Shown one piece after another: positions 1 to 64,000 of a stretch of DNA of 64,000 bases. A program made the translations under genes and the position numbers. The notes beneath the pieces were generated by a model. That model worked only from the letters and a program-made list of their open reading frames with translations. It was not told the DNA's origin and did not search any database. The stretch's first letter is position 1; the number at the start of each line of letters is the position of its first letter. The DNA is from Gammaproteobacteria bacterium (GTDB lineage: Bacteria > Pseudomonadota > Gammaproteobacteria > Burkholderiales > SG8-39): assembly GCA_041496745.1 (NCBI GenBank), contig JBGQFF010000001.1, positions 16,675 through 80,674 of the forward strand, in the 5' to 3' direction.

Positions 1-197
1 CACATCAAGACGAAATCGCAGCCCTGGGCGGCGTCCCTGGGCGTGGCGGCGGATTTGCCGCCGTACTCCTTGACCCACTGCTGCGCCTTGGCCGCCGAAC
101 GGTTGTAGACGGTCACGTCGTGAGCGCCCTTTTTCAGCAGGTGACCCGCCATCGGGTAGCCCATCACACCCAATCCGAGGAATGCGACCTTGGCCAT
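1..197 (-). CDS. NAD(P)-dependent oxidoreductase, beta-hydroxyacid/3-hydroxyisobutyrate dehydrogenase family (N-terminal part, runs off the window)
   Basis: The reverse translation from the ATG at 197 reads [34 protein letters not shown]. This is the GxGxxG Rossmann N-terminus typical of HIBADH/6PGDH-NAD-binding proteins. Confidence 0.8.
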
Positions 198-254
198 CTG
201 TTTTCTCCCAAGCTGTTGTCTGTATTAGGAAAACCGGATGTTACCCCAGCCGCG

Positions 255-282
255 TTGACAGGTCCGCGTCAACGGCTACAAT
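255..282 (+). promoter_or_regulatory. Putative sigma70 promoter of recA (TTGACA-16 nt-TACAAT)
   Basis: TTGACA at 255-260 and TACAAT at 277-282 are separated by a 16-nt spacer, about 80 nt upstream of the recA start. The -35 element lies inside the inverted repeat GTTGAC-N8-GTCAAC (254-273). Confidence 0.5.
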
Positions 283-363
283 ACATGGACGTTTATACAG
301 TATCCGGTGCCGGCCCAGGTCCTGCCTGCCGCAGATGCCGACAACCAGAACAAGAGGTACGAC

Positions 364-1458
<1,095 letters not shown>

Positions 1459-1460
1459 GA

Positions 1461-1907
1461 ATGGACGGTCCTGACACGCCCGCGGCGCTCAAGGCGCGGG
1501 CACTCAGGCACCTAGTGCGGCGCGAGCATTCGCGATTCGAGCTGGCCCGCAAGCTCGCCCCTTTCACGCCATCGCCGGCGGCGCTCGAGCAATTGCTCGA
1601 TGCGCTGGCGGCGAAGAAGCAGCTTTCAGACGAGCGCTACGCCGAGCTGCGCGCGCACCAGCTCTCGCGCAAGTACGGCGCCGCGCGCATCCGGCTCGAG
1701 CTGAAGGCCAAAGGCATCAACCAGGAACTCATCGCACGCGTTGGCCGGGAAAGCGAGCTGGCGCGCGCCGCCTCGATCCTGCAGCGCAAGTACCGCGCGC
1801 CCGCCGGTTCGCGCGAGGAACGTGCGCGGCGCATGCGTTTCCTGCAGAGCCGCGGCTTCTCCCACGACACGATTCGCAAGCTGCTGTCATCCGATGACGC
1901 CGACTAG
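1461..1907 (+). CDS. recX: Recombination regulator RecX
   Basis: ATG 1461 lies 3 nt after the recA stop. The translation [32 protein letters not shown]...[17 protein letters not shown] has the RecX helical-repeat pattern. It forms the C-terminal part of the artefactual 120-1907 ORF. Confidence 0.9.
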
Positions 1908-1946
1908 GCGTTGATCAGGGTGCGCGACTCGCGCGGAAAGGGGGTG

Positions 1947-2291
1947 ATGGGAATGGATCAGGCACAGGCATTGGCAATCGTGAAGTCGCTCGCCAACGGC
2001 GTCGATCCGGAAAGCGGCGAAGTGTTCCAGGCCGAAGGCGCCTACCAGCGGCCGCAGACGGTGCGCGCGCTGTACACCGCGGTCGAGGCGCTGGAGCGCG
2101 CCGCGCAGTTCGAGCGACGCAAGCAGCAGCTGCCGGCGAAGACCGGGGAGCCGTGGACGGAAGACGAGGACCGCAAGCTCCTGGCGTCGTTCGACGCGGG
2201 GCATGCGCTCGGCGATCTGGCCGTGGCGCACCAGCGCACGCAGACGGGCATTCGCGCGCGGCTGGTGAAGTACGGCCGGCTCGCGGCGTAG
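1947..2291 (+). CDS. Hypothetical small protein with a SANT/Myb-like segment
   Basis: ORF 1911-2291. A Shine-Dalgarno (SD) sequence AAAGGGGG at 1938-1944 favours ATG 1947 or 1953. The C-terminal half reads GEPWTEDEDRKLLASFDAGHALGDLAVAHQRTQTGIRARL, which fits the W-x-EDED-x-L Myb/SANT pattern. Confidence 0.6.
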   Translation: MGMDQAQALAIVKSLANGVDPESGEVFQAEGAYQRPQTVRALYTAVEALERAAQFERRKQQLPAKTGEPWTEDEDRKLLASFDAGHALGDLAVAHQRTQTGIRARLVKYGRLAA

Positions 2292-2307
2292 CGCGGAGGG
2301 CAGGGGA

Positions 2308-2333
2308 GCCTGCGGCGCCCCAGCGCCGCAGGC
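2308..2333 (+). terminator. GC-rich hairpin after the 1947-2291 ORF (possible intrinsic terminator)
   Basis: A perfect 11-bp stem GCCTGCGGCGC / GCGCCGCAGGC has a CCCA loop and is followed by GCTCCTTTGGG, which is only a weak U-tract. Confidence 0.4.
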
Positions 2334-2374
2334 GCTCCTTTGGGCCGCAGGCCTTCCTTTAGAATACCGGGCCT

Positions 2375-4976
<2,602 letters not shown>

Positions 4977-4993
<17 letters not shown>

Positions 4994-5459
4994 GTTCTGC
5001 CCCGCGTGTGCGGCGCCGCTCGCGGTGCGGGCAGGGGACGCGCGCCTTGGCTGCGCCGCCTGCGGCTACGTGCACTGGGACAACCCGGTGCCGGTGGTGG
5101 CGGCGATCGTCGAGCATGAGGGCGAGGTGATCCTCGCCCGCAACAAGGCCTGGCCGGAAAAGATGTACGGCCTGGTCGCCGGTTTCCTGGAAAAGGACGA
5201 AGCGCCGCAGGAGGGCGTGAAGCGCGAGGTGAAGGAGGAACTGGACCTCGACGCGAGCGCCGCGCACCTCGTCGGGCTCTACCCCTTCGCCCGCCGCAAC
5301 GAACTCATAATTGCCTACCATGTCCCGGCCACCGGCACGGTGCGGCTGAACGAGGAACTGGCCGACTACCGGCGCATCCCGCCGGAGAAGCTCCGGCCCT
5401 GGGATTTCGGCACCGGCTTGGCAGTGGCGGACTGGTTGAAGAGGAGAGCCGCGTCGTGA
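4977..5459 (+). CDS. NUDIX hydrolase with N-terminal zinc ribbon
   Basis: It contains CPACAAPL...CAACG and the Nudix box [23 protein letters not shown]. The TTG start overlaps the alaS end. Confidence 0.85.
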
Positions 5460-5800
5460 GAACTGTGGCATTCCTTGCCGCATTCGTATTGGTTGCGGCA
5501 CCGGGTTTGGCGCACCACGGCTGGAGCCAATACGACTCCTCCAGGATGCTGAAGCTCACCGGCAAGATCAGCGCATCCGGCTACGAGCACCCGCACGGCT
5601 ACGTGAAGCTCCAGGCGCCTGGCAAGACCTGGCTGTGCGTGCTCGCGCCGCCTTCGCGCATGCGGAACCGCGGCCTGGCGAAGGACATGCTCAAGCCCGG
5701 CACCGCGGCGACGCTCGAGGGCTACCCCAACCGCAACAAGCCCGCGGAGATGCGCGCCGAGCGCATCACGATCGGCGGCAAGACTGTCGAACTGAGGTAA
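5456..5800 (+). CDS. Small secreted protein (DUF6152-like); the predicted mature N-terminus is His-His
   Basis: The signal peptide [19 protein letters not shown] is followed by HHGWSQYD. A GTGA overlap links it to the NUDIX stop. Confidence 0.65.
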   Translation: MRTVAFLAAFVLVAAPGLAHHGWSQYDSSRMLKLTGKISASGYEHPHGYVKLQAPGKTWLCVLAPPSRMRNRGLAKDMLKPGTAATLEGYPNRNKPAEMRAERITIGGKTVELR

Positions 5801-5803
5801 GCC

Positions 5804-6280
5804 GTGACTCCCTTGGGCGCCATCGAGATGAGCGCCCTCGGCGTGGCGATGCGCCAGTCGCTGTGGCTGTACCCGATCGTAGAGATCGTGCACCTCACGG
5901 GCATCGCGCTGCTGGTCGGCTCGATCGCCATGCTCGATCTGCGCCTGCTGGGACTGTCGCGCTCGGTGCCGGTGCGGCGCCTCGCGTCCCACATCCTGCC
6001 GTGGACCGCGGCCAGCTTCCTGCTGATCGTGCCGAGCGGCCTCGCCATGTTCGTGGCGCACGCCGGGGACTTCATCGCCAGCCCGGTGTTCGTGCTGAAG
6101 ATCTGCCTGATCCTCGCCGCCGGGACGAACGCGGCGGTGTTCCACGCCGGCGTGTTCCGTGGGGCGGCGGACTGGGATGTGAACCGCCCGCCGCCCGCCG
6201 CGGCGCGCGTGTCGGCGGCGCTGTCGCTGCTGCTGTGGGTCTCGGTGATCGCCTGCGGGCGGCTGCTGGCCTATACCTAG
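5804..6280 (+). CDS. Integral membrane protein, function unknown
   Basis: The 158-aa ORF has 4-5 hydrophobic spans (LWLYPIVEIVHLTGIALLVGSIAML, ASFLLIVPSGLAMFV, FVLKICLILAAG, ALSLLLWVSVIACG). It starts 4 nt after the preceding stop. Confidence 0.6.
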   Translation: MTPLGAIEMSALGVAMRQSLWLYPIVEIVHLTGIALLVGSIAMLDLRLLGLSRSVPVRRLASHILPWTAASFLLIVPSGLAMFVAHAGDFIASPVFVLKICLILAAGTNAAVFHAGVFRGAADWDVNRPPPAAARVSAALSLLLWVSVIACGRLLAYT

Positions 6281-7332
6281 AAGCCGATGCGCGCCTTCCG
6301 GGCGCGCCCGTCCCGCACGTCTTCGGGCCGCAGCTCCCCGCGCCCGGCGAGCTTGGCGTTGCCGAACGCGGCCAGCGTTGCGCGCCGCATCTCCCGGGGC
6401 GAGAGTTCGGCGAGTTTCTCCACCACCGCCGTGCGCGGCGCCTCGGGAAAGCCCTTGCCCCAGTCGTGCGCGCCGCGGATCTCGCGGTAGATGGACAGCG
6501 CGATGCGCGCCGCGCCCTCGGCGTCCGGCGCTTCGATCTCGTAGACGTGCATGCGGTTGAGGATCGGTTCGGGGATGCGCGCGGCGTCGTTGGCGGTGGC
6601 GAACCACACCGCGCCGGAGGCGTCGATCGGGATCTCGGCGAACTCGTCGACGAAGCGCGTCGCGGTGTCCACCTCGAGCAGGCTGTACAGGGCACCGAGC
6701 GGGTCGTACTGGCCCTCCGCGCTCGCCTTGTCGATCTCGTCCACCACCATCACCGGGTTGGCGTAGTCGCCGTTGAGGAAGGTGTCGAACACCTTGCCCG
6801 GCTTGGCGTTCTTCCATTGCGAGGAGGCGCCGCTCAGGATCCAGCCGGCGGTGAGCGAGCTCATCGGCACGAAGCCGTAGCCGGTGCCGAGCAACTGCGC
6901 GATGCGCCGCGCGAAGTGCGTCTTGCCGATGCCCGGTTCACCCAGCAGCAGTATCGGCGGCAGCTCGACGGCGTCCTCGGAATCGATGCACAGCGCCAAC
7001 TGCTTGCGCATGTCCTCGAGCACAGCGCCGAAATTGGGCAGCTCGTCGAACAACTGGTCCATCGCCGGCATGGCGGAGGGCTTGACGGTGAAGCGCTGGC
7101 CGCCGACGCGCAGCATCTTGTCGTAGAGCGCACGCAGCGCCTCGTTCGCGCCGGGAGGGAGTTCCTGCAGCGCCTTTTCCACGGCCGGAACGTCGTAGAC
7201 GTCCTTGAAACCCGCAATCGGAATAGTCACGAGTGAAAACGCTAACAGACGCAGCAAGGCGAAGCAAATCCGGGAGGCCGCATTCTGGCAGTCCGCGGCG
7301 CCGAGTGCCAGATGCGCGCCGTGTAGGCGCAT
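6277..7332 (-). CDS. AAA+ ATPase (Lon-like ATPase module with no protease domain)
   Basis: It has Walker A LLLGEPGIGKTHFA, Walker B VMVVDEIDKAS, and sensor region PEPILNRMHVYEIEAP. The start is uncertain: ATG 7332 or GTG 7230 (VTIPIAGFKD). Confidence 0.8.
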   Translation of the reverse strand: MRLHGAHLALGAADCQNAASRICFALLRLLAFSLVTIPIAGFKDVYDVPAVEKALQELPPGANEALRALYDKMLRVGGQRFTVKPSAMPAMDQLFDELPNFGAVLEDMRKQLALCIDSEDAVELPPILLLGEPGIGKTHFARRIAQLLGTGYGFVPMSSLTAGWILSGASSQWKNAKPGKVFDTFLNGDYANPVMVVDEIDKASAEGQYDPLGALYSLLEVDTATRFVDEFAEIPIDASGAVWFATANDAARIPEPILNRMHVYEIEAPDAEGAARIALSIYREIRGAHDWGKGFPEAPRTAVVEKLAELSPREMRRATLAAFGNAKLAGRGELRPEDVRDGRARKARIGF

Positions 7333-7368
7333 TTGCCTTGCCCCGGGAGTTCATGCTTGAATGCCGGC

Positions 7369-7434
7369 ATGACCCGCTGGTACTTCGGCTATTTTTTCCA
7401 CTTCCCGCGCCCTCTGGCGGAGGGGAACGGCTAG
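7369..7434 (+). CDS. Putative aromatic-amino-acid leader peptide MTRWYFGYFFHFPRPLAEGNG
   Basis: This 21-codon ORF has 7 of 9 consecutive codons encoding W/Y/F (TGG TAC TTC GGC TAT TTT TTC CAC TTC). It lies 77 nt upstream of the DAHP synthase start and just 5' of a terminator hairpin. Confidence 0.6.
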   Translation: MTRWYFGYFFHFPRPLAEGNG

Positions 7435-7459
7435 CCGCACTTCCAGCGAAACCGAGAAA

Positions 7460-7493
7460 CCGCCAGAGCAGAGATGCCTGGCGGTTTTTTTTT
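7460..7493 (+). terminator. Rho-independent terminator/attenuator in the aroG leader
   Basis: The stem CCGCCAG(A)GCA / TGCCTGGCGG has a GAGA loop (7460-7484) and is followed by nine T (7485-7493). The left arm CCGCCAGAG (7460-7468) is also perfectly complementary to CTCTGGCGG (7412-7420) inside the leader ORF. Confidence 0.65.
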
Positions 7494-7510
7494 GACCTGA
7501 GGCCCACACC

Positions 7511-8629
7511 ATGACCGCGCCCACCGACTCCTTTCTCGGCCCCGTGCCCGCCGACAAGACTTCGCTCACCGACGACGAGCGCATCGAGAACATCGTCCCG
7601 CTGCCGCCGCCGGAGCACCTGATCCGCTTCTTCCCGATCCAGGGCACGCCGGTGGAAACGCTGATCGCCGAGACGCGGCGCCGCATCCGCGCCATCCTGC
7701 ACGGCAAGTCCGACCGCCTGCTGGTGGTGATGGGCCCGTGCTCGATCCACGACCCGGCCGCGGCGGTGGAGTACGCCGGGCGCCTCGCCGCCGAGCGCCG
7801 CCTGCACGAGGGCGAGCTGGAAATCCTGATGCGCGTGTATTTCGAGAAGCCGCGCACCACGGTGGGCTGGAAGGGGCTGATCAACGATCCCTACCTCAAC
7901 GGCAGTTACCGCATCAACGAGGGGCTGCGCATCGCGCGCGACCTGCTGGTGCGCATCAACCAGGCCGGCGTGCCCGCGGGCTGCGAGTTCCTCGACGTGA
8001 TCTCGCCACAATACATGGGCGACCTGGTGTCCTGGGGCGCGATCGGGGCGCGCACCACCGAGTCGCAGGTGCACCGCGAGCTGGCCTCCGGCCTGTCGGC
8101 GCCGGTCGGCTTCAAGAACGGCACCGACGGCAACGTGAGGATCGCCGTGGACGCGATCCTCGCCGCCAGCCAGAAGCACCATTTCCTTTCGGTGCACAAG
8201 ACCGGGCAGGTGGCGATCGTGCAGACGCGCGGCAACGACGACTGCCACATCATCCTGCGCGGCGGCAAATCGCCGAACTACGACGCGGCGAGCGTCGCCG
8301 CCGCCTGCGCCGAGCTCGTCAAGGCCAAGCTGCCCGAGCGCCTGATGATCGACTGCTCGCACGCCAACGCCGCCAAGCAGTTCAAGCGCCAGCTGGACGT
8401 GGCGCGCGACGTCGCGGCGCAGATCACGGGCGGCGAGCGGCGCATCGTCGGCACGATGGTCGAATCGCACCTGGTGGAGGGGCGCCAGGAGCTGACCCCG
8501 GGCAAGCCGCTGCAGTACGGCCAGAGCGTCACCGATGCCTGCCTCGGATGGAAGGACTCGCTGGAGGTGCTGGAGACGCTGGCCGGTGCGGTGAAGGAGC
8601 GGCGCAGCGCCGGCAAGAGCAGACGCTGA
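7511..8629 (+). CDS. aroG: 3-deoxy-7-phosphoheptulonate (DAHP) synthase, class I
   Basis: Conserved blocks include LLVVMGPCSIHDP, MRVYFEKPRTTVGWKGLINDP, WGAIGARTTESQVHRELASGLS and PVGFKNGTDG. The isoenzyme type is not assignable from sequence alone. Confidence 0.95.
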   Translation: MTAPTDSFLGPVPADKTSLTDDERIENIVPLPPPEHLIRFFPIQGTPVETLIAETRRRIRAILHGKSDRLLVVMGPCSIHDPAAAVEYAGRLAAERRLHEGELEILMRVYFEKPRTTVGWKGLINDPYLNGSYRINEGLRIARDLLVRINQAGVPAGCEFLDVISPQYMGDLVSWGAIGARTTESQVHRELASGLSAPVGFKNGTDGNVRIAVDAILAASQKHHFLSVHKTGQVAIVQTRGNDDCHIILRGGKSPNYDAASVAAACAELVKAKLPERLMIDCSHANAAKQFKRQLDVARDVAAQITGGERRIVGTMVESHLVEGRQELTPGKPLQYGQSVTDACLGWKDSLEVLETLAGAVKERRSAGKSRR

Positions 8630-8651
8630 GGCAGTCGTTAGAATCGCTGCC

Positions 8652-10124
8652 GTGGCCACTCTGACGCCGCGGCAGTGGTTCGCGTTCGCGCTCGCCGCGA
8701 CGCTCGCGTTCCGCTTCTGGCTCGCCGCCGTGCTGCCGATCACCGGCGACGAGGCCTATTTCATCCTGTGGGGGCGCTACCCCGACATCGGCTTCTACGA
8801 TCATCCGCCGATGGTCGGCTGGCTGTTGGCGCCGCTGCTGCGCATCTCCGAGGCGCCCTGGGTCCTGCGGCTGCCGGTGTTGCTGCTGCCGGTGCTGGTC
8901 GCGCTCCTCGTGCGCCATGCGCTGCGCTTCTGGTTCGGCCGCGACGCCGACACCGCGGACCTGGCGGCGATCGCGGTGCTGCTGGTGCCGCTGAACGTAT
9001 GGAACGTGCTGATCACCACCGACACGCCGCTGGCGCTGTTTTCGGTGGCCTCGCTGCTGGCGTTCGCGCGCGGGAGATTCCTGCTCGCCGGCGCGCTGCT
9101 CGGCCTTGCGTTCCTGTCCAAGTACCTCGCCGTGCTGCTGGGCCTTGCCTACCTCGCCTGGGCGCTGGCGTCGCGGCGCCCCGGGGCGTTCGCCCTGGTA
9201 TTCGCCGGCGCGCTGCCCTTCGGGCTGCTCAACCTGTACTGGAACTGGCAGGCCTGCTGGTGCAACGTGATGTTCAACGCCGTCAACCGGCACGACGACG
9301 CCGGGCTGTCCTGGACCACCCCGGCGCTGTACGCGGCCTCGCTCGCCTATCTTGCGGCGCCGCTCCTGTGGTTCGCGTGGCGCGAGCGCGGAAAGCTGCG
9401 CGCTGCGCTCGCGCATCCCGGCGAAGGCGCGCTGCTCGCCGCCTGGCTGGTGCCGCTGCTCGTGTTTGCTCTGCTCTCGCCGGTGCGGCGTATCGGGTTG
9501 CACTGGCTGCTGTCCTTCATTCCCGCCATGATCCTCAGCGTGGCGCTGGCGCTCGAGCGCCGGGCGCTGGTCATCACCGCGCGCTGGTTCGCCGGCTTCG
9601 CCGTGCTGCACGCGGTGGTGCTCGCGGCCCTGGTGGCCATGCCGCTCGAGACCTGGAAGTCCACGCGGATTTACCGGAACCTCGTCATGCTGGCGGACCC
9701 GGGCGCCGTGCTGCTTCCGCTGGCGCCCCTGATGGAAGGCGCCACGCTCGCCTACGAGAGCTATTCCATGGCGGCGGTGCTCTCGTTCCACACCAAGCGT
9801 GTCGTGCCGGTATTCGGGCCCGGCTCCTCGCACGCGCGGCACGACGACATTCTCACCGACTGGCGCAGCCAGCAGGGACGCGACCTGCTGATCCTGGGCC
9901 GCGACGAGCCGCGGCTGCAGAACTACCGGCCGTATTTCCGCACCGTGGAAACGCACCGTACCGAGGCGCGCGGCGCGACTTATCACGCGGTGCTCGGCCG
10001 CGGCTTCGATTACGCCGCCTACCGCGAGGGCGTACTGAAGTCCGTGCGCGAGCGCTGGTACCGCATTCCGCCGGCGCTGCCGGTGGGTCGCTGCTACTTT
10101 TTCGAGCGCTACGGCTTGCAGTGA
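8652..10124 (+). CDS. GT-C fold glycosyltransferase, family 39 / ArnT-PMT-like (polyprenyl-phosphate-sugar dependent)
   Basis: This is a 490-aa polytopic membrane protein. Its N-terminal motif LPITGDEAYFILWGRYPDIGFYDHPPMVGW is typical of ArnT/PMT-family enzymes. Confidence 0.85.
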   Translation: MATLTPRQWFAFALAATLAFRFWLAAVLPITGDEAYFILWGRYPDIGFYDHPPMVGWLLAPLLRISEAPWVLRLPVLLLPVLVALLVRHALRFWFGRDADTADLAAIAVLLVPLNVWNVLITTDTPLALFSVASLLAFARGRFLLAGALLGLAFLSKYLAVLLGLAYLAWALASRRPGAFALVFAGALPFGLLNLYWNWQACWCNVMFNAVNRHDDAGLSWTTPALYAASLAYLAAPLLWFAWRERGKLRAALAHPGEGALLAAWLVPLLVFALLSPVRRIGLHWLLSFIPAMILSVALALERRALVITARWFAGFAVLHAVVLAALVAMPLETWKSTRIYRNLVMLADPGAVLLPLAPLMEGATLAYESYSMAAVLSFHTKRVVPVFGPGSSHARHDDILTDWRSQQGRDLLILGRDEPRLQNYRPYFRTVETHRTEARGATYHAVLGRGFDYAAYREGVLKSVRERWYRIPPALPVGRCYFFERYGLQ

Positions 10125-10990
10125 CCGCGCGCGACATCGTCCAGCTGCTGCGCCCGCACCACTGGGTGAAGAACGGCTTCGTGCTGGCCGGATTGCTGTT
10201 CGGCCACGCGCGGGATGAGCCCGGCACCGTCGCGGCGGCGCTGCTCGCCACCCTGGCCTTCTGCCTCGCTTCGAGCGCGGTGTATGCGTTCAACGACGCG
10301 CTTGACGCGGAGCGCGATCGCGAGCACCCGGACAAGAACGGCCGGCCGGTGGCGCGCGGCGCCGTTTCGGCGGCCGCCGCGCTCGGCATCGCCGCGGTGC
10401 TCTCGACCGCGGCGCTCGGCATCGCTGCCTGGACCGGCTGGCAGGTGGCGGCCACCGCCGGCGCCTACCTCGCGCTCAACGCCGCCTACAGCCTGGGACT
10501 GAAGCACGTCCCGGTGCTCGACGTGTTCGCCATCGCCGCGGGCTTCATGCTGCGGCTGCTCGCCGGCACCTGGGGCATCGGCATCGAGCCCTCGCGCTGG
10601 CTGCTCGCCTGCGGTTTCCTGCTCACGCTGTTCCTCGGCTTCGCCAAGCGCCGCGCGGAGCTCGAGCGCCTCGCGCACGGCGCCGGCCAGCATCGCGCGG
10701 TGCTCGAGTCCTACAGCCTGGCGTTCCTCGACAAGGCGGTGTTCGCCTGCGTCGTCGGCATGGTGGTCAGCTACGGCCTGTACACGGTGTCGGCCGAAAC
10801 CGTCGCGCTGCACGGCACGGAGAACCTGATCTGGACGCTGCCCTGGGTGCTGCTCGGCAGCTTCCGTTATCTTTTCCGCCTGCACTACCGCGGCGGCGGC
10901 GGCGATCCCACGCAGGAGCTGCTGCGCGACCCGCTGCTCGCGGCGTCGGCGCTGGGCTGGGTGGCCACGGTGGTATGGCTGATCGGCTAG
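10121..10990 (+). CDS. UbiA-family prenyltransferase resembling decaprenyl-phosphate phosphoribosyltransferase (DPPR synthase)
   Basis: The GTG start overlaps the upstream stop (GTGA). It carries LLRPHHWVKNGFVLAGLLF and the NDALDAERDREHPDKNGRPVARG motif characteristic of the DPPR-synthase branch of UbiA. It is the C-terminal part of the artefactual ORF 8675-10990. Confidence 0.85.
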   Translation: MTARDIVQLLRPHHWVKNGFVLAGLLFGHARDEPGTVAAALLATLAFCLASSAVYAFNDALDAERDREHPDKNGRPVARGAVSAAAALGIAAVLSTAALGIAAWTGWQVAATAGAYLALNAAYSLGLKHVPVLDVFAIAAGFMLRLLAGTWGIGIEPSRWLLACGFLLTLFLGFAKRRAELERLAHGAGQHRAVLESYSLAFLDKAVFACVVGMVVSYGLYTVSAETVALHGTENLIWTLPWVLLGSFRYLFRLHYRGGGGDPTQELLRDPLLAASALGWVATVVWLIG

Positions 10991-11559
10991 AATTCCCCGC
11001 ACCCCTCCACGCCGCCATGGCCGACCGTCCCCAGCAGCTCGCGCACCTCGAATACCTCGGCGACGCCGCCCGCTTCGCCGGCCAGATCCACGCGTTGATT
11101 CCGAAGTGCTCGCTGCTGGAGAACTTCACCCCGGCGGAAGTGCGCCTGCTGACGCATTTCATGCAGGTGTACCGCGCGGCCGTGGGAATGGAAGTCATCC
11201 GCGAGGGCGACGGCGGCGATTTCATGCTCATCGTGGTCGAGGGCCGCGTCGAGGTGCGCAAGCAGGACCGCTGGAACACGCCGCAGCCGATCGCGGTGGT
11301 GGAGCCCGGCCGCGCCCTGGGCGAGATGTCGATGATCGACGGCGAGGCGCGCTTCGCCACCTGCGTGGCAGTCGAGCCGCTGCTGGTGGCGGCGCTGGAC
11401 CGCGAGAGCCTGGCGCGCATCATCGTCGAGCACCCGCTGCTCGGCGCCAAGATCCTGATGGAGCTGGTGCTGATGCTGTCGCAGCGGCTGCGTGCCACCA
11501 GCGACCGCCTGATGCAGCTGCTCGAGGAGCAGGGCCAGAGCAGCGCCGGCCTGCTGTAA
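10975..11559 (+). CDS. Stand-alone cyclic-nucleotide-binding domain protein (no output domain)
   Basis: CAP-effector-domain pattern: FMLIVVEGRVEVRK...GRALGEMSMIDGEARFATCVA. The alternative start is ATG 11017. Confidence 0.85.
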   Translation: MADRLEFPAPLHAAMADRPQQLAHLEYLGDAARFAGQIHALIPKCSLLENFTPAEVRLLTHFMQVYRAAVGMEVIREGDGGDFMLIVVEGRVEVRKQDRWNTPQPIAVVEPGRALGEMSMIDGEARFATCVAVEPLLVAALDRESLARIIVEHPLLGAKILMELVLMLSQRLRATSDRLMQLLEEQGQSSAGLL

Positions 11560-11590
11560 GCCGCGCGCGGCCCGCTGCGCCCCATCCCGC

Positions 11591-13726
11591 GTGAGCCGCT
11601 CACGCCTCCTCGTCCTTGCCGTCATCGCCGTGCTGGTGGCGGTGTTCTTCGCCCTCGGCGGCCACCGCTACCTGACGCTCGAGCAGCTGCGCGCGCATCA
11701 GGCGGGCGTGCAGCAGTACTACGCGTCGCATCCGTGGCAGGCGGCGCTCGGCTATTTCCTCGTCTACGTCACCGTCACCGGGCTGTCGCTGCCCGGGGCG
11801 ACCGTGCTGACGCTCTTCGGCGGCGCCGTATTCGGCCTGCTGTGGGCCACGGTGATCGTTTCCTTCGCTTCGTCCATCGGCGCGACGCTGGCGTTCCTGG
11901 TGTCGCGGTTCCTCCTGCGCGACTGGGTGCAGGGGCGCTTCGGCGACAAGCTGAAGCCGCTCAACGACGGCGTGGCGAAGGAGGGGGCGTTCTACCTGTT
12001 CGCGCTGCGCCTGGTGCCGGCGTTCCCGTTTTTCGTGATCAACCTGGTGATGGGCCTGACGCCGATCCGCACATGGACTTTCTATTGGGTGAGCCAGACA
12101 GGCATGCTCGCCGGGACCCTCGTGTATGTGTACGCCGGAACGCAGCTCAGCGAGTTCAGGCTTTCCGCCGGGCTGGTGATCGCCTTCACTTTGCTCGGGC
12201 TGTTTCCCCTGGTCGCAAAGAGGGTGTTGGCGGCGCTCAAGGCCCGTCGCGTCTACGCCAAGTGGCCGAGGCCGGCGAAGTTCGACCGCAACCTGGTGGT
12301 GATCGGCGCGGGCTCGGCGGGCCTGGTTTCGGCTTACATCGCCGCGGCGGTGAAGGCCAAGGTGACGCTCGTCGAGAAGCACCGCATGGGCGGCGATTGC
12401 CTGAACACCGGCTGCGTGCCCTCGAAGGCGCTGATCAAGACGGCGCGGGTGCTCTCGACCATCCGGCGGGCGAAGGAGTACGGGCTCAAGTCTGCAAGTG
12501 CGGAATTCGACTTTGGCGAGGTGATGGAGCGGGTGCAGCGGGTCATTGCGCAGATCGAGCCCCATGACTCCGTCGATCGCTACAGTGCAATGGGCGTCGA
12601 ATGCGTCCACGGCGAAGCAAAAATCGCTTCGCCGTGGATCGTGGAAATTCAAAAGCAGGACGGGTCGAAAACAGCGCTGACCACTCGGTCAATAATCATC
12701 GCTGCCGGCGCGCGCCCCTTCGTGCCACCGATCCCCGGCATCGAGCTGGCCGGCTACTACACCTCCGACACGCTGTGGGAGATGCGCGAGCTGCCGCGGC
12801 GCCTGGTGGTGCTGGGCGGCGGGCCGATCGGCTGCGAGCTGGCGCAGGCATTCGCGCGCTTCGGCGCGCAGGTGACGCAAGTCGAGATGCTGCCGCGGCT
12901 GCTCATGCGCGAGGACCCGGAGATCGCGGCGATGGTGGAGAGGCGCTTCCGCGAGGAGGGCGTGGACGTGCGCACCGGGCACCGGGCGAAGGAGTTCCGC
13001 GTCGAGGACGGGCACAAGGTGCTGCTCTGCGAGCACCAGGGGCGCGACCTGGCGATCGAGTTCGATGCGCTGCTGGTGGCGGTGGGGCGGATCGCGAACA
13101 CCGCGGGCTACGGGCTGGAGGAGCTGGGCATCCCGGTGACCAAGGCGCGTACCGTGGAAACCAACGAGTTCCTGCAGACCCTCTACCCGAACATCTATGC
13201 CTGCGGCGATGTCGCCGGGCCGTTCCAGTTCACCCACACCGCCGCGCACCAGGCCTGGTATGCCGCGGTGAACGGGCTGTTCGGCGACCTGAAGAGATTC
13301 CGCGCCGATTACTCGGTGATCCCCTGGGCGACGTTCACCGACCCCGAGGTGGCGCGCGTGGGCCTGAACGAAACCGACGCGAAGGACCAGGGCGTCGCCT
13401 ACGAAGTCTCGACCTATGGCATAGACGATCTGGATCGCGCCATCGCCGACGAGGAGGCGCACGGCGTGGTCAAGGTGCTGACCGTGCCGGGCAAGGACCG
13501 CATCCTCGGCGTGACCATCGCCGGGGAGCACGCGGGCGACCTGATCGCCGAGTTCGTCGCCGCCATGCGCCACGGCATCGGGCTGAACAAGATCCTCGGC
13601 ACGATCCACATCTATCCCACGCTGGCCGAGGCGAACAAGTACGCCGCCGGGGTGTGGAAGAAGGCGCACGCGCCGCAGCGCGTGCTGCACTACGTCGAGA
13701 GGTTCCACGCATGGATGCGGGGATGA
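11591..13726 (+). CDS. Fusion protein: N-terminal DedA/TVP38-TMEM64 membrane domain plus C-terminal FAD/NAD(P) pyridine-nucleotide-disulfide oxidoreductase
   Basis: Residues ~1-215 are polytopic (GATVLTLFGGAVFG, LVPAFPFFVINLVMGLT). The rest has GAGSAGLVSAY, the redox-active pair GGDCLNTGCVPSK, GGGPIGCE and the C-terminal dimerisation domain of the mercuric reductase / dihydrolipoamide dehydrogenase family. Confidence 0.9.
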   Translation: MSRSRLLVLAVIAVLVAVFFALGGHRYLTLEQLRAHQAGVQQYYASHPWQAALGYFLVYVTVTGLSLPGATVLTLFGGAVFGLLWATVIVSFASSIGATLAFLVSRFLLRDWVQGRFGDKLKPLNDGVAKEGAFYLFALRLVPAFPFFVINLVMGLTPIRTWTFYWVSQTGMLAGTLVYVYAGTQLSEFRLSAGLVIAFTLLGLFPLVAKRVLAALKARRVYAKWPRPAKFDRNLVVIGAGSAGLVSAYIAAAVKAKVTLVEKHRMGGDCLNTGCVPSKALIKTARVLSTIRRAKEYGLKSASAEFDFGEVMERVQRVIAQIEPHDSVDRYSAMGVECVHGEAKIASPWIVEIQKQDGSKTALTTRSIIIAAGARPFVPPIPGIELAGYYTSDTLWEMRELPRRLVVLGGGPIGCELAQAFARFGAQVTQVEMLPRLLMREDPEIAAMVERRFREEGVDVRTGHRAKEFRVEDGHKVLLCEHQGRDLAIEFDALLVAVGRIANTAGYGLEELGIPVTKARTVETNEFLQTLYPNIYACGDVAGPFQFTHTAAHQAWYAAVNGLFGDLKRFRADYSVIPWATFTDPEVARVGLNETDAKDQGVAYEVSTYGIDDLDRAIADEEAHGVVKVLTVPGKDRILGVTIAGEHAGDLIAEFVAAMRHGIGLNKILGTIHIYPTLAEANKYAAGVWKKAHAPQRVLHYVERFHAWMRG

Positions 13727-14391
13727 GCCGGCGGCTGTCGGTGATCGTCCCGGCGCTGAACGAGGCGCGGGGCATCGAAGACTGCCTGCGCTCGCTCGCG
13801 CCGCTGCGCGCGCGCGGCCACGAGGTGATCGTGGCGGACGGCGGCAGCGGGGACGGCACGCGCGAGCTGGCGGCGGCCCTCGCCGACCGGGTGATCTCGG
13901 CGCCGCGCGGCCGTGCCCTGCAGATGAATGCCGGTGCCGCGGCTGCGTCGGGGGACGCGTTGCTGTTCCTGCATGCCGACACGATCCTGCCGGCGGACGC
14001 CGACCGCGCGGTCCTTGCGGCGCTCGCCTCGCGCGCCTGGGGCCGGTTCGACGTGTCGATCGATTCGCGCGATGCGCGGCTGGCGGTGGTCGGGTTCTGC
14101 ATGAACTGGCGCTCGCGCCTGAGCGGCATCGCCACCGGCGACCAGGCGATCTTCGTGCGCCGCGCCGCGTTTCCGGGCTTCGCGCGGATCGCGCTGATGG
14201 AGGACGTGGAATTCAGCAAGCGCATGAAACCGGTTTCGGCCCCCGCGTGCCTGCGCGCGCGGGTGGTGACCTCGGCGCGGCGCTGGGAGCGCCGCGGCGT
14301 GCTGCGCACCGTGCTCCGCATGTGGCGGCTGCGGCTGCAGTTCTGGCTGGGCGCCGATCCCGATGAGCTGGCGCGCCGATACCCGCACTAG
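13723..14391 (+). CDS. Family-2 glycosyltransferase (resembles TIGR04283, 'transferase 2, rSAM/selenodomain-associated')
   Basis: An ATGA overlap links it to the upstream stop. It reads LSVIVPALNEARGIEDCLRSL...VIVADGGSGDGT...LLFLHADT. It is the C-terminal part of the artefactual ORF 12601-14391. Confidence 0.85.
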   Translation: MSRRLSVIVPALNEARGIEDCLRSLAPLRARGHEVIVADGGSGDGTRELAAALADRVISAPRGRALQMNAGAAAASGDALLFLHADTILPADADRAVLAALASRAWGRFDVSIDSRDARLAVVGFCMNWRSRLSGIATGDQAIFVRRAAFPGFARIALMEDVEFSKRMKPVSAPACLRARVVTSARRWERRGVLRTVLRMWRLRLQFWLGADPDELARRYPH

Positions 14392-14941
14392 GGTCATCGT
14401 CTTCGCGCGCGCGCCGCGCGCGGGGCGCGTGAAGACGCGGCTCATTCCCCTGCTGGGCGAGCAGGGCGCGGCGCGCCTGCACGCGCGGCTGCTGCGCCGC
14501 GCGCTGCGCGCCGCGCGCGAAGCGCGTCTGGGCGCGGTGGAACTGTGGACCGCGGAGCGCGAGCAGCGCGGCGCCGATCTCGGCGCGCGCATGCATCACG
14601 CTTTCGCGCGCAGCCTGCGCCGCGCGCCGCGCGTCGTGCTGATCGGCTCCGATTGCCCGGTGCTGCGCGGCGCCGATCTGCGTCAGGCCGCGCGCTGGCT
14701 CGCGGGCGGCGCCGACGCGGTGTTCGCGCCAGCGGAGGATGGAGGCTATGCGCTCATCGCGCTGCGGCGTGTGTCGCCCCGGCTGTTCGAAGGGGTGGAG
14801 TGGGGCGGCGCGCGGGTGATGGCGCAGACGCGCGCGCGCCTTGCGTTGCTCGGCTGGCGCTGGCGTGAGCTGCCCGAGGTGTGGGACGTGGACCGGCCGG
14901 AGGACTACCGGCGGCTAGAGCGCTCCGGACTTCTTCAGTAG
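14363..14941 (+). CDS. DUF2064 family transferase (resembles TIGR04282, 'transferase 1, rSAM/selenodomain-associated')
   Basis: It reads VIVFARAPRAGRVKTRL...VLIGSDCPVL...FAPAEDGGYALIAL. It overlaps the preceding gene by 29 nt. Confidence 0.85.
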   Translation: MSWRADTRTRVIVFARAPRAGRVKTRLIPLLGEQGAARLHARLLRRALRAAREARLGAVELWTAEREQRGADLGARMHHAFARSLRRAPRVVLIGSDCPVLRGADLRQAARWLAGGADAVFAPAEDGGYALIALRRVSPRLFEGVEWGGARVMAQTRARLALLGWRWRELPEVWDVDRPEDYRRLERSGLLQ

Positions 14942-15541
14942 CTCCGCCACCCGTTCCGCGATCAGGCGGTAGCCGCGCGCGTTCGGATGGATGGGGTCCG
15001 ACTTGAGCTCGGAGTTGCGCAGGATCTCGCCGATCACCTTGCCTTCGTAGGGGACGCCGAACTCCTTGGCGATCTCCGCGTATAACTTCGGCGGCGTCAC
15101 GAGGAGCCCCTTCGCCGGCGCGCCGATCAGCAGCACGTCGCTGCCCTTGCCTTTCGCCATGGCGATCATGCGGCGCAGGTTGGCGGCCGCCTCGGCCTGG
15201 CTCAGGTTGCGCAGGAAGTCGTTGCCGCCGATGCACAGCACGAGCAACTGCGGCTGGTGCTCCTCGAGCGCCGTGGGCAGGCGCGCAAGCGCCTGCGCGC
15301 TCACTTCCCCGGGTACGCCCGCGCGCACCACCCTGCGCCCGATCATGCGCTCGAGCTGGGCCGGGTAGCTGTCCGCTTCCGCCGCGCCGGTGCCGTAAGT
15401 GAGGCTGTCGCCGAAAGCGAGCACCACCGCGTTGGGCGCGAGACGCGCGAGCTTCGGCGCGTCGCCGCAGCCCGCGAGGGCGAGCGCCGCGACGCATAAC
15501 AGCGCAAGCCGCCAGGCTGACAAGGGCGCAAGAGTGCGCAT
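14915..15541 (-). CDS. SGNH/GDSL-type esterase lipoprotein (TesA/arylesterase-like)
   Basis: Lipobox LALAGC, block I FGDSLTYG, block III GGNDF, and the C-terminal DPIHPN catalytic motif are all present. Confidence 0.85.
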   Translation of the reverse strand: MRTLAPLSAWRLALLCVAALALAGCGDAPKLARLAPNAVVLAFGDSLTYGTGAAEADSYPAQLERMIGRRVVRAGVPGEVSAQALARLPTALEEHQPQLLVLCIGGNDFLRNLSQAEAAANLRRMIAMAKGKGSDVLLIGAPAKGLLVTPPKLYAEIAKEFGVPYEGKVIGEILRNSELKSDPIHPNARGYRLIAERVAELLKKSGAL

Positions 15542-15627
15542 CGGCGTGCATGCTACACTTGCCTCGAGACAAGGCCAGCGGCGCGGGGGGGCATCGCGAG
15601 CGTCGCGACAAGAGCTGGAGGAGACCG

Positions 15628-16296
15628 ATGATCATCAGAAATCCGAAGGACTTCTGGGCCGGGCTCATGTTCGTCACTATCGGGCTGGCGTTCGTCGTCA
15701 TCGCCGCCGGATCCCCCGAGTTCCTCGACAGGCTTTTCGGCGCGAAAGTGGTACCCGGCTACCAGATGGGCGGCGCGGTGCGCATGGGACCCGCCTACTT
15801 CCCGGTGGTGCTCGGCGGCTTGCTGGCGGTGCTCGGCGCGATCGTCCTGCTCCGCTCCTTCGCCTCGCACCTGACGGGCAATGCGGTGCGCGTGGAACTG
15901 CCGTTCAACATCGTCGACCTGGCGATCGGGATCGGCGTATTCGCAGTGCTGCTGGCGTACAGCGGCCATCTGATGCTTTCCGCGGACAACGCGATGCTGG
16001 TGGCGGCGCTCGTGGTGTCGGCGCTGTCGATCAAGTTCCGTCCGCATGCCAAGCCGCTGGTGCTGCTTCTCGCGGGCTGCCTCGCCTTCGCCTACACGCT
16101 CAAGCCCCTCGGCCTGATCGGTGCGACGCTGCTGCTGGTGTTCATCAGCGCCTTCGGCGGCCACGAGTTCAAGTGGAAGGAAGTGACGGTCCTGTACGTC
16201 GTGCTGATCATTTTCTCGGTGCTGGTGTTCGTGAAAGGGCTGACGCTGCCCTTCGCGATCTGCCCCGCGTTGATCGAAGACTACTGCCGCTTCTAA
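15628..16296 (+). CDS. tctB: Tripartite tricarboxylate transporter small membrane subunit TctB
   Basis: An SD GGAGGAG precedes ATG 15628. The protein (MIIRNPKDFWAGLMFVTIGLAFVV) is hydrophobic and lies immediately upstream of tctA. The track ORF starts earlier, at 15550. Confidence 0.8.
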   Translation: MIIRNPKDFWAGLMFVTIGLAFVVIAAGSPEFLDRLFGAKVVPGYQMGGAVRMGPAYFPVVLGGLLAVLGAIVLLRSFASHLTGNAVRVELPFNIVDLAIGIGVFAVLLAYSGHLMLSADNAMLVAALVVSALSIKFRPHAKPLVLLLAGCLAFAYTLKPLGLIGATLLLVFISAFGGHEFKWKEVTVLYVVLIIFSVLVFVKGLTLPFAICPALIEDYCRF

Positions 16297-16306
16297 GGGG
16301 AGCGCG

Positions 16307-17812
16307 ATGGAAATCTTCAGCAACCTCGCTCTCGGCTTCGGCGTCGCGCTGTCGCCGCTCAACCTGCTGATGTGCCTGATAGGGGTCCTCCTCGGCACGC
16401 TGATCGGCGTGCTGCCGGGCATTGGCCCGGTGGCCACCATCGCGATGCTGCTGCCGGTCACCTTCAACCTGTCGCCGATCGGGGCGCTGATCATGCTGGC
16501 CGGCATCTACTACGGCGCCCAGTACGGCGGCTCGACCACGGCGATCCTGGTCAACATCCCCGGGGAATCCTCCTCGGTGGTCACCTGCCTGGACGGCTAC
16601 CAGATGGCGCGCCAGGGCCGCGCCGGGCCGGCGCTCGCCACCGCGGCGATCGGTTCGTTCTTCGCCGGCTGCGTGTCGACGCTGATCGTGGCGATGTTCG
16701 CGCCGCCGCTGGCCGAGGTGGCGCTGAAATTCGGCCCGTCGGAGTACTTCTCGCTGATGGTGCTTGGCCTGGTGGCGGCGGTGGTGCTGGCGCACGGCTC
16801 GCTGATGAAGGCGATCGCCATGGTGCTCTTCGGGCTGCTGCTCGGGCTGGTGGGCACCGACGTCAATTCTGGCGTGCTGCGCTTCTCCTTCGGCATCTCG
16901 GAGCTTGCCGACGGCATCGGCTTCGTCACCGTGGCGATGGGCATGTTCGGCCTGGCGGAGATCATCGCCAATCTCGAGCACAAGGGAGACCGCGAAGTGT
17001 TTACCAGCAAGGTGACGAACCTGTGGCCGACCAAGGAAGACTGGAAGCGCATCTGGGCGCCGATCCTGCGCGGCACCTTCCTCGGCTCGGCGCTTGGCAT
17101 CCTGCCCGGCGGCGGCGCGCTGTTGGCCTCGTTCGCCGCCTACACGCTGGATAAGAAGGTGTCGAAGTACTCGCACGAGTTCGGCAAGGGCGCGATCGAA
17201 GGCGTGGCGGCGCCGGAAGCGGCCAACAACGCCGGCGCGCAGACCTCCTTCATCCCGCTGCTCACGCTCGGCATTCCCTCGAACGCGGTAATGGCGCTGA
17301 TGATCGGCGCGATGATGATCCAGGGCATCGCGCCGGGGCCGCAGGTGATGACGGAGAGGCCGCAACTGTTCTGGGGAATGATCGCCTCGATGTGGATCGG
17401 CAACCTGATGCTGGTGGTGCTCAACCTGCCGCTGATCGGCATCTGGATCAAGCTGCTCACCGTGCCCTATCGCATCCTGTATCCCTCGATCCTGGTGTTC
17501 ATGGCGATCGGCGTGTTCAGCCTGTCGAACAGCCCCTTCGACGTGTTCTTGATGGCGATGTTCGGCCTGCTGGGCTACGTTTGCGTCAAGCTCGAATGCG
17601 AGCCCGCGCCGATGATCCTCGGCTTCATCCTCGGGCCGCTGATGGAGGAAAACCTGCGCCGGGCGATGCTGTTGTCGCGCGGCGATCCGCTGGTGTTCTT
17701 CCAGAAGCCGATCAGCGCCAGTTTCCTCGTCGTGTCGATCATCCTGCTGGTGATCATCGCGCTGCCCAACATCCGCAAGAAGCGCGAGGAAGTGTTCGTC
17801 GCGGAAGTGTAG
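16307..17812 (+). CDS. tctA: Tripartite tricarboxylate transporter permease TctA
   Basis: The 501-aa polytopic protein contains GVLPGIGPVATIAMLLP and GGSTTAILVNIPGE, both typical of TctA. Confidence 0.93.
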   Translation: MEIFSNLALGFGVALSPLNLLMCLIGVLLGTLIGVLPGIGPVATIAMLLPVTFNLSPIGALIMLAGIYYGAQYGGSTTAILVNIPGESSSVVTCLDGYQMARQGRAGPALATAAIGSFFAGCVSTLIVAMFAPPLAEVALKFGPSEYFSLMVLGLVAAVVLAHGSLMKAIAMVLFGLLLGLVGTDVNSGVLRFSFGISELADGIGFVTVAMGMFGLAEIIANLEHKGDREVFTSKVTNLWPTKEDWKRIWAPILRGTFLGSALGILPGGGALLASFAAYTLDKKVSKYSHEFGKGAIEGVAAPEAANNAGAQTSFIPLLTLGIPSNAVMALMIGAMMIQGIAPGPQVMTERPQLFWGMIASMWIGNLMLVVLNLPLIGIWIKLLTVPYRILYPSILVFMAIGVFSLSNSPFDVFLMAMFGLLGYVCVKLECEPAPMILGFILGPLMEENLRRAMLLSRGDPLVFFQKPISASFLVVSIILLVIIALPNIRKKREEVFVAEV

Positions 17813-17828
17813 AAATTCGCCGGCGTAC

Positions 17829-17847
17829 GGTGGGCCGCAGGCCCACC
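17829..17847. terminator. GC hairpin between convergent tctA and ridA (possible bidirectional terminator)
   Basis: GGTGGGCC-GCA-GGCCCACC forms a perfect 8-bp stem, but no clear U-tract follows on either strand. Confidence 0.3.
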
Positions 17848-18234
17848 CTACAGCGCCGCGATCGTCTGCACTTCGATGAGGTACTGCTCGGCGACCAGCC
17901 GGTCGATGATCAGCAGCGTGTTCGGCGGGTACTTGCCGTCCGGAAACATCTTCGGGAACTCGCGCAGCCGCCAGGCCATGAACTTCGGAATGTCCTGCGA
18001 GTGCACGAGATACGTGGTGAACTGCGCGACGTTGCCCCAGCCCGCGCCGGCGGACTTCAGCGCGGCCTCGATCTGCTTGAAGGCGCCGCCGCACTGCGCG
18101 TCGAAATCGACTCCCGGCGCGACCATGCCCGCGAGGTAGAGCGTCTCGGAAGCGTTCCTGACGCGCGTCATGTGCGAGTACTGGCCGAGCGGCTTGCCCA
18201 GCGCCTCGACGTTGCCGACCTTGATGTCCGCCAT
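17848..18234 (-). CDS. RidA/YjgF family reactive-intermediate deaminase-like protein
   Basis: The 128-aa ORF contains LYLAGMVA...AFKQIEAALKSAGAGWGNV, the YjgF/RidA fold pattern. Confidence 0.85.
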   Translation of the reverse strand: MADIKVGNVEALGKPLGQYSHMTRVRNASETLYLAGMVAPGVDFDAQCGGAFKQIEAALKSAGAGWGNVAQFTTYLVHSQDIPKFMAWRLREFPKMFPDGKYPPNTLLIIDRLVAEQYLIEVQTIAAL

Positions 18235-18242
18235 CGTTCCTC

Positions 18243-18659
18243 CTATTTGGTCTTCGGCTTGCCGCGCGCGGCGAGCAGCGCCTTCACCGCATAGACCAGC
18301 GCGCGCCGCTCGACTGGCTTGACCAGGAAGCCGTCGGCGCCGGCCGCGATGCAGCGGTCGTTGGTTTCCAGGTCCGCCAGCACCGAGATGATCATGATCG
18401 GCGTCGTCAGGTTGACCGAACCCGCGCGGATCTCCCGCAGCACCTCGAAGCCGCCGATCCCCGGCATCTGCAGGTCGAGCAGGATCGCGTCGTAGGCGTA
18501 GTTGCGGGCGAGGCGCAGCGCCTGTTCGCAGGTGCCCGCGAGCTGCGCCTCGACCTTCATGCCCTTGGTGAGGAAACGCGCGATCAGCAGGCGCATGGAT
18601 TCCTCGTCGTCGACGATCAGCAGGCGGTGGCGCGGGGGGGTGGTCTTTTTTGCGGGCAT
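18243..18659 (-). CDS. Single-domain response regulator (CheY-like receiver)
   Basis: It reads LLIVDDEESMRLLI...DAILLDLQMPGIGGFE...KPV. No output domain is present. Confidence 0.9.
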   Translation of the reverse strand: MPAKKTTPPRHRLLIVDDEESMRLLIARFLTKGMKVEAQLAGTCEQALRLARNYAYDAILLDLQMPGIGGFEVLREIRAGSVNLTTPIMIISVLADLETNDRCIAAGADGFLVKPVERRALVYAVKALLAARGKPKTK

Positions 18660-18730
18660 GAGCGGATTCTAAACGCGCGCGCCGGCAAGCAGGCTCGCCA
18701 GGGGATCGGACGGCTGGGTCACGGTGTTTC

Positions 18731-19285
18731 TTACGCTTTCTTGCGTTCGTGCTGCCACAGCACGTCGCCGCGCTTCGCGGCGCGATTGAGCGTGCGGCCG
18801 AGGACGAACAGCAGGTCGGAGAGGCGATTGAGGTACTGGCGGGCGCGCTCGCCGACGGCTTCCCTGCGGCCGAGCGCCACCAGGCTCCTTTCGGCGCGGC
18901 GGCAAATGGCGCGCGCGAGGTGCGCAGCGGCCGCGGCGCGCGAGCCGCCCGGGAGGATGAACTCCTTGAGCGGCTTCAGCTTCGCGTTGTGCGCCTGCGT
19001 CAGCTGCTCCAGGCGCGTGACCTGCGGTTCCGTGATCATGGCGTGGCCCGGGATGCAGATCTCGCCGCCGAGGTCGAACAGATCGTGCTGCACCCGCAGC
19101 AGCGCGCCTTGCACGTCCTTGGGCAGCTTCTCGGCCAGCAGCAGGCCGAGGCAGGAATTGAGCTCGTCCACGTCGCCCAGCACCTGGATGCGCAGGCTGT
19201 CCTTGCCCACGCGCGCCCCGTCGCCCAGGCCGGTTTCGCCCGCGTCGCCGGTGCGCGTCGTAATCTTGGATAGCCGGTTGCCCAT
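18731..19285 (-). CDS. PduO-type ATP:cob(I)alamin adenosyltransferase
   Basis: It reads MGNRLSKITTRTGDAGETGL...LPGGSRAAAAAHLARAICRRAER. The track ORF extends 9 codons upstream, to 19312. Confidence 0.9.
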   Translation of the reverse strand: MGNRLSKITTRTGDAGETGLGDGARVGKDSLRIQVLGDVDELNSCLGLLLAEKLPKDVQGALLRVQHDLFDLGGEICIPGHAMITEPQVTRLEQLTQAHNAKLKPLKEFILPGGSRAAAAAHLARAICRRAERSLVALGRREAVGERARQYLNRLSDLLFVLGRTLNRAAKRGDVLWQHERKKA

Positions 19286-19332
19286 GAGAAGCGCAGAATT
19301 ATAGAGTCCCAACGCGATTCCAAGGAGGAACC

Positions 19333-19743
19333 ATGGCCAGTGTCCGCAAAGCTTCGTACTACTCGATGAAAGTGCCCCAGCGCCCGGGCTCGGGCGCGCA
19401 GCTGCTCGCCGCGCTGAAGACGGCGAAGGTCAACCTGCTGGCGTTCACCGGCTTTCCGGAGGGCGGCGGCGCGCAGGTGGACTTCGTGCCGCAGGACAAC
19501 GCGAAATTCCTCAAGCTGGCGCGCAAGGCGAAGCTGAGGATTTCCTCGCGCAAGACCGTGTTCCTCGCGCGGGGGGAAGACCGGGCCGGCGCGCTGACGC
19601 AGATCTTCGGCAAGCTCGCCAAGGCCAGGATCAATGTGGTCGCGCTGAACGCGGTGACCGCCGGCAAGCGGCGCTACGGCGCCATGTTCTGGGTGAAGGC
19701 GAAGGACGTGGCGAAGGCGGCGCGGGTGCTGCGCGCGCGCTAG
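19333..19743 (+). CDS. Hypothetical protein (two ACT-like half repeats)
   Basis: The 136-aa ORF has normal codon usage. An internal repeat is visible: GSGAQLLAALKTAKVNLLAF versus RAGALTQIFGKLAKARINVVAL. Confidence 0.55.
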   Translation: MASVRKASYYSMKVPQRPGSGAQLLAALKTAKVNLLAFTGFPEGGGAQVDFVPQDNAKFLKLARKAKLRISSRKTVFLARGEDRAGALTQIFGKLAKARINVVALNAVTAGKRRYGAMFWVKAKDVAKAARVLRAR

Positions 19744-19798
19744 TTGCTGAGGACCGCTGGCTTGGCGCGCAGGGTGGTGCCGAGGGACAGGCCGGCAC

Positions 19799-19987
19799 TC
19801 ACTTGCGCATTTCCCGCCACAGCATCACGGCCAGCCCCGCGGCAATCACGAAGGCGAATCCGCTCGCCCAGACTGGAACTGTCACGCCATTGAACATGAC
19901 CTCCCAGCCGAGGATGAAGCGCAGCAGCTGAACCAGGGCGATCACGGCGAGAAAGACCACGGTGATGCTGGTGAATGGCTTCGTCAC
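19799..19987 (-). CDS. Small two-span membrane protein, unknown function
   Basis: The 62-aa sequence MTKPFTSITVVFLAVIALVQLL...VWASGFAFVIAAGLAVMLW has two hydrophobic helices. Confidence 0.5.
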   Translation of the reverse strand: MTKPFTSITVVFLAVIALVQLLRFILGWEVMFNGVTVPVWASGFAFVIAAGLAVMLWREMRK

Positions 19988-20025
19988 TTTTTTGCCTCCG
20001 GTCTCTCAGTGCGGAAGCCGCGCCA

Positions 20026-32209: not shown

Positions 32210-34023
32210 GCGCCGTGGCCGCTGCCCGCATCGCCGCGCCTTCCTTTGCGGCGCTGGAGAACGCGCTGCTCGCGTTGCTGTTCGTCGGCGCGGTGCTGCT
32301 GCCGATCGCCGAGATCGCACTGCGCGCGACGCTGCGCGTCGGCATCGAGGGCGTCGGCGCGATCGTGCAGCACCTGACGCTGGCGGTGGGCATGCTGGGC
32401 GCAGCGGTGGCGGCGCGCGAAGAGCGCCTGCTGACGCTCGCCGTCGCGGGATTCATCCGCGGGCGGGCGGCGCCCATCGCGCGCTTCCTGAGCGGCGCGG
32501 TCGGCGCCGCGGTCGCGCTGCTGCTGCTGCGATCGGCGCTGCAGTTCATGGCCGTGGAGCGCGCAGCGGGATCGCAGATGCTGGCGGGGGTGCCGTCCTG
32601 GCTGACGCTCCTGCCGCTGCCCGTGGGCTTCGCGCTCATCGCGCTGCGGCTGCTGCGGCACGCGGCGCCGGATCTTGCGTCACGCACCGGCGCGGCGGCG
32701 CTCGCCGCCGCGCTGTGCGCCTGGCTCACGCTCGCGCCGCCGCAGGGAACGCTGCTCGCCGCGGCGCTCGCCATCCTGTTTGCAGCGACCCTGCTCGGTG
32801 CGCCGATTTTCGCGGTCCTCGGGGGCTCGGCGCTGCTGCTGCTGCAGGCCGACGGCGTGCCGGCGGCTGCGGTTGCGGTCAACCATTACAGTCTGGTCAT
32901 CAACCCGTCTCTGCCGGCGATCCCGATGTTCACGCTCGCCGGCTACCTGCTGGCGGAAAGCCGCTCGCCCGGCCGGCTGGTCGAGCTGTTCGACGCGCTG
33001 TTCGGACGCTTGCGCGGCGGCGCGGCGCTGGTCACGGTGCTGGCCTGCACTTTCTTCACCTGCTTCACCGGCGCCTCGGGGGTGACGATCCTCGCGCTGG
33101 GCGGCCTGGTGATGCCCTTGCTCGCGTCCGCCGGCTACCGCCCGAAGGACGCGCTCGGGCTGATCACCGGCGCGGGCTTGCCGGGCGTGATCCTGATGCC
33201 GGCCCTGCCGCTGCTGCTGTACGCGATCGTCGCGCGCGTGGGCATCGAGGACATGTTCATCGGCGGCCTGCTGCCGGCGATGCTGATGCTGGGCGTGGTC
33301 GCGGGCTGGGGCGTCTGGCGCCAGCCGCGGCGGGCGGCGGGCGGCGCGCCGTTCTCGTGGCAGCGCGTGCGCGCCGCGCTGCGCGCGGCCAAGTGGGAAC
33401 TCAGCCTGCCGCTCGCGCCGATCGCCGCGCTGGCGAGCGGCGTTGCCACGCCGGTCGAGGCCGCCGCGGTCACGGCGCTCTACGCGCTGGTCATCGTCAC
33501 GCTCGTGCATCGCGACCTGCACCTCGCGCGCGACCTGCCGCGCGTGATCGCGGAGTGCGGGCTGCTGGTCGGCGGGATTCTCCTCGTGCTCGGCGTGGCG
33601 CTGTCGCTCACCAACTACATGGTGGACGCCGAAGTGCCCGACCAGTTGGTGGAATGGGTGCGCCAGTCGATCCACAGCCGCTGGGCCTTCCTGCTCGCGC
33701 TCAACGCGGTGCTGCTGCTGGCGGGCTGCGTCATGGACATCTACACCGCGATCGTGGTGCTGGCGCCGCTGGTTACGCCGCTCGGCCTCGCCTTCGGCGT
33801 GCACCCGGTGCACCTCGGCATCGTGTTCCTCGCCAACCTCGAACTCGGCTACCTCACGCCGCCCGTGGGCATGAACCTGTTCTTCTCCGCGTATCGCTTC
33901 GGCAAGCCGATCGCCGAGGTGTTCCGGGCGGTGCTGCCGCTTTTTGCGGTACTCGCGGCGGCCTTGGCGGTGGTGACCTACTGGCCCTGGCTCAGCACGG
34001 GGCTGCCAGCACTTTTCAAGTAA
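32206..34023 (+). CDS. TRAP transporter fused small/large permease (DctQ-DctM)
   Basis: A GTGA overlap links it to the upstream stop. The ~605-aa protein has a DctQ-like N-terminus and a DctM-like body (FTGASGVTILALGGLVMP, VFLANLELGYLTPPVGMNLF). Confidence 0.9.
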   Translation: MSAVAAARIAAPSFAALENALLALLFVGAVLLPIAEIALRATLRVGIEGVGAIVQHLTLAVGMLGAAVAAREERLLTLAVAGFIRGRAAPIARFLSGAVGAAVALLLLRSALQFMAVERAAGSQMLAGVPSWLTLLPLPVGFALIALRLLRHAAPDLASRTGAAALAAALCAWLTLAPPQGTLLAAALAILFAATLLGAPIFAVLGGSALLLLQADGVPAAAVAVNHYSLVINPSLPAIPMFTLAGYLLAESRSPGRLVELFDALFGRLRGGAALVTVLACTFFTCFTGASGVTILALGGLVMPLLASAGYRPKDALGLITGAGLPGVILMPALPLLLYAIVARVGIEDMFIGGLLPAMLMLGVVAGWGVWRQPRRAAGGAPFSWQRVRAALRAAKWELSLPLAPIAALASGVATPVEAAAVTALYALVIVTLVHRDLHLARDLPRVIAECGLLVGGILLVLGVALSLTNYMVDAEVPDQLVEWVRQSIHSRWAFLLALNAVLLLAGCVMDIYTAIVVLAPLVTPLGLAFGVHPVHLGIVFLANLELGYLTPPVGMNLFFSAYRFGKPIAEVFRAVLPLFAVLAAALAVVTYWPWLSTGLPALFK

Positions 34024-34089
34024 CCATGACGGCGACCCCGACATTGACCGCGCGATTTGCGTCATGATGTCCGTCCAGGGAGGTACGCA

Positions 34090-35733
34090 ATGAATGCCAT
34101 CGAGCACTCGAACGGCAGTCCCCGGCCCCTCAGGAAAATCCCCATCGTCGCGCAAGCGCCGCGCGCAGAGAGTGCGCCGAAGCCGCGCTCGATCGCGGGC
34201 AGAGCCCCCGACCTGCGGCGCGCGAGCGAGTCCGCAGGCGGGCACTACCGCGCCTACAAGCCGCGCCCGTTCACGCGCGAGGAGCGCGAGCGCACCACGA
34301 TCCTGTTCGGCGGCCTGCACTGGCGTGTCGAGCGCCTGATCCAGGGGGCAATGGAGAACCTCGGCTACCGCGCGCAGATCCTGCCCACCGCCACGCGCGC
34401 CGACCTGCTCACCGGGCGCGAGGTGGCCGACATCGGCCAGTGCTGCCCGACCAGTTTCACCACCGGCAACCTCGCCAACCACCTGAAGGAGCAGACGAGG
34501 AGCATCGGCGCGCAGGAGGTGGCGCAGAAGTACGTCTACGTCACCGCGGGCTCCTGCGGCGCCTGCCGCTTCGGCCAGTACCACCAGAGCTACGAGCTCG
34601 CGCTGCGCAACGTCGGGCTGGAATCCTTCCGCATGTTCCTGCTTGGCCAGGAAGGGCTGGACCAGGGAGAGGCGGCCGGCGGCGGCCTGGACCTCAACAT
34701 GCCGTTCACGCTCGGCGCGGTGTGGGCCATCGTGCTCTCGGACGTGATCCAGGACATGGAGTACCGCACGCGCCCCTTCGAGAAGAACCCGGGCGAGACC
34801 GAGCGCGTGACGCGCGAGGCGGTCGAGTACCTGTACGCGGTGTTCCGCAAGCGCCCCAATCGCGGCAGCAAGTGGGGCTCCATGCTGTGGCACTTCGGCA
34901 CCGACTACTTCGTCAAGGCGATGCGCGAAGTCCGGCAGCGCTACGACCGCATCGAGCTCGACCGCCTGCGCGTCAAGCCGGTGGTCAAGATCACTGGCGA
35001 GTTCTACCTGCAGACCGTGGAGGGCGAGCCGAACTACAACATCCACCGCTGGCTCGAGGCCGAGGGCGCGGAGGTGTATCCGGCGCCGATCACCGTATGG
35101 CTGGACTACCTGCTGCGGCTCGCCGGCCAGGAGTTCGAGGATCGCATCGGCATCGACCGCGCGGCGCGCCTGAAGCTCGGCGCGGTGCGCGGCATGCAGG
35201 GCCTGCTGCGCTGGACGCACTCGCGCATGCGCCGCGCGCTGGCCGACGTGCCGCACGAGCTGCCCGACCAGTACGAGTTGCGCTCGCTCGCCTCGCCCTA
35301 CTACCACAGCCGCCTGAACGGCGGCGAGGGCGACATGCTGGTGGGCAAGGCGCTGTGGGCCTACCACCACAAGAAGGCGCACATGACTTGCGAGCTCTCG
35401 CCCTATTCCTGCATGCCGAACACCATGAGCGTCGGCGCGATGGCGGCAGTGCTGGGCAAGTACCCGGACCTGCTGTACGCGCCGCTGGAGATCAAGGGCG
35501 ACGCGGAAGTAAGCGCGCTGTCGCGCTGCCAGATGATCCTCACGGAGGCCAAGAAACGCGCGCAGCGCGAATACGAAGCGGTGCTCGAGCGCACCGGCTT
35601 CGACGAGGCCGGGCTGTGCGACGCGTATGCGCGCCGCCCCGACCTGCACCTAGCGACCTACCGTGTGCCGCACGGCGATGCCGCCGGCACCGCGGCCAAC
35701 GTCGCGTTGCACCTGGCCGCCGGGAGTCACTGA
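34090..35733 (+). CDS. 2-hydroxyacyl-CoA-dehydratase D-component-like protein (BCR/HAD family subunit)
   Basis: An SD GGAGG precedes ATG 34090. Family motifs include TILFGGLHWRVERLI, DIGQCCPTSF, VTAGSCGACRFGQY, KITGEFYLQ and ELSPYSCMPN. Confidence 0.8.
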   Translation: MNAIEHSNGSPRPLRKIPIVAQAPRAESAPKPRSIAGRAPDLRRASESAGGHYRAYKPRPFTREERERTTILFGGLHWRVERLIQGAMENLGYRAQILPTATRADLLTGREVADIGQCCPTSFTTGNLANHLKEQTRSIGAQEVAQKYVYVTAGSCGACRFGQYHQSYELALRNVGLESFRMFLLGQEGLDQGEAAGGGLDLNMPFTLGAVWAIVLSDVIQDMEYRTRPFEKNPGETERVTREAVEYLYAVFRKRPNRGSKWGSMLWHFGTDYFVKAMREVRQRYDRIELDRLRVKPVVKITGEFYLQTVEGEPNYNIHRWLEAEGAEVYPAPITVWLDYLLRLAGQEFEDRIGIDRAARLKLGAVRGMQGLLRWTHSRMRRALADVPHELPDQYELRSLASPYYHSRLNGGEGDMLVGKALWAYHHKKAHMTCELSPYSCMPNTMSVGAMAAVLGKYPDLLYAPLEIKGDAEVSALSRCQMILTEAKKRAQREYEAVLERTGFDEAGLCDAYARRPDLHLATYRVPHGDAAGTAANVALHLAAGSH

Positions 35734-37901
35734 TGCTCACCGTCGGGCTGGATGTCGGCTCCACCACCGTCAAGGCATCGGTGGTGGAAGGCGGCGAAGT
35801 GCGCTGGAAGGACTACAAGCGCCACAGCACCAAGCAGGCCGAGATGGTGCTCGAATTCCTCGGGCGCATGCAAGCCGAATGCGGCCTCACGCCCGGCCGT
35901 GACCGGATTTTCCTCACCGGCTCGGGCGGCGGCATGCTCACGCCGCACCTGGGCGGCAAGTTCATCCAGGAGGTGGTGGCGGTTTCGGCCGCGGTGGAAA
36001 AGCTGCACCCGGGCGTCAACTTCGTCTCCGAGATCGGCGGCGAGGACATGAAGACGCTGTTTTTCACGCCGAGCGGCGACGGCAAGACGAAACAGGTCTA
36101 CATGCAGTCGGCCTGCAGCGGCGGCACCGGCACCTTCATCGAGAAGACCGCGCGCAAGCTGCAGATCGAGCCCGAGCGTCTGGCGCAGATGGACTATACG
36201 GGGCTGGAATTGCACAAAATCAGCTCCAAGTGCGGCATCTTCGCCGAGGCCGACGCCAACACGCTGGTGAAGGCCGGTGTGCCGGTGGAAGAAATCATCG
36301 CCAGCCTGTACGAGGCGGTCGTGTACCAGAACCTTGCGACGCTCACCAAGGGCAACACGCCGGCGCCGCAGGTGCTGCTGCTCGGCGGGCCGAACCTGTT
36401 CTTCAAGGGCCTGCAGCAGGCGTGGAAGCACCACCTGTGCAAGATCTGGGCCGAGCGCAAAGTGGCAGCGCCGGAGGGCGTCGGCCCGGAAGACCTGATC
36501 CAGGTGCCGAAGGAGGCGCTCTACTATGCCTGCCTGGGCTGCATCGAGATCGGCATCGGCGAAGCGCCTTCGGTGGGCGTGTACGCCGGCACCGGAAAGC
36601 TGAAGTGGTGGATCGAGCAGGGCCAGTGGGAGCAGAAAGCGAAGGACGGCGGCAAGGGGCTGGTGAAGAGCCCCGAGGACCTGGTGGCGTTCCTGGAACA
36701 GTACGGCGGCGATTGCCGCAGCACTGCGTGCACGCAGGACCTGCGCGCGTGCGCGGCGCCGGTGCTGGTGGGCTGCGACTTCGGCAGCACCACGGCCAAG
36801 GCGGTGGTGCTGTCCGCGGATCGCGAACTGCTTTTCGGCTGCTACGTACCGTCGAACGGCAACCCGATCGAGGACGCGAAGGGCCTGTTCCGCCAGGTCC
36901 GCGCCTCGGGCTTCGAGAGAATCGGCGGGCTCGCGGTCACCGGCTACGGCAAGGACCTGCTCAGGGACATCATCGGCGCGGACGTAGCGATCGTCGAGAC
37001 CGTGGCGCACGCCACCGCGGCGCTGCACTACATCCCCGACGCGGACGTGATCTGCGACGTCGGCGGCTGCGACGTGAAGATCATGATCCTGCGCCAGGGC
37101 ACGGTGGCCGACTTCCGCCTGAACTCGCAGTGCTCATCCGGCAACGGCGCCTTCCTGCAGGGTGTCGCCGAGCGCTACGACGTGCCGCTGCAGGACTACG
37201 CCGGGAAGGCCTTCGAGGCGCGCGCGATTCCCGCGCTCGCCATGGGCTGCGGCGTGTTCCTGCAGTCCGACATCGTCAACCAGCAGAGGAAAGGCTGGTC
37301 GGCGGAGGAGATCATGGCTTCGCTCGCCGCGGTGCTGCCGCTCAACGTGTGGGTATACGCGGGCCAGCTGCAGAACCTCGCCGCCGCGGGCCGCAAGTTC
37401 GTGCTGCAGGGCGGCACGCACCGCAACCTGGCGGTGGTGAAGGCGCAGGTGGATTTCATCCGCGAGAAGGTGCCCGATGCCGAGGTGGTGGTGCACCCGT
37501 ATTCCGGCGAGGCGGGCGCCATCGGCGCGGCGCTGTGCGCCGTGGACTGGATGAAGTCCGGCGCGGCGAGCCGCTTCCGCGGCTACGACACCATCGACAC
37601 CCTGGAATACACGAGCACCACCAACGAGCACACCACCTGCAACTGGTGCCCGGTCAATTGCAAGCGCACCTTCATCGACGTGCGCCTGCCCGAGGGCCAG
37701 GGCCGCTCCTGGAGCAAGGTGCCGCTGGCAGCGGGCTGGGAGCGCGTGATCAGCGGCAACTCCTGCCCCAAGGGGCTGCTCGAGGACGCGAACGAGATGC
37801 GCGTGGTGAAGGCGAAGCTGGAGGCGGTCAAGGATGCCCATCCCAACATTGGTGAGCTGGTTCGAGAAGGCGCCTTTCGGCAGGCCAGGGTCGAGGCCTG
37901 A
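35733..37901 (+). CDS. Double BadF/BadG/BcrA/BcrD-type ATPase (tandem HgdC-like activase) with a C-terminal Cys cluster
   Basis: A TGATG junction links it to the upstream gene. It has two ASKHA ATPase modules (GLDVGSTTVKA... and GCDFGSTTAKA...) with the cluster cysteines SKCGIFAEAD and MGCGVFLQSD. The C-terminus carries CNWCPVNC...NSCP. It is the C-terminal part of the artefactual ORF 34440-37901. Confidence 0.9.
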   Translation: MLTVGLDVGSTTVKASVVEGGEVRWKDYKRHSTKQAEMVLEFLGRMQAECGLTPGRDRIFLTGSGGGMLTPHLGGKFIQEVVAVSAAVEKLHPGVNFVSEIGGEDMKTLFFTPSGDGKTKQVYMQSACSGGTGTFIEKTARKLQIEPERLAQMDYTGLELHKISSKCGIFAEADANTLVKAGVPVEEIIASLYEAVVYQNLATLTKGNTPAPQVLLLGGPNLFFKGLQQAWKHHLCKIWAERKVAAPEGVGPEDLIQVPKEALYYACLGCIEIGIGEAPSVGVYAGTGKLKWWIEQGQWEQKAKDGGKGLVKSPEDLVAFLEQYGGDCRSTACTQDLRACAAPVLVGCDFGSTTAKAVVLSADRELLFGCYVPSNGNPIEDAKGLFRQVRASGFERIGGLAVTGYGKDLLRDIIGADVAIVETVAHATAALHYIPDADVICDVGGCDVKIMILRQGTVADFRLNSQCSSGNGAFLQGVAERYDVPLQDYAGKAFEARAIPALAMGCGVFLQSDIVNQQRKGWSAEEIMASLAAVLPLNVWVYAGQLQNLAAAGRKFVLQGGTHRNLAVVKAQVDFIREKVPDAEVVVHPYSGEAGAIGAALCAVDWMKSGAASRFRGYDTIDTLEYTSTTNEHTTCNWCPVNCKRTFIDVRLPEGQGRSWSKVPLAAGWERVISGNSCPKGLLEDANEMRVVKAKLEAVKDAHPNIGELVREGAFRQARVEA

Positions 37902-39063
37902 AGCGGCGCTTCAGACCGCGGGCGCGGCCAAGCCGCGCGCGCAGCTGCGCGTGGGCATCCCGCGCGTGCTCAACCTCTGGTCGACGCACCAGTTCTGGAT
38001 CGGCTTGCTCGGCGCGCTCGGCATCGACGCGCGCCGCATCCAGTTTTCCTCAGACAGCTCGGAGGAGCAGGCGCGCGAGTTCGGCAAGGGGCGCGGCACG
38101 GTGGACTGCTGCTACCCGGTGAAGTGCATGTCGGGGCACTACGGCGAGCTGATCGCGAATAAAAAGCGCCAGATCGATATCCTGCTTTCGCCGATGATCT
38201 ACTCGCTGCCCTCGGTGCTGAACGGGCACGTCGCGGTGTCGCTCGCCTGCCCGCGCGTAATGGCGGCACCGGAGAACATCAAGGCCGGTTTCCTGAAGGA
38301 AAAGGACGTGTTCGCGGAGAACGGCATCCGCTACGTCTCGCCGCTCGTTTCGCTGGGCGATCCGCCGCTGGTGCCGAAGCAGCTGTTCGAGGGCCTGCGC
38401 GACGTGATCCCGGGCCTGACTTTCGACGAAACGAAGCGCGCGGTGAAAGCGGGCTACGACGCGCTGGAATCCTTCAACCGCAGCCTGCGCGCCAAGGGGC
38501 GCGAGATCCTCGAGCAGTGCGCGCGCGCGGACAAGCCCTGCCTGCTGGTGCTGGCGCGGCCCTACCACATGGATCCGGGCATCGGCCACGAGATCGAGGT
38601 GGACCTGCAGGCCTACGGCTACCCGGTGCTGTGGGCCCAGTACCTGCCCACCGACCCCGATCTGCTGCAGTGGATGTTCGGGCCGGACATCGAGGCCGGG
38701 CACATCAAGTCGCCGTTCGACATCGCCGACGTCTGGCCCTCCTCGTATAGCGCCAACACCAACGAGATCCTGTGGGGCGCGAAGTACGCGGCGCGCCTGC
38801 CATGGATCGCCTGCGTGGTCAGGCTCTCGAGCTACGAGTGCGGCATGGACCAGCCGACGTATTCGCCGGTGCAGCAGATCGTCGAGCGCTCGGGGACGCT
38901 TTTCTTCTCGTTCCAGGACCTCGATTCCACCAAGCCGGCCGGCTCGGTGAAGATCCGCGTAGAAACCATCGCGCACTACCTGCAGAAGTTATCGGCGGAG
39001 ATCATCGCGAAGAAAAAAGCGGCGGGGCAGGCCGCATGCCCGCTCCTCGCGCCCTCCGCCTAG
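37834..39063 (+). CDS. Acyl-CoA dehydratase activase-related protein (DUF2229)
   Basis: It reads RVGIPRVLNLWSTHQFW...VDCCYPVKCMSGH...LARPYHMDPGIGHEI...LSSYECGMD. The start is uncertain: ATG 37834 overlaps the activase by 68 nt, and GTG 37951 is the alternative. Confidence 0.8.
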   Translation: MPIPTLVSWFEKAPFGRPGSRPEAALQTAGAAKPRAQLRVGIPRVLNLWSTHQFWIGLLGALGIDARRIQFSSDSSEEQAREFGKGRGTVDCCYPVKCMSGHYGELIANKKRQIDILLSPMIYSLPSVLNGHVAVSLACPRVMAAPENIKAGFLKEKDVFAENGIRYVSPLVSLGDPPLVPKQLFEGLRDVIPGLTFDETKRAVKAGYDALESFNRSLRAKGREILEQCARADKPCLLVLARPYHMDPGIGHEIEVDLQAYGYPVLWAQYLPTDPDLLQWMFGPDIEAGHIKSPFDIADVWPSSYSANTNEILWGAKYAARLPWIACVVRLSSYECGMDQPTYSPVQQIVERSGTLFFSFQDLDSTKPAGSVKIRVETIAHYLQKLSAEIIAKKKAAGQAACPLLAPSA

Positions 39064-39929
39064 CGCTCCTCCTCGTCCTCGCGGCGGCGGTCGCCTGGAT
39101 CGCCGCGGCGCTGCTGGCGCGCCCCGCTCCGGCGCACGCGTTCTTCGCGGCCGAGCGTCCCGGCGTGCAGGTCATCGCGCACCGCGGCGGAGCGGGACTG
39201 CGGCCCGAGGAGACGTTCGAGGCTTTCGCCCACGCCGCCGGGCTCGGCGCGGACATGTTCGACCTCGACGTGCGCGCCACGGCCGATGGCGCCATCGTCT
39301 GCCTGCACGATCCGACGGTGGATCGCACCACCGATGGCCAGGGGCCGGTCGCAGCGCTGAGAGTGGACGAGTTGCGCAAGCTCGACGCGGGATACCGCTG
39401 GACGGACGATGGCGGCAAGACTTATCCGTACCGCGGTAAGGGTGTCCAGGTGCCGACCTTGGAGGAAGTCTTCAAGCGCCACCCGCGCATGCGCGTGGTG
39501 GTGGAGATGAAGGTCAGGACTGCGGAGTTCGCGCGGTCTCTGTGCAAGCTCACGCGCGGAGCGGGCATGTCGCAACGCGCTCTGGTTGCGTCCTTCGACT
39601 ACGGCACCCTGGATGCCTTCCGCCAGGCCTGTCCCGAGGTCGCCACCTCGATGAGCCTGCGCGAAGCGCAGGTCTTCTTCGGTCTCAGCGTCTTGCGCCT
39701 CTCGGCCGCCTACAGCCCTGACGCGGTCGCCCTTCAGGTCCCCGAGCGCTTCAGCGGCGTCGAGGTACTGACGCCCGTCCTGGTCCGCGCAGCGAAGAAC
39801 CGCAACCTTCGTGTCCACGCGTGGACGATCAACGACGAGGAAGCGATGCGACGACTGGTGCGCGAAGGCGTGGACGGCATCATGACCGACCGCCCGGACC
39901 GGCTGCTGGCCTTGCGCGACCGGCTGTAA
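39036..39929 (+). CDS. Glycerophosphodiester phosphodiesterase family protein with N-terminal signal/anchor
   Basis: MPAPRALRLALLLVLAAAVAWIAAALLA is followed by VIAHRGGAGLRPEETFEAF...DLDVRATADGAIVCLHD...VPTLEEV. It is the C-terminal part of ORF 38772-39929. Confidence 0.88.
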   Translation: MPAPRALRLALLLVLAAAVAWIAAALLARPAPAHAFFAAERPGVQVIAHRGGAGLRPEETFEAFAHAAGLGADMFDLDVRATADGAIVCLHDPTVDRTTDGQGPVAALRVDELRKLDAGYRWTDDGGKTYPYRGKGVQVPTLEEVFKRHPRMRVVVEMKVRTAEFARSLCKLTRGAGMSQRALVASFDYGTLDAFRQACPEVATSMSLREAQVFFGLSVLRLSAAYSPDAVALQVPERFSGVEVLTPVLVRAAKNRNLRVHAWTINDEEAMRRLVREGVDGIMTDRPDRLLALRDRL

Positions 39930-39941
39930 GCGATCTGTAGG
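39924..39941 (+). promoter_or_regulatory. Direct-repeat motif copy 2 (CTGTAAG-CGAT-CTGTAGG) upstream of the SARP-type regulator gene
   Basis: Two heptamers repeat with an 11-bp period. The motif overlaps the GDPD stop codon and lies 36-57 nt upstream of the likely regulator ATGs (39977, 39998). Confidence 0.45.
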
Positions 39942-42900
39942 TGGCAGCCGTGCCGCGATGGCGGCACGATGCCGCCATGGGCGCCGGGCATGAGAAGATG
40001 GTTTCAGGGGGTGCCGCAGACTTGGGCGACCTGAAGCCGCAGAGCGTCGCTTTCGCAAAGACTACGCGCCCGGCAATCGGATCGGCGATGCCGCGCGAGC
40101 GGCTGTTCGCGCGCCTGGACGGCTCGCCCGGGCGCACGGTGGCCTGGATCTCCGGCCCGCCCGGCGCCGGCAAGACCACGCTCGCGGCGAGCTACATCGA
40201 TGCGCGCCGCTACCGCTGCCTCTGGTACCAGGTGGATGCGGACGATGCCGATGTGGCGACGTTCTTCCACTACCTCGGCCACGCGGCGCGCAAGCTCGAC
40301 GCCGCCGCGCCGCTCGAGTTGCCGGGGGCCGCCGCGTTGCAGGATGTGGACCTGGCCTCGCTCGCGCGCAGCTTCTTCCGCCGCCTGTTCGCGCGCGCCA
40401 AGGCGCCTTTCGCCCTGGTGCTCGACAACCTGCACGAGGTGCCGGCGGAGAGCGCGCTGCACGCGGCGCTCGAGGCCGGCGTGAGCCAGGTCCCCAAGAA
40501 CTGCTGCGTCATCGTCACCAGCCGCAACGAACCGCCTGCGTCGCTGGCGCGCGCGCGCGTCACCGGCGAGATGGTGTGCGTGGGGTGGGAGCAGTTGCGC
40601 CTGGAGCCGGCGGAACTGGCCGGGATCGCCAAGCTGCGCGGGCACGAGCTGGGGGGCGAGGCGGTGGCGCAACTCGCCGAGCGCACGCAGGGCTGGGCGG
40701 CCGGCCTGGTGCTGATGCTGGAGCACTCCAAGGTCGCCGGGCGCATCGTCGAGCTGCCCGGCGATGCCGCGCCGAAGGTGATTTTCGATTACCTCGCGGG
40801 CGAGATCTTCGACAGGTTCGAAGCGCGCACGCGCGAATTCCTGCTGCGCATCGCCTGCCTGCCGCGCATGAACGCGGAGGTGGCGCAGGCGCTCACGGGC
40901 GAGGACAAGGCGGGCCGGCTGCTGCTCAACCTCGCGCTCAACGGCTATTTCGTGAACGAAGTGCAGTCGGAGGCAGGCAGGATGTTCCAGCTGCACCCGC
41001 TGCTGCGCGACTTCCTGCGCGGCCGCGCCGCGCAGGAATTGCCCGAGGCTCTCGCGCACCCCTGGCTGCAACGCGCGGCCGCGCTGCTGCGCGGGGCCGG
41101 ACAGGCGGAGGATGCGGTGGCCCTGCTCGCCGAGAGCCGCAGCTGGGCCGAAGTGGCGCGCATCGCCGCGGAAGAAGCCGGCGCGATGCTCGCGCAGGGG
41201 CGCAGCGCCACGGTGGAAGCCTGGCTCGACATGCTGCCGCCGGAGTTCCTCGAGCGCGATCCGCGGCTGCTGCACGCGGCGGGCGTGTGCCGCGCGCACG
41301 CCAGCCCGCGCGCGGCGCAGCGCGCGTTCGAGCAGGCCTACGCGGGTTTTCAAGCGGCGCGCGACACGCGCGGCATGGTGCAGAGCGCCTGCGGCGCGAT
41401 CGACGCCCTGATGTTCGAATTCGACGACCTGGCGCCGCTCGAGCGCTGGAGCGCGGTGCTGGCCGGCTTGCTCAAGGACGCGGACGCGCCAAGCGCGGCG
41501 GCGCTGGTGCGGGCGATGCTGCTGCGCGATCCCGGCAATGCTGCGCTCGGCGAGTGGCTCGCGCGCGCCGAGCGCGGCGGCGGCGGAGCGTCGCTGGCGC
41601 GCGCCACCGCCGCGCTGCTGCACGGCGACCTGGCCGCCGCGCGGGCCGCGCTGGAGAGCCTGCGCGCGCGAGAGCACAATCCGCCGCCGCGCGCCGGCAT
41701 CGCGACGGCCATGGTGAGCGCCCTGCACGAACTGCTGGCGGGCTCGCACGCGGCGGCGCTGGCCGCGGCGCGTGCGGGGCTGGCGGTGGCGGATGCGGAA
41801 GGCCTGCACGCCTGGGACCAGTGGCTGCGCGCAATCGCGGCGGCGGCGGCGCTGGGCGCGGGCGAACGCGACGCCGCGCGCGCCGAGCTGCAGCGTGTGG
41901 AAGCGGGCGGCGCGCGGCTGCGCCGCGGCGATCGCGCGCTCGTCCACTATCTGCGCGGCTGGCTCGCGCTGCTCGACGCGGATGGCGCCGGCGCGCGACG
42001 CGAAGCGAAAACCGCGCTCGCGCTGGCGATCGAGACCGGCGTTCCGCTGCTCGAATGCATGGCGCGCATCGCTTTAGCGCAGTCGCTCGGCGACGAGGGC
42101 GACCGGCGCGCGCGCGAGTCGCAGCTGCGCGCCGCGGAGGGGCTCGCCGAGCGCTCACGCAGCGACCTCCTGCGCTACTGCGCGCGCCTGGCAGCGGCGA
42201 GCGCGGCACGCGAGGCTGGCGACGAAGCCGCGGCGCTCGAGGCCCTGCGCGGCGCGTTCGCGCTCGGGCGCGAGCACGGCTACCGGCACGCGCCGTGGTG
42301 GCAGGCGGCGGCAGTGGCGGAGTTGTGCGCGCTGGCCCTGCGGCATGGCATCGAGCCGGACTACGCGCGCTCGCTGGTGCGCTCGCGGCGCCTCGCGCCG
42401 CGCGTCGCGCCGCTGCGCCTGCGCGACTGGCCCTGGCCGTTCCGCGTACGCGCGCTCGGCCGTTTCGAGCTCCTGCGCGACGGCTCGCCGGTGGAGTTCT
42501 CGGGCAAGGGCCCGGGCCGGCCGATGGAGCTGCTCAAGGTGCTGCTGGCGCACGGCGGGCAGGACGTGCGCGCGGACCAGATCGCCGACGCGCTGTGGCC
42601 GCATGTCGACGCCGATTACGCGCACAAGTCCTTCACCGCAACCTTGCACCGCCTGCGGCGCCTGCTCGGCGAGGACGACGCCGTGCTGCTGCGCGATTCG
42701 CGCTTGAGCCTCAACACGGCGCTGGTGTGGGTGGACGGTTGGGCGCTGGAGCAGGTCTGCGCCGCCATCGACGAGGCGCTACGCGCGCCGGCCGGCGCAG
42801 TGCCGGACGCGGAGTTGCGCGCGCTCGCCGACGAGGCGCTCGCGCTGTACCGCGGGCCGTTCCTGCCCGACGAGTCGGAGCAGCCGAGCTATATCGCCTG

Positions 42901-43195
42901 CCGCGAGCAGATCCGCTCGCGGCTGCTGCGCTGCCTGGCGCGCATTGCGCGGCGCTGGGAGGACGCGGGGCAGCCCGAGGCGGCCGCCGACTGCTACCTG
43001 CGCTGCATCGAGGCCGATCCCTTGTTCGAGGCGCCTTACCGCAACCTGATGCTGAGCTACCAGCGCGCCGGCGACCAGGTCGAAGCGCGCGCGACCTACG
43101 AGCGGCTGCGCACCATCCTCTCGGCGCGGCTGAAAACCGCACCTTCGCCGGAGACGCAGGCCGTGTACGCCAGCCTCAAGGCGAGCGGCCCCTGA
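39941..43195 (+). CDS. Large ATPase-TPR regulator (MalT-like, STAND class) with a C-terminal OmpR/SARP-type winged helix and a bacterial transcriptional activation domain (BTAD)
   Basis: The N-terminus has FAKTTRPAIGSAMPRERLFARLD and Walker A GPPGAGKTTLA. A long helical repeat region follows. The C-terminus reads VRALGRFELLRDGSPVEF...LHRLRRLLG...ALALYRGPFLPDE...DPLFEAPYRNLMLSYQRAGDQVEARATYERL. The true start is probably ATG 39977 or 39998. Confidence 0.85.
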   Translation: MAAVPRWRHDAAMGAGHEKMVSGGAADLGDLKPQSVAFAKTTRPAIGSAMPRERLFARLDGSPGRTVAWISGPPGAGKTTLAASYIDARRYRCLWYQVDADDADVATFFHYLGHAARKLDAAAPLELPGAAALQDVDLASLARSFFRRLFARAKAPFALVLDNLHEVPAESALHAALEAGVSQVPKNCCVIVTSRNEPPASLARARVTGEMVCVGWEQLRLEPAELAGIAKLRGHELGGEAVAQLAERTQGWAAGLVLMLEHSKVAGRIVELPGDAAPKVIFDYLAGEIFDRFEARTREFLLRIACLPRMNAEVAQALTGEDKAGRLLLNLALNGYFVNEVQSEAGRMFQLHPLLRDFLRGRAAQELPEALAHPWLQRAAALLRGAGQAEDAVALLAESRSWAEVARIAAEEAGAMLAQGRSATVEAWLDMLPPEFLERDPRLLHAAGVCRAHASPRAAQRAFEQAYAGFQAARDTRGMVQSACGAIDALMFEFDDLAPLERWSAVLAGLLKDADAPSAAALVRAMLLRDPGNAALGEWLARAERGGGGASLARATAALLHGDLAAARAALESLRAREHNPPPRAGIATAMVSALHELLAGSHAAALAAARAGLAVADAEGLHAWDQWLRAIAAAAALGAGERDAARAELQRVEAGGARLRRGDRALVHYLRGWLALLDADGAGARREAKTALALAIETGVPLLECMARIALAQSLGDEGDRRARESQLRAAEGLAERSRSDLLRYCARLAAASAAREAGDEAAALEALRGAFALGREHGYRHAPWWQAAAVAELCALALRHGIEPDYARSLVRSRRLAPRVAPLRLRDWPWPFRVRALGRFELLRDGSPVEFSGKGPGRPMELLKVLLAHGGQDVRADQIADALWPHVDADYAHKSFTATLHRLRRLLGEDDAVLLRDSRLSLNTALVWVDGWALEQVCAAIDEALRAPAGAVPDAELRALADEALALYRGPFLPDESEQPSYIACREQIRSRLLRCLARIARRWEDAGQPEAAADCYLRCIEADPLFEAPYRNLMLSYQRAGDQVEARATYERLRTILSARLKTAPSPETQAVYASLKASGP

Positions 43196-43796
43196 CGCCC
43201 AGCTCGCGCTCGATCTGCGCCCAGATCTTGTCCAACCCCTTGTGCACGCCGGTGGGCGGCGCGTATTCGCGCCGCGGCATGCCGGAGGGCGGCGGCGTGA
43301 CCTGGCGCATGCGCATGGTGAGCGAGACTTCGCTGCCTTCCGCCGCCGGCACCACTGTCGCATTGAGCACGATCTCGAGTCCTTGCGGCTCGAAGCTGAT
43401 GAACCAGCTGGGGATCAGGCCGACGTGGCGCGCGGCAATCTCGCGCATCATCGGCAGGTCGGCCTGCGCGACCTCGCCCCATTCGCGCATGTTGAGCGGC
43501 AGCGGCGCGGGCGCCGAGAAGTTGAGGTAGCCGAGGTCCGCGTCCTGGCCGTCCATGCGCATGCCGAGCTGGCTCATCGCCGCGCGCACGCCCGCAAACG
43601 TCCTGCCGCGGGGCACGGCGAACACGCGCGTGCCTTTCTGCGCGAGGATGCTTTCGTACTGGTTGCGGAAGACCTGGTTGACTTCGTTGATCGCGTCGCG
43701 CGCCTTGTCCTGGGTCATGCAGCCCGCGGCGAGCGCCGCGAGCAAGGCCAGGATCGCCGTGCGACCCCGCGCGCTACACGACCCCGGCAGCTTCAT
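43176..43796 (-). CDS. Lipoprotein of unknown function (downstream of the kinase)
   Basis: MKLPGSCSARGRTAILALLAALAAGC provides a lipobox. The track ORF extends to 43841. Confidence 0.65.
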   Translation of the reverse strand: MKLPGSCSARGRTAILALLAALAAGCMTQDKARDAINEVNQVFRNQYESILAQKGTRVFAVPRGRTFAGVRAAMSQLGMRMDGQDADLGYLNFSAPAPLPLNMREWGEVAQADLPMMREIAARHVGLIPSWFISFEPQGLEIVLNATVVPAAEGSEVSLTMRMRQVTPPPSGMPRREYAPPTGVHKGLDKIWAQIERELGVRGRSP

Positions 43797-43837
43797 CCGC
43801 ACCACTCCCCCCGCAGGGAATCTTAACCCGGTCCAGC

Positions 43838-45499
43838 TCAACGCAGCAGCCTGTCGGCCTGCTGGATCTCCGCGGGTTGCAACGCGGCCTTGACCTTTTC
43901 GATCCGGGCCTTGGCCTCCGCGTTCCCGGCGCGCGCCGCGCGGCTGAACCAGACGTAGGCCTGGAAATTGTTTTGCGGGACGCCGCGCCCGGCGGCGTAC
44001 ATCTCGCCCAGCGCCAACTGCGCCTTGGCATTGCCCTGGTCGGCGGCCTTGCGGGTCAGCGCCAGGCCTTCGGCGTCGTTGCCGCGCGCGCGCGCCTGCT
44101 CGGCGAGCGCCAGCAGATCCGGCGCGGGTGGCGGCGCGGGCGCCGGCTCCGCCGGCTTCTTCGGCGGCGGCGCGACGGGCTCGGCGCGGCGCGCCTCTTC
44201 CTGGCGCGTGCGCTCCAGCCCGGCTTGCTTCCTGGCCTCGGCGTCGCGGCGCGCGCGCTCGGCATCGGCTTGCTTGCGAGTCGCGGCCTCGCGGCGCACG
44301 AGCTCCTCGGCGCGCTTCTTCTCCAGGTCGGCCTGCTGCTGCTGTTGCAGTCGCTGCTGCTCCTCGCGCTGACGTTGGCTCGCGGCCTCAACCTCGCGCT
44401 GCTGCTGGTTCTCGAACGCGCGCCGCTGGGATTCAAAGCGCTCCCGCTCGTCGGCGAACTTCTTGCGTTCCTCGGTCGGCACCAGCCACAGCACCACCGC
44501 GGCGGCTGCGACCAGTGCGCCCAGGCCGGCCCAGATGACCGGCCCGCGCAGCGATGCGGCCGGCGCCGTTGCGGCGGGCGGCGGCGCGCTTCGCGTCACG
44601 GGTTTGGCTGCGGAAGCGAGTTCCCCGCGCCACTCGGCGATGCTCTGCGGGCGATCCTTCTCGGCGAACTGGAGCGCGTGGTCGATGGCTTTGAGCAAGC
44701 CTGCCGAATAGCGCCCGCTGCCGATGGTGACGGCCGGCACCAGGATCTCGAGCGTGCTGCCGAGGATGCCCTTGCTGCGTGCGATCGCATCCATCGGCGC
44801 GATGCCGGCGATGGCGCGGTAGCAGGTGGCGCCCAGGCTGTAGAGGTCGGTCCACGGGCCCTGGTTCTCGCCGCTCGAGTAGTACTGCTCGAAGGGCGCG
44901 TAGCCGGGCGCCACCAGGATGGTGACGGTACGGGCGTGGCCCAGCGAATGGCGCGCGGAGCCGAAATCGAGCAGCACCGGCGAGCCGTCGGCGCGGATGT
45001 GGATGTTGTCCGGCTTGATGTCGCGGTGAATGAACCCCGCGTTGTGCACCAACTCCAGCCCGTCGAGGATCGGCAGCACCACGCGCATCAGCTCCTCCTC
45101 AGGGAGCGTGCGGCGCCGCTCGAGCAGCGAGGCCAGGTTCTCGCCATCCTCGAAGCGCATCACCATGTAGGCGGTGTTGTTGTGCTCGAACACCGAGTGC
45201 ACGCGCACGATGTTCGGGTGGTCGAAGCGCGCGAGCGTCCGCGCCTCGCGGATGAAGCGGTCCAGCCCCCAGCGGTAGCGCTCGCTCTGCTCCTCGGTGC
45301 GCGAGCGCACCGAGGCGTCCGCCCGGCGCGTGGCGACGTCCACCGGCAGGTATTCCTTGATCGCCACCGACTGGTCGAGGTTGGTGTCGCGCGCCAGGTA
45401 GGTGATGCCGAAGCCGCCCTGGCCGAGGACGCGCTCCAGCACGTACCAGTGCAGCCGGTACTGCGCCGGCAGCGCGTCTGGGTAGGAGGGGTCGCTCAT
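43838..45499 (-). CDS. Transmembrane Ser/Thr protein kinase with extracytoplasmic coiled-coil and Sel1/TPR repeats
   Basis: The Hanks kinase motifs are GQGGFGITYLA, AIKEY, HRDIKPDNI, DFGSA and APGYAPFEQ. The TM span is VIWAGLGALVAAAAVVLWLV. An E/Q/R-rich segment follows, and the C-terminus has Sel1-type repeats (AQLALGEMYAAGRGVPQN..AYVWFSRAA). Confidence 0.92.
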   Translation of the reverse strand: MSDPSYPDALPAQYRLHWYVLERVLGQGGFGITYLARDTNLDQSVAIKEYLPVDVATRRADASVRSRTEEQSERYRWGLDRFIREARTLARFDHPNIVRVHSVFEHNNTAYMVMRFEDGENLASLLERRRTLPEEELMRVVLPILDGLELVHNAGFIHRDIKPDNIHIRADGSPVLLDFGSARHSLGHARTVTILVAPGYAPFEQYYSSGENQGPWTDLYSLGATCYRAIAGIAPMDAIARSKGILGSTLEILVPAVTIGSGRYSAGLLKAIDHALQFAEKDRPQSIAEWRGELASAAKPVTRSAPPPAATAPAASLRGPVIWAGLGALVAAAAVVLWLVPTEERKKFADERERFESQRRAFENQQQREVEAASQRQREEQQRLQQQQQADLEKKRAEELVRREAATRKQADAERARRDAEARKQAGLERTRQEEARRAEPVAPPPKKPAEPAPAPPPAPDLLALAEQARARGNDAEGLALTRKAADQGNAKAQLALGEMYAAGRGVPQNNFQAYVWFSRAARAGNAEAKARIEKVKAALQPAEIQQADRLLR

Positions 45500-45541
45500 C
45501 GGGGCGGGGGCGGCGCCGCCACTGTACTACCGCCCCGCCTC

Positions 45542-45559
45542 CTGTAACCGATCTGTAAG
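45542..45559 (+). promoter_or_regulatory. Direct-repeat motif copy 3 (CTGTAAC-CGAT-CTGTAAG) in the kinase/lipoprotein divergent region
   Basis: It matches copy 2 at 16 of 18 positions. It lies 43 nt from the kinase start and 85 nt upstream of the lipoprotein ATG at 45644. Confidence 0.45.
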
Positions 45560-45643
45560 CCAACCGTGAGCGGGGTGCAATGCCACGCCGCCGATGATGG
45601 ACCTACCAGGGCGAGGGCCCTGGATTCAACTCAGGAGGTAGCC

Positions 45644-46111
45644 ATGAACCGCAAGACCAACCTCGCCGCCGCGCTGGCGGCAACCACCCTGACGCTTTCC
45701 GGCTGCTACGTGATGACCGGGCCGGACGGCCAGCTCTGGCACGTGATCCCTCCCGGCCCGTCGCCGGTGGGCAGCGTGCCGCCCCTCGGTGCCGGCGGCG
45801 CGCCGGCGCCGGTCGCGCTCAACGTGCGCATGTATCCGGCCAACGAGACCGCGACCGAGACCGGCATGCTCACCGGCACGGTGGTCAACATGATGACCGG
45901 CAAGGGGCGTTTCCAGCTCAACTACAAGGGCGAAGTGCTCACCGGCGAGGCAACGCGCGTGGACGGCGATGCGCGCCGCGGCGTGGCGAGCGCCTTCGGC
46001 AACAGCGGCACCTACATGAGCTGCGAGTACCAGATGAGCAATCCGCGCCAGGGCGCCGGCACCTGCACGCTGTCCAACGGCGCCAAGTACCAGGCGCACA
46101 TCGGCAGCTGA
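45644..46111 (+). CDS. Lipoprotein of unknown function
   Basis: An SD AGGAGG precedes ATG 45644. MNRKTNLAAALAATTLTLSGC provides a lipobox. The track ORF starts at 45566. Confidence 0.65.
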   Translation: MNRKTNLAAALAATTLTLSGCYVMTGPDGQLWHVIPPGPSPVGSVPPLGAGGAPAPVALNVRMYPANETATETGMLTGTVVNMMTGKGRFQLNYKGEVLTGEATRVDGDARRGVASAFGNSGTYMSCEYQMSNPRQGAGTCTLSNGAKYQAHIGS

Positions 46112-46114
46112 GCC

Positions 46115-46345
46115 ATGCCTGCCATCGCGCAAGCGCCCGGAGCGAGAGTCGCGCTAACGCCGCGCGAGTTGCAAGTGGTGCAGCTCCTCGGGCGCGGCTG
46201 CACCTATTCGCAGGTCGCCGAGCGGCTGGGGGTGTCGCTGCACACGGTGACCAGCCACATCAAGAGCGCCTACCGCAAGTTGTCGGTGCACTCGGCCGCG
46301 GCGGCGGTGATGCGCGCCGCGGAGTTGCGGCTGCTCGGCGCCTAG
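46115..46345 (+). CDS. Solo LuxR/GerE-type helix-turn-helix protein (76 aa, no sensor domain)
   Basis: LTPRELQVVQLLGRGCTYSQVAERLGVSLHTVTSHIKSAYRKL is a LuxR/GerE HTH. The gene starts 4 nt after the lipoprotein stop. Confidence 0.85.
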   Translation: MPAIAQAPGARVALTPRELQVVQLLGRGCTYSQVAERLGVSLHTVTSHIKSAYRKLSVHSAAAAVMRAAELRLLGA

Positions 46346-46812
46346 CGCGCCAACGCCGCGGCGACGGCCTCGACGCAGTCCTGCGGCGACCCGGCGATGT
46401 CCACGACGATCGCGCGCGCCGGCGCCTCGAGCGTCGCGAACTGGCTCTCCAGCAGCGAGGCGGGCATATAGCGGTGCTTGCGCTGTGTCATGCGAGATCG
46501 AATGAGTTCGATGCTGCCGCGCAGGTGCACGAAGCGGCAGTCGATGCCTCGGGTGAGGATGGCGCGGTAGGACTCCTTCAGCGCCGAGCAGGCGAGCACC
46601 GCGTTCTTTCTGCTTCGCAGCTCCGCGTTGAGGCGCTCCAGCCAGGGCCGGCGGTCCTCGTCGCTGAGCGGCACGCCGGCAGCCATCTTGGCGACGTTCT
46701 CCGGCGGGTGGTACTCGTCGGCGTCGAGGAACTCGACGCCGAGCCTTTGCGCGAGCAGGGCGCCGATGGTGCTCTTGCCGCAGCCCGAGACGCCCATCAC
46801 GATGACGATCAC
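46342..46812 (-). CDS. gntK: Gluconokinase
   Basis: It reads IVIVMGVSGCGKSTIGALLAQRLGVEFLDADEYHPPENVAKM. Confidence 0.92.
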   Translation of the reverse strand: MIVIVMGVSGCGKSTIGALLAQRLGVEFLDADEYHPPENVAKMAAGVPLSDEDRRPWLERLNAELRSRKNAVLACSALKESYRAILTRGIDCRFVHLRGSIELIRSRMTQRKHRYMPASLLESQFATLEAPARAIVVDIAGSPQDCVEAVAAALAR

Positions 46813-47717
46813 GCGCGCGGGACGCTGTGCCCGCCGAACTCGGCGCGCATCCGGGCAAGGAGCTTGCGCGCATAGTCCGCGCCCCCCTGGCTGGAGAAGC
46901 GTCCCATCAGCGCCATGGTGATCACGGGGGCGGGCACGCCCAGTTCGATGGATTCGAGCGCGGTCCAGCGCCCTTCGCCCGAATCGGCGACGAGCGGCGC
47001 GATGCCCTCGAGCGCGTCGTCGCGCTCAAGGATGCCGGCGCACAGGTCGAGCAGCCACGAGCGGATCACGCTGCCGTGGCGCCAGGTCTCGGCCAGGCGC
47101 CCGGCGTCGAAGCCGAAGTCCTGGCGCGCGGCGAGCAGCGCGAAGCCCTCGGCGAGCGCCTGCATCATGCCGTACTCGATGCCGTTGTGGATCATCTTGG
47201 CGTAATGCCCGGCGCCGGCCGGCCCGCAATGCAGCCAGCCGCGTTCGGGCCCGGGCGCGAGGATGCGCGCGTAGGGCTCGAAGATCTCGATCGATTTGGG
47301 CGTGCCGCCGAGCATCAGGCAATAGCCGTGGGCGAGGCCGTGCACGCCGCCAGAGACGCCGGCATCGACGTAGCGCAGCCCCTTCTGCGAGAGCTCCATC
47401 GCGCGCCGCATCGAGTCCTTGTAGAAGGCGTTGCCGCCGTCCACCAGCGTGTCGCCGGCGGAGGCGAGCGGCAGCAGCTCGCGCAGCGCGTCCTCGGTGG
47501 CGGTTCCCGCCGGCAGCATCAGCAGGAGCACGCGCTCGCCCTCGAGCTGCGCGCACACCGCGGCGAGGCCCTCCACGCAGCTCACCCCGGGTTCGTCGGC
47601 GAGCGCATCGCGCGCCGGGCGCTCGCGGTCGTAGGCGAGCACGCGCGCGCCGCCGCGCGCCAGCCGCCGCGCCATGTTGGCGCCCATCCTGCCCAGCCCG
47701 ACGATGCCGATGTCCAT
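46809..47717 (-). CDS. gnd: 6-phosphogluconate dehydrogenase, decarboxylating (short, ~300-aa type)
   Basis: It reads MDIGIVGLGRMGANMARRL...GGNAFYKDS...DAGVSGGVHG...GAGHYAKMIHNGIEYG. Confidence 0.92.
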   Translation of the reverse strand: MDIGIVGLGRMGANMARRLARGGARVLAYDRERPARDALADEPGVSCVEGLAAVCAQLEGERVLLLMLPAGTATEDALRELLPLASAGDTLVDGGNAFYKDSMRRAMELSQKGLRYVDAGVSGGVHGLAHGYCLMLGGTPKSIEIFEPYARILAPGPERGWLHCGPAGAGHYAKMIHNGIEYGMMQALAEGFALLAARQDFGFDAGRLAETWRHGSVIRSWLLDLCAGILERDDALEGIAPLVADSGEGRWTALESIELGVPAPVITMALMGRFSSQGGADYARKLLARMRAEFGGHSVPRA

Positions 47718-47771
47718 GCTTGCCTCCCAGCGACGGGCTCATTCTATAATTGTCGTGGAGGAGGGTTTCCC

Positions 47772-48722
47772 ATGAGGCGTCTGCTCGCGGCGCTGCTGCT
47801 GTGCACTTGTTCCGGCATGGTTGCGGCCCAGTACCCGCAAAAGCCGATCAAGGTCATCGTGCCGTTCCCGGCGGGCTCGGCCACCGACACTATCTCGCGC
47901 ATCCTGGGCAACGCGGTGTCCAACGCCGTGGGCCAGCCGGTGCTGGTCGAGAACAAGGCCGGCGCCGACGGCGCGATCGCGGCGGGCGAGGTGATGCGCG
48001 CCGCGCCCGACGGCTATACGCTGCTGATGGCCACCAACAGCCCGATGTCGGCGGTGCCGGCGCTGAAGAAGGTGCCGCCCTACGACCCGGTCGCCGACTT
48101 CACGCCGATCACCGACATCGGCCGCTACACCTTCTTCATCGTGGTGCACCCGAGCGTGCCGGCGAGCACGGTGAGCGAGCTGATCCAGTACGCGCGCGCC
48201 AATCCCGGCAAGATCAATTACGCCACCGGCAACACCACCGGCATCGTGTCCACCGCGTTCTTTGCCGCACAGGCGGGAATCCAGATGGTGCATGTGCCGT
48301 ACCGGGGGGAGCCGCAGGCGATCATCGACCTGGTCGGCGGCCGCGTGCAGCTGCTGTTCGCTTCTTCCAGCACCTCGGTGCCGCAGGTGCGCGACGGCAA
48401 GCTGCGGGCGCTCGCCACCACTCTTGCCACGCGCAGCCATTTGCTGCCGGATGTGCCCACCATTGCGGAGGCGGGCATGCCGCAGTTCTCGGTGACCTCC
48501 TGGGCCGGCCTGTTCGGCCCGGCGAAGATGCCGAGGGAGGTCGTGGAGCGCATCAACAAGGAATTCGCGGCGGCGATGGCGCGCAGCGACGTGCAGGCGC
48601 TGATGGACAAGCAGGCTTTCGTGCTGAGCCCTTCCTCGCCCGAGCGCCTGGGGGCGTTCGTCAAGGAGCAGATGGAAAGCTACCGCAACATCCTGCGCGC
48701 CGCCGGCGTGCAACCGGAGTGA
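47772..48722 (+). CDS. Bug/TctC-family tripartite tricarboxylate transporter substrate-binding protein (paralog 1)
   Basis: A signal peptide is followed by YPQKPIKVIVPFPAGSATDTISRIL. It is the C-terminal part of the artefactual ORF 46827-48722. Confidence 0.9.
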   Translation: MRRLLAALLLCTCSGMVAAQYPQKPIKVIVPFPAGSATDTISRILGNAVSNAVGQPVLVENKAGADGAIAAGEVMRAAPDGYTLLMATNSPMSAVPALKKVPPYDPVADFTPITDIGRYTFFIVVHPSVPASTVSELIQYARANPGKINYATGNTTGIVSTAFFAAQAGIQMVHVPYRGEPQAIIDLVGGRVQLLFASSSTSVPQVRDGKLRALATTLATRSHLLPDVPTIAEAGMPQFSVTSWAGLFGPAKMPREVVERINKEFAAAMARSDVQALMDKQAFVLSPSSPERLGAFVKEQMESYRNILRAAGVQPE

Positions 48723-48726
48723 GGCC

Positions 48727-49677
48727 ATGACCAGAATCCTTGCAGCGTTCCTCGCGACACTGTTCTCGGCAGCCGCCGCAGCACAGTATCCCAACAAGCC
48801 GATCCGCCTGATCGTGCCTTTCCCGCCGGGCGGCGCCGCCGAACTGGGCGCGCGCATTTTCGCGCAGCCGCTGAGCCAGGCCTTGGGCCAGCCGGTGGTG
48901 ATCGAGACCAAGCCCGGTGCGGACGGCGCCATCGCGGCTGACGCGACGATGAAGGCCGCGCCGGACGGCTACACGCTGTTCTACGCCACCAACACCGCGT
49001 TCTCCTGGGTGCCCTCGGTGCGCAAGAACCCGCCCTACGACCCGGTGGCGGATTTCACGCCCGTGTCTCTGATCGGGCAGTTCGGCTTCTTCCTCTTCAG
49101 CCATCCGAGCGTGCCGGCGACCACGATGTCCGAGCTGCTCGCCCACATCCGCGCCAACCCGGGCAAGCTGAACTACGGCAGCGGCAACAGCACCAGCATG
49201 CTGACCACGGCGCAGCTGGTGCTGCAGGAGAAACTCGACGTGGTGCACATTCCCTACAAGGGCGACGGGCCGCTGTCGATCGACCTGCTGGGCGGGCGGG
49301 TGCAGTTCGCCATCGCCACGCCGGGCAGCGCCGCGCCGCAGGTGAAGGAAGGCAGGCTGCGCGTGCTGGCGACGCTGCTGCCCAGCCGCAGCCCGCTCCT
49401 GCCGCAGGCGCCGACGATGGCCGAAGCCGGCATGCGGGGACTCTCCATCACGCCCTGGGGCGGAATATTCGGGCCGAAAGGAATGCCGCGGGACATCGTA
49501 GACCGCCTGTCGCGCGAGCTGATCGCGCTTCTCAAGCGTCCCGAGGTGCGCAGCGCGTTCGAAAATCTGGCGTTCGAGCCGCGCGGCTCCACGCCGGAGG
49601 AACTCGCCGCATTCACGAAGCAGCAGCTCGATGTCTGGCGCCGGGTGGTCGCCGAGGTGGGCATCAAGCCCGAGTGA
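48727..49677 (+). CDS. Bug/TctC-family substrate-binding protein (paralog 2)
   Basis: It reads [25 protein letters not shown] and is a tandem paralog of the preceding gene. Confidence 0.9.
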
Positions 49678-50560
49678 GCGCGGCGGCGAGGTTCGCCGCG
49701 GGTTCCAGGCCGGGCAGGCTGCGCAGCCAGGTGAGCTGGCGCTTGGCGAGCTGGCGCGTTGCGGCGATGCCTTTGTCGCGCAGCTCGGCCTTGCCGTACG
49801 CGCCCTCGAGGTAGCCCCAGGCCTGCCGGTAGCCGACGCAGCGCATGCTGGGCAGGCCTGCGTGCAGGTCGTACTGCCTGCGTAAACCTTTCAGTTCTTC
49901 CACCAGCCCGTCCTTCAGCATGCGCTCGAAGCGCTCGGCGATGCGCCGGTGCAGTTCGCCGCGGTCCCCGGGAATGAGCGCGTAGGCGTTCAGCCGGAAA
50001 GGCAGCTCCTGCCTTGCGCACTTCTGCAGTTCGGAGATCGGTTTGCCGGACAACTCCCAGACCTCGAGCGCGCGCTGGATGCGCTGCGCGTCGTTGGGCG
50101 AGATCCGTGCCGCGGCGACCGGATCCACCCGGGCAAGATCGGCGTGCAGCGCCGGCCAGCCGTGCCGCGCGGCGCGCGCGTCGATCTGCGCGCGCAGCCC
50201 GGGCTCGGCCTGCGGCAGCACGTCGATGCCCTGGGCGAGGGAGCGATAGTAAAGCATGGTGCCCCCGACCAAGAGAGGGGTTTTGCCTCGACTTTGAATT
50301 TCCCCGATCGCGCGGACCGCGTCCGCGCGAAACCGGCCGGCCGAATAGCTCTCCGTCGGATCTATTAGGTCGATCAGGTGGTGCTTGACCTGCTTGAGCT
50401 CAGCCGCCGAAGGCTTGGCGGTGCCCACATCCATCCCGCGATACACCTGCGCCGAGTCCACCGAGATGATCTCGACCGGAAAGCGCGCGGCGAGCTCCAG
50501 CGCCAGGCGCGATTTCCCGCTCGCCGTCGGGCCGAGCAGGGCGTAAGCCTCAGCGGCCAC
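49664..50560 (-). CDS. miaA: tRNA dimethylallyltransferase
   Basis: It reads [44 protein letters not shown]. Confidence 0.95.
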
Positions 50561-52220
50561 GCAGGAACAGTTTGTCCAGGTCCGCCATGGTGAGCTGGTA
50601 CCAGGTCGGGCGGCCGTGGTTGCAGCTGCCCGAGCGCTCCGTCTCCTCCATCTCGCGCAGCAGCGCGTTCATCTCGTGCACCGAAAGCTGCCGGTGGGCG
50701 CGCACCGCGGCATGGCAGGCCATGGTAGCTAGTATCTCGTTCTGGCGCGCCGCCAGCACCTGCGCCGCGCCGAACTCGCGCAGCTCGGCGAGCAGCGCGC
50801 GCGCCAGCGCCGCGACGTCGCCGCCGGCGAGCAGCGCCGGCGCGGCGCGCACCGCGAGCTCGTTCGGCCCGGCGACCGACAGCTCCAGTCCGAGCTGCTC
50901 GAGGGCCGCGCGATTGTCCTCGGCAATCGCCACCTCGAGCGCCTCGGCGCGGAACACCGCGGGCACCAGCAGGCTCTGGCGCTCGATGCCGCCCGCATCG
51001 AGATTGAGTTTGAGCTTCTCCATCAGGATGCGCTCGTGCGCCGCGTGCATGTCCACCAGCACGAGGCCCGCCTCGTTCTGCGCGAGGATGTACACGCCGT
51101 GCAGCTGGGCGAGCGCGTAGCCCAGCGGTGCGGGCGCGGCGCGGTACTCCATGACTGGCTCCTGCATCGCCAGCGCCGCCTGGATCGCCGGTCCTGGCGA
51201 CGTCACGGTGGCGTAGCTCACCGGCGCCTGCGCCGCGGAAGGCGAAAGCGCGCGCTGCAAGGCATGGAACACGAACTGGTGCATGCCGCGCGCATCGCGG
51301 AAGCGCACCTCGGTCTTCGCCGGGTGCACGTTGACGTCCACGCCGCGCGGGTCGAGCTCGAGGAACAGCACGAACGCCGGCTGGCGCTCGCCGTGCAGAG
51401 TGTCGCGGTAGGCCTCGCGCACCGCGTGCGCGAGGAGGCGATCGCGCACGAAGCGCCCGTTGACGTAGAAGTACTGCGCGTCGGCGCGGTTGCGCGCCGC
51501 CTGCGGCGTGCCGGCGAGGCCGTGCAGTCGCAGCGGACCCGCCTGCGCGTCCACCGGCACCGAGGCGGCGGCGAACTCCGCGCCCAGCAGCGCGGCCGCG
51601 CGCGCGGCGAGCGATTGCGGCGCGAGATGGGCCGAGACGCGGCCGTTGTGCTTGAGCGAGAAGGCGAGATCGGGCCGCGCCAGCGCGATGCGGCGGAAAA
51701 CCTCGTCGCAGTGGCCGAACTCGGTCGCCTCAGTGCGCAGGAACTTGCGCCGCGCCGGCGTGTTGAAGTACAGGTCGGACACGGCGAGCGTGGTGCCCGG
51801 TGCGCGCGCCGCGGGCCTCGCCTCGCCCGGCGCGGCGCCCTCCGCCGCGAGCGACCATGCGCGCGCCTCGCCGCGCGCGCGCGACACGAGCTCGACGCGC
51901 GCCACCGCCGCGATCGAGGCGAGCGCCTCGCCGCGAAAACCCATCGTCGCCACGCACTCGAGGTCTTCCAGCGAGCCGATCTTGCTGGTGGCGTGGCGCG
52001 CGAAGGCGAGGCCGAGGTCCTCGCGCGCGATGCCGCCGCCGTCGTCGTCCACCTGCACGCGCTTCGCGCCGCCTTGGGCGAGCGTCACAAGGATTTCCGA
52101 CGCCCCGGCATCGAGGCTGTTCTCGAGCAGCTCCTTCAGCACCGAGGCCGGCCGCTCCACCACTTCGCCGGCCGCGATCTGGCTGATCAGCAGCTCCGGC
52201 ATGACGCGGATGGCGCTCAT
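50550..52220 (-). CDS. mutL: DNA mismatch repair protein MutL
   Basis: ATG 52220 gives [40 protein letters not shown]. The C-terminus reads [24 protein letters not shown]. The track ORF extends spuriously to 52799. Confidence 0.95.
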
Positions 52221-52244
52221 GCGGGGAGTATATAGAATCGGGTC

Positions 52245-52886
52245 ATGGAACTTCTCGTTACGCTGTGGGATTTCGTGATGCATCTGGACGCGCATCTCGC
52301 GGCCTTCGTCGCCGAGCATGGCGCCTGGGTGTACGCGCTGCTGTTCGTGATCGTGTTCTGCGAGACCGGCCTGGTGGTAACGCCGTTCCTGCCCGGGGAC
52401 TCGCTGCTGTTCGTGGTCGGCGCGCTGGCTGCGGCGGGCGGCATGGACATCGTCACGGTAATGGCGGTGCTGGTGACCGCCGCGCTCAGCGGTGACAACG
52501 TTAACTACTGGATCGGGCGCTGGGCCGGGCCGAAGGTCTTCCGCCAGGAGGATGCGCGCTGGTTCAACCGCAGGCACCTCGAGCGCACGCACGCGTTCTA
52601 CGAGCGCTACGGCGGCAAGGCGATCGTCATCGCGCGCTTCGTGCCGATCGTGCGCACCTACGTGCCCTTCGTGGCGGGCATCGGCACCATGCCCTATCTG
52701 CGCTTTCTCGCTTTCAGCGTGGCCGGCGCGCTGCTGTGGGTGGTGTCGCTGTGCCTGGCGGGCTACTGGTTCGGCAACCTCCCGCTGGTCAAGGACCACC
52801 TCGGCGCGATGATCCTGGTCATCGTCGCGATCTCGGTCACGCCGATCGCGGCGGGGTTCCTGCGCGCGCGGCGTGCAGGCGGCTAG
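52245..52886 (+). CDS. DedA family membrane protein
   Basis: It reads LLFVIVFCETGLVVTPFLPGDSLLFVVG...GKAIVIARFVPIVRTYVPFVAG. Confidence 0.9.
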   Translation: MELLVTLWDFVMHLDAHLAAFVAEHGAWVYALLFVIVFCETGLVVTPFLPGDSLLFVVGALAAAGGMDIVTVMAVLVTAALSGDNVNYWIGRWAGPKVFRQEDARWFNRRHLERTHAFYERYGGKAIVIARFVPIVRTYVPFVAGIGTMPYLRFLAFSVAGALLWVVSLCLAGYWFGNLPLVKDHLGAMILVIVAISVTPIAAGFLRARRAGG

Positions 52887-54127
52887 CGCATCGCCAGCGG
52901 CCCCTGCGGCCGCGGCGGATTCTTGGCGAAGTAGCGCTTGATGCCGCTGAGGATGGCGCGCGCCAGCTTGTCCTGGTAGGCGTCGTCGTTGAGGCGCTTT
53001 TCCTCTTCCGGGTTGGAGATGAACGCGGTCTCCACCAGGATCGACGGCACGTCGGGCGCCTTCAGCACGGCGAAGCCGGCCTGCTCGACGCGCGCCTTGT
53101 GCAGGGTGTTCAACTGCCCCAGCTCGGCGAGCACGGCGCCGCCGAGCTTGAGGCTGTGGTCGCTGGTGCCGGTCTCCGCGAGATCCACGAGCGTTTTCTG
53201 GAGGTAGGGGTCGCGCTTGTCTAGGTTGACGCCGCCGATCAGGTCGGAGTCGTTTTCCTGCTTCGCCAGCCAGCGCGCCGCCTCGGAGGTGGGCCGCTGC
53301 GACAGGGTAAACACCGAGGAGCCGCGCGCGTGCGGGCGGATGAAGGCGTCGGCGTGTACCGAGACGAACAGATCGGCCTTCACCTTGCGTGCTTTCTCGA
53401 CGCGCGCGTTGAGCGCCAGGTAGTAGTCGCCGTCGCGCGTCAGCACGGCGCGCATTTCCGGCTCGGCGTCGATCAGCCCCTTGAGGCGCCGCGCGATCAT
53501 CAGCGTGATGTCCTTCTCGTGGCTGCCGCGGCGGCCCCTGGCGCCCGGGTCCTCGCCGCCGTGCCCCGCGTCGATGACGATGGTGGCGAGGCGCGCCACC
53601 TTGGGCTTCGCGCCCGGCAGGCCCTTCGCGGGGCCCGGCTGCGGCGTGCCGCCGGCGATCTTGCCGTCGAGTTCAATCAGCGCGGCCAGCGGGTCGGGCG
53701 GTACGATCGGGTAGAGGTCGAGCACCAAGCGATGGCCGTAGTCGGCGATCGGCCTGAGCGTGAACACCTGCGGCTTCACCGCGGCCTTGAGGTCGAGCAC
53801 TACGCGCGTCACGCCCGGGCGGTTGCGCGCCACGCGCAGGCTGGCGATGTAGGGATCGCCGGCGGCCACCTTGTTCTGCAGCTCGTTGAGCACCGGGCCG
53901 GCGTCCACTCCCTCCAGGTCGAGCACCAGCCGCTCGGGTTCCTTGATCGCGAACAGGGCGTACTTCAGCTCGTTGCTCGATTCGAACGTGACGCGCGTGT
54001 AATCGCGCGCCGGCCAGATGCGGGTGGCGACGACGTCGGCCTGCGCCGCCGCTATGCCGCAGAGGAGTAGAGCTGCCGCGCCTGCGCAAGCCAGTCGGCG
54101 CCGGCAGGAGAGGGCGCGCTCAGCCAC
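52883..54127 (-). CDS. amiC: N-acetylmuramoyl-L-alanine amidase with AMIN domain (AmiC/AmiB type)
   Basis: The AMIN domain reads ATRIWPARDYTRVTFES. The catalytic core reads VIDAGHGGEDPGA...LFVSVHADAF. GTG 54127 gives a Tat-like signal (SCRRRLACAGAAALLL). The track ORF runs to 54265. Confidence 0.88.
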   Translation of the reverse strand: MAERALSCRRRLACAGAAALLLCGIAAAQADVVATRIWPARDYTRVTFESSNELKYALFAIKEPERLVLDLEGVDAGPVLNELQNKVAAGDPYIASLRVARNRPGVTRVVLDLKAAVKPQVFTLRPIADYGHRLVLDLYPIVPPDPLAALIELDGKIAGGTPQPGPAKGLPGAKPKVARLATIVIDAGHGGEDPGARGRRGSHEKDITLMIARRLKGLIDAEPEMRAVLTRDGDYYLALNARVEKARKVKADLFVSVHADAFIRPHARGSSVFTLSQRPTSEAARWLAKQENDSDLIGGVNLDKRDPYLQKTLVDLAETGTSDHSLKLGGAVLAELGQLNTLHKARVEQAGFAVLKAPDVPSILVETAFISNPEEEKRLNDDAYQDKLARAILSGIKRYFAKNPPRPQGPLAMR

Positions 54128-54534
54128 GCGCGACGTCCCGTCCCGGCGATCTCCAGGCGGATCGCGAGGCTGGGAGGCGGCAGCAAGCCCCCAGCGCGCT
54201 CGGGCCATTCCACGACACAGACCGACTGCGCGTTGAAGTACTCCCTGAATCCAGAATCCCGCCATTCAGCCTCGTTCTTGAATCGATAAAAATCAAAGTG
54301 ATACAAGTGTAAGCTTGAAACCACATAAAGTTCAACCAGAGGGTAGGTAGGGCTTTTGACCCGGCCGGGGTAACCCAGTGCCCTGAGCAGGCCGCGCACC
54401 AGCGTGGTCTTGCCCGTACCCAGCTCGCCGATGAGGTGCAGTACCCGCCCGGGGGCGATGCCCGGCGCGAGCGCCGCTCCAAGGCGCAGCGTGGCCGCCT
54501 CGTCGGGAAGCTCGAGGCTAGACTCGGCGTTCAT
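54052..54534 (-). CDS. tsaE: tRNA t6A biosynthesis ATPase TsaE
   Basis: It reads LHLIGELGTGKTTLVRGLLRALG...VKSPTYPLVELY...LYHFDFYRF. Confidence 0.92.
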   Translation of the reverse strand: MNAESSLELPDEAATLRLGAALAPGIAPGRVLHLIGELGTGKTTLVRGLLRALGYPGRVKSPTYPLVELYVVSSLHLYHFDFYRFKNEAEWRDSGFREYFNAQSVCVVEWPERAGGLLPPPSLAIRLEIAGTGRRAWLSAPSPAGADWLAQARQLYSSAA

Positions 54535-55564
54535 GGATTACGCGGCGCTGGCGGCGCGGATCAGGCAATGGGGCGCGGAGCTCGGCTTCCAGGCGGTGGG
54601 GATCGCGGACACCGATCTCGCCGCCGCGGAGAACCGGCTCGGCGAGTGGCTCGGCAAGGGCTGGCACGGCGAGATGGATTATATGGCGCGCCATGGCGCG
54701 CTCCGCGCGCGCCCCGCCGAACTGGTGCCGGGCACGCTGCGCGTCATCGCCTGCCGCATGGACTACCTGCAGGAAGGCGAGGATGCGTGCGCCGATCCCG
54801 GCGCCGCGTGCATCGCGCGCTACGCGCGCGGGCGCGACTACCACAAGGTGCTGCGCAGCCGCCTGCAGAAGCTCTGCGATCGCATCCAGGGCGAGGCGGG
54901 CGCTTTCGGCTATCGCGTGTTCGCCGACTCGGCGCCGGTGATGGAGGTGGAGCTCGCCGCCAAGGCGGGCATCGGCTGGCGCGGCAAGCACACGCTGCTC
55001 CTGTCGCGCGAAGCGGGCTCGTGGTTTTTCCTGGGCGAGATCTACACCAGCCTGCCGCTGCCGGCCGATGCGCCCGCCAGCGAGCACTGCGGGACCTGCA
55101 CGCGCTGCATCGACGTCTGCCCGACGCAGGCGATCCGCGGACCCTACCAGCTCGATGCGCGGCGCTGCATTTCCTACCTGACCATCGAGCTGAAAGGCAG
55201 CATCCCCGAGCCGTTGCGGCCGCTGATCGGCAACCGCGTGTACGGCTGTGACGACTGCCAGTCGGTGTGTCCCTGGAACTCCTTTGCGCGCCCGAGCGCC
55301 GAGCCCGACTTCGCGGTGAGGAACGGCCTGGACCGGCCCGCCCTGGTCGAGCTGTTCGCGTGGTCGGAGGCGCAGTTCGACGCCAGGATGGCCGGCTCGC
55401 CGATCCGGCGCATCGGCTACGAGCGCTGGCTGCGCAACCTCGCGGTCGGGCTGGGCAATGCCCCCACCTCGCCGCGAGTAGTAGCGGCGCTGCGCGCGCG
55501 CGCCGAGCACCCGTCGGCGCTGGTGCGCGAGCATGTTCTGTGGGCATTATCCCGGCATGAGTGA
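54533..55564 (+). CDS. queG: Epoxyqueuosine reductase
   Basis: It reads MDYAALAARIRQWGAELGFQAVGIADTDL...WHGEMDYMARHG...CGTCTRCIDVCPT...CDDCQSVCPWN. It is the C-terminal part of ORF 54404-55564. Confidence 0.93.
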   Translation: MDYAALAARIRQWGAELGFQAVGIADTDLAAAENRLGEWLGKGWHGEMDYMARHGALRARPAELVPGTLRVIACRMDYLQEGEDACADPGAACIARYARGRDYHKVLRSRLQKLCDRIQGEAGAFGYRVFADSAPVMEVELAAKAGIGWRGKHTLLLSREAGSWFFLGEIYTSLPLPADAPASEHCGTCTRCIDVCPTQAIRGPYQLDARRCISYLTIELKGSIPEPLRPLIGNRVYGCDDCQSVCPWNSFARPSAEPDFAVRNGLDRPALVELFAWSEAQFDARMAGSPIRRIGYERWLRNLAVGLGNAPTSPRVVAALRARAEHPSALVREHVLWALSRHE

Positions 55565-56447
55565 CTGGACATCCGATCGGCAACTGCCGGGGTTCGAGGC
55601 GAAGACGCTCGAGTTTCCCGACGACTACGACGGCCGCGTGGTCGCCACCCTGGTGCGCCTGCCCGCGGGTGCCGCGCAGCGCGGCGCCGTGCTCTACGTG
55701 CACGGTTTCGTGGACTATTTCTTCCAGCGCCACATGGCCGAGCGGTTCGCGGCCGAGGGCTACGCCTTCTACGCCCTCGACCTGCGCAAGCACGGCCGCT
55801 CGCTCTTGCCGCACCAGCATCCCTGCTTCTGCAAGGACGTCGCCGAGTACTGCGCCGACATCACGCGCGCGCTCGAGGAGATCGGCGGGCCGGTGCTGCT
55901 GGCGGGGCATTCGACCGGCGGGTTGGTCTGCGCGCTCTACGCGAGCCAGGGGAAGCGCAGGGAACAGGTGACGGCGCTGTGGCTTAACAGCCCGTTCTTC
56001 GACTGGAAAGTGACGTCGTTCAAGCGCGCGCAGCTCGGCGTCGCCGCGTTCGCCGGCCACGCGTTTCCGTTTCTCAACGATCCAAAAGCGCTATCGCCGG
56101 CCTACGTGCGCAGCCTCCACCGAGAGTTCGGCGGTGAGTGGGACTTCGACCTGAAGCTGAAACCCCTGTACGGTTTCCCGGCTTACTTCGGCTGGATCGG
56201 GGCGATCCTCGCCGCGCAGGCGAAGGTGCATGCCGGCCTCGAGATCAACTGTCCGGTGCTGACCATGCATTCGGACGAGGCGGACATCGTGCTCGACTGG
56301 CGGCACGTCGCGCGCTGGGGCCGCACGCTCGGGCGAGAAGCGGCGGTGCTCGCTTTCCCGGGCGGGCTGCACGACCTGGTGCTGTCGCGGCGCGAGATCC
56401 GCGACGCGGTGTTCAGGGAGTTTTTTTCCTGGGCCGCACGAACATAG
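55557..56447 (+). CDS. Alpha/beta hydrolase (lysophospholipase/monoglyceride-lipase-like)
   Basis: It has VLYVHGFVDYFF and the nucleophile elbow LAGHSTGG. ATG 55557 overlaps the queG end. Confidence 0.85.
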   Translation: MSDWTSDRQLPGFEAKTLEFPDDYDGRVVATLVRLPAGAAQRGAVLYVHGFVDYFFQRHMAERFAAEGYAFYALDLRKHGRSLLPHQHPCFCKDVAEYCADITRALEEIGGPVLLAGHSTGGLVCALYASQGKRREQVTALWLNSPFFDWKVTSFKRAQLGVAAFAGHAFPFLNDPKALSPAYVRSLHREFGGEWDFDLKLKPLYGFPAYFGWIGAILAAQAKVHAGLEINCPVLTMHSDEADIVLDWRHVARWGRTLGREAAVLAFPGGLHDLVLSRREIRDAVFREFFSWAART

Positions 56448-56448
56448 A

Positions 56449-59127
56449 GTGACGGAGCAGTTGCTGCGCGAGCCCTTCAGGCTGCCGCTCGCCTTTTTCG
56501 CCTCGGGCATGGCGGCGCTCCTGTTCCAGGTGCTGTGGTTCCGCGCGCTCGGCCGCGTGCTCGGAAATACAGTCTGGGCGGGCGCGCTGGTCCTCACCGC
56601 GTTCATGCTCGGCATGGCGATCGGCGGCCTGCTCGCCGCGCGCTGGGCGCGGCGCATCCGCAATCCCGCGCGCGCTTTTGCGCTCGCCGAGATCACGGTG
56701 GCGGTCACGGGGAGCCTGCTGGTCTGGGGCCTCCCGGTTCTGGAACCGGTCGTCGGGCAGTGGCTCTCGCCGCTCGCCGATCATTCTACGGCGATCGCGG
56801 GCGCGCGCCTCGCGCTCGCCCTTGGCGCCATGCTCTTGCCGACGATCGCGATGGGCACGACGCTCGCGCTTGGTGTGCGTGTGCTTGCGCACAAGGAAAC
56901 CACGCGCGCGCTCGGTGTGCTGTATGCGGCGAACACCTTCGGCGCCTGCCTCGCGCCGCTCGTCGCCGAGTATTACCTGATCGGCGCACTCGGACTGCGC
57001 AGCACGGCGCTGGTCGCCGCAAGCCTCAACGGCCTGGCGGCAGCGCTCGCCCTGACGCAGCCGCAAGGTGCTGCCGCCGTGCCGACGCCAGCGCCAAGCA
57101 CCCACCCCTCCCCGCAACGCCTGCTGTTCGCTGCTGCCGCCGCGGGCGGCCTCGCGCTCGCGCTCGAGGTGATCTGGTTCCGTCTGCTGATCCTCTATGC
57201 GCCGGGCAGCGATACGACCTTCGCGCTCATGCTGACCGTGGTCCTGCTTGGAATTGCGATCGGCGGCGCGCTCGCCCCGCTGCTTGCCCGGCTGCAACTG
57301 GTGTGGATCACCATAGGCAGCAGCCTCGCCGTTGTCGTCGGCTACCTGCTCGCCGGGTGGACCTTCAGCCCGGGCAAGCCAGATCTGATCCACTATGCGG
57401 TTCCCTTGATGCTGCCGGCGGCGATCCTGTCGGGCTCATTGTTCACGCTGCTGGGCGCGGAGCTGCGCGCCGATGCGCAGAACCCGCAGCCCGCGATCGG
57501 CGTTCTCACGACCGCGAACACGCTCGGCGCCGCGTGCGGGGCGGCGCTCGCGGGCCTGGTGCTGCTGCCGCGCCTGGGCATCGAATGGAGCCTGTTCGCA
57601 CTCGCCGCGGGTTATGCGCTGCTGTCGCTCCTCGTGGCGAAGCCCGCGAAGATAGCGCTGCCGCTCGCCGCGGCGGCGGCCGGCTTGCTGCTGTTCCCGT
57701 TCGGACGCATGGACATGCATCTCGCGGCGGCGGCTCTCCCGTATCAGCTGATCGACGACTCGAAGGTAGTGCAGGTCACGCAAGGCCCGACGACGACCCT
57801 GCAGCTGCTCAAGCGCGAGCGTTTCGGCGAGGCGGTGGCGTGGCGGCTGCTGACCGACAGCTATTCGATGACGACGATCGATCGCCAGGCGGTCCGCTAC
57901 ATGCAGATGTTTGCCTGGCTGCCCCTCGCCCTGCATCCCGAGCCGCGGCGCGCGCTGCTCATCAGCTATGGCGCGGGCAGCACCGCGCAGGCGCTGTTGA
58001 GCGAGCCGCAGTTGCGCCAGCTCACCGTGGTCGACGTCTCGCCGGAGATCCTCGGCGCAAGCGCGCTCGTTCACGGCAAGCGCGACCCGCTGCAGGACCC
58101 GCGGGTGCAGCTCGTCCTGGAAGACGGGCGCCAATACCTGCGCCTGCATCCCGAGCAGTTCGACATCATCACTGCGGAGCCGCCGCCGCCGCTGATCGCA
58201 GGCGTGGTAAACCTCTATACGCGCGAGTATTTCATGGCGGTTGCCGGGCGGCTCGCCCCCGGCGGACTCGCGACCTACTGGCTGCCGGTCCCGCAATTCA
58301 AGCCGCAGGGCGCGCGCGCGGTGGTCCGCGCCTTCTGCGACGCGTTTCCCGATTGCACGCTTTGGGCCGGCGGGCGGCGCAACTGGATCCTGATGGGCGG
58401 TCGCGAGTTCAGGCATCGCCCGGGCGCGCAGCATTTCTCCCGCCTGTGGCGCGACGCGGCGGCGGCGCCGCGCATCGCCGCGAGCGGGCTCGAGCATCCC
58501 GTCCAGCTCGGCGCCACCTTTCTTGCGGACGCCGGGCAGCTGAGCCGCTGGGTTGGCGGGACGCCGGCGTTGACCGACGACCATCCGAAGCGCATCGCGC
58601 CCGAAACGGACCTCGAGAGCCCGGTGGGCGAATACTCGGCGTGGCTCAAGCCCGACGACGCGCGCCGCCGCTTCCAGGAGTCGCAGTGGGTGGCAAGGCA
58701 CTGGCCCGCCCAGTTCACCCAGGGGAGCCTGCCCTTCTTCGCGATCCAGCCGGTACTCAATGGCGAGATCGCGCCCGACCCCATGCGGAACGTGCCGCAG
58801 GTGGCCGCGATCCTGCGCCATACCGACCTGCGCATCCCGGTCCTATGGCTGCTCGGGAGCGACGTCACCGAGCAGGAGATCGTGAACCGGCGGCTGGCGG
58901 CCGAGGGCTATCGCCCGGACTACGCCTATGCGCTCGGCGTTCGCGCTCTTGCGGAGCGCGACTACGCCACGGCCGGGGAGCTCTTTGCCGAGGCCGCCAA
59001 GCGCGGGCCTGGCCCGGCCGGCGCGCTCGCCGCGTACTCCATGTGCCGTGCGGGGCTGCACCAGCAGGCGGCAGCGGCGACAGGGGCTGACAAGCTCGCG
59101 CCCGAGCTGCGCTGCTGGAGCAATTAG
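56449..59127 (+). CDS. Fused polytopic membrane domain / spermidine-synthase-like methyltransferase fold / C-terminal helical-repeat protein
   Basis: The ~450-aa N-terminal region is hydrophobic (MFS-like). The middle reads LLISYGAGSTAQALL...VVDVSPEIL...LEDGRQYL...FDIITAEPPPP. The C-terminus is TPR-like. Confidence 0.8.
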   Translation: MTEQLLREPFRLPLAFFASGMAALLFQVLWFRALGRVLGNTVWAGALVLTAFMLGMAIGGLLAARWARRIRNPARAFALAEITVAVTGSLLVWGLPVLEPVVGQWLSPLADHSTAIAGARLALALGAMLLPTIAMGTTLALGVRVLAHKETTRALGVLYAANTFGACLAPLVAEYYLIGALGLRSTALVAASLNGLAAALALTQPQGAAAVPTPAPSTHPSPQRLLFAAAAAGGLALALEVIWFRLLILYAPGSDTTFALMLTVVLLGIAIGGALAPLLARLQLVWITIGSSLAVVVGYLLAGWTFSPGKPDLIHYAVPLMLPAAILSGSLFTLLGAELRADAQNPQPAIGVLTTANTLGAACGAALAGLVLLPRLGIEWSLFALAAGYALLSLLVAKPAKIALPLAAAAAGLLLFPFGRMDMHLAAAALPYQLIDDSKVVQVTQGPTTTLQLLKRERFGEAVAWRLLTDSYSMTTIDRQAVRYMQMFAWLPLALHPEPRRALLISYGAGSTAQALLSEPQLRQLTVVDVSPEILGASALVHGKRDPLQDPRVQLVLEDGRQYLRLHPEQFDIITAEPPPPLIAGVVNLYTREYFMAVAGRLAPGGLATYWLPVPQFKPQGARAVVRAFCDAFPDCTLWAGGRRNWILMGGREFRHRPGAQHFSRLWRDAAAAPRIAASGLEHPVQLGATFLADAGQLSRWVGGTPALTDDHPKRIAPETDLESPVGEYSAWLKPDDARRRFQESQWVARHWPAQFTQGSLPFFAIQPVLNGEIAPDPMRNVPQVAAILRHTDLRIPVLWLLGSDVTEQEIVNRRLAAEGYRPDYAYALGVRALAERDYATAGELFAEAAKRGPGPAGALAAYSMCRAGLHQQAAAATGADKLAPELRCWSN

Positions 59128-59176
59128 GCGGCCCGAGCCGCGATTGTGGTTTTGACGGGGTTGACTGATAGGCTCC

Positions 59177-60454
59177 GTGCCCATCATGCGGGAATTCAAC
59201 CAGAAGCCAACGCGCGCCATCGTGGCGGCTGTGCAGTTGCCCGGCGCGAGCGACGTCGAGTTCGATGCCTCGTTGACCGAGCTGCGCCAGCTCGCGAAGA
59301 CGCTGGGGTTCGAGGTCGTCGGCACGTTCACGCAGAAGCGCGCGAGCTTCGACTCGGCGGGGTACCTCGGGCTCGGCAAGCGGAAGGAGCTGCACGAGCA
59401 AGTCCTGCTGGACCGCGCCGACCTCGTCCTCGTCGACCACGAGATCTCGCCCTCGCAGGCGCACAACCTGGAGAAGGAGGTCGGCTGCGAGGTGATGGAC
59501 CGCACCATGGTGATCCTCGAGATCTTCCACCGGCACGCGCGCTCCCGCGCCGCGCGCGCGCAGGTCGAGATCGCGCGCCTCGGCTACATGGCGCCGCGCC
59601 TGCGCGAAGCCGCCAAGCTCGCCGGTCCGAAGGACCGGGCGCGCAGCGGCACCGGCGGCCGCAGCGGCGGCGAGTCGCACGGCGAGCTCGACCGGCGCAA
59701 GATCCGCGACCGCATCGCCGAGCTGCAGAAGGAGCTCGACGCGATGGACCTCGGGCGCAAGACGCAGCGCGCCCGGCGGCAGGAGCGCCAGGGGCTCGCG
59801 CGCGTGGCGCTCGTCGGCTACACGAATGCGGGCAAGTCCACCCTGATGCGCGCGCTCACGGGAAGCGAGGCGCTGGTCGCCGACAAGCTCTTCGCGACGC
59901 TCGATACGACCGTGCGCGCCCTCCAGCCCGAGAGCGTGCCGCGCGTGCTCGTCAGCGACACGGTCGGCTTCATCAAGAACCTGCCGCACGCGCTCGTCGC
60001 ATCGTTCAAGTCGACGCTCGATGAGGCGCTCGAGGCGTCGCTGCTCGCCCACGTCGTCGATGCGAGCGATCCCGGGTTCGAGCGGCAGCTCGCGGTGACC
60101 GAGGAAGTGCTCGAGGAGATCGGCGCGAAGGACGTGCCGCGCCTGCTCGTGTTCAACAAGATCGACCGCGGTGGAGACGAAGCCGCGCTGCGCGCGCGGT
60201 ACCCCGGGTGCATCGTGATGAGCGCGCGTCGCGAGGGCGACATCGCGAAGCTGCGCGAGGCGATCAGCGCGTTCTTCCGGCGGCGGCTCGTCGAGGCCGA
60301 ACTCTTCCTCCCCTGGTCGGCGCAGGGACTGCGCGGGGAGATCTTCGCGACCTGCGAAGTGCTGGAAGAGCGCGCCGATGGCGCGGGCGCGTTCCTGCGC
60401 GTGCGCGGCGAGCCCGAGGCCGTGCAGCGCCTGCGCGAGAAATTCAGCGCCTAG
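59177..60454 (+). CDS. hflX: GTPase HflX
   Basis: It reads VALVGYTNAGKSTLMRALTG...DTVGFIKNLPHALVASFKSTLDE...NKID. Confidence 0.95.
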   Translation: MPIMREFNQKPTRAIVAAVQLPGASDVEFDASLTELRQLAKTLGFEVVGTFTQKRASFDSAGYLGLGKRKELHEQVLLDRADLVLVDHEISPSQAHNLEKEVGCEVMDRTMVILEIFHRHARSRAARAQVEIARLGYMAPRLREAAKLAGPKDRARSGTGGRSGGESHGELDRRKIRDRIAELQKELDAMDLGRKTQRARRQERQGLARVALVGYTNAGKSTLMRALTGSEALVADKLFATLDTTVRALQPESVPRVLVSDTVGFIKNLPHALVASFKSTLDEALEASLLAHVVDASDPGFERQLAVTEEVLEEIGAKDVPRLLVFNKIDRGGDEAALRARYPGCIVMSARREGDIAKLREAISAFFRRRLVEAELFLPWSAQGLRGEIFATCEVLEERADGAGAFLRVRGEPEAVQRLREKFSA

Positions 60455-60806
60455 GCGGCACGAGCCGCAGCGTGACGAGCGTTGCCGCCGCCCAGGCGAC
60501 ATAAAGCGCGGTGAACACCCATTCGGGCGCGCGGTAATAGAGCAGGCGCTGCACCCATCGTCCGATGAAGGATTCCGGCCGCGCGCCGCCGCGCAGCGCG
60601 TCTTCCCACTCGGTCAGCGGGCAGACCATGCCGATGAGCGCTTCGAGCGCGACAAAGGCGATCGCACCGAGATGCAGGTAGCGGAACCAGGGATTGCGCA
60701 CCCAGTCCCAGCCGAGCGCGGCGCCGGCCCAGGTCAGGAACAGGCCGCCGACGATGAAAACGACGATCGCGAAATGCAGGACGAGGAGGGCGTCAGCCGG
60801 ATTCAC
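60444..60806 (-). CDS. DUF2784-like membrane protein
   Basis: The 120-aa ORF reads LVLHFAIVVFIVGGLFL...CPLTEWEDALR. Confidence 0.7.
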   Translation of the reverse strand: MNPADALLVLHFAIVVFIVGGLFLTWAGAALGWDWVRNPWFRYLHLGAIAFVALEALIGMVCPLTEWEDALRGGARPESFIGRWVQRLLYYRAPEWVFTALYVAWAAATLVTLRLVPPRR

Positions 60807-61641
60807 GCGGTCTCGCGGGATCCGCGATCCACTCGCTCCAGGAGCCCGCGTAGAGCTTGCCGCCCTTGAGTCCGGCGATCTCCATCGCCAGCAGGTTGTG
60901 GCAGGCGGCGACGCCCGAGCCGCAGGAGTTCACCACTGCGCTCGCGGACCGCTGACCGAGCACCGCCTCGAATTCGTTCCTCAACTGCACCGCAGGCTTG
61001 AACACCCCCTCCGGTGTGAGATTGTCGTTGGAGAAGCGGTTGAGCGATCCCGGGATGCGCCCGGCCACCGGGTCGATCGGTTCACTCTCGCCGCGCCAGC
61101 GCGCCGGCGCGCGCGCGTCGAGCAGGGTGATGCCCCGCAGATGCGATTCCACGTAGGACACATCCACAGCGAGTTCCGGCCGAGCTTTCCCGGGATACGT
61201 CGTCGGCGTGAACTTCCGAACCTCGGCCGTCACCGGCCCGCCTTCCTTCACCCATATCGCGTAGCCCCCGTCGAGCACGGCGACTGCGTCGTGCCCGATC
61301 CAGCGCAGCATCCACCACAGCCGCGCCGCCATCGCGCCCGGGCCGCCATCGTAGGCGACCACCTGGTCCGTGGGTTTCAAGCCCTGGCGACCGAGCCAGG
61401 CAATGAACGCCTGCGGGTCGGGCAGGGGATGGCGGCCGTTGGTTCCGGACTTCGGTGCAGAGAGATCGCGGCCGAGATCGGCGAAGGAGGCGCCGGGGAT
61501 GTGGGACTCGCGGTACTGCTGCTCGCCGAGATCGTGCTTGGCGAGATCGTGCCTGCAGTCGAACACCCGCCACTCGGGATGGCGGGACAGCTCGTCCGTG
61601 GAGACGAGCGTGTTCAGCGCCCGAGGCCCTGCCTCACCCAT
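60793..61641 (-). CDS. sseA: Tandem-rhodanese sulfurtransferase (thiosulfate/3-mercaptopyruvate type)
   Basis: It has two rhodanese modules and the active-site loop CGSGVAACH. Confidence 0.9.
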   Translation of the reverse strand: MGEAGPRALNTLVSTDELSRHPEWRVFDCRHDLAKHDLGEQQYRESHIPGASFADLGRDLSAPKSGTNGRHPLPDPQAFIAWLGRQGLKPTDQVVAYDGGPGAMAARLWWMLRWIGHDAVAVLDGGYAIWVKEGGPVTAEVRKFTPTTYPGKARPELAVDVSYVESHLRGITLLDARAPARWRGESEPIDPVAGRIPGSLNRFSNDNLTPEGVFKPAVQLRNEFEAVLGQRSASAVVNSCGSGVAACHNLLAMEIAGLKGGKLYAGSWSEWIADPARPRESG

Positions 61642-62723
61642 TCGTGGAAGTGCACCATGGTGTCTTCCATCGGCGACTGGTAGGGACCCGCATCATCCAG
61701 TCTTTGCTGCCATAGCGCGCGGCGGCCGCGGTCCATGCGCAGGCAGATCTCGTTGTCCTCGAGCGCGGTCTCGACGTAGGCCGCCTGCTGCGCCTCCACG
61801 AACGCGCGCTCGAAGTGCACGATTTCCTCGGGATAATAGAACTCGACGATGTTGGTGCAGTGCGTCGGCGAGCGCGGGATCAGGCGGCTCACCACCAGCA
61901 CGTTCGGGTACCACTCCAGCATCAGGCCGGGGAAATAGGTCATCCACAGCGCGCCCTGCTTGGGCGTGCGCCCGTCGAGGTACTTCAGGCAGGCCTCGTG
62001 CCACTTGCGGTACACCGGCGTGCCGGGCTTCTCCAGCCCGGCCTTGGCCTGCACGATCTGCACCGACCAGTCCGGGCCGTAATCCACGGTGAAGTTGTTG
62101 CAGTCGGTGAAGTTGCCCAGGCCGGGATGGAAGAAGTTGACGTGGTAGACCTCGAGGTACACCTCGATGAAGGTCTTCCAGTTGACGTCGTACTCGTCCA
62201 CCATCACGCGGTCGAGCACGTAGCCGGAGAAATCCCAGTCGCCTGTGGTGCTCATGCCGGAGAGCGCCTTGACCGGGTCGGCCGGCCCGGCGAACCGCAG
62301 GCCGTGCCAGTCCGTGAGCGGCGTGGAGTGCAGCCGGAGGCAGGGGTTTTCGGCGAAGTGCGGCGCGCCGAGCAGCTCGCCTTTCAGGTCGTAGGTCCAG
62401 TGGTGCACCGGGCAGACGATGTTCTGCGCGTTGCCGCGGCCTTCGAGCATGATCGACTGGCGGTGGCGGCAGACGTTGGACAGCAGCTCGACGCCGCGCG
62501 TCACATCCGAACTGTTGCGCACCAGCACCTGGGCGTGGTCCAGCCACTCGAGCGTGCGGTAGTCGCCGACGTTCGGCACCATCAGCTGGTGGCCGACGTA
62601 ATTGGCGCCGGCGTCGAATAACCGCATCTTCTCTTGCGCGAAGACTTCCGCGTCGAAGTACCAGGACACCGGCAACTGGCAGGTGGCCGGTTTCAGCTGG
62701 CGCAAACTCGCGGCGTCCGACAT
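61614..62723 (-). CDS. Rieske [2Fe-2S] non-heme-iron oxygenase alpha subunit
   Basis: ATG 62723 gives MSDAASLRQLKP. The Rieske motif is CRHRQSIM...CPVHHWTY, followed by a catalytic domain with EVYHVNFFHPG. The track ORF extends to 63080. Confidence 0.88.
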   Translation of the reverse strand: MSDAASLRQLKPATCQLPVSWYFDAEVFAQEKMRLFDAGANYVGHQLMVPNVGDYRTLEWLDHAQVLVRNSSDVTRGVELLSNVCRHRQSIMLEGRGNAQNIVCPVHHWTYDLKGELLGAPHFAENPCLRLHSTPLTDWHGLRFAGPADPVKALSGMSTTGDWDFSGYVLDRVMVDEYDVNWKTFIEVYLEVYHVNFFHPGLGNFTDCNNFTVDYGPDWSVQIVQAKAGLEKPGTPVYRKWHEACLKYLDGRTPKQGALWMTYFPGLMLEWYPNVLVVSRLIPRSPTHCTNIVEFYYPEEIVHFERAFVEAQQAAYVETALEDNEICLRMDRGRRALWQQRLDDAGPYQSPMEDTMVHFHEWVRQGLGR

Positions 62724-62807
62724 TGAGCCCGGGGGTGGAAAAATGGGGCGAATTTTACCCCAGCGGGGGTTTGACCGCCGAACGGCCACTCGGATAAGGT
62801 TTCCCCC

Positions 62808-63050
62808 ATGGCCAAGCCGGCGCAGGAACTGACCTTCGAAAAGGCGCTCGCCGAGCTCGAGAAGCTCGTCGCGCAGATGGAGAGCGGCAGCCTGTCCCTC
62901 GAGCAGGCGCTGGCCGCGCACAAGCGCGGCCTGGAGCTGGCGCGCACCTGCCAGGAGCGGCTGGAAGCCGCGCAGCGCCAGGTGAAGGTGCTCGAAGGCG
63001 AGGTGCTGCGCAAACTGCCCGCGGCCGCCGATCCCGGTGACGACGCCTGA
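62808..63050 (+). CDS. xseB: Exodeoxyribonuclease VII small subunit
   Basis: It reads LTFEKALAELEKLVAQMESGSLSLEQALAAHKRGLELARTCQERL. Confidence 0.93.
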   Translation: MAKPAQELTFEKALAELEKLVAQMESGSLSLEQALAAHKRGLELARTCQERLEAAQRQVKVLEGEVLRKLPAAADPGDDA

Positions 63051-63939
63051 GCCCGCGTTCGCGGACTGGATGGGCGGCATCCAGGCGCGAATGGAAAGCG
63101 CCCTCTCGCGCCTGCTGCCTGCCGCGCAGCTCGCGCCGGCGCGGCTGCACGAGGCGATGCGCTACGCCAGCCTGGAGGGCGGCAAGCGCGTGCGCCCGCT
63201 GCTCACGTTTGCCGCCGGCGAGCTGGCGCGCGCCAGGCCCGAACGGCTCGAGATGGCCGCCGCCGCGGTCGAGCTGATCCACGCCTACTCGCTGGTGCAT
63301 GACGACCTGCCCTGCATGGACGACGACATGCTCCGCCGCGGCAAGCCCACGGTGCACGTCGAGTACGACGAGGCCACCGCGCTCCTGGCAGGCGACGCGT
63401 TGCAGTCGCTCGCGTTCCAGCTGCTTGCCGAATGCCCGCTCGCCGACGACGCGCGGGTGCAGCTCGAGATGGTGAAGCTGCTTGCGGTCGCCGCGGGCTC
63501 GCGCGGCATGGCGGGCGGCCAGCAGATCGACCTCGAGGCGGTCGGCCAGCCGCTCACGGTCCCGGAGCTGGAAGCGATGCACATCCACAAGACCGGGGCG
63601 CTGATCCGCGCCGCGGTGCTGCTCGGCGCCGCCTGCGGCGGCGCGCTCGATGCGGGGCTGCGCGCGCGCCTGGACCAGTACGCCAAGTCCGTCGGCCTCG
63701 CCTTCCAGGTGGTGGACGACGTGCTGGACCACGAAGCCAGCACCGCGACGCTGGGCAAGACGGCGGGCAAGGACTTGCGGCAGGGCAAGCCGACCTATGT
63801 GTCGGCGATGGGCGTCGCGCGCGCGCGCGAGCTGGCGCAGGAACTGAGGCACAATGCGCACCAGGCGCTGGAGCCGCTCGGCGCCGGGGCGCGCCGCCTG
63901 CGCGAGCTCGCCGATTTCATCGTTTTCAGGAAGTTCTAG
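63037..63939 (+). CDS. ispA: (2E,6E)-farnesyl diphosphate synthase
   Basis: It has the FARM motif LVHDDLPCMDDDMLRRG and the SARM motif FQVVDDVLD. Confidence 0.93.
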   Translation: MTTPEPAFADWMGGIQARMESALSRLLPAAQLAPARLHEAMRYASLEGGKRVRPLLTFAAGELARARPERLEMAAAAVELIHAYSLVHDDLPCMDDDMLRRGKPTVHVEYDEATALLAGDALQSLAFQLLAECPLADDARVQLEMVKLLAVAAGSRGMAGGQQIDLEAVGQPLTVPELEAMHIHKTGALIRAAVLLGAACGGALDAGLRARLDQYAKSVGLAFQVVDDVLDHEASTATLGKTAGKDLRQGKPTYVSAMGVARARELAQELRHNAHQALEPLGAGARRLRELADFIVFRKF

Positions 63940-63941
63940 GG

Positions 63942-64000
63942 ATGTTCGAGCTGCTCAAGACGATCAACGATCCCTCCGAGCTGCGCAAGCTCGAGCGCAA
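63942..64000 (+). CDS. dxs: 1-deoxy-D-xylulose-5-phosphate synthase (N-terminal fragment, runs off the window)
   Basis: MFELLKTINDPSELRKLER is the typical Dxs N-terminus, and the xseB-ispA-dxs order is conserved synteny. Confidence 0.85.
   Translation, partial: MFELLKTINDPSELRKLER

Follow-up and report, generated by a model that had tools for sequence, protein, structure and literature searches.

A candidate leader-peptide attenuator upstream of the DAHP synthase gene aroG in Burkholderiales

The aroG gene encoded in the window (the whole stretch of 64,000 nucleotides that was analysed) is preceded by an element that we consider very likely to be a ribosome-mediated, leader-peptide transcription attenuator of this AroG-type DAHP synthase, sensing the charging of the tRNAs for Phe, Tyr and Trp. 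Our analysis establishes its anatomy, conservation, covariation and predicted folds. The leader–terminator unit is found at about 60 of 80 Burkholderiales aroG loci, and because it has been kept in about 60 related Burkholderiales genomes a classic ribosome-sensing switch is very probable. The pheL/trpL-type architecture proposed in the initial annotation was borne out, in that all its elements are present and have been kept at these related loci: the regulatory codon run, the terminator, and an antiterminator strand whose pairing excludes that of the terminator. The label of ‘translational attenuator' given to it there has to be replaced, the element being instead, on our reading, a translation-coupled transcriptional attenuator.

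Reading of the sequence found the leader ORF, the terminator and the strand complementary to it at the same coordinates as the initial annotation had given (Table 1). Aromatic residues account for seven of the nine codons at positions 4–12 of the leader ORF (7378–7404), and CCGCCAGAG (7460–7468) is the exact reverse complement of CTCTGGCGG (7412–7420). The terminator stem joins C7460–A7470 to T7475–G7484 in 10 bp with A7467 bulged, and the aroG ATG at 7511 lies 17 nt past the end of the T-run. Across the 64 kb, on both strands, this was the only locus at which a short ORF with at least five aromatic residues in ten is followed by a T-run. The hairpin at 7460–7493 was not called by a generic terminator scan, probably because the scan does not handle a bulged stem; the matches that it returned at 7316–7330 and 7376–7389 are weak 5-bp stems, which we do not regard as functional.

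Table 1. Positions of the leader, promoter-like and coding features around the start of aroG in the window
Feature	Position	Strand	Remarks
Possible −35 hexamer TTGCCT	7333..7338	+	18 nt upstream of the −10-like box
Extended −10-like box TGcTTGAAT	7354..7362	+	aligns with TGnTAcAtT of relatives; ends 6 nt before the ATG
Leader ORF, 21 codons and TAG	7369..7434	+	ATG at 7369, TAG at 7432–7434; encodes MTRWYFGYFFHFPRPLAEGNG; without a Shine–Dalgarno sequence
Region 1, 5′ strand of the leader hairpin	7375..7408	+	predicted partner 7417–7448 if ribosome-free
Regulatory codon run TGG TAC TTC GGC TAT TTT TTC CAC TTC (W Y F G Y F F H F)	7378..7404	+	codons 4–12
Region 2 core, antiterminator strand CTCTGGCGG	7412..7420	+	family-invariant GGCGG at 7416–7420
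Region 3, terminator 5′ arm CCGCCAG(A)GCA	7460..7470	+	common to antiterminator and terminator
Region 4, terminator 3′ arm TGCCTGGCGG	7475..7484	+	loop GAGA at 7471–7474
T9 tract of the intrinsic terminator	7485..7493	+	sequence reading
GAGG, Shine–Dalgarno-like, for aroG	7499..7502	+	8 nt ahead of the aroG ATG
aroG, class I-alpha DAHP synthase, AroG type, 372 aa	7511..8629	+	Pfam DAHP_synth_1, E = 4.6e-93

The enzyme downstream of the leader is assigned by sequence comparison to the AroG type (Phe-sensitive class). Its closest solved structure is the Phe-sensitive AroG of E. coli (472 bits, against 370 bits for the Tyr-sensitive AroF), and F225-L-S227 of the window protein aligns with F209-L-S211 of AroG, which places a Ser at the position of AroG Ser211, where, according to the literature on yeast Aro3/Aro4, the choice of Ser or Gly decides between Phe and Tyr specificity. 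The neighbour farther upstream is a divergently transcribed AAA ATPase gene in the window and tldD, on the same strand as the leader, in many relatives.

The unit stands directly upstream of aroG in every carrier locus, whatever gene lies beyond it, and its carriers belong to the Comamonadaceae, Sphaerotilaceae, Burkholderiaceae, Oxalobacteraceae and Alcaligenaceae. A total of 57 leaders were aligned, to which a covariance model added four further loci (L012, L079, L057 and L028). The covariance model R1 (Burkholderiales aroG leader) was built from 54 homologous leaders that did not include that of the window; it matched the window once on the plus strand, at 7369–7492, over model positions 1–135 of 135 (64 bits, E ~1e-14). 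A weak match of R1 was also seen on the minus strand (E = 0.022). Aligning the upstream regions of aroG in relatives, a check that the initial annotation had suggested, revealed that the aromatic run and the terminator are conserved across the 57 leaders. The homologous leader ORFs are 18–30 codons long, and all 57 start with an ATG, end at a stop in the same frame and carry an aromatic run specific to that frame, while the N- and C-terminal parts of the leader peptide are poorly conserved. GGCGG is found in 57 of 57 leaders, read in frame 0 in 26, in frame 2 in 29 and in frame 1 in 2; the rest of the ORF is thus constrained at the RNA level, GGCGG being invariant across frames (GG, xAx and so on). 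Likewise, CCGCC of region 3 is invariant (57/57), the terminator core reads CCGCC...GGCGG, and T-runs of 5–9 follow the hairpin in all aligned leaders.

The constraint on the aromatic run itself is at the coding level. Across the family, aromatic codons make up 84% of the in-frame codons of the run; in the two alternative frames their shares are 26% and 16%. The first codon position is the most conserved, the second and third varying by interchange of F, Y and W and by synonymous change. On average a leader contains 4.6 Phe, 1.75 Tyr and 0.86 Trp codons, with Tyr represented in 56 of the 57 leaders and Trp in 46; the amino acids of the leader match the aromatic pathway of the regulated gene. 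The initial annotation had stressed that the run uses AT-rich codons (TAT, TTT) unusual in this GC-rich DNA, a point that is overstated for the window, where TAT and TTT appear once each in the seven aromatic codons (the others being TAC, TTC and TGG) and where codon choice is no different from that of the aroG gene itself, but which holds for the family as a whole: leaders use TTT 158 times and TTC 102 times for Phe, whereas the adjacent aroG genes use TTT 69 times and TTC 378 times. The enrichment of the non-preferred codons TTT and TAT in leaders relative to adjacent aroG genes gave Fisher P values, uncorrected for relatedness, of 2.7e-35 and 1e-5, respectively.

The RNAalifold consensus of the 57 leaders consists of the terminator helix only; as RNAalifold cannot represent an alternative fold, the antiterminator was tested on an anchored mini-alignment. 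The core helices display no covariation because they are invariant, and the base next to CCGCC covaries with both of its partners, in the antiterminator and in the terminator. At this flanking base 23 rows have C:G in the antiterminator, 16 have U:A and 3 have U:G, and in the terminator 32 rows have G:C and 19 have A:U; taken jointly over the three positions, 23 of 53 rows are C/G/C and 14 are T/A/T, the latter being the state of the window (7415, 7465 and 7479). The covariation score of either helix was reached by none of 500 shuffles; the covarying position largely splits two big clades, so that the independent events may number only one to three.

The predicted folds are consistent with two competing structures. 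In the window a folding energy of −22.7 kcal/mol was obtained for the terminator (z = −6.2 versus shuffles) and one of −71.7 kcal/mol for the full leader (7340–7500; z = −4.6), the latter fold again containing the region 1 hairpin that is obtained from 7369–7450 (MFE −35.5 kcal/mol, z = −3.5), while the segment 7410–7472 folds with the 9-bp antiterminator stem 7412–7420/7460–7468 at −21.6 kcal/mol. Across leaders the median energy is −24.3 kcal/mol for the antiterminator versus −17.1 kcal/mol for the terminator, and the antiterminator is the unconstrained MFE structure of the region 2–3 segment in 54 of 57. Folding with part of the leader masked, another check suggested at the outset, gave the outcome anticipated for a switch: with a ribosome placed mid-run, CCGCC of the terminator paired with GGCGG of the leader in 52 of 57 simulated pre-terminator RNAs, and with the ribosome at the stop codon in 0 of 57; CCGCC paired with something in 45% of shuffled controls, so that the GC-rich context alone yields some pairing. 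When the pre-terminator RNAs are folded without a ribosome, 19 of 57 already have the antiterminator as their MFE structure, which makes the untranslated state less clear than in trpL. Furthermore, counted from the base that opens the last aromatic codon, GGCGG starts 11–21 nt further on, at or just beyond the edge of a ribosome stalled on the aromatic run, and it precedes the stop codon by 6–37 nt, a geometry that fits attenuation.

The leader ORF is preceded by promoter-like elements at close spacing. At 40 of 58 loci the best −10-like hexamer ends 6–9 nt ahead of the leader ATG, and a TG almost always precedes the hexamer. In the window the hexamer reads TTGAAT, without the A that the consensus has at position 2, and a generic sigma-70 scan called no promoter at the locus; the −35 hexamer listed in Table 1 is proposed tentatively, from where it lies with respect to the conserved −10-like box. 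Since this box ends 6 nt before the ATG, transcription is predicted to start at or adjoining A7369. A Shine–Dalgarno-like 4-mer was found upstream of none of 52 leader ORFs, compared with 44 of 53 aroG genes, and the leaders of the Burkholderiaceae and Oxalobacteraceae, for which a 5′ UTR of ~20–30 nt is predicted, also lack one. The codon-level conservation of the run argues for translation of the leader ORF, which, given the missing Shine–Dalgarno sequence, would depend on leaderless or other non-canonical initiation; together with the 6–9 nt between the −10-like box and the ATG, this suggests that translation of the leader is probably leaderless. The initial annotation had passed over the fact that the leader ORF is without a Shine–Dalgarno sequence and begins 6 nt after an extended −10-like box.

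From these features we infer the start site, the stalling of the ribosome, and termination and read-through in vivo, which would operate as follows. Transcription would start at or just ahead of the leader ATG, and a ribosome would translate the 21-codon leader while RNA polymerase proceeds. When charged tRNA-Phe, tRNA-Tyr or tRNA-Trp is scarce, the ribosome would stall within codons 4–12 (7378–7404) and hide region 1, leaving CTCTGGCGG free to pair with CCGCCAGAG once the latter has been made; this antiterminator pairing would prevent formation of the terminator hairpin, and polymerase would enter aroG. With ample aromatic amino acids, the ribosome would pass region 2 and reach the TAG at 7432, region 3 would then be left with region 4 only, and the hairpin and T9 tract would stop transcription ~17 nt before aroG. 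In the event that the leader is not translated, region 1 would pair with region 2, which would likewise favour termination.

The properties of the ORF leave little probability for a real switch that is set by a protein, tRNA or small molecule (TRAP-, T-box- or riboswitch-like) and whose ORF goes untranslated. An RNA-binding effector of this kind would suit the lack of a Shine–Dalgarno sequence before the leader ORF in any lineage, including the Burkholderiaceae and Oxalobacteraceae with their predicted 5′ UTRs, but it is hard to reconcile with the retention, in all 57 leaders, of start and stop codons in one frame and of an aromatic run specific to that frame amid third-position and F/Y/W variation, or with the finding that outside the switch helices conservation is in codon class only; moreover, no Rfam family, T-box included, matched the leader even at E up to 10, and a −10 box 6–9 nt ahead of the ATG fits leaderless translation. 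The ~125-nt promoter-to-terminator unit might alternatively serve mainly as the source of a trans-acting small RNA or a micropeptide, with its adjacency to aroG secondary. We regard this as highly improbable, as the unit lies directly upstream of aroG at every carrier locus, the ends of the peptide show little conservation, the reading frame of the conserved GGCGG varies, and the conservation follows the alternative-pairing logic with the terminator, even though the unit is compact, combines a promoter-like box of its own with a strong terminator, and attenuator-derived trans-acting RNAs and peptides such as rnTrpL and peTrpL of Sinorhizobium exist; a trans role could add to the cis role but would not replace it.

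An A-tract (7456–7459) and the T-tract flank the hairpin and hence give it a two-directional look, R1 has its weak minus-strand match (E = 0.022), and in many Comamonadaceae tldD ends just upstream of the leader on the same strand, all of which could be expected of an ordinary terminator or insulator for neighbouring transcription, the aromatic-rich ORF then being a by-product of a T-rich tract. That explanation is extremely unlikely, given that it accounts neither for the frame-specific codon pattern nor for the conserved antiterminator strand; furthermore, the gene upstream in the window is transcribed divergently and none converges on the hairpin, so that only the leader transcript is left to terminate.

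The ribosome-mediated attenuator thus proposed would be a switch of a known kind, one that is not catalogued for aroG in Burkholderiales. A search of all 4227 families of Rfam 15 against 7200–7560 at E up to 10 returned no leader family and only two matches, ylbH with 17.4 bits against a gathering score of 50 and RcsR1 with 13.9 bits against one of 60, which were rejected as chance-level; the whole window gave no match to Rfam at gathering thresholds. Five representative leader peptides matched none of the NCBIfam leader-peptide models at E up to 10, and ten leader peptides were not found in a collection of 15 billion proteins. In the literature, no description of an aroG leader in Betaproteobacteria was found, although an earlier in-silico prediction is possible, and a search for leaderless transcription starts in Comamonadaceae found nothing relevant.

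The pheL-pheA and pheM-pheST leaders of E. coli are leader-peptide attenuators that sense charged tRNA through ribosome stalling (PMC3082878, PMC11802643). With pheL (Rfam Phe_leader) the aroG leader shares a short ORF with a run of Phe codons, antiterminator and terminator hairpins that exclude each other, and a T-tract close ahead of the gene; in contrast, the gene that the Burkholderiales leader would control encodes the enzyme at the entrance of the common pathway and not one of the Phe branch, its run mixes Phe, Tyr and Trp codons, it has no Shine–Dalgarno sequence and is probably leaderless, and it bears no sequence or covariance-model similarity to Phe_leader at E up to 10. Genes for pheL have been reported from the gamma subdivision (PMC3082878), whereas the aroG leader described here occurs in Burkholderiales. 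Attenuation of a DAHP synthase gene is not unprecedented: the closest, experimentally studied precedent is the aroR leader peptide ahead of aroF in Corynebacterium glutamicum, an attenuator with Phe-Tyr-Phe codons under which expression rises upon Phe limitation (PMC11802643, PMC4046766, PMC3890552). The aroR leader differs in its actinobacterial host and in having three regulatory codons, none for Trp, against seven in nine in the leader of the window, and homology between the two is considered very unlikely. Attenuators of the DAHP synthase-tyrA operon of Vibrio, predicted in the Merino attenuator database, are cited in PMC1173090 and are likewise proteobacterial predicted premature terminators before a DAHP synthase gene; they are database predictions only and concern another isoenzyme and operon, the Tyr-type aroF-tyrA, in a different bacterial class, with no leader peptide described in the part of PMC1173090 that treats them.

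A broader proposal, which we put forward as possible but somewhat doubtful, is that in much of the Burkholderiales a single multivalent attenuator, reading the charging of Phe, Tyr and Trp tRNAs together, mainly governs entry into the shikimate pathway, and that in the window and at loci of the Comamonadaceae/Sphaerotilaceae type its leader peptide is translated from a leaderless mRNA, with the 5′-terminal AUG as the start of transcription. Leaderless regulatory small ORFs occur in Actinobacteria, where the mycobacterial polycysteine mini-ORFs with a 5′-terminal AUG sense amino-acid supply; these belong to another phylum and respond to another amino acid, and the leaderless start of the aroG leader is suggested by its promoter spacing. 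If the leaderless reading holds, loading of the ribosome would be tied directly to promoter escape with no need for a Shine–Dalgarno sequence, and the element would be a proteobacterial case of a design so far associated with Actinobacteria; the missing Shine–Dalgarno sequence and the spacing of 6–9 nt from −10 box to ATG make it a test case for leaderless translation in Betaproteobacteria. As the initial annotation correctly noted, TyrR and TrpR repress aroF, aroG and aroH in E. coli; the attenuator would mean that the committed aromatic step is controlled without this scheme in the Burkholderiales, a large order of environmental and clinical importance (with Variovorax, Acidovorax, Paraburkholderia and Massilia among its members), and that one cis element integrates three end products for which enterobacteria use three isoenzymes and two repressors. 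R1 provides a ready covariance model and an annotation target missing from Rfam and the NCBI leader-peptide models, and the leader could serve as a compact aromatic-responsive part with which to engineer flux through the shikimate pathway in Burkholderiales hosts.

The four-region logic (1:2, 2:3 and 3:4) and the dependence on ribosome position are shared with the trpL-trpEDCBA attenuator of E. coli. Unlike in trpL, the whole of region 2 falls within the leader ORF in the window, ahead of its stop codon, and the aroG leaders have several kinds of regulatory codon and a region 1:2 pairing (the anti-antiterminator) that is not uniform between lineages. A single conserved region 1:2 helix was considered and rejected, the individual folds appearing to differ by lineage. 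In these folds the Comamonadaceae pair TTCTC with GAGAG, for which the window has a seemingly compensating TTCCC/GGGAA, and in the Burkholderiaceae and Variovorax codons 2–3 (TCCGCC) apparently pair with GGCGGA.

The element upstream of aroG is, with high probability, a leader-peptide attenuator of that gene; the finding itself is real, and the evidence supports the attenuator interpretation offered by the initial annotation. Reading of 7000-7700 together with the ORF listing reproduced every coordinate that the annotation had assigned. The product of the gene behind the element is a DAHP synthase of class I (DAHP_synth_1 in Pfam, E = 4.6e-93) and is closest to Phe-sensitive AroG of E. coli (472 bits; Tyr-sensitive AroF, 370 bits); the position of AroG Ser211 is Ser in this enzyme too. 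Because the upstream AAA ATPase gene is divergently transcribed, the hairpin cannot terminate a neighbouring gene.

Features of the aroG leader region in the window
Feature	Position	Strand	Remarks
Leader ORF	ATG 7369 to TAG 7432-7434	+	encodes MTRWYFGYFFHFPRPLAEGNG; read from sequence and ORF listing
Aromatic run, codons 4-12	7378-7404	+	W Y F G Y F F H F
Antiterminator strand CTCTGGCGG	7412-7420	+	perfect reverse complement of CCGCCAGAG at 7460-7468
Terminator stem	C7460-A7470 with T7475-G7484	+	10 bp, A7467 bulged, GAGA loop
T9 tract	7485-7493	+	directly after terminator stem
aroG start	ATG 7511	+	GAGG 8 nt 5' of ATG
AAA ATPase gene	6277-7233	divergent from aroG	upstream neighbour of leader

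The terminator folded at -22.7 kcal/mol (z = -6.2 against dinucleotide shuffles) and the leader hairpin (7375-7448) at -35.5 kcal/mol (z = -3.5 against shuffles), while the antiterminator fold of segment 7410-7472, closed by the 9-bp stem 7412-7420:7460-7468, reached -21.6 kcal/mol. When both strands of the 64 kb were searched for a short ORF rich in one amino-acid class with a T-run behind it, the aromatic class returned the aroG leader alone. Furthermore, a covariance model trained on the leaders of 54 relatives, with the window left out, matched the element once (7369-7492, 64 bits, E about 1e-14), with one further match in the window, to the minus strand of this palindromic terminator (E = 0.022).

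Relatives were collected by an AroG protein scan with one genome per species. It yielded 80 loci (top matches 84% and 79% identical), almost all of which bear a label of Burkholderiales or of other Betaproteobacteria. Besides the window, 57 of the 80 loci carry an aromatic-rich short ORF, a hairpin and a T-run just 5' of aroG, with peptides such as MSAKFYFYFFWHLRPLADREG (Paraburkholderia, Caballeronia), MSSRFAFYFFYFWFSVPGGREANA (Limnohabitans) and MFARHFFTAYFYFSNSNPKAVE (Janthinobacterium). The covariance model adds loci L012, L079, L057 and L028, so that aromatic run and terminator are kept upstream of aroG in about 60 of the 80 loci. Carriers belong to Comamonadaceae, Sphaerotilaceae-type genera, Burkholderiaceae, Oxalobacteraceae and Alcaligenaceae; among the 80 loci those of Rhodocyclales, Methylophilales, Polynucleobacter and Cupriavidus, which are more distant, lack the element.

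Several loci depart from the common arrangement. The leader of L079 (Undibacterium sp. TS12, 894-1500; MKQVVFFFFFYFSYSRPKAVGRR, 77.5 bits) lies about 460 nt 5' of the aroG ATG (1492), beyond the usual 30-150 nt, with no convincing ORF in the gap and a second, weaker model match on the minus strand (998-1120, 30.8 bits); an insertion or a rearranged duplicate may account for this. In L012 (1299-1423) the leader, MRTTVRYHFWHFHIQHLTGAGVANA, is partly degenerate, its residues including four aromatics and four His, and still scores 77.6 bits; His also breaks up the run of the window (FFHF) and that of the Burkholderia group (FFWHL). Two contigs binned outside Betaproteobacteria, L072 (1353-1519, a Chloroflexota MAG) and L066 (1376-1508, a MAG labelled Devosia; 43.5 bits), have aromatic-rich leaders 5' of aroG, that of L072 (MANPVRCFSYFWFSYFACEGRG...) having a different and longer terminator and no model match. 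Such leaders could be there through mis-binning, through horizontal transfer of the leader-aroG unit or by independent origin.

Judged from the leader alignment, the aromatic run is under coding constraint: 84% of its codons are aromatic in frame versus 26% and 16% in the other frames, and codon position 1 is the most conserved, with position 2 varying by F/Y/W interchange and position 3 synonymously. The part of the leader 3' of the run is, by the same comparison, under RNA constraint. Every leader (57/57) contains GGCGG, lying 11-21 nt 3' of the last aromatic codon's first base and 6-37 nt 5' of the stop codon, in reading frame 0 in 26 leaders, 2 in 29 and 1 in 2; because GGCGG is kept as RNA, the apparent conservation of the peptide tail (PGGRE, LAEG, LADREG, KAVE) is a by-product. 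In the aligned leaders the terminator core AACCGCC...GGCGGTTTT does not vary. The AT-rich codon usage put forward in the initial annotation holds for the leader family, in which TTT makes up 61% of Phe codons (158/260) versus 15% (69/447) in the adjacent aroG genes and TAT shows a similar bias, but not for the window sequence, since its leader contains a single TTT and a single TAT. The mean leader carries 4.6 Phe, 1.75 Tyr and 0.86 Trp, with Tyr present in 56 of 57 and Trp in 46; the element probably senses mainly Phe and additionally Tyr and Trp, a response that suits a Phe-type AroG supplying all three branches.

The alternative pairings were compared in an anchored, gap-free mini-alignment of leader strand, terminator 5' arm and terminator 3' arm (53 distinct rows). 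The base beside the core paired as C:G in 23 rows, U:A in 16 and U:G in 3 in the antiterminator helix, and as G:C in 32 and A:U in 19 in the terminator helix; the covariation score was equalled by 0 of 500 shuffles for either helix, and slid controls collapsed. Joint three-way states were C/G/C in 23 rows and T/A/T in 14 of 53. As the same base covaries in both helices, this nucleotide of the terminator 5' arm is tracked by both mutually exclusive partners, with few independent events, since the distribution of the two states mostly matches a split into two large clades.

Simulated folding of the RNA present before the terminator 3' arm is made gave the expected switch: 52 of the 57 leaders paired CCGCC with their GGCGG when a ribosome footprint was masked mid-run, and 0 of 57 did so when masking ran through the stop codon plus 13 nt. 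The antiterminator was the unconstrained minimum-free-energy (MFE) fold of the segment from GGCGG strand to terminator 5' arm in 54 of 57 leaders (median -24.3 kcal/mol, versus -17.1 kcal/mol for the terminator). CCGCC pairing as such is unremarkable, because it found some partner in 45% of trials with shuffled controls; its fixed partner, position and covariation are the remarkable features. With no ribosome the antiterminator was already the MFE fold in 19 of 57 leaders. Pairing of the 5' strand of the leader hairpin with the antiterminator strand looks lineage-specific in individual predicted folds, and is the least secure part of the classic attenuator model here.

A Shine-Dalgarno-like 4-mer at positions -20 to -5 was found in 0 of 52 leader ORFs versus 44 of 53 aroG genes, one leader row being an artefact of slicing. 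The best -10-like hexamer ends 6-9 nt 5' of the leader ATG in 40 of 58 loci, window included, and is nearly always preceded by TG (TGnTAcAtT in relatives, TGcTTGAAT at 7354-7362 in the window). This spacing puts the predicted start of transcription on the A of the ATG or no more than 2 nt from it, so that the leader ORF would be leaderless, a tentative reading that we hold with less than even confidence for window-type loci. In the window hexamer position 2 is not the consensus A, and a generic scan for promoters called none. Burkholderiaceae and Oxalobacteraceae have TTGNCA-17-TATAAA or TATAGT boxes 25-38 nt upstream, from which we infer a short 5' UTR, again without a Shine-Dalgarno sequence. 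In many loci the leader is preceded by a conserved 37-aa tail, which is the C-terminal end of a TldD-like protease (identified by eye from a HEAVGHGLEGD motif; gene at 3-1244 in L010, same place in many Comamonadaceae-type loci). Its stop codon lies only about 10-20 nt 5' of the leader -10 box; the leader promoter therefore overlaps the gene end, and read-through from the TldD-like gene would enter the attenuator.

The mechanism is textbook and the system not of a new kind. TyrR and TrpR repress the three DAHP synthase genes of E. coli, where attenuation acts on trp, pheA and pheST (PMC11802643), and pheL genes are catalogued in the gamma subdivision (PMC3082878). A DAHP synthase attenuator is documented for Corynebacterium glutamicum aroF, with the leader aroR (Phe-Tyr-Phe) upstream and induction by Phe limitation (PMC11802643, PMC4046766, PMC3890552), and attenuators upstream of the Vibrio DAHP synthase-tyrA operon are known as database predictions (cited in PMC1173090). 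No Rfam 15 family matches the element, no NCBIfam model matches the leader peptides, and these are absent from a collection of 15 billion proteins; no account of it in Betaproteobacteria turned up in a literature search that did not extend to a 2004 comparative study of attenuators in proteobacteria. It is of note for the gene regulated, a run that mixes three amino acids, its spread across Burkholderiales, the absence of any catalogue entry and the putative leaderless initiation.

Downstream (8627-8654), the aroG TGA (8627-8629) is followed 22 nt later by the GTG (8652) of a PMT_2-family glycosyltransferase gene, with neither terminator nor Shine-Dalgarno sequence in the gap. TAGAAT (8639-8644) ends 7 nt from this GTG, the same spacing as at the leader ORF, and the GTG may thus be a second leaderless start; alternatively, co-transcription with aroG may place the glycosyltransferase and UbiA genes under the attenuator. 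The run contains a slippery heptamer, T TTT TTC (X XXY YYZ; 7392-7398), and most relatives have similar T-runs; for pheL of E. coli, frameshifting has been judged to be incidental (PMC3082878), and by analogy the heptamer is probably a side effect of stacked Phe codons. The terminator flanks (7456-7493) are nearly symmetrical, GAAA 5' and T9 3', with no convergent gene there; the AA ahead of CCGCC is kept in 51 of 53 rows of the mini-alignment, and the A-tract may simply lengthen the stem through base pairs with the first U residues.

What the first reader, a model, noticed from the sequence alone, without database searches (positions are those of the whole stretch)
8652..14941. Six-gene translationally coupled operon that looks like an uncharacterised polyprenyl-phosphate-linked glycosylation pathway
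The gene order is as follows: an ArnT/PMT-like GT-C transferase, a UbiA-family enzyme of the decaprenyl-phosphate phosphoribosyltransferase type, a stand-alone cNMP-binding protein, a DedA-flavoprotein fusion, a GT2 (TIGR04283-like), and a DUF2064 transferase (TIGR04282-like). Start and stop codons overlap at 10121-10124 (GTGA), at 13723-13726 (ATGA) and over 14363-14391. GT-C enzymes use lipid-phosphate sugar donors on the periplasmic face. In mycobacteria the DPPR-synthase branch of UbiA makes polyprenyl-phospho-ribose, the arabinan donor precursor. DedA-superfamily proteins have been implicated in polyprenyl-phosphate translocation and recycling. The set therefore covers donor synthesis, flipping and periplasmic transfer, yet no acceptor or product is evident. 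From memory, the TIGR04282/TIGR04283 pair was defined by association with a radical-SAM/selenodomain enzyme (arsenosugar-type context). That partner is absent from this window, so the pair is in a different context here.
Basis: partly seen in the sequence, partly recalled or inferred. Interest (0 to 1): 0.65.

Follow-up and report, generated by a model that had tools for sequence, protein, structure and literature searches.

The report
Two glycosylation modules joined in one operon
The six genes are real and tightly packed, but they are two separate gene sets lying side by side: a membrane system that probably adds a five-carbon sugar to something outside the cell membrane, and a cut-down 'arsenosugar-type' cluster that has lost its key arsenic enzyme yet is still kept.

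Summary
Six co-directional genes lie at 8652-14941, all six family assignments are right, and the quoted overlaps are present.

Synteny in 80 related Betaproteobacteria genomes assembled from metagenomes (MAGs) shows two evolutionary modules.

Module A is the GT-C transferase plus a UbiA enzyme of the decaprenyl-phosphate phosphoribosyltransferase type, usually with the cNMP-binding protein. It always follows aroG and occurs without the other genes in about 22 loci. In a Gallionella MAG the orthologous pair brackets a DprE1 homolog, a short-chain dehydrogenase and a HAD phosphatase. That identifies it as a polyprenyl-phosphate pentofuranose system of the kind described by Kelly et al. 2024.

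Module B is the DedA-flavoprotein fusion, TIGR04283 and TIGR04282. It is the known ArsS-associated cluster. In 17 relatives ArsS plus an unknown 333-aa protein sit exactly at the window's 31-nt cNMP/DedA gap, and DUF547 sits at the flavoprotein/GT2 junction. The same cluster occurs in Burkholderia plasmids and a Cupriavidus plasmid record, with an MTA phosphorylase and no GT-C or UbiA.

ArsS was lost at least three times, while the three retained genes stay under purifying selection. Acceptor and product remain unknown.

An integrated pathway like mycobacterial methylthioxylose capping remains possible but is unproven.

The parts
7511..8629 (+). aroG (DAHP synthase). A flanking housekeeping gene that ends 22 nt before the GT-C start. 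It lies upstream of GT-C and UbiA in every related locus that extends that far, except the Gallionella locus L068.
   Evidence: TIGR00034 531 bits and NF006723 546 bits. Synteny. Sequence.
8652..10124 (+). Module A: GT-C fold glycosyltransferase (PMT_2 type, 490 aa) with a C-terminal periplasmic beta-rich domain. [quoted passage not shown]
   Evidence: PF13231 57 bits. AlphaFold2 model with pLDDT 76.7; best PDB match is ArnT 5ezm, E 5.8e-6, TM 0.59. D33 and E34 are invariant in 73 sequences. dN/dS 0.24-0.57.
10121..10990 (+). Module A: UbiA-superfamily polyprenyl-phosphate 5-phosphoribosyltransferase homolog (289 aa). Its GTG start overlaps the GT-C stop (GTGA).
   Evidence: NF008977 244 bits against a cutoff of 234. 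Rv3806c structure 8j8j, E 9e-34, residues 5-284. N58, D59, D62, D66, K176, R177 and E180 are invariant.
10975..11559 (+). Stand-alone cyclic-nucleotide-binding protein (194 aa from the ATG at 10975; 180 aa if it starts at 11017). It follows UbiA in most but not all relatives.
   Evidence: PF00027 58 bits. Absent in L049, L065, L069, L071, L072, L074 and L075. Alternative start from the gene calls on L085.
11560..11590 (.). The 31-nt intergenic gap that is the boundary between the modules. In 17 related loci ArsS and an unknown 333-aa protein ('X333', about 2 kb together) occupy this position.
   Evidence: No ArsS, X333 or DUF547 anywhere in the 64-kb window (tblastn).
11591..13726 (+). Module B: fusion of a DedA/VTT membrane domain (about aa 70-184) with a class I pyridine-nucleotide-disulfide flavoprotein (about aa 234-685). 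It has the CLNTGC redox motif and lacks the C-terminal cysteine pair that I recall, from my own knowledge, as characteristic of MerA.
   Evidence: PF09335 79 bits, PF07992 225 bits, PF02852 101 bits. NF004991 503 bits, below its cutoff of 620. The two halves are separate adjacent genes in Cupriavidus. dN/dS 0.10-0.42.
13723..14391 (+). Module B: TIGR04283 GT2 (GT-A fold, 222 aa). Its ATG overlaps the upstream stop (ATGA). DUF547 sits at this junction in 20 related loci.
   Evidence: TIGR04283 260 bits against a cutoff of 182. AlphaFold2 model with pLDDT 90.3; generic GT2 matches only. DUF547.
14363..14941 (+). Module B: TIGR04282 / DUF2064, a CofC-like or MobA-like nucleotidyltransferase-fold protein (192 aa). 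It overlaps the GT2 by 29 nt.
   Evidence: TIGR04282 184 bits against a cutoff of 134, PF09837 95 bits. PDB 3cgx, E 4e-18.
14915..15541 (-). Convergent GDSL lipase. It marks the downstream boundary with a 27-nt tail-to-tail overlap with DUF2064.
   Evidence: PF13472 90 bits. Sequence.

Best explanation
The block is a composite of two modules that one lineage of uncultured Burkholderiales inherited side by side.

Module A is the GT-C, the UbiA and, loosely, the cNMP-binding protein. It is a polyprenyl-phosphate pentofuranose glycosylation system.
- The UbiA enzyme transfers ribose-5-phosphate from PRPP to the cell's polyprenyl phosphate on the cytoplasmic face.
- A phosphatase not encoded in the locus removes the 5-phosphate.
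- The lipid-linked ribofuranose reaches the periplasmic face.
- The ArnT-like GT-C transfers the sugar to an unidentified periplasmic acceptor.
- No epimerase is present, so the sugar is most likely ribofuranose.

Module B is the DedA-flavoprotein fusion, the TIGR04283 GT2 and the TIGR04282 nucleotidyltransferase-fold protein. It is a reduced form of the ArsS-associated ('arsenosugar-type') cluster.
- In the full form, ArsS makes a 5'-substituted 5'-deoxyadenosine.
- A phosphorylase (MTAP, present in the cultured Burkholderiaceae clusters) releases the sugar-1-phosphate.
- TIGR04282 activates it with a nucleotide.
- TIGR04283 transfers it to an acceptor.
- In the window's lineage ArsS and its partner were deleted. 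The remaining enzymes presumably act on an arsenic-free 5'-deoxyadenosine-type metabolite.

Shown here: the gene families, the two-module distribution, repeated ArsS loss, and purifying selection. Inferred: every enzymatic step, the donor sugar, and the acceptor.
For: Module A as an independent unit:
- aroG, GT-C and UbiA (with or without cNMP) occur with no module B in about 22 loci that hold at least 4 kb of sequence after UbiA. In six of these cNMP is followed directly by TctB/TctA.
- The Gallionella locus L068 has the order GT-C (45% identity), DprE1 homolog (E 3e-97 to solved DprE1), short-chain dehydrogenase, HAD phosphatase (123 bits), UbiA (49% identity), LPG_synthase_TM.
- The UbiA passes the DPPRS cutoff, aligns with 8j8j, and its catalytic residues are invariant.
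- The GT-C model's best structural match is ArnT.
- The pathway logic comes from Kelly et al. 2024, PMC11127046.

Module B as an independent unit:
- ArsS (456 bits), X333 and DUF547 are interleaved with these genes in 17 relatives.
- B. glumae plasmid bglu_2p carries ArsS, an X333 homolog (48% identity), MTAP (455 bits), TIGR04283, TIGR04282 and the DedA-flavoprotein fusion. No GT-C or UbiA lies within 9 kb of the GT2 match.
- The Cupriavidus KK10 plasmid record carries ArsS, the flavoprotein, DedA, GT2, DUF2064, MTAP and DUF547.
- A Thiodictyon plasmid carries GT2, ArsS and TIGR04282.
- The ArsS reaction, DMAs(III) to 5'-deoxy-5'-dimethylarsinoyladenosine, is described in PMC13598754.

Evolution:
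- A neighbour-joining tree of GT-C plus UbiA places module B in one clade. ArsS-containing forms make up its earliest branches. ArsS and X333 were lost together at least three times, and the DedA fusion, GT2 and DUF2064 were never lost.
- dN/dS is 0.10-0.49 for the module B genes, including comparisons among ArsS-less genomes. This is similar to aroG and TctA.
Against: - Within the clade that has both modules, they are never separated. The genes are tightly packed, with no convincing internal terminator, so co-transcription and functional coupling cannot be excluded.
- Module A lacks its own phosphatase and flippase in this locus, so something else must supply them.
- One MAG (L010) has a clean UbiA deletion but keeps GT-C next to module B.
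- Two loci in the clade that otherwise lacks module B (L062, L066) have GT2 and DUF2064 about 6 kb downstream of GT-C, UbiA and cNMP, without ArsS or DedA.
- No biochemical data exist for any of these proteins.
- The adjacency most likely stems from a single ancestral event, so it argues neither for nor against coupling.
Confidence: 0.6

Rival explanations
1. The genes form one integrated pathway. It would work like mycobacterial methylthioxylose (MTX) capping.
- A 5'-substituted 5'-deoxyadenosine is phosphorolysed. The substituent would be dimethylarsinoyl where ArsS is present, and methylthio or hydrogen where it is absent.
- TIGR04282 activates the resulting sugar-1-phosphate with a nucleotide.
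- The TIGR04283 GT2 transfers it to polyprenyl phosphate.
- The lipid-linked sugar is flipped, possibly by the DedA domain.
- The neighbouring GT-C delivers it to a periplasmic acceptor.
- UbiA supplies a parallel ribofuranose donor for the same GT-C.
For: - In M. tuberculosis the GT2 MtxS (Rv0539) makes decaprenyl-P-MTX and the GT-C MtxT (Rv0541c) transfers it (PMC8780516 and PMC12088412).
- Kelly et al. state that the MTX route starts from 5'-methylthioadenosine.
- MTAP lies directly beside TIGR04283 and TIGR04282 in B. glumae and Cupriavidus.
- A TIGR04282 member (153 bits against a cutoff of 134) lies next to a GT-C-like protein and a GalE-like epimerase in the actinomycete Nonomuraea, with no ArsS within 9 kb.
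- Module B is never lost next to GT-C and UbiA within its clade, whereas ArsS is lost repeatedly.
- L010 keeps GT-C without UbiA.
- L062 and L066 have GT2 and DUF2064 near GT-C and UbiA.
Against: - ArsS-type clusters in cultured Burkholderiaceae and in Thiodictyon have no GT-C within 9 kb of the match.
- GT-C and UbiA function without module B in many lineages.
- The fold search of the GT2 model gives only generic GT2 matches (WrtF, GpgS, ArnC, PcManGT). It does not show a polyprenyl-phosphate acceptor.
- No MTAP and no epimerase occur in the window or in L001-L080.
- The DedA domain is probably of the scramblase-related COG0398 type.
- Homology of these proteins to Rv0539, Rv0540 and Rv0541c could not be tested. 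The role of Rv0540 rests on my memory only.
Confidence: 0.25
2. Module B is a decaying relic in the window. After ArsS was deleted, the DedA-flavoprotein fusion, GT2 and DUF2064 have no function and persist only because too little time has passed.
For: - ArsS, X333 and DUF547 are all missing from the 64-kb window.
- DUF547 is variably lost among relatives.
Against: - All three ORFs are intact and score well above their family cutoffs.
- dN/dS is 0.10-0.39 even between ArsS-less genomes.
- Three independent ArsS-less lineages all keep the three genes.
- Synonymous divergence among ArsS-less relatives is 0.37-0.72 for these genes, which leaves ample time for decay.
Confidence: 0.05
3. GT-C and UbiA are not a pentofuranose system. 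The UbiA would be an aromatic or other prenyltransferase. The GT-C would be an ArnT-type lipid A aminoarabinose transferase, or a protein mannosyltransferase, using a hexose or aminopentose donor made elsewhere.
For: - The GT-C model's best structural match is ArnT.
- JGI names its homologs '4-amino-4-deoxy-L-arabinose transferase-like'.
- LpxK and KdsB lie 9-10 kb downstream.
Against: - Quinone, heme and chlorophyll prenyltransferase models score 15-37 bits, against 244 bits for DPPRS.
- The pair is strictly co-inherited in the loci where both regions are readable, with L010 as the single exception.
- A DprE1 homolog, a short-chain dehydrogenase and a HAD phosphatase lie between the orthologs in L068.
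- The GT-C has no significant match to any NCBIfam model; its only hit is NF046093 at E 0.004.
- It shares only 17% identity with ArnT.
Confidence: 0.05

Closest known systems
Three-component extracytoplasmic pentofuranose glycosylation systems (Citrobacter youngae O1/O2 ORF15 PPPRS-PRP, ORF14 MATE flippase, ORF12 GT-C/GT136; Kelly et al. 2024, PMC11127046)
   Same: - A UbiA-type polyprenyl-phosphate phosphoribosyltransferase is paired with a GT-C.
- The UbiA shows the same conserved N/D motif and loop IV R/E residues.
- The GT-C resembles ArnT and has an acidic residue pair right after the first transmembrane helix.
- Optional epimerases diversify the sugar; DprE1-like and short-chain dehydrogenase genes are present in the Gallionella ortholog.
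   Different: - There is no fused or adjacent phosphoribose phosphatase in the window; a HAD gene occurs only in L068.
- No MATE or SMR/GtrA flippase gene was found among the genes identified here.
- The GT-C is a PMT_2-type protein. GT136 membership was not shown.
- The locus is not inside an O-antigen or capsule cluster. It lies between aroG and a GDSL lipase and Tct transporter genes.
- The acceptor is unknown.
Mycobacterial decaprenyl-phospho-arabinose pathway (Rv3806c DPPRS, Rv3807c, DprE1/DprE2, Emb/Aft GT-C enzymes)
   Same: - The UbiA aligns over its full length with the Rv3806c structure 8j8j (E 9e-34).
- The Gallionella ortholog locus has a strong DprE1 homolog (E 3e-97) and a short-chain dehydrogenase.
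   Different: - The window has no DprE1/DprE2, so ribofuranose rather than arabinofuranose is expected.
- The GT-C is small (490 aa) and ArnT-like, not Emb- or Aft-like.
- The host is a Gram-negative bacterium.
ArsS-associated 'arsenosugar biosynthesis' cluster (TIGR04167 ArsS, TIGR04282, TIGR04283), for example on Burkholderia glumae BGR1 plasmid bglu_2p
   Same: - TIGR04283 and TIGR04282 score above their cutoffs.
- The DedA-flavoprotein fusion is 49-61% identical to the fusion in that cluster.
- Orthologous loci carry ArsS, X333 and DUF547 in the same block.
   Different: - The window lacks ArsS, X333, DUF547 and MTAP.
- It lies next to a GT-C and PPPRS pair, which the cultured Burkholderiaceae clusters lack.
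Methylthioxylose capping of lipoarabinomannan in M. tuberculosis (MtxS Rv0539 GT2, MtxT Rv0541c GT-C)
   Same: A small GT2, a GT-C and (from my memory) a nucleotidyltransferase-like protein act on a sugar derived from a 5'-substituted adenosine, through a polyprenyl-phosphate-linked donor.
   Different: - Homology to the mycobacterial proteins was not tested here.
- No MTAP or epimerase is present in the window.
- In the wider family the GT2/DUF2064 pair is linked to ArsS rather than to a GT-C.
ArnT/ArnC lipid A aminoarabinose modification
   Same: - The fold of the GT-C: ArnT 5ezm is its best structural match, TM 0.59.
- The general logic of a lipid-phosphate sugar donor used on the periplasmic face.
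   Different: - Sequence identity is 17%, and the GT-C has no significant NCBIfam match.
- There is no arn operon context.
- The donor-forming enzyme is a PRPP-type UbiA rather than an ArnC-type GT2.

Membership tests
Polyprenyl-phosphate 5-phosphoribosyltransferase (DPPRS/PPPRS branch of UbiA) | Scores above the curated cutoff of a DPPRS equivalog model, and far above quinone, heme and chlorophyll prenyltransferase models | tested here: met
   NF008977 244.1 bits against a cutoff of 234. Heme o synthase, UbiA, MqnP and ChlG models score 15-37 bits.
Polyprenyl-phosphate 5-phosphoribosyltransferase (DPPRS/PPPRS branch of UbiA) | Loop II NDxxDxxxD motif and loop IV R/E residues, which are required in Rv3806c and ORF15 | tested here: met
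   N58, D59, D62, D66, K176, R177 and E180 are invariant in 73 orthologs. Full-length alignment with 8j8j. Residue roles are from PMC11127046.
Polyprenyl-phosphate 5-phosphoribosyltransferase (DPPRS/PPPRS branch of UbiA) | PRPP-dependent transfer of ribose-5-phosphate to a polyprenyl phosphate | not testable with these tools
   Needs a membrane assay with PRPP and farnesyl or undecaprenyl phosphate.
Three-component pentofuranose glycosylation system (Kelly et al. 2024) | PPPRS and a GT-C encoded together | tested here: met
   The two genes overlap by 4 nt in the window. They are adjacent in essentially all related loci.
Three-component pentofuranose glycosylation system (Kelly et al. 2024) | A phosphoribose phosphatase (fused PRP/HAD domain or a separate enzyme) | tested here: not met
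   The six genes and their flanks contain no HAD or PAP2 domain. A HAD gene is present only in the Gallionella ortholog locus.
Three-component pentofuranose glycosylation system (Kelly et al. 2024) | A dedicated flippase (MATE, or SMR/GtrA type) | tested here: not met
   No MATE, SMR or GtrA family appeared among the proteins of the window that were scanned. The only candidate is the DedA domain, which travels with module B.
Three-component pentofuranose glycosylation system (Kelly et al. 2024) | GT-C of the GT136 family | tested here: inconclusive
   The fold is GT-C and ArnT-like, as described for ORF12. No GT136 sequence or model was available for comparison. Pfam assigns PMT_2.
ArsS-associated 'arsenosugar' cluster | TIGR04283 and TIGR04282 proteins encoded together | tested here: met
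   260 bits against a cutoff of 182, and 184 bits against a cutoff of 134. The two genes overlap by 29 nt.
ArsS-associated 'arsenosugar' cluster | Radical SAM enzyme ArsS (TIGR04167) in the cluster | tested here: not met
   tblastn with ArsS from L021 finds nothing in the 64-kb window (best E 1.7). ArsS is present at the equivalent position in 17 related loci. The rest of the genome could not be searched.
ArsS-associated 'arsenosugar' cluster | Production of an arsenic-containing riboside | not testable with these tools
   Needs arsenic speciation analysis of a culture or a heterologous host.
MTX-type lipid-linked 5-deoxy-pentofuranose pathway (Mtb MtxS/MtxT) | The GT2 transfers the sugar to polyprenyl phosphate | tested here: inconclusive
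   The AlphaFold2 model (pLDDT 90.3) matches many GT2 enzymes with different acceptors, including WrtF, GpgS, PcManGT and ArnC. Sequence hits to DPMS and ArnC are weak.
MTX-type lipid-linked 5-deoxy-pentofuranose pathway (Mtb MtxS/MtxT) | Homology of the GT2, DUF2064 and GT-C proteins to Rv0539, Rv0540 and Rv0541c | not tested
   No M. tuberculosis sequences were reachable.
MTX-type lipid-linked 5-deoxy-pentofuranose pathway (Mtb MtxS/MtxT) | MTA phosphorylase and a sugar epimerase in the cluster | tested here: not met
   No MTAP hit in the window or in L001-L080. No epimerase among the six genes.
DedA-family undecaprenyl-phosphate flippases (COG0586, UptA type) | Membership of the COG0586 subfamily | tested here: inconclusive
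   Pfam gives only the general VTT domain. NCBI names the B. glumae homolog 'TVP38/TMEM64 family'. PMC10127716 states that fusions to PF07992/PF02852 belong to COG0398, not COG0586. I did not make a direct COG assignment.
ArnT (GT83) lipid A aminoarabinose transferase | Sequence-level family membership and arn operon context | tested here: not met
   The GT-C has no significant NCBIfam match; its only hit is NF046093 at E 0.004. No PDB sequence hit at E<=1. Identity to 5ezm is 17%. No arnBCADEF-type genes are adjacent.

The most novel reading that the evidence does not exclude
The GT2 and DUF2064 pair, currently named 'arsenosugar biosynthesis glycosyltransferases', may really be a general machine. 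It would convert 5'-substituted 5'-deoxyadenosines (DDMAA from ArsS, MTA, or 5'-deoxyadenosine) into polyprenyl-phosphate-linked 5-deoxy-pentofuranoses.

In this Burkholderiales lineage the product would feed the neighbouring ArnT-like GT-C, alongside the PRPP-derived ribofuranose donor. The cell would then decorate a periplasmic or outer-membrane glycan with 5-modified pentofuranoses.

That would be a Gram-negative counterpart of mycobacterial methylthioxylose capping. In the ArsS-containing relatives it would imply arsenosugar-decorated envelope glycans.
Probability: 0.2. Interest if true: 0.8.

Novelty: new variant of a known kind. Interest (0 to 1): 0.5.

Why it matters
- The GT-C and PPPRS pair extends the recently defined lipid-linked pentofuranose glycosylation strategy to a large group of uncultured freshwater and soil Betaproteobacteria. 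The scan found 397 species-level genomes that encode a GT-C relative. The pair sits in a housekeeping chromosomal position and its target is unknown, so an undescribed envelope modification is likely.
- ArsS was lost repeatedly while TIGR04282, TIGR04283 and the DedA-flavoprotein fusion were kept under purifying selection. These proteins therefore have an ArsS-independent role, and automatic annotation as 'arsenosugar biosynthesis' is probably too narrow.
- MTAP lies beside these genes in cultured Burkholderia and Cupriavidus, which gives a concrete and testable substrate logic.
- Kelly et al. 2024 explicitly left open whether an MTX-type route exists outside lipoarabinomannan. This locus, together with the culturable Burkholderia and Cupriavidus clusters, offers a place to test that.

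Tried and rejected
- A sequence search of the GT-C against the PDB found nothing at E<=1. The fold had to come from an AlphaFold2 model.
- A fold search of the GT2 model was meant to tell a polyprenyl-phosphate acceptor from a soluble one. It returned only generic GT2 matches and was uninformative.
- The promoter scan found no sigma-70-like site in 7200-15700. The ten terminator-like hits (3.7 expected) have weak 5-6 bp stems. They lie mostly inside genes, and none marks an intergenic gap within the six-gene block. Operon structure is therefore inferred from spacing only.
- I tried to read Angala et al. 2017 (PMC5357196), Angala et al. 2018 (PMC5831173) and Xue et al. 2019 (PMC6467767). None is held. 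A text search for Rv0540 found nothing. The proposed roles of Rv0540, Rv0535 and Rv0536 therefore rest on my memory.
- Searches for 'TIGR04282', 'TIGR04283' and 'DUF2064' in the paper library found nothing functional.
- X333 has no Pfam, NCBIfam or PDB sequence match.
- The Nonomuraea locus lacks a GT2 and an MTAP within 9 kb, so it is only weak support for a link between DUF2064 and GT-C.
- I considered and rejected two readings: the upstream aroG as a functional member (it is a housekeeping DAHP synthase whose synteny is best explained by conserved gene order), and the flavoprotein as MerA (I see no C-terminal cysteine pair, which I recall as characteristic of MerA, and the MerA model scores 380 bits against a cutoff of 454).

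Full report
**1. The observation**

The six ORFs exist as described, on the + strand. Third-position GC is 0.88-0.92 for the four genes whose longest ORF coincides with the gene. The translations are uninterrupted.

- GT-C: PMT_2, 57 bits.
- UbiA: the NCBIfam equivalog NF008977 'decaprenyl-phosphate phosphoribosyltransferase' scores 244 bits against a cutoff of 234. Heme, quinone and chlorophyll prenyltransferase models score only 15-37 bits.
- cNMP_binding: 58 bits.
- DedA-flavoprotein fusion: a VTT/DedA domain fused to Pyr_redox_2 and Pyr_redox_dim.
- GT2: TIGR04283, 260 bits against 182.
- DUF2064: TIGR04282, 184 bits against 134.

The junctions read as claimed: GTGA at 10121-10124, ATGA at 13723-13726, and a 29-nt overlap at 14363-14391.

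Some start codons are uncertain. Independent gene calls were available on an NCBI contig (GCA_041495685.1, locus L085) whose GT2 product is identical to the window's and whose gene layout matches it.
- They start the cNMP gene at window 11017, which leaves a 26-nt gap instead of a 16-nt overlap.
- They start the DedA fusion at 11630.
- They start the GT2 at 13711.

The block is bounded upstream by aroG, which ends 22 nt before the GT-C start on the same strand. Downstream it is bounded by a convergent GDSL lipase that overlaps DUF2064 tail to tail by 27 nt.

The surrounding 64 kb is core chromosome. It holds recA, alaS, xseA, mutL, an H+-pyrophosphatase, lpxK and kdsB.

**2. Comparative genomics splits the block in two**

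A scan of one genome per GTDB species with the GT-C found 397 encoded relatives. The best 80 loci are all Betaproteobacteria MAGs of Burkholderiales, Rhodocyclaceae, Nitrosovibrio and Gallionella type, at 45-83% identity.

I ran tblastn with all window proteins against these loci.
- GT-C and UbiA are together in every locus long enough to tell. The single exception is L010, where UbiA is cleanly deleted.
- aroG lies just upstream in every locus that reaches that far, except the Gallionella locus L068.
- The cNMP gene follows UbiA in most loci but not all.
- The DedA-flavoprotein fusion, GT2 and DUF2064 are present in only about half of the loci.
- About 22 loci with at least 4 kb of sequence after UbiA have none of those three. 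In six of them cNMP runs straight into TctB/TctA.

In 17 loci there is an extra 2 kb between cNMP and the DedA fusion.
- It encodes ArsS (TIGR04167, 456 bits against a cutoff of 300; DUF3641 184 bits).
- It also encodes an unknown 333-aa protein that I call X333.

In 20 loci a DUF547 gene sits between the flavoprotein and the GT2.

The window has no ArsS, X333 or DUF547 anywhere in its 64 kb.

A neighbour-joining tree of concatenated GT-C and UbiA gives the evolutionary picture.
- All loci that contain module B fall in one clade.
- The earliest-branching lineages of that clade carry the full set: ArsS, X333, DedA-flavoprotein, usually DUF547, GT2 and DUF2064.
- ArsS and X333 disappear together in at least three separate sub-clades, one of which contains the window.
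- The DedA fusion, GT2 and DUF2064 are never lost.

**3. Module B is the known ArsS-associated cluster**

Protein-level searches of annotated plasmid records found the same gene set in several cultured or named organisms.
- Burkholderia glumae and B. thailandensis plasmids carry it. On bglu_2p the set is ArsS, an X333 homolog (48% identity), a thioredoxin, CcdA, an MTA phosphorylase (NF005657, 455 bits), TIGR04283, TIGR04282 and a 'bifunctional TVP38/TMEM64 family protein/FAD-dependent oxidoreductase'.
- The Cupriavidus sp. KK10 plasmid record p1 (1.67 Mb) has the order ArsS, flavoprotein, DedA, GT2, DUF2064, MTAP, DUF547. Here the flavoprotein and DedA are two separate adjacent genes.
- A Thiodictyon plasmid has GT2, ArsS and TIGR04282.

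None of these has a GT-C or a UbiA within 9 kb of the match.

The missing partner is a recent deletion from the canonical context, not evidence of a new context.

The retained genes are not decaying.
- Pairwise dN/dS (NG86 method) is 0.10-0.42 for the flavoprotein, 0.16-0.38 for DedA, 0.26-0.49 for the GT2 and 0.21-0.46 for DUF2064.
- This includes comparisons among ArsS-less genomes, and is comparable with aroG (0.15-0.36) and TctA.
- Caveat: the extreme GC3 bias compresses dS, so the ratios are probably overestimates.

**4. Module A is a lipid-linked pentofuranose system**

- The UbiA aligns over residues 5-284 with the Rv3806c DPPRS structure 8j8j (E 9e-34).
- N58, D59, D62, D66, K176, R177 and E180 correspond to the residues Kelly et al. 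mutated in ORF15. They are invariant in 73 orthologs.
- The GT-C model has pLDDT 76.7 and pTM 0.78. Its best solved match is ArnT 5ezm (E 5.8e-6, TM 0.59), followed by ALG9, PimE and EmbB/EmbC.
- D33 and E34, directly after the first transmembrane helix, are invariant.

The most telling evidence comes from the Gallionella MAG locus L068. Its gene order is:
- GT-C (45% identity);
- a DprE1 homolog (E 3e-97, full length, against solved DprE1);
- a short-chain dehydrogenase of DprE2 size;
- a HAD phosphatase (PF12710, 123 bits);
- UbiA (49% identity);
- an LPG_synthase_TM protein.

This is a complete set for making and using a polyprenyl-P-arabinofuranose donor. It matches the 'three-component' pathway of Kelly et al. 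2024 (PMC11127046), which consists of a PPPRS, a phosphatase, optional epimerases, a flippase and a GT-C.

The window's version has only the PPPRS and the GT-C. No epimerase is present, so ribofuranose is the expected sugar. No phosphatase and no recognisable flippase are encoded in the locus. No acceptor can be inferred from the neighbourhood.

**5. Are the two modules coupled?**

This remains open.

Points in favour of coupling:
- Within their shared clade the modules are never separated, while ArsS, X333 and DUF547 are lost freely.
- L010 keeps the GT-C next to module B after a clean UbiA deletion.
- L062 and L066, which lie in the clade that otherwise lacks module B, carry GT2 and DUF2064 about 6 kb downstream of GT-C, UbiA and cNMP. 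A histidine kinase and a receiver-cyclase-kinase protein lie in between.
- A TIGR04282 member lies next to a GT-C-like protein and a GalE-like epimerase in the actinomycete Nonomuraea, with no ArsS within 9 kb.
- There is a known precedent in M. tuberculosis. The GT2 MtxS makes decaprenyl-P-methylthioxylose and the GT-C MtxT transfers it (PMC8780516 and PMC12088412). The sugar originates from 5'-methylthioadenosine.
- MTAP sits beside TIGR04283 and TIGR04282 in Burkholderia and Cupriavidus. This fits the same chemistry: phosphorolysis of a 5'-substituted adenosine, then nucleotide activation by the CofC-like TIGR04282 (PDB 3cgx, E 4e-18), then GT2 transfer.
- ArsS itself makes such an adenosine, 5'-deoxy-5'-dimethylarsinoyladenosine (PMC13598754).

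Points against coupling:
- Each module exists widely without the other.
- The adjacency is explained by one ancestral event.
- The GT2 model gives no acceptor information.
- The DedA domain is probably of the scramblase-related COG0398 subfamily, not the undecaprenyl-phosphate flippase subfamily (PMC10127716).
- Homology to the mycobacterial MTX proteins could not be tested. The roles of Rv0540, Rv0535 and Rv0536 are from my memory only.

**6. Verdict**

My best explanation, at confidence about 0.6, is two modules inherited side by side.
- One is a PRPP-fed, lipid-linked ribofuranose glycosylation pair.
- The other is an ArsS-less derivative of the ArsS-type cluster, which still does something useful.

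The integrated, MTX-like reading has a probability of about 0.2-0.25. It is the interesting possibility.

On novelty, module A is a new member of a known kind. The combination with, and the repeated ArsS loss from, module B make the whole a new variant of a known kind. I score interest at about 0.5. Nothing here is outside known enzyme logic. However, the target glycan is unknown, the 'arsenosugar' annotation is shown to be too narrow, and an open question raised in the 2024 literature becomes testable.

Noticed in passing
window 7511-8651; L001-L080: aroG (DAHP synthase) lies immediately upstream of GT-C and UbiA in every related locus that reaches that far, except the Gallionella locus L068. 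This holds from 47% to 83% GT-C identity. The gap in the window is 22 nt. It may be shared transcription or only conserved gene order.
   Followed up: partly
L021 12984-13985; L081 61-1080 (B. glumae WP_012732796.1): An unknown protein of about 335 aa ('X333') always accompanies ArsS, including on the B. glumae plasmid (48% identity). It is lost together with ArsS at least three times. It has no Pfam, NCBIfam or PDB sequence match. It is a likely unrecognised partner of ArsS.
   Followed up: partly
L068 4127-10365 (Gallionella MAG JBGSMU010000033.1): This is a complete arabinofuranose-type locus: GT-C, a DprE1 homolog, a short-chain dehydrogenase, a HAD phosphatase, UbiA and an LPG_synthase_TM protein. 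The last one resembles the MprF flippase domain and may be the flippase.
   Followed up: partly
L010 1880-1960: UbiA is cleanly deleted; about 45 nt remain between the GT-C stop and the cNMP gene. GT-C and module B are intact. This could be a real deletion or a MAG assembly artefact.
   Followed up: partly
L062 12578-20322; L066: Downstream of the cNMP-binding gene lie a PAS histidine kinase and a receiver / guanylate-cyclase / Ser-Thr-kinase protein. GT2 and DUF2064 follow, without ArsS or DedA. This hints that cyclic-nucleotide signalling controls the locus.
   Followed up: no
L082 6813-8956 (Cupriavidus sp. KK10 plasmid p1): The flavoprotein and the DedA domain are separate adjacent genes in the opposite order to the fusion. 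MTAP follows DUF2064. This supports a functional link between the two halves of the fusion.
   Followed up: partly
window 56449-59127: An 892-aa ORF combines an MFS-like membrane region with a spermidine-synthase-like domain. Enzymes of that family release 5'-methylthioadenosine.
   Followed up: no
window 34057-35733: A 558-aa ORF with strong coding bias (GC3 0.93) has no Pfam match at E<=1e-5.
   Followed up: no
window 39941-43195: A 1084-aa protein has an N-terminal AAA/NPHP3_N NTPase region and a C-terminal BTAD transcriptional activator domain.
   Followed up: no
window 23939-25779: lpxK and kdsB (lipid A 4'-kinase and CMP-Kdo synthetase) lie 9-10 kb downstream of the cluster, after exbB and exbD. 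No link to the cluster was shown.
   Followed up: no
window 5456-6280: Two small genes of unknown function (DUF6152 and DUF6644) lie between a NUDIX hydrolase gene and a divergent AAA ATPase gene, upstream of aroG.
   Followed up: no

Follow-up and report, generated by a model that had tools for sequence, protein, structure and literature searches.

The PlsA/PlsR plasmalogen synthase (C. perfringens CPE1194/1195, UniProt Q8XL47/Q8XL48), found as a single fused gene in Enterococcus, Lactococcus, Bifidobacterium and Listeria, and the glycerol ester reductase Ger (T. maritima Tmari_0479, D. alkenivorans SHJ90043), reportedly the work of Sahonero-Canavesi et al. in 2022, form a family identified only in 2021–2022. 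This family is central to the oxygen-free bacterial synthesis of plasmalogens and alkyl ethers, as well as to the source organisms of ether-linked brGDGT lipids, which serve as palaeoclimate proxies. Its members share four modules, Act1, Act2, Red1 and Red2 (PMC12838417), in a BBD... architecture (PMC13159169), and PlsA and Ger are not distinguishable from sequence (PMC13274423). In E. coli under anaerobic conditions, Ger yields 1-alkyl glycerol ethers (PMC13159169), and Listeria, for which a plsA/plsR orthologue is reported, makes plasmalogens anaerobically (PMC9702350). BLAST homologues of PlsA/PlsR have been reported in the family Burkholderiaceae (PMC13023045), and a PlsAR/Ger homologue has been proposed for brGDGT ether formation in the lineage to which Bryobacterales/Solibacter belong; BB-D homologues in Acidobacteriota and Proteobacteria were treated as Ger-like in a 2026 sponge preprint.

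The locus described here, part of a 64,000-nucleotide stretch of gammaproteobacterial DNA (the window), carries all four modules (two ATPase domains, DUF2229 and a second reductase domain) contiguously, and on balance its three genes seem to specify a single PlsA/PlsR/Ger-family enzyme, an ATP-dependent iron-sulfur radical-type reductase turning an sn-1 acyl ester into an ether. The family is already known; what is new is its organization as three overlapping genes, and the presence of extra cysteines apparently beside the predicted metal-cluster sites, in a soil Burkholderiales lineage. A preliminary description had listed three ORFs, all of which are indeed open on the plus strand. ORF1 (34090–35733, 547 aa) encodes the presumptive catalytic subunit ‘Red2’ (PlsR-like), of HAD/BCR/DCCP fold and without a Pfam family, ORF2 (35733–37901, 722 aa) a tandem HgdC/BcrAD-type ATPase (‘Act1-Act2’) with a C-terminal Cys-rich extension, and ORF3 (37834–39063, 409 aa) the presumptive catalytic subunit ‘Red1’ (DUF2229), of HAD/BCR beta-like fold. 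The ORF1 ATG is preceded by GGAGG at a spacing of 6 nt, the ORF1 stop and ORF2 start have one base in common (TGATG), and the final 68 nt of ORF2 double as the beginning of ORF3, in another frame.

The earlier assignment of the trio to the BCR/HAD superfamily, with a tandem activase, is supported by domain matches, by equivalence to the HgdC ligands, and by predicted folds. ORF2 matches PF01869 (BcrAD_BadFG) in two stretches (E = 1.4e-65, 221.9 bits against a Pfam cut-off of 31.5) and the NCBIfam model TIGR00241 (CoA_E_activ; 2e-64, 217.5 bits against 125.4), and a PDB sequence search returned 1hux (1.2e-22), 9gai_D and 4eht, all at about 1e-22. ORF3 matches PF09989 (DUF2229) with E = 2.1e-41 (142.4 bits against 29.4), spanning model positions 1–216 of 218, and the domain calls for both proteins are far above chance. 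The case of ORF1 is different, since the ‘HGD-D’ label previously attached to it is unconfirmed at the sequence level: no Pfam match was obtained at E <= 0.01 or at E <= 10, NCBIfam yielded nothing, single-sequence searches of ORF1 and ORF3 against the PDB gave nothing relevant, and the ORF1 family profile found no HAD or BCR match there. The HGD-D model (PF06050) itself matches neither ORF1 nor its Listeria and Brevibacillus counterparts, and likewise does not detect ORF3. Over 2200 ORF1 homologues were found; JGI labels this family only generically.

At the fold level the label fares better. AF2 models of ORF1 (pTM 0.75) and ORF3 (pTM 0.73) are of medium confidence, with pLDDT of 69–70. Foldseek ranked HAD alpha (3o3m_A), DCCP (7yzm_A) and 6eno first to third for ORF1, with a probability of 0.93–1.0 and weak scores (E = 6e-3 to 1.4e-2, TM-score 0.26–0.43), and for ORF3 returned BzdNO (8s02_B, 4e-5) followed by DCCP (7yzm_A), HadC (3o3n_B), 6eno and 9g87_B, with a probability of 0.99–1.0. 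Both models appear to adopt the 2-hydroxyacyl-CoA dehydratase/benzoyl-CoA reductase/DCCP fold, which, because of the medium confidence of the models, constitutes support rather than proof. Between the ORF1 and ORF3 families hhalign gave only a weak match (E = 0.07, probability <1%), and its pairing of core C-x-P motifs, C118/P120 with C93/P95, is suggestive only.

Comparison with fused homologues bears out two further earlier claims, concerning the order of the fused comparators and the permuted split. The order ATPase-ATPase-DUF2229-fourth domain is seen in the Listeria protein (1475 aa) and in P0189 (1579 aa), to residues 1078–1541 of which ORF1 aligns. ORF2, ORF3 and ORF1 map to Listeria residues 1–633, 670–979 and 994–1412, respectively (matches significant at E = 7e-94, 2e-27 and 4e-23, with an identity of only 24–31%), so that the three-gene split in permuted order is real. 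About 140 loci, ranging from Acidobacteriota to Burkholderiales, have ORF1 first, some 60 of them distant relatives and some 80 close ones; among 58 distant relatives, about 55 have ATPase and DUF2229 as a single gene. The ORF1-first order is ancient and widespread, with fission between ATPase and DUF2229 as the sole lineage-specific part. The contig scan relied on the peptide pattern PF[GS]C, which excludes the PYSC variant of the window itself and therefore gave distant relatives only; close relatives came from a metagenome scan. A PhnB/glyoxalase-like ORF (~165 aa), recognized by eye and placed between ORF1 and the ATPase gene, is the only additional gene to recur among distant loci.

Overall the family occurs fully fused in either order, as two genes in either order (Brevibacillus has a plsA->plsR-type two-gene form, 34–42% identical), and as three genes, and this tolerance of all the arrangements encountered is useful for expression-construct design and for definition of domain boundaries. 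More broadly, a second reductase domain encoded by a separate upstream gene that Pfam does not detect characterizes a very large, mostly uncultured soil set, comprising Acidobacteriota (Bryobacterales), Ignavibacteria, Poribacteria and Burkholderiales. Red2 will consequently be scored as absent from these loci by screens that rely on domain architecture, that of the sponge preprint among them, and the product type may be misread.

The cysteine motifs quoted earlier are all present in the translations (QCCPTSF, SCGACRFGQY and YSCMPN in ORF1; SKCGIF, MGCGVF and CNWCPVNC...NSCP in ORF2; DCCYPVKC and YECGMD in ORF3), but only part of each motif is conserved across the family. Family-conserved cysteines are C118 (34441), C156 (34555), C159 (34564) and C441 (35410) in ORF1, C128, C167, C441, C467, C506, C636, C639, C643 and C678 in ORF2, and C93 (38110), C139 (38248) and C336 (38839) in ORF3. 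In an alignment with HgdC (1hux), ORF2 C467 and C506 fall exactly on C127 and C166, which we take from the published structure to be cluster ligands, and C128 and C167 occupy the equivalent positions in the first ATPase domain. The two bridging positions named earlier thus hold, as part of a larger predicted set of four ligands for an inter-domain [4Fe-4S] cluster (36114–37250, plus strand), namely C128 (36114), C167 (36231), C467 (37131) and C506 (37248), all four of which are present in 107/107 homologues.

The second ORF2 motif, CX2CX3C followed after 34 residues by a fourth cysteine (C636, C639, C643, C678; 37638–37768, plus strand), corresponds to the linker between ATPase and DUF2229 in fused homologues. 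Previously regarded as an ‘extra’ cluster of the activase, it is indeed additional with respect to stand-alone HgdC/BcrAD activases, but not within the family, since it is kept in all 107 homologues, split and fused, and occurs also in P0162, P0189 and the Listeria fused protein (CNLCSNTC...C), making it a family feature. It is the inter-domain linker motif of the family, left on the ATPase after the split, and probably represents an additional Fe-S or metal site.

A different pattern is shown by six cysteines confined to the clade, ORF1 C119, C434 and C480 and ORF3 C92, C98 and C229, two of which make CC doublets with core cluster ligands; they were acquired stepwise in the Burkholderiales-type lineage and are invariant thereafter. 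Further clade cysteines, ORF3 C236, C327 and C402, are found in most clade members. The six residues flanking the core ligands were not singled out in the preliminary description, which also missed the PlsA/PlsR/Ger link and the lipid-related neighbours discussed below. ORF1 C156, a Gly in the Listeria counterpart, provides a fourth core cysteine in the ORF1-first subfamily.

The junction between ORF2 and ORF3 (37820–37901, plus strand) comprises a GGAGG Shine-Dalgarno sequence (37820–37824), the ORF3 ATG (37834), and the dual-coding overlap, closed by the ORF2 TGA stop (37899–37901). The start of ORF3 had been left open between this ATG and GTG 37951, and comparison favours the former: ATG or GTG stands at the 37834 position in 70/70 readable unique junctions (40 ATG, 30 GTG), an upstream GGAG is conserved at a fixed position, and the ORF2 synonymous sites beneath ORF3 M1, W9 and F10 do not vary across 72 sequences. 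GTG 37951 was rejected in view of this constraint of the upstream start codon and of W9-F10 on ORF2 synonymous sites.

Two other accounts of the junction have to be weighed against fission. A frame change with a 68-nt overlap, inside what is otherwise a single gene in nearly all distant relatives, does resemble an indel error, and could make the three-gene structure an artefact of a frameshift introduced in sequencing or assembly, or else the mark of a decaying pseudogene. This is scarcely credible, and effectively refuted by the comparative data, as frame relation and start codon recur in ~80 independently assembled relatives at 72–93% identity, ORF2 and ORF3 are conserved over their full length with every core cysteine kept, codon periodicity is intact, and independent gene callers give stand-alone DUF2229 proteins of ~400 aa. 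Programmed +1 ribosomal frameshifting, which would restore a fused ATPase-DUF2229 protein in addition to free ORF2, could draw on the +1 frame of ORF3 relative to ORF2 in 80/81 close relatives, on strong nucleotide-level conservation of the overlap, and on fusion being the ancestral state. It is nevertheless very improbable and was rejected: the ORF2 stop varies from -79 to +74 nt relative to the DUF2229 start, so that no shift-site-plus-stop configuration is conserved, whereas the start codon and its GGAG stay at one fixed position; the DUF2229 gene is called 44 nt past the ATPase gene end in one relative (L167) and 23 nt downstream in two others (L082/L083, where an upstream in-frame ATG exists too); and nucleotide conservation of the overlap is explained by dual coding.

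The surroundings of the trio bear upon its substrate. Upstream lies a TatT-type TRAP transporter (30294–34023, plus strand; TatT 30294–31202, DctP-like about 31124–32209, fused DctQM 32119–34023), recognized by PF16811 (TAtT, 4e-76), PF03480 (DctP) and PF04290+PF06808. Its genes, which end 66 nt short of ORF1 and are followed there by no plus-strand terminator-like site, are probably co-transcribed with the trio, and a TatT-TRAP is found upstream in 8/28 close relatives. Downstream, a glycerophosphodiester phosphodiesterase (GDPD) gene (39036–39929, plus strand; PF03009, 1e-46), whose first 28 nt overlap with ORF3, probably closes the operon; its product carries an N-terminal signal or membrane anchor, the start and the hydrophobic N-terminus having been read off the sequence, and appears extracytoplasmic. 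GDPD occupies the equivalent position in 9/53 close relatives (17%), which have no other downstream neighbour in common, and in L084. One locus (L166) has a divergent TetR-family regulator gene just upstream of its ORF1 homologue, and a TetR/AcrR regulator lies upstream of pls in E. faecalis (PMC9702350). The host genome encodes a Rieske oxygenase, and the host looks aerobic.

The same architecture could act on a non-lipid substrate, as an ATP-dependent BCR/HAD/DCCP-type reductase or dehydratase of a CoA thioester or small molecule, perhaps TRAP-imported. Most TRAP systems import small organic acids, yet the TRAP found here is of the rare TatT type, ~2% of such systems, whose TatT proteins bind long-chain fatty acids (PMC11713862). 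The NCBI name of homologues, which is only ‘acyl-CoA dehydratase activase-related protein’, and the best structural matches, CoA-ester enzymes and DCCP, speak for such a substrate, as do the low identity to the Listeria Pls protein and the fourth core cysteine C156, through which the active-site cluster may differ from that of Listeria. Conversely, the four modules and linker motif are described, in the literature consulted, only for PlsA/PlsR/Ger, all lipid ester reductases, a GDPD gene recurs downstream, and no CoA-ligase, CoA-transferase or other CoA-pathway gene adjoins the trio in the loci inspected, making a CoA-thioester or small-molecule enzyme a doubtful reading. Ester-to-ether reduction faces objections of its own. 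Known family members are oxygen-sensitive and the host looks aerobic; the TRAP and GDPD neighbours, which fit a lipid role, accompany the trio in only 17–29% of relatives, the GDPD apparently outside the cytoplasm; identity is only 24–31% to Listeria, the sole plasmalogen-producer fused homologue compared; the structural models have pLDDT of about 69 with weak Foldseek E-values; and a literature search for ether lipids in such Burkholderiales-clade organisms turned up no report. The nearest out-group of the clade is Bryobacterales/Solibacter.

Gene order, the fission, the start codon of ORF3, cysteine conservation, domain identities and folds are demonstrated by the results above; for the PlsA/PlsR/Ger-type enzyme we infer cluster types, subunit assembly and a lipid substrate as follows. 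ORF2 would be the electron-injection module, its two fused HgdC-like ATPase domains pairing intramolecularly as a pseudo-dimer around one [4Fe-4S] cluster bound by C128/C167 and C467/C506, with the C-terminal CX2CX3C...C probably serving as a second cluster or relay. ORF3 (Red1) and ORF1 (Red2) would form a heterodimeric catalytic core akin to the HAD alpha/beta pair, with a cluster site in each subunit (ORF3 C93/C139/C336, ORF1 C118/C156/C159/C441). ATP hydrolysis would push a low-potential electron into this core, where the ester carbonyl would be reduced and then dehydrated or further reduced, leaving either a vinyl ether (plasmalogen) or an alkyl ether where the glycerolipid had carried its sn-1 acyl ester. 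The subfamily ancestor was a two-gene operon of ORF1 followed by a fused ATPase-ATPase-DUF2229 gene, split in the Burkholderiales-type lineage by a frame change in the inter-domain linker, and ORF3 is now translated independently from its conserved ATG/GTG and own Shine-Dalgarno, with the last 22 ORF2 codons overprinted.

Conceivably, though improbably, the clade-only cysteines remodel both active-site clusters into a Cys-rich O2-tolerant type or a larger double-cubane type, making this normally strictly anaerobic radical chemistry workable in aerobic soil Burkholderiales. The former may be likened to the proximal cluster of O2-tolerant [NiFe] hydrogenases, a 6-Cys [4Fe-3S] cluster, and the latter to the double-cubane cluster of DCCP. 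Were these cysteines to confer oxygen tolerance, an abundant uncultured soil group would constitute an unrecognised bacterial source of ether lipids. Together with the probably aerobic host they give a concrete starting point for studying how enzymes of this class might tolerate oxygen, a property that also matters for plasmalogen production in aerobic culture.

Set against the described systems, the trio has in common with HadBC/HadI, HgdAB/HgdC, BzdNOPQ/MbdONPQ and DCCP/DCCP-R the ligands equivalent to HgdC C127/C166, and its predicted catalytic-subunit fold and logic of ATP-driven low-potential electron injection are alike. It differs from these in its activase, whose two ATPase domains are covalently joined in tandem instead of pairing as a homodimer or heterodimer and which bears the additional Cys-rich C-terminal module, and in the escape of ORF1 and ORF3 from the HGD-D model; moreover, substrates reported for the PlsA/PlsR/Ger branch are lipid esters only (PMC9702350, PMC13159169). 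With Ger it shares the BB-D core architecture and further reductase-like sequence, but Ger, compared by description, is one polypeptide, whereas the trio and its ORF1-first subfamily encode a separate, Pfam-invisible Red2 upstream. The likeness to PlsA/PlsR extends to two BcrAD/HgdC ATPase domains, DUF2229 (Red1), a second HAD-fold domain (Red2), the bridging-cluster cysteines, the CX2CX3C...C linker and three core cysteines per reductase domain. In contrast to PlsA/PlsR, the trio places Red2 first, consists of three polypeptides rather than one or two, diverges widely in sequence from the Listeria protein, adds C156 and six clade-specific cysteines, and resides in what is probably an aerobic soil betaproteobacterium.

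The three closely packed forward-strand genes of the preliminary description are borne out, and every cysteine motif quoted there is found in their translations. In a window of ~69% G+C, ORF1 (34090–35733, 547 aa) begins 6 nt after a GGAGG, ORF2 (35733–37901, 722 aa) has an ATG sharing one base with the ORF1 TGA, and the first 68 nt of ORF3 (37834–39063, 409 aa), read in the +1 frame, lie within the end of ORF2. Two BcrAD_BadFG domains (Pfam PF01869, E = 1.4e-65; NCBIfam TIGR00241, 2e-64) were identified in ORF2, and ORF3 is a DUF2229 protein (Pfam PF09989, 2.1e-41). ORF1 returned no match in Pfam, even at E ≤ 10, or in NCBIfam, and nothing relevant among PDB sequences with either the single sequence or a family profile, and the label 'HGD-D' originally attached to it, being without support at this level, needs correction. 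Its N-terminal residues 1–55 (34090–34254) are rich in Pro, Arg and Ala, have pLDDT below 50 and are conserved poorly even in close relatives; distant homologues do without them, their alignments beginning near residue 50.

Further insight into ORF1 and ORF3 came from AlphaFold2 models built on alignments of close homologues, which reached medium confidence (pLDDT 69.9 and pTM 0.75 for ORF1, 68.7 and 0.73 for ORF3), with low-confidence loops coinciding with the cysteine motifs. A Foldseek search of the PDB placed the alpha subunit of (R)-2-hydroxyisocaproyl-CoA dehydratase (3o3m_A) and the double-cubane cluster protein (DCCP; 7yzm_A and 6eno) at the top ranks for ORF1, at probabilities of 0.93–1.0 for the top three yet E-values of just 6e-3 to 0.14, and also listed 3-methylbenzoyl-CoA reductase (9gai_E). 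ORF3 matched BzdNO (8s02_B, 4e-5), DCCP, HadC (3o3n_B) and MbdON. On these modelled folds, both are predicted to be catalytic-subunit-type proteins of the superfamily of 2-hydroxyacyl-CoA dehydratases, benzoyl-CoA reductases and DCCP, forming an alpha/beta-like pair. When the two family profiles are aligned locally the match is weak (E = 0.07), with the core C-x-P motifs lining up.

Alignment to fused homologues confirms that the modules are split and permuted, as had been proposed. An exhaustive search with ORF1 yielded two fused proteins, P0189 (1579 aa), in which ORF2 maps to residues 4–685, ORF3 to 719–1076 and ORF1 to 1078–1541, and P0162 (1623 aa), which follows the module order of the window. 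Among chromosome-scale records of cultured organisms obtained by tblastn of a plasmid collection, a 1475-aa Listeria monocytogenes protein annotated '2-hydroxyacyl-CoA dehydratase' aligns with ORF2 at 1–633 (31% identity), ORF3 at 670–979 (25%) and ORF1 at 994–1412 (24%), and in Brevibacillus laterosporus an ORF1-like gene (545 aa) comes after an ATPase-ATPase-DUF2229 gene (1168 aa), with identities of 42%, 40% and 34%. In a scan restricted to a single genome per species, 80 loci with 37–41% identity to ORF1 were found, mostly in Acidobacteriota (Bryobacterales, Terriglobia), the remainder in Ignavibacteria, Dadabacteria, Poribacteria, Zixibacteria, Thermoleophilia and Thermodesulfobacteriota. 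Every locus having all three parts shows the order ORF1, ORF2, ORF3 on a single strand, and ORF2 and ORF3 form one open reading frame in ~55 of the 58 complete loci. Thus, the ORF1-first two-gene operon is old and widespread, and the arrangement is not very unusual; only the cut between ATPase and DUF2229 is lineage-specific. This cut is seen in the window, in four long relative contigs, in the out-group locus L167 (49% identity) and in 80 metagenome contigs (72–93% identity), and where sources give a name these split-gene relatives are Burkholderiales or Betaproteobacteria. As a practical by-product, domain-architecture screens would overlook the second reductase domain across this large subfamily, since it is encoded on its own by an upstream gene invisible to Pfam.

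Variants of the locus were also encountered. In P0163 (1271 aa) an ORF1-like domain, not paired with an ATPase, shares one polypeptide with a GltD-like module (Fer4_20 and Pyr_redox_2) and a 2x[4Fe-4S] ferredoxin domain, possibly providing an NAD(P)H-driven, ATP-independent electron supply to the same catalytic domain. Many Acidobacteriota loci (L004, L007, L011, L012, L018, L027, L042, L055, L058, L064) have one or two copies of a ~160–180 aa gene between the ORF1-like and ATPase genes, with the consensus MAGKVKAVPEG.HTITPHL...AIEFY.KAFGA...PDGKVMHA.LKIGDS, which by eye looks PhnB/glyoxalase-like.

ORF2 residues 346–605 align with the activase HgdC (1hux), without gaps around the ligand positions, and C467 and C506 match exactly its C127 and C166, which, supplied by two monomers, hold the bridging [4Fe-4S] cluster of HgdC. 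The first ATPase domain has a corresponding pair, C128 and C167; ORF2 contains both halves in one fused chain, whereas HgdC is composed of two monomers. The bridging positions named earlier, C167 and C506, are retained, and C128 and C467 are to be added to them. Counts over as many as 78 close homologues and 82 distant ones identified family-wide cysteines in ORF1 (C118, C156, C159, C441), ORF2 (C128, C167, C441, C467, C506, C636, C639, C643, C678) and ORF3 (C93, C139, C336). Clade-only cysteines, of which ORF2 has none, occur in ORF1 (C119, C434, C480; 34–35 of 35 close and 0 of 82 distant sequences) and ORF3 (C92, C98, C229; 78/78 and 0/58, respectively), and C236, C327 and C402 of ORF3 are present in most of the clade. 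The clade-only residues were gained stepwise across the 47%- and 49%-identical out-groups, and two of them make the CC doublets of the quoted motifs; the corresponding out-group residues are N/L/V for C119/C434/C480 of ORF1 and P/L/L for C92/C98/C229 of ORF3. Contrary to the suggestion that this activase has an additional cluster of its own, the CX2CX3C...C motif (C636–C678) is carried by 107 of 107 sequences and by P0162, P0189 and the Listeria protein; it is the linker motif of the family, located where the second ATPase domain joins DUF2229, and stays on ORF2 after the fission. What this analysis shows directly is the identity of the modules, their folds, and where the cysteines lie and how far they are conserved.

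At the ORF2/ORF3 junction, 80 of 81 close relatives show the same +1 offset of ORF3 from the ORF2 frame, and the codon equivalent to 37834 is ATG in 40 and GTG in 30 of the 70 readable unique junctions, usually with GGAG ~9 nt upstream. The position of the ORF2 stop varies, lying between 79 nt upstream and 74 nt downstream of where the DUF2229 domain starts. The overlap keeps ORF2 codon periodicity, yet across 72 unique sequences three third codon positions of ORF2 do not vary: one is the T in the start codon of ORF3, the others are the G and T beneath W9–F10. The ORF3 alignment shows no variation at M1, W9 or F10. The frame, start-codon and invariant-site data therefore support a separate start of ORF3 at ATG 37834, its short N-terminal tail being overprinted on ORF2; the predicted N-terminal peptide is MPIPTLVSWFEK. 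Initiation at GTG 37951 is opposed by the conserved ATG/GTG at 37834 together with the invariant overlap sites, and programmed frameshifting by the wandering ORF2 stop and the conserved start codon. An assembly error is difficult to reconcile with the same frame in 80/81 relatives and, again, the conserved start.

The trio lies within a conserved core-chromosome region, with KdsB, an H+-pyrophosphatase and GGT upstream and two TctC genes and MiaA further downstream. Directly upstream of ORF1 is a four-component TRAP transporter of the TatT type (TatT, DctP, fused DctQM; 30294–34023, forward strand), a type representing ~2% of TRAP systems, whose TatT component binds long-chain fatty acids (PMC11713862). 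It adjoins the trio in 8 of 28 relatives. The syntenic relative L001 lacks it and has GGT right beside ORF1, so the transporter looks like an insertion accompanying the trio in ~29% of relatives. On the other side, a forward-strand gene (39036–39929) for a glycerophosphodiester phosphodiesterase (GDPD) with a hydrophobic N-terminal signal or membrane anchor (MPAPRALRLALLLVLAAAVAWIAAALLA...) overlaps the end of ORF3 by 28 nt, and of 53 close relatives 9 also have GDPD after the trio (57–78% identity). Both neighbours fit a lipid role, and neither is universal.

Between GDPD and the TctC genes lie a 1084-aa AAA/NPHP3_N, Trans_reg_C and BTAD regulator (39941–43195, forward) and a Sel1-repeat Ser/Thr kinase (43838–45499, reverse), both lacking in L001; locus L087 has the same regulator type 3' of GDPD. 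The out-group L166 (47% identity) has a divergent TetR regulator beside its ORF1 homologue (4713–5333, reverse), placed as reported for pls in E. faecalis, and L167 a nearby FAD_binding_4/FAD-oxidase_C gene (2127–3509, reverse), of a broad family that includes alkylglycerone-phosphate synthase. Elsewhere in the window, unusual forward-strand fusions join a VTT/DedA-type membrane domain to a pyridine-nucleotide-disulphide oxidoreductase (11513–13726) and an MFS transporter to a spermidine-synthase-like domain (56263–59127). The window also encodes a Rieske oxygenase, on which basis the host is probably aerobic.

By analogy with the related enzyme families named here, from which we infer cluster types, subunit assembly and substrate, ORF2 would take up an electron, and ATP hydrolysis in its two ASKHA domains would bring the bridging cluster to a lower potential. 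From there the electron would pass, possibly via the C636–C678 site, to an ORF3/ORF1 heterodimer, where cluster-bound chemistry may reduce an sn-1 ester carbonyl, with dehydration or further reduction giving an ether. A bridging cluster, a linker site and two catalytic clusters are predicted.

The enzyme family is already known, and what is new is the three-gene form with its overprinted start and six supernumerary cysteines in a probably aerobic host. PlsA/PlsR and Ger share this four-module composition. The former is the synthase that makes plasmalogens anaerobically, with a gene pair in C. perfringens and a single gene in Enterococcus, Lactococcus and Bifidobacterium (PMC12838417), and plsA/plsR orthologues and anaerobic plasmalogens have been reported in Listeria (PMC9702350). 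Ger is a glycerol ester reductase producing 1-alkyl ethers (PMC13159169), which sequence cannot at present separate from PlsA (PMC13274423). PlsA/PlsR homologues have been noted by BLAST in the family Burkholderiaceae, and a PlsAR/Ger homologue of Solibacter has been proposed to form the ethers of brGDGTs (PMC13023045).
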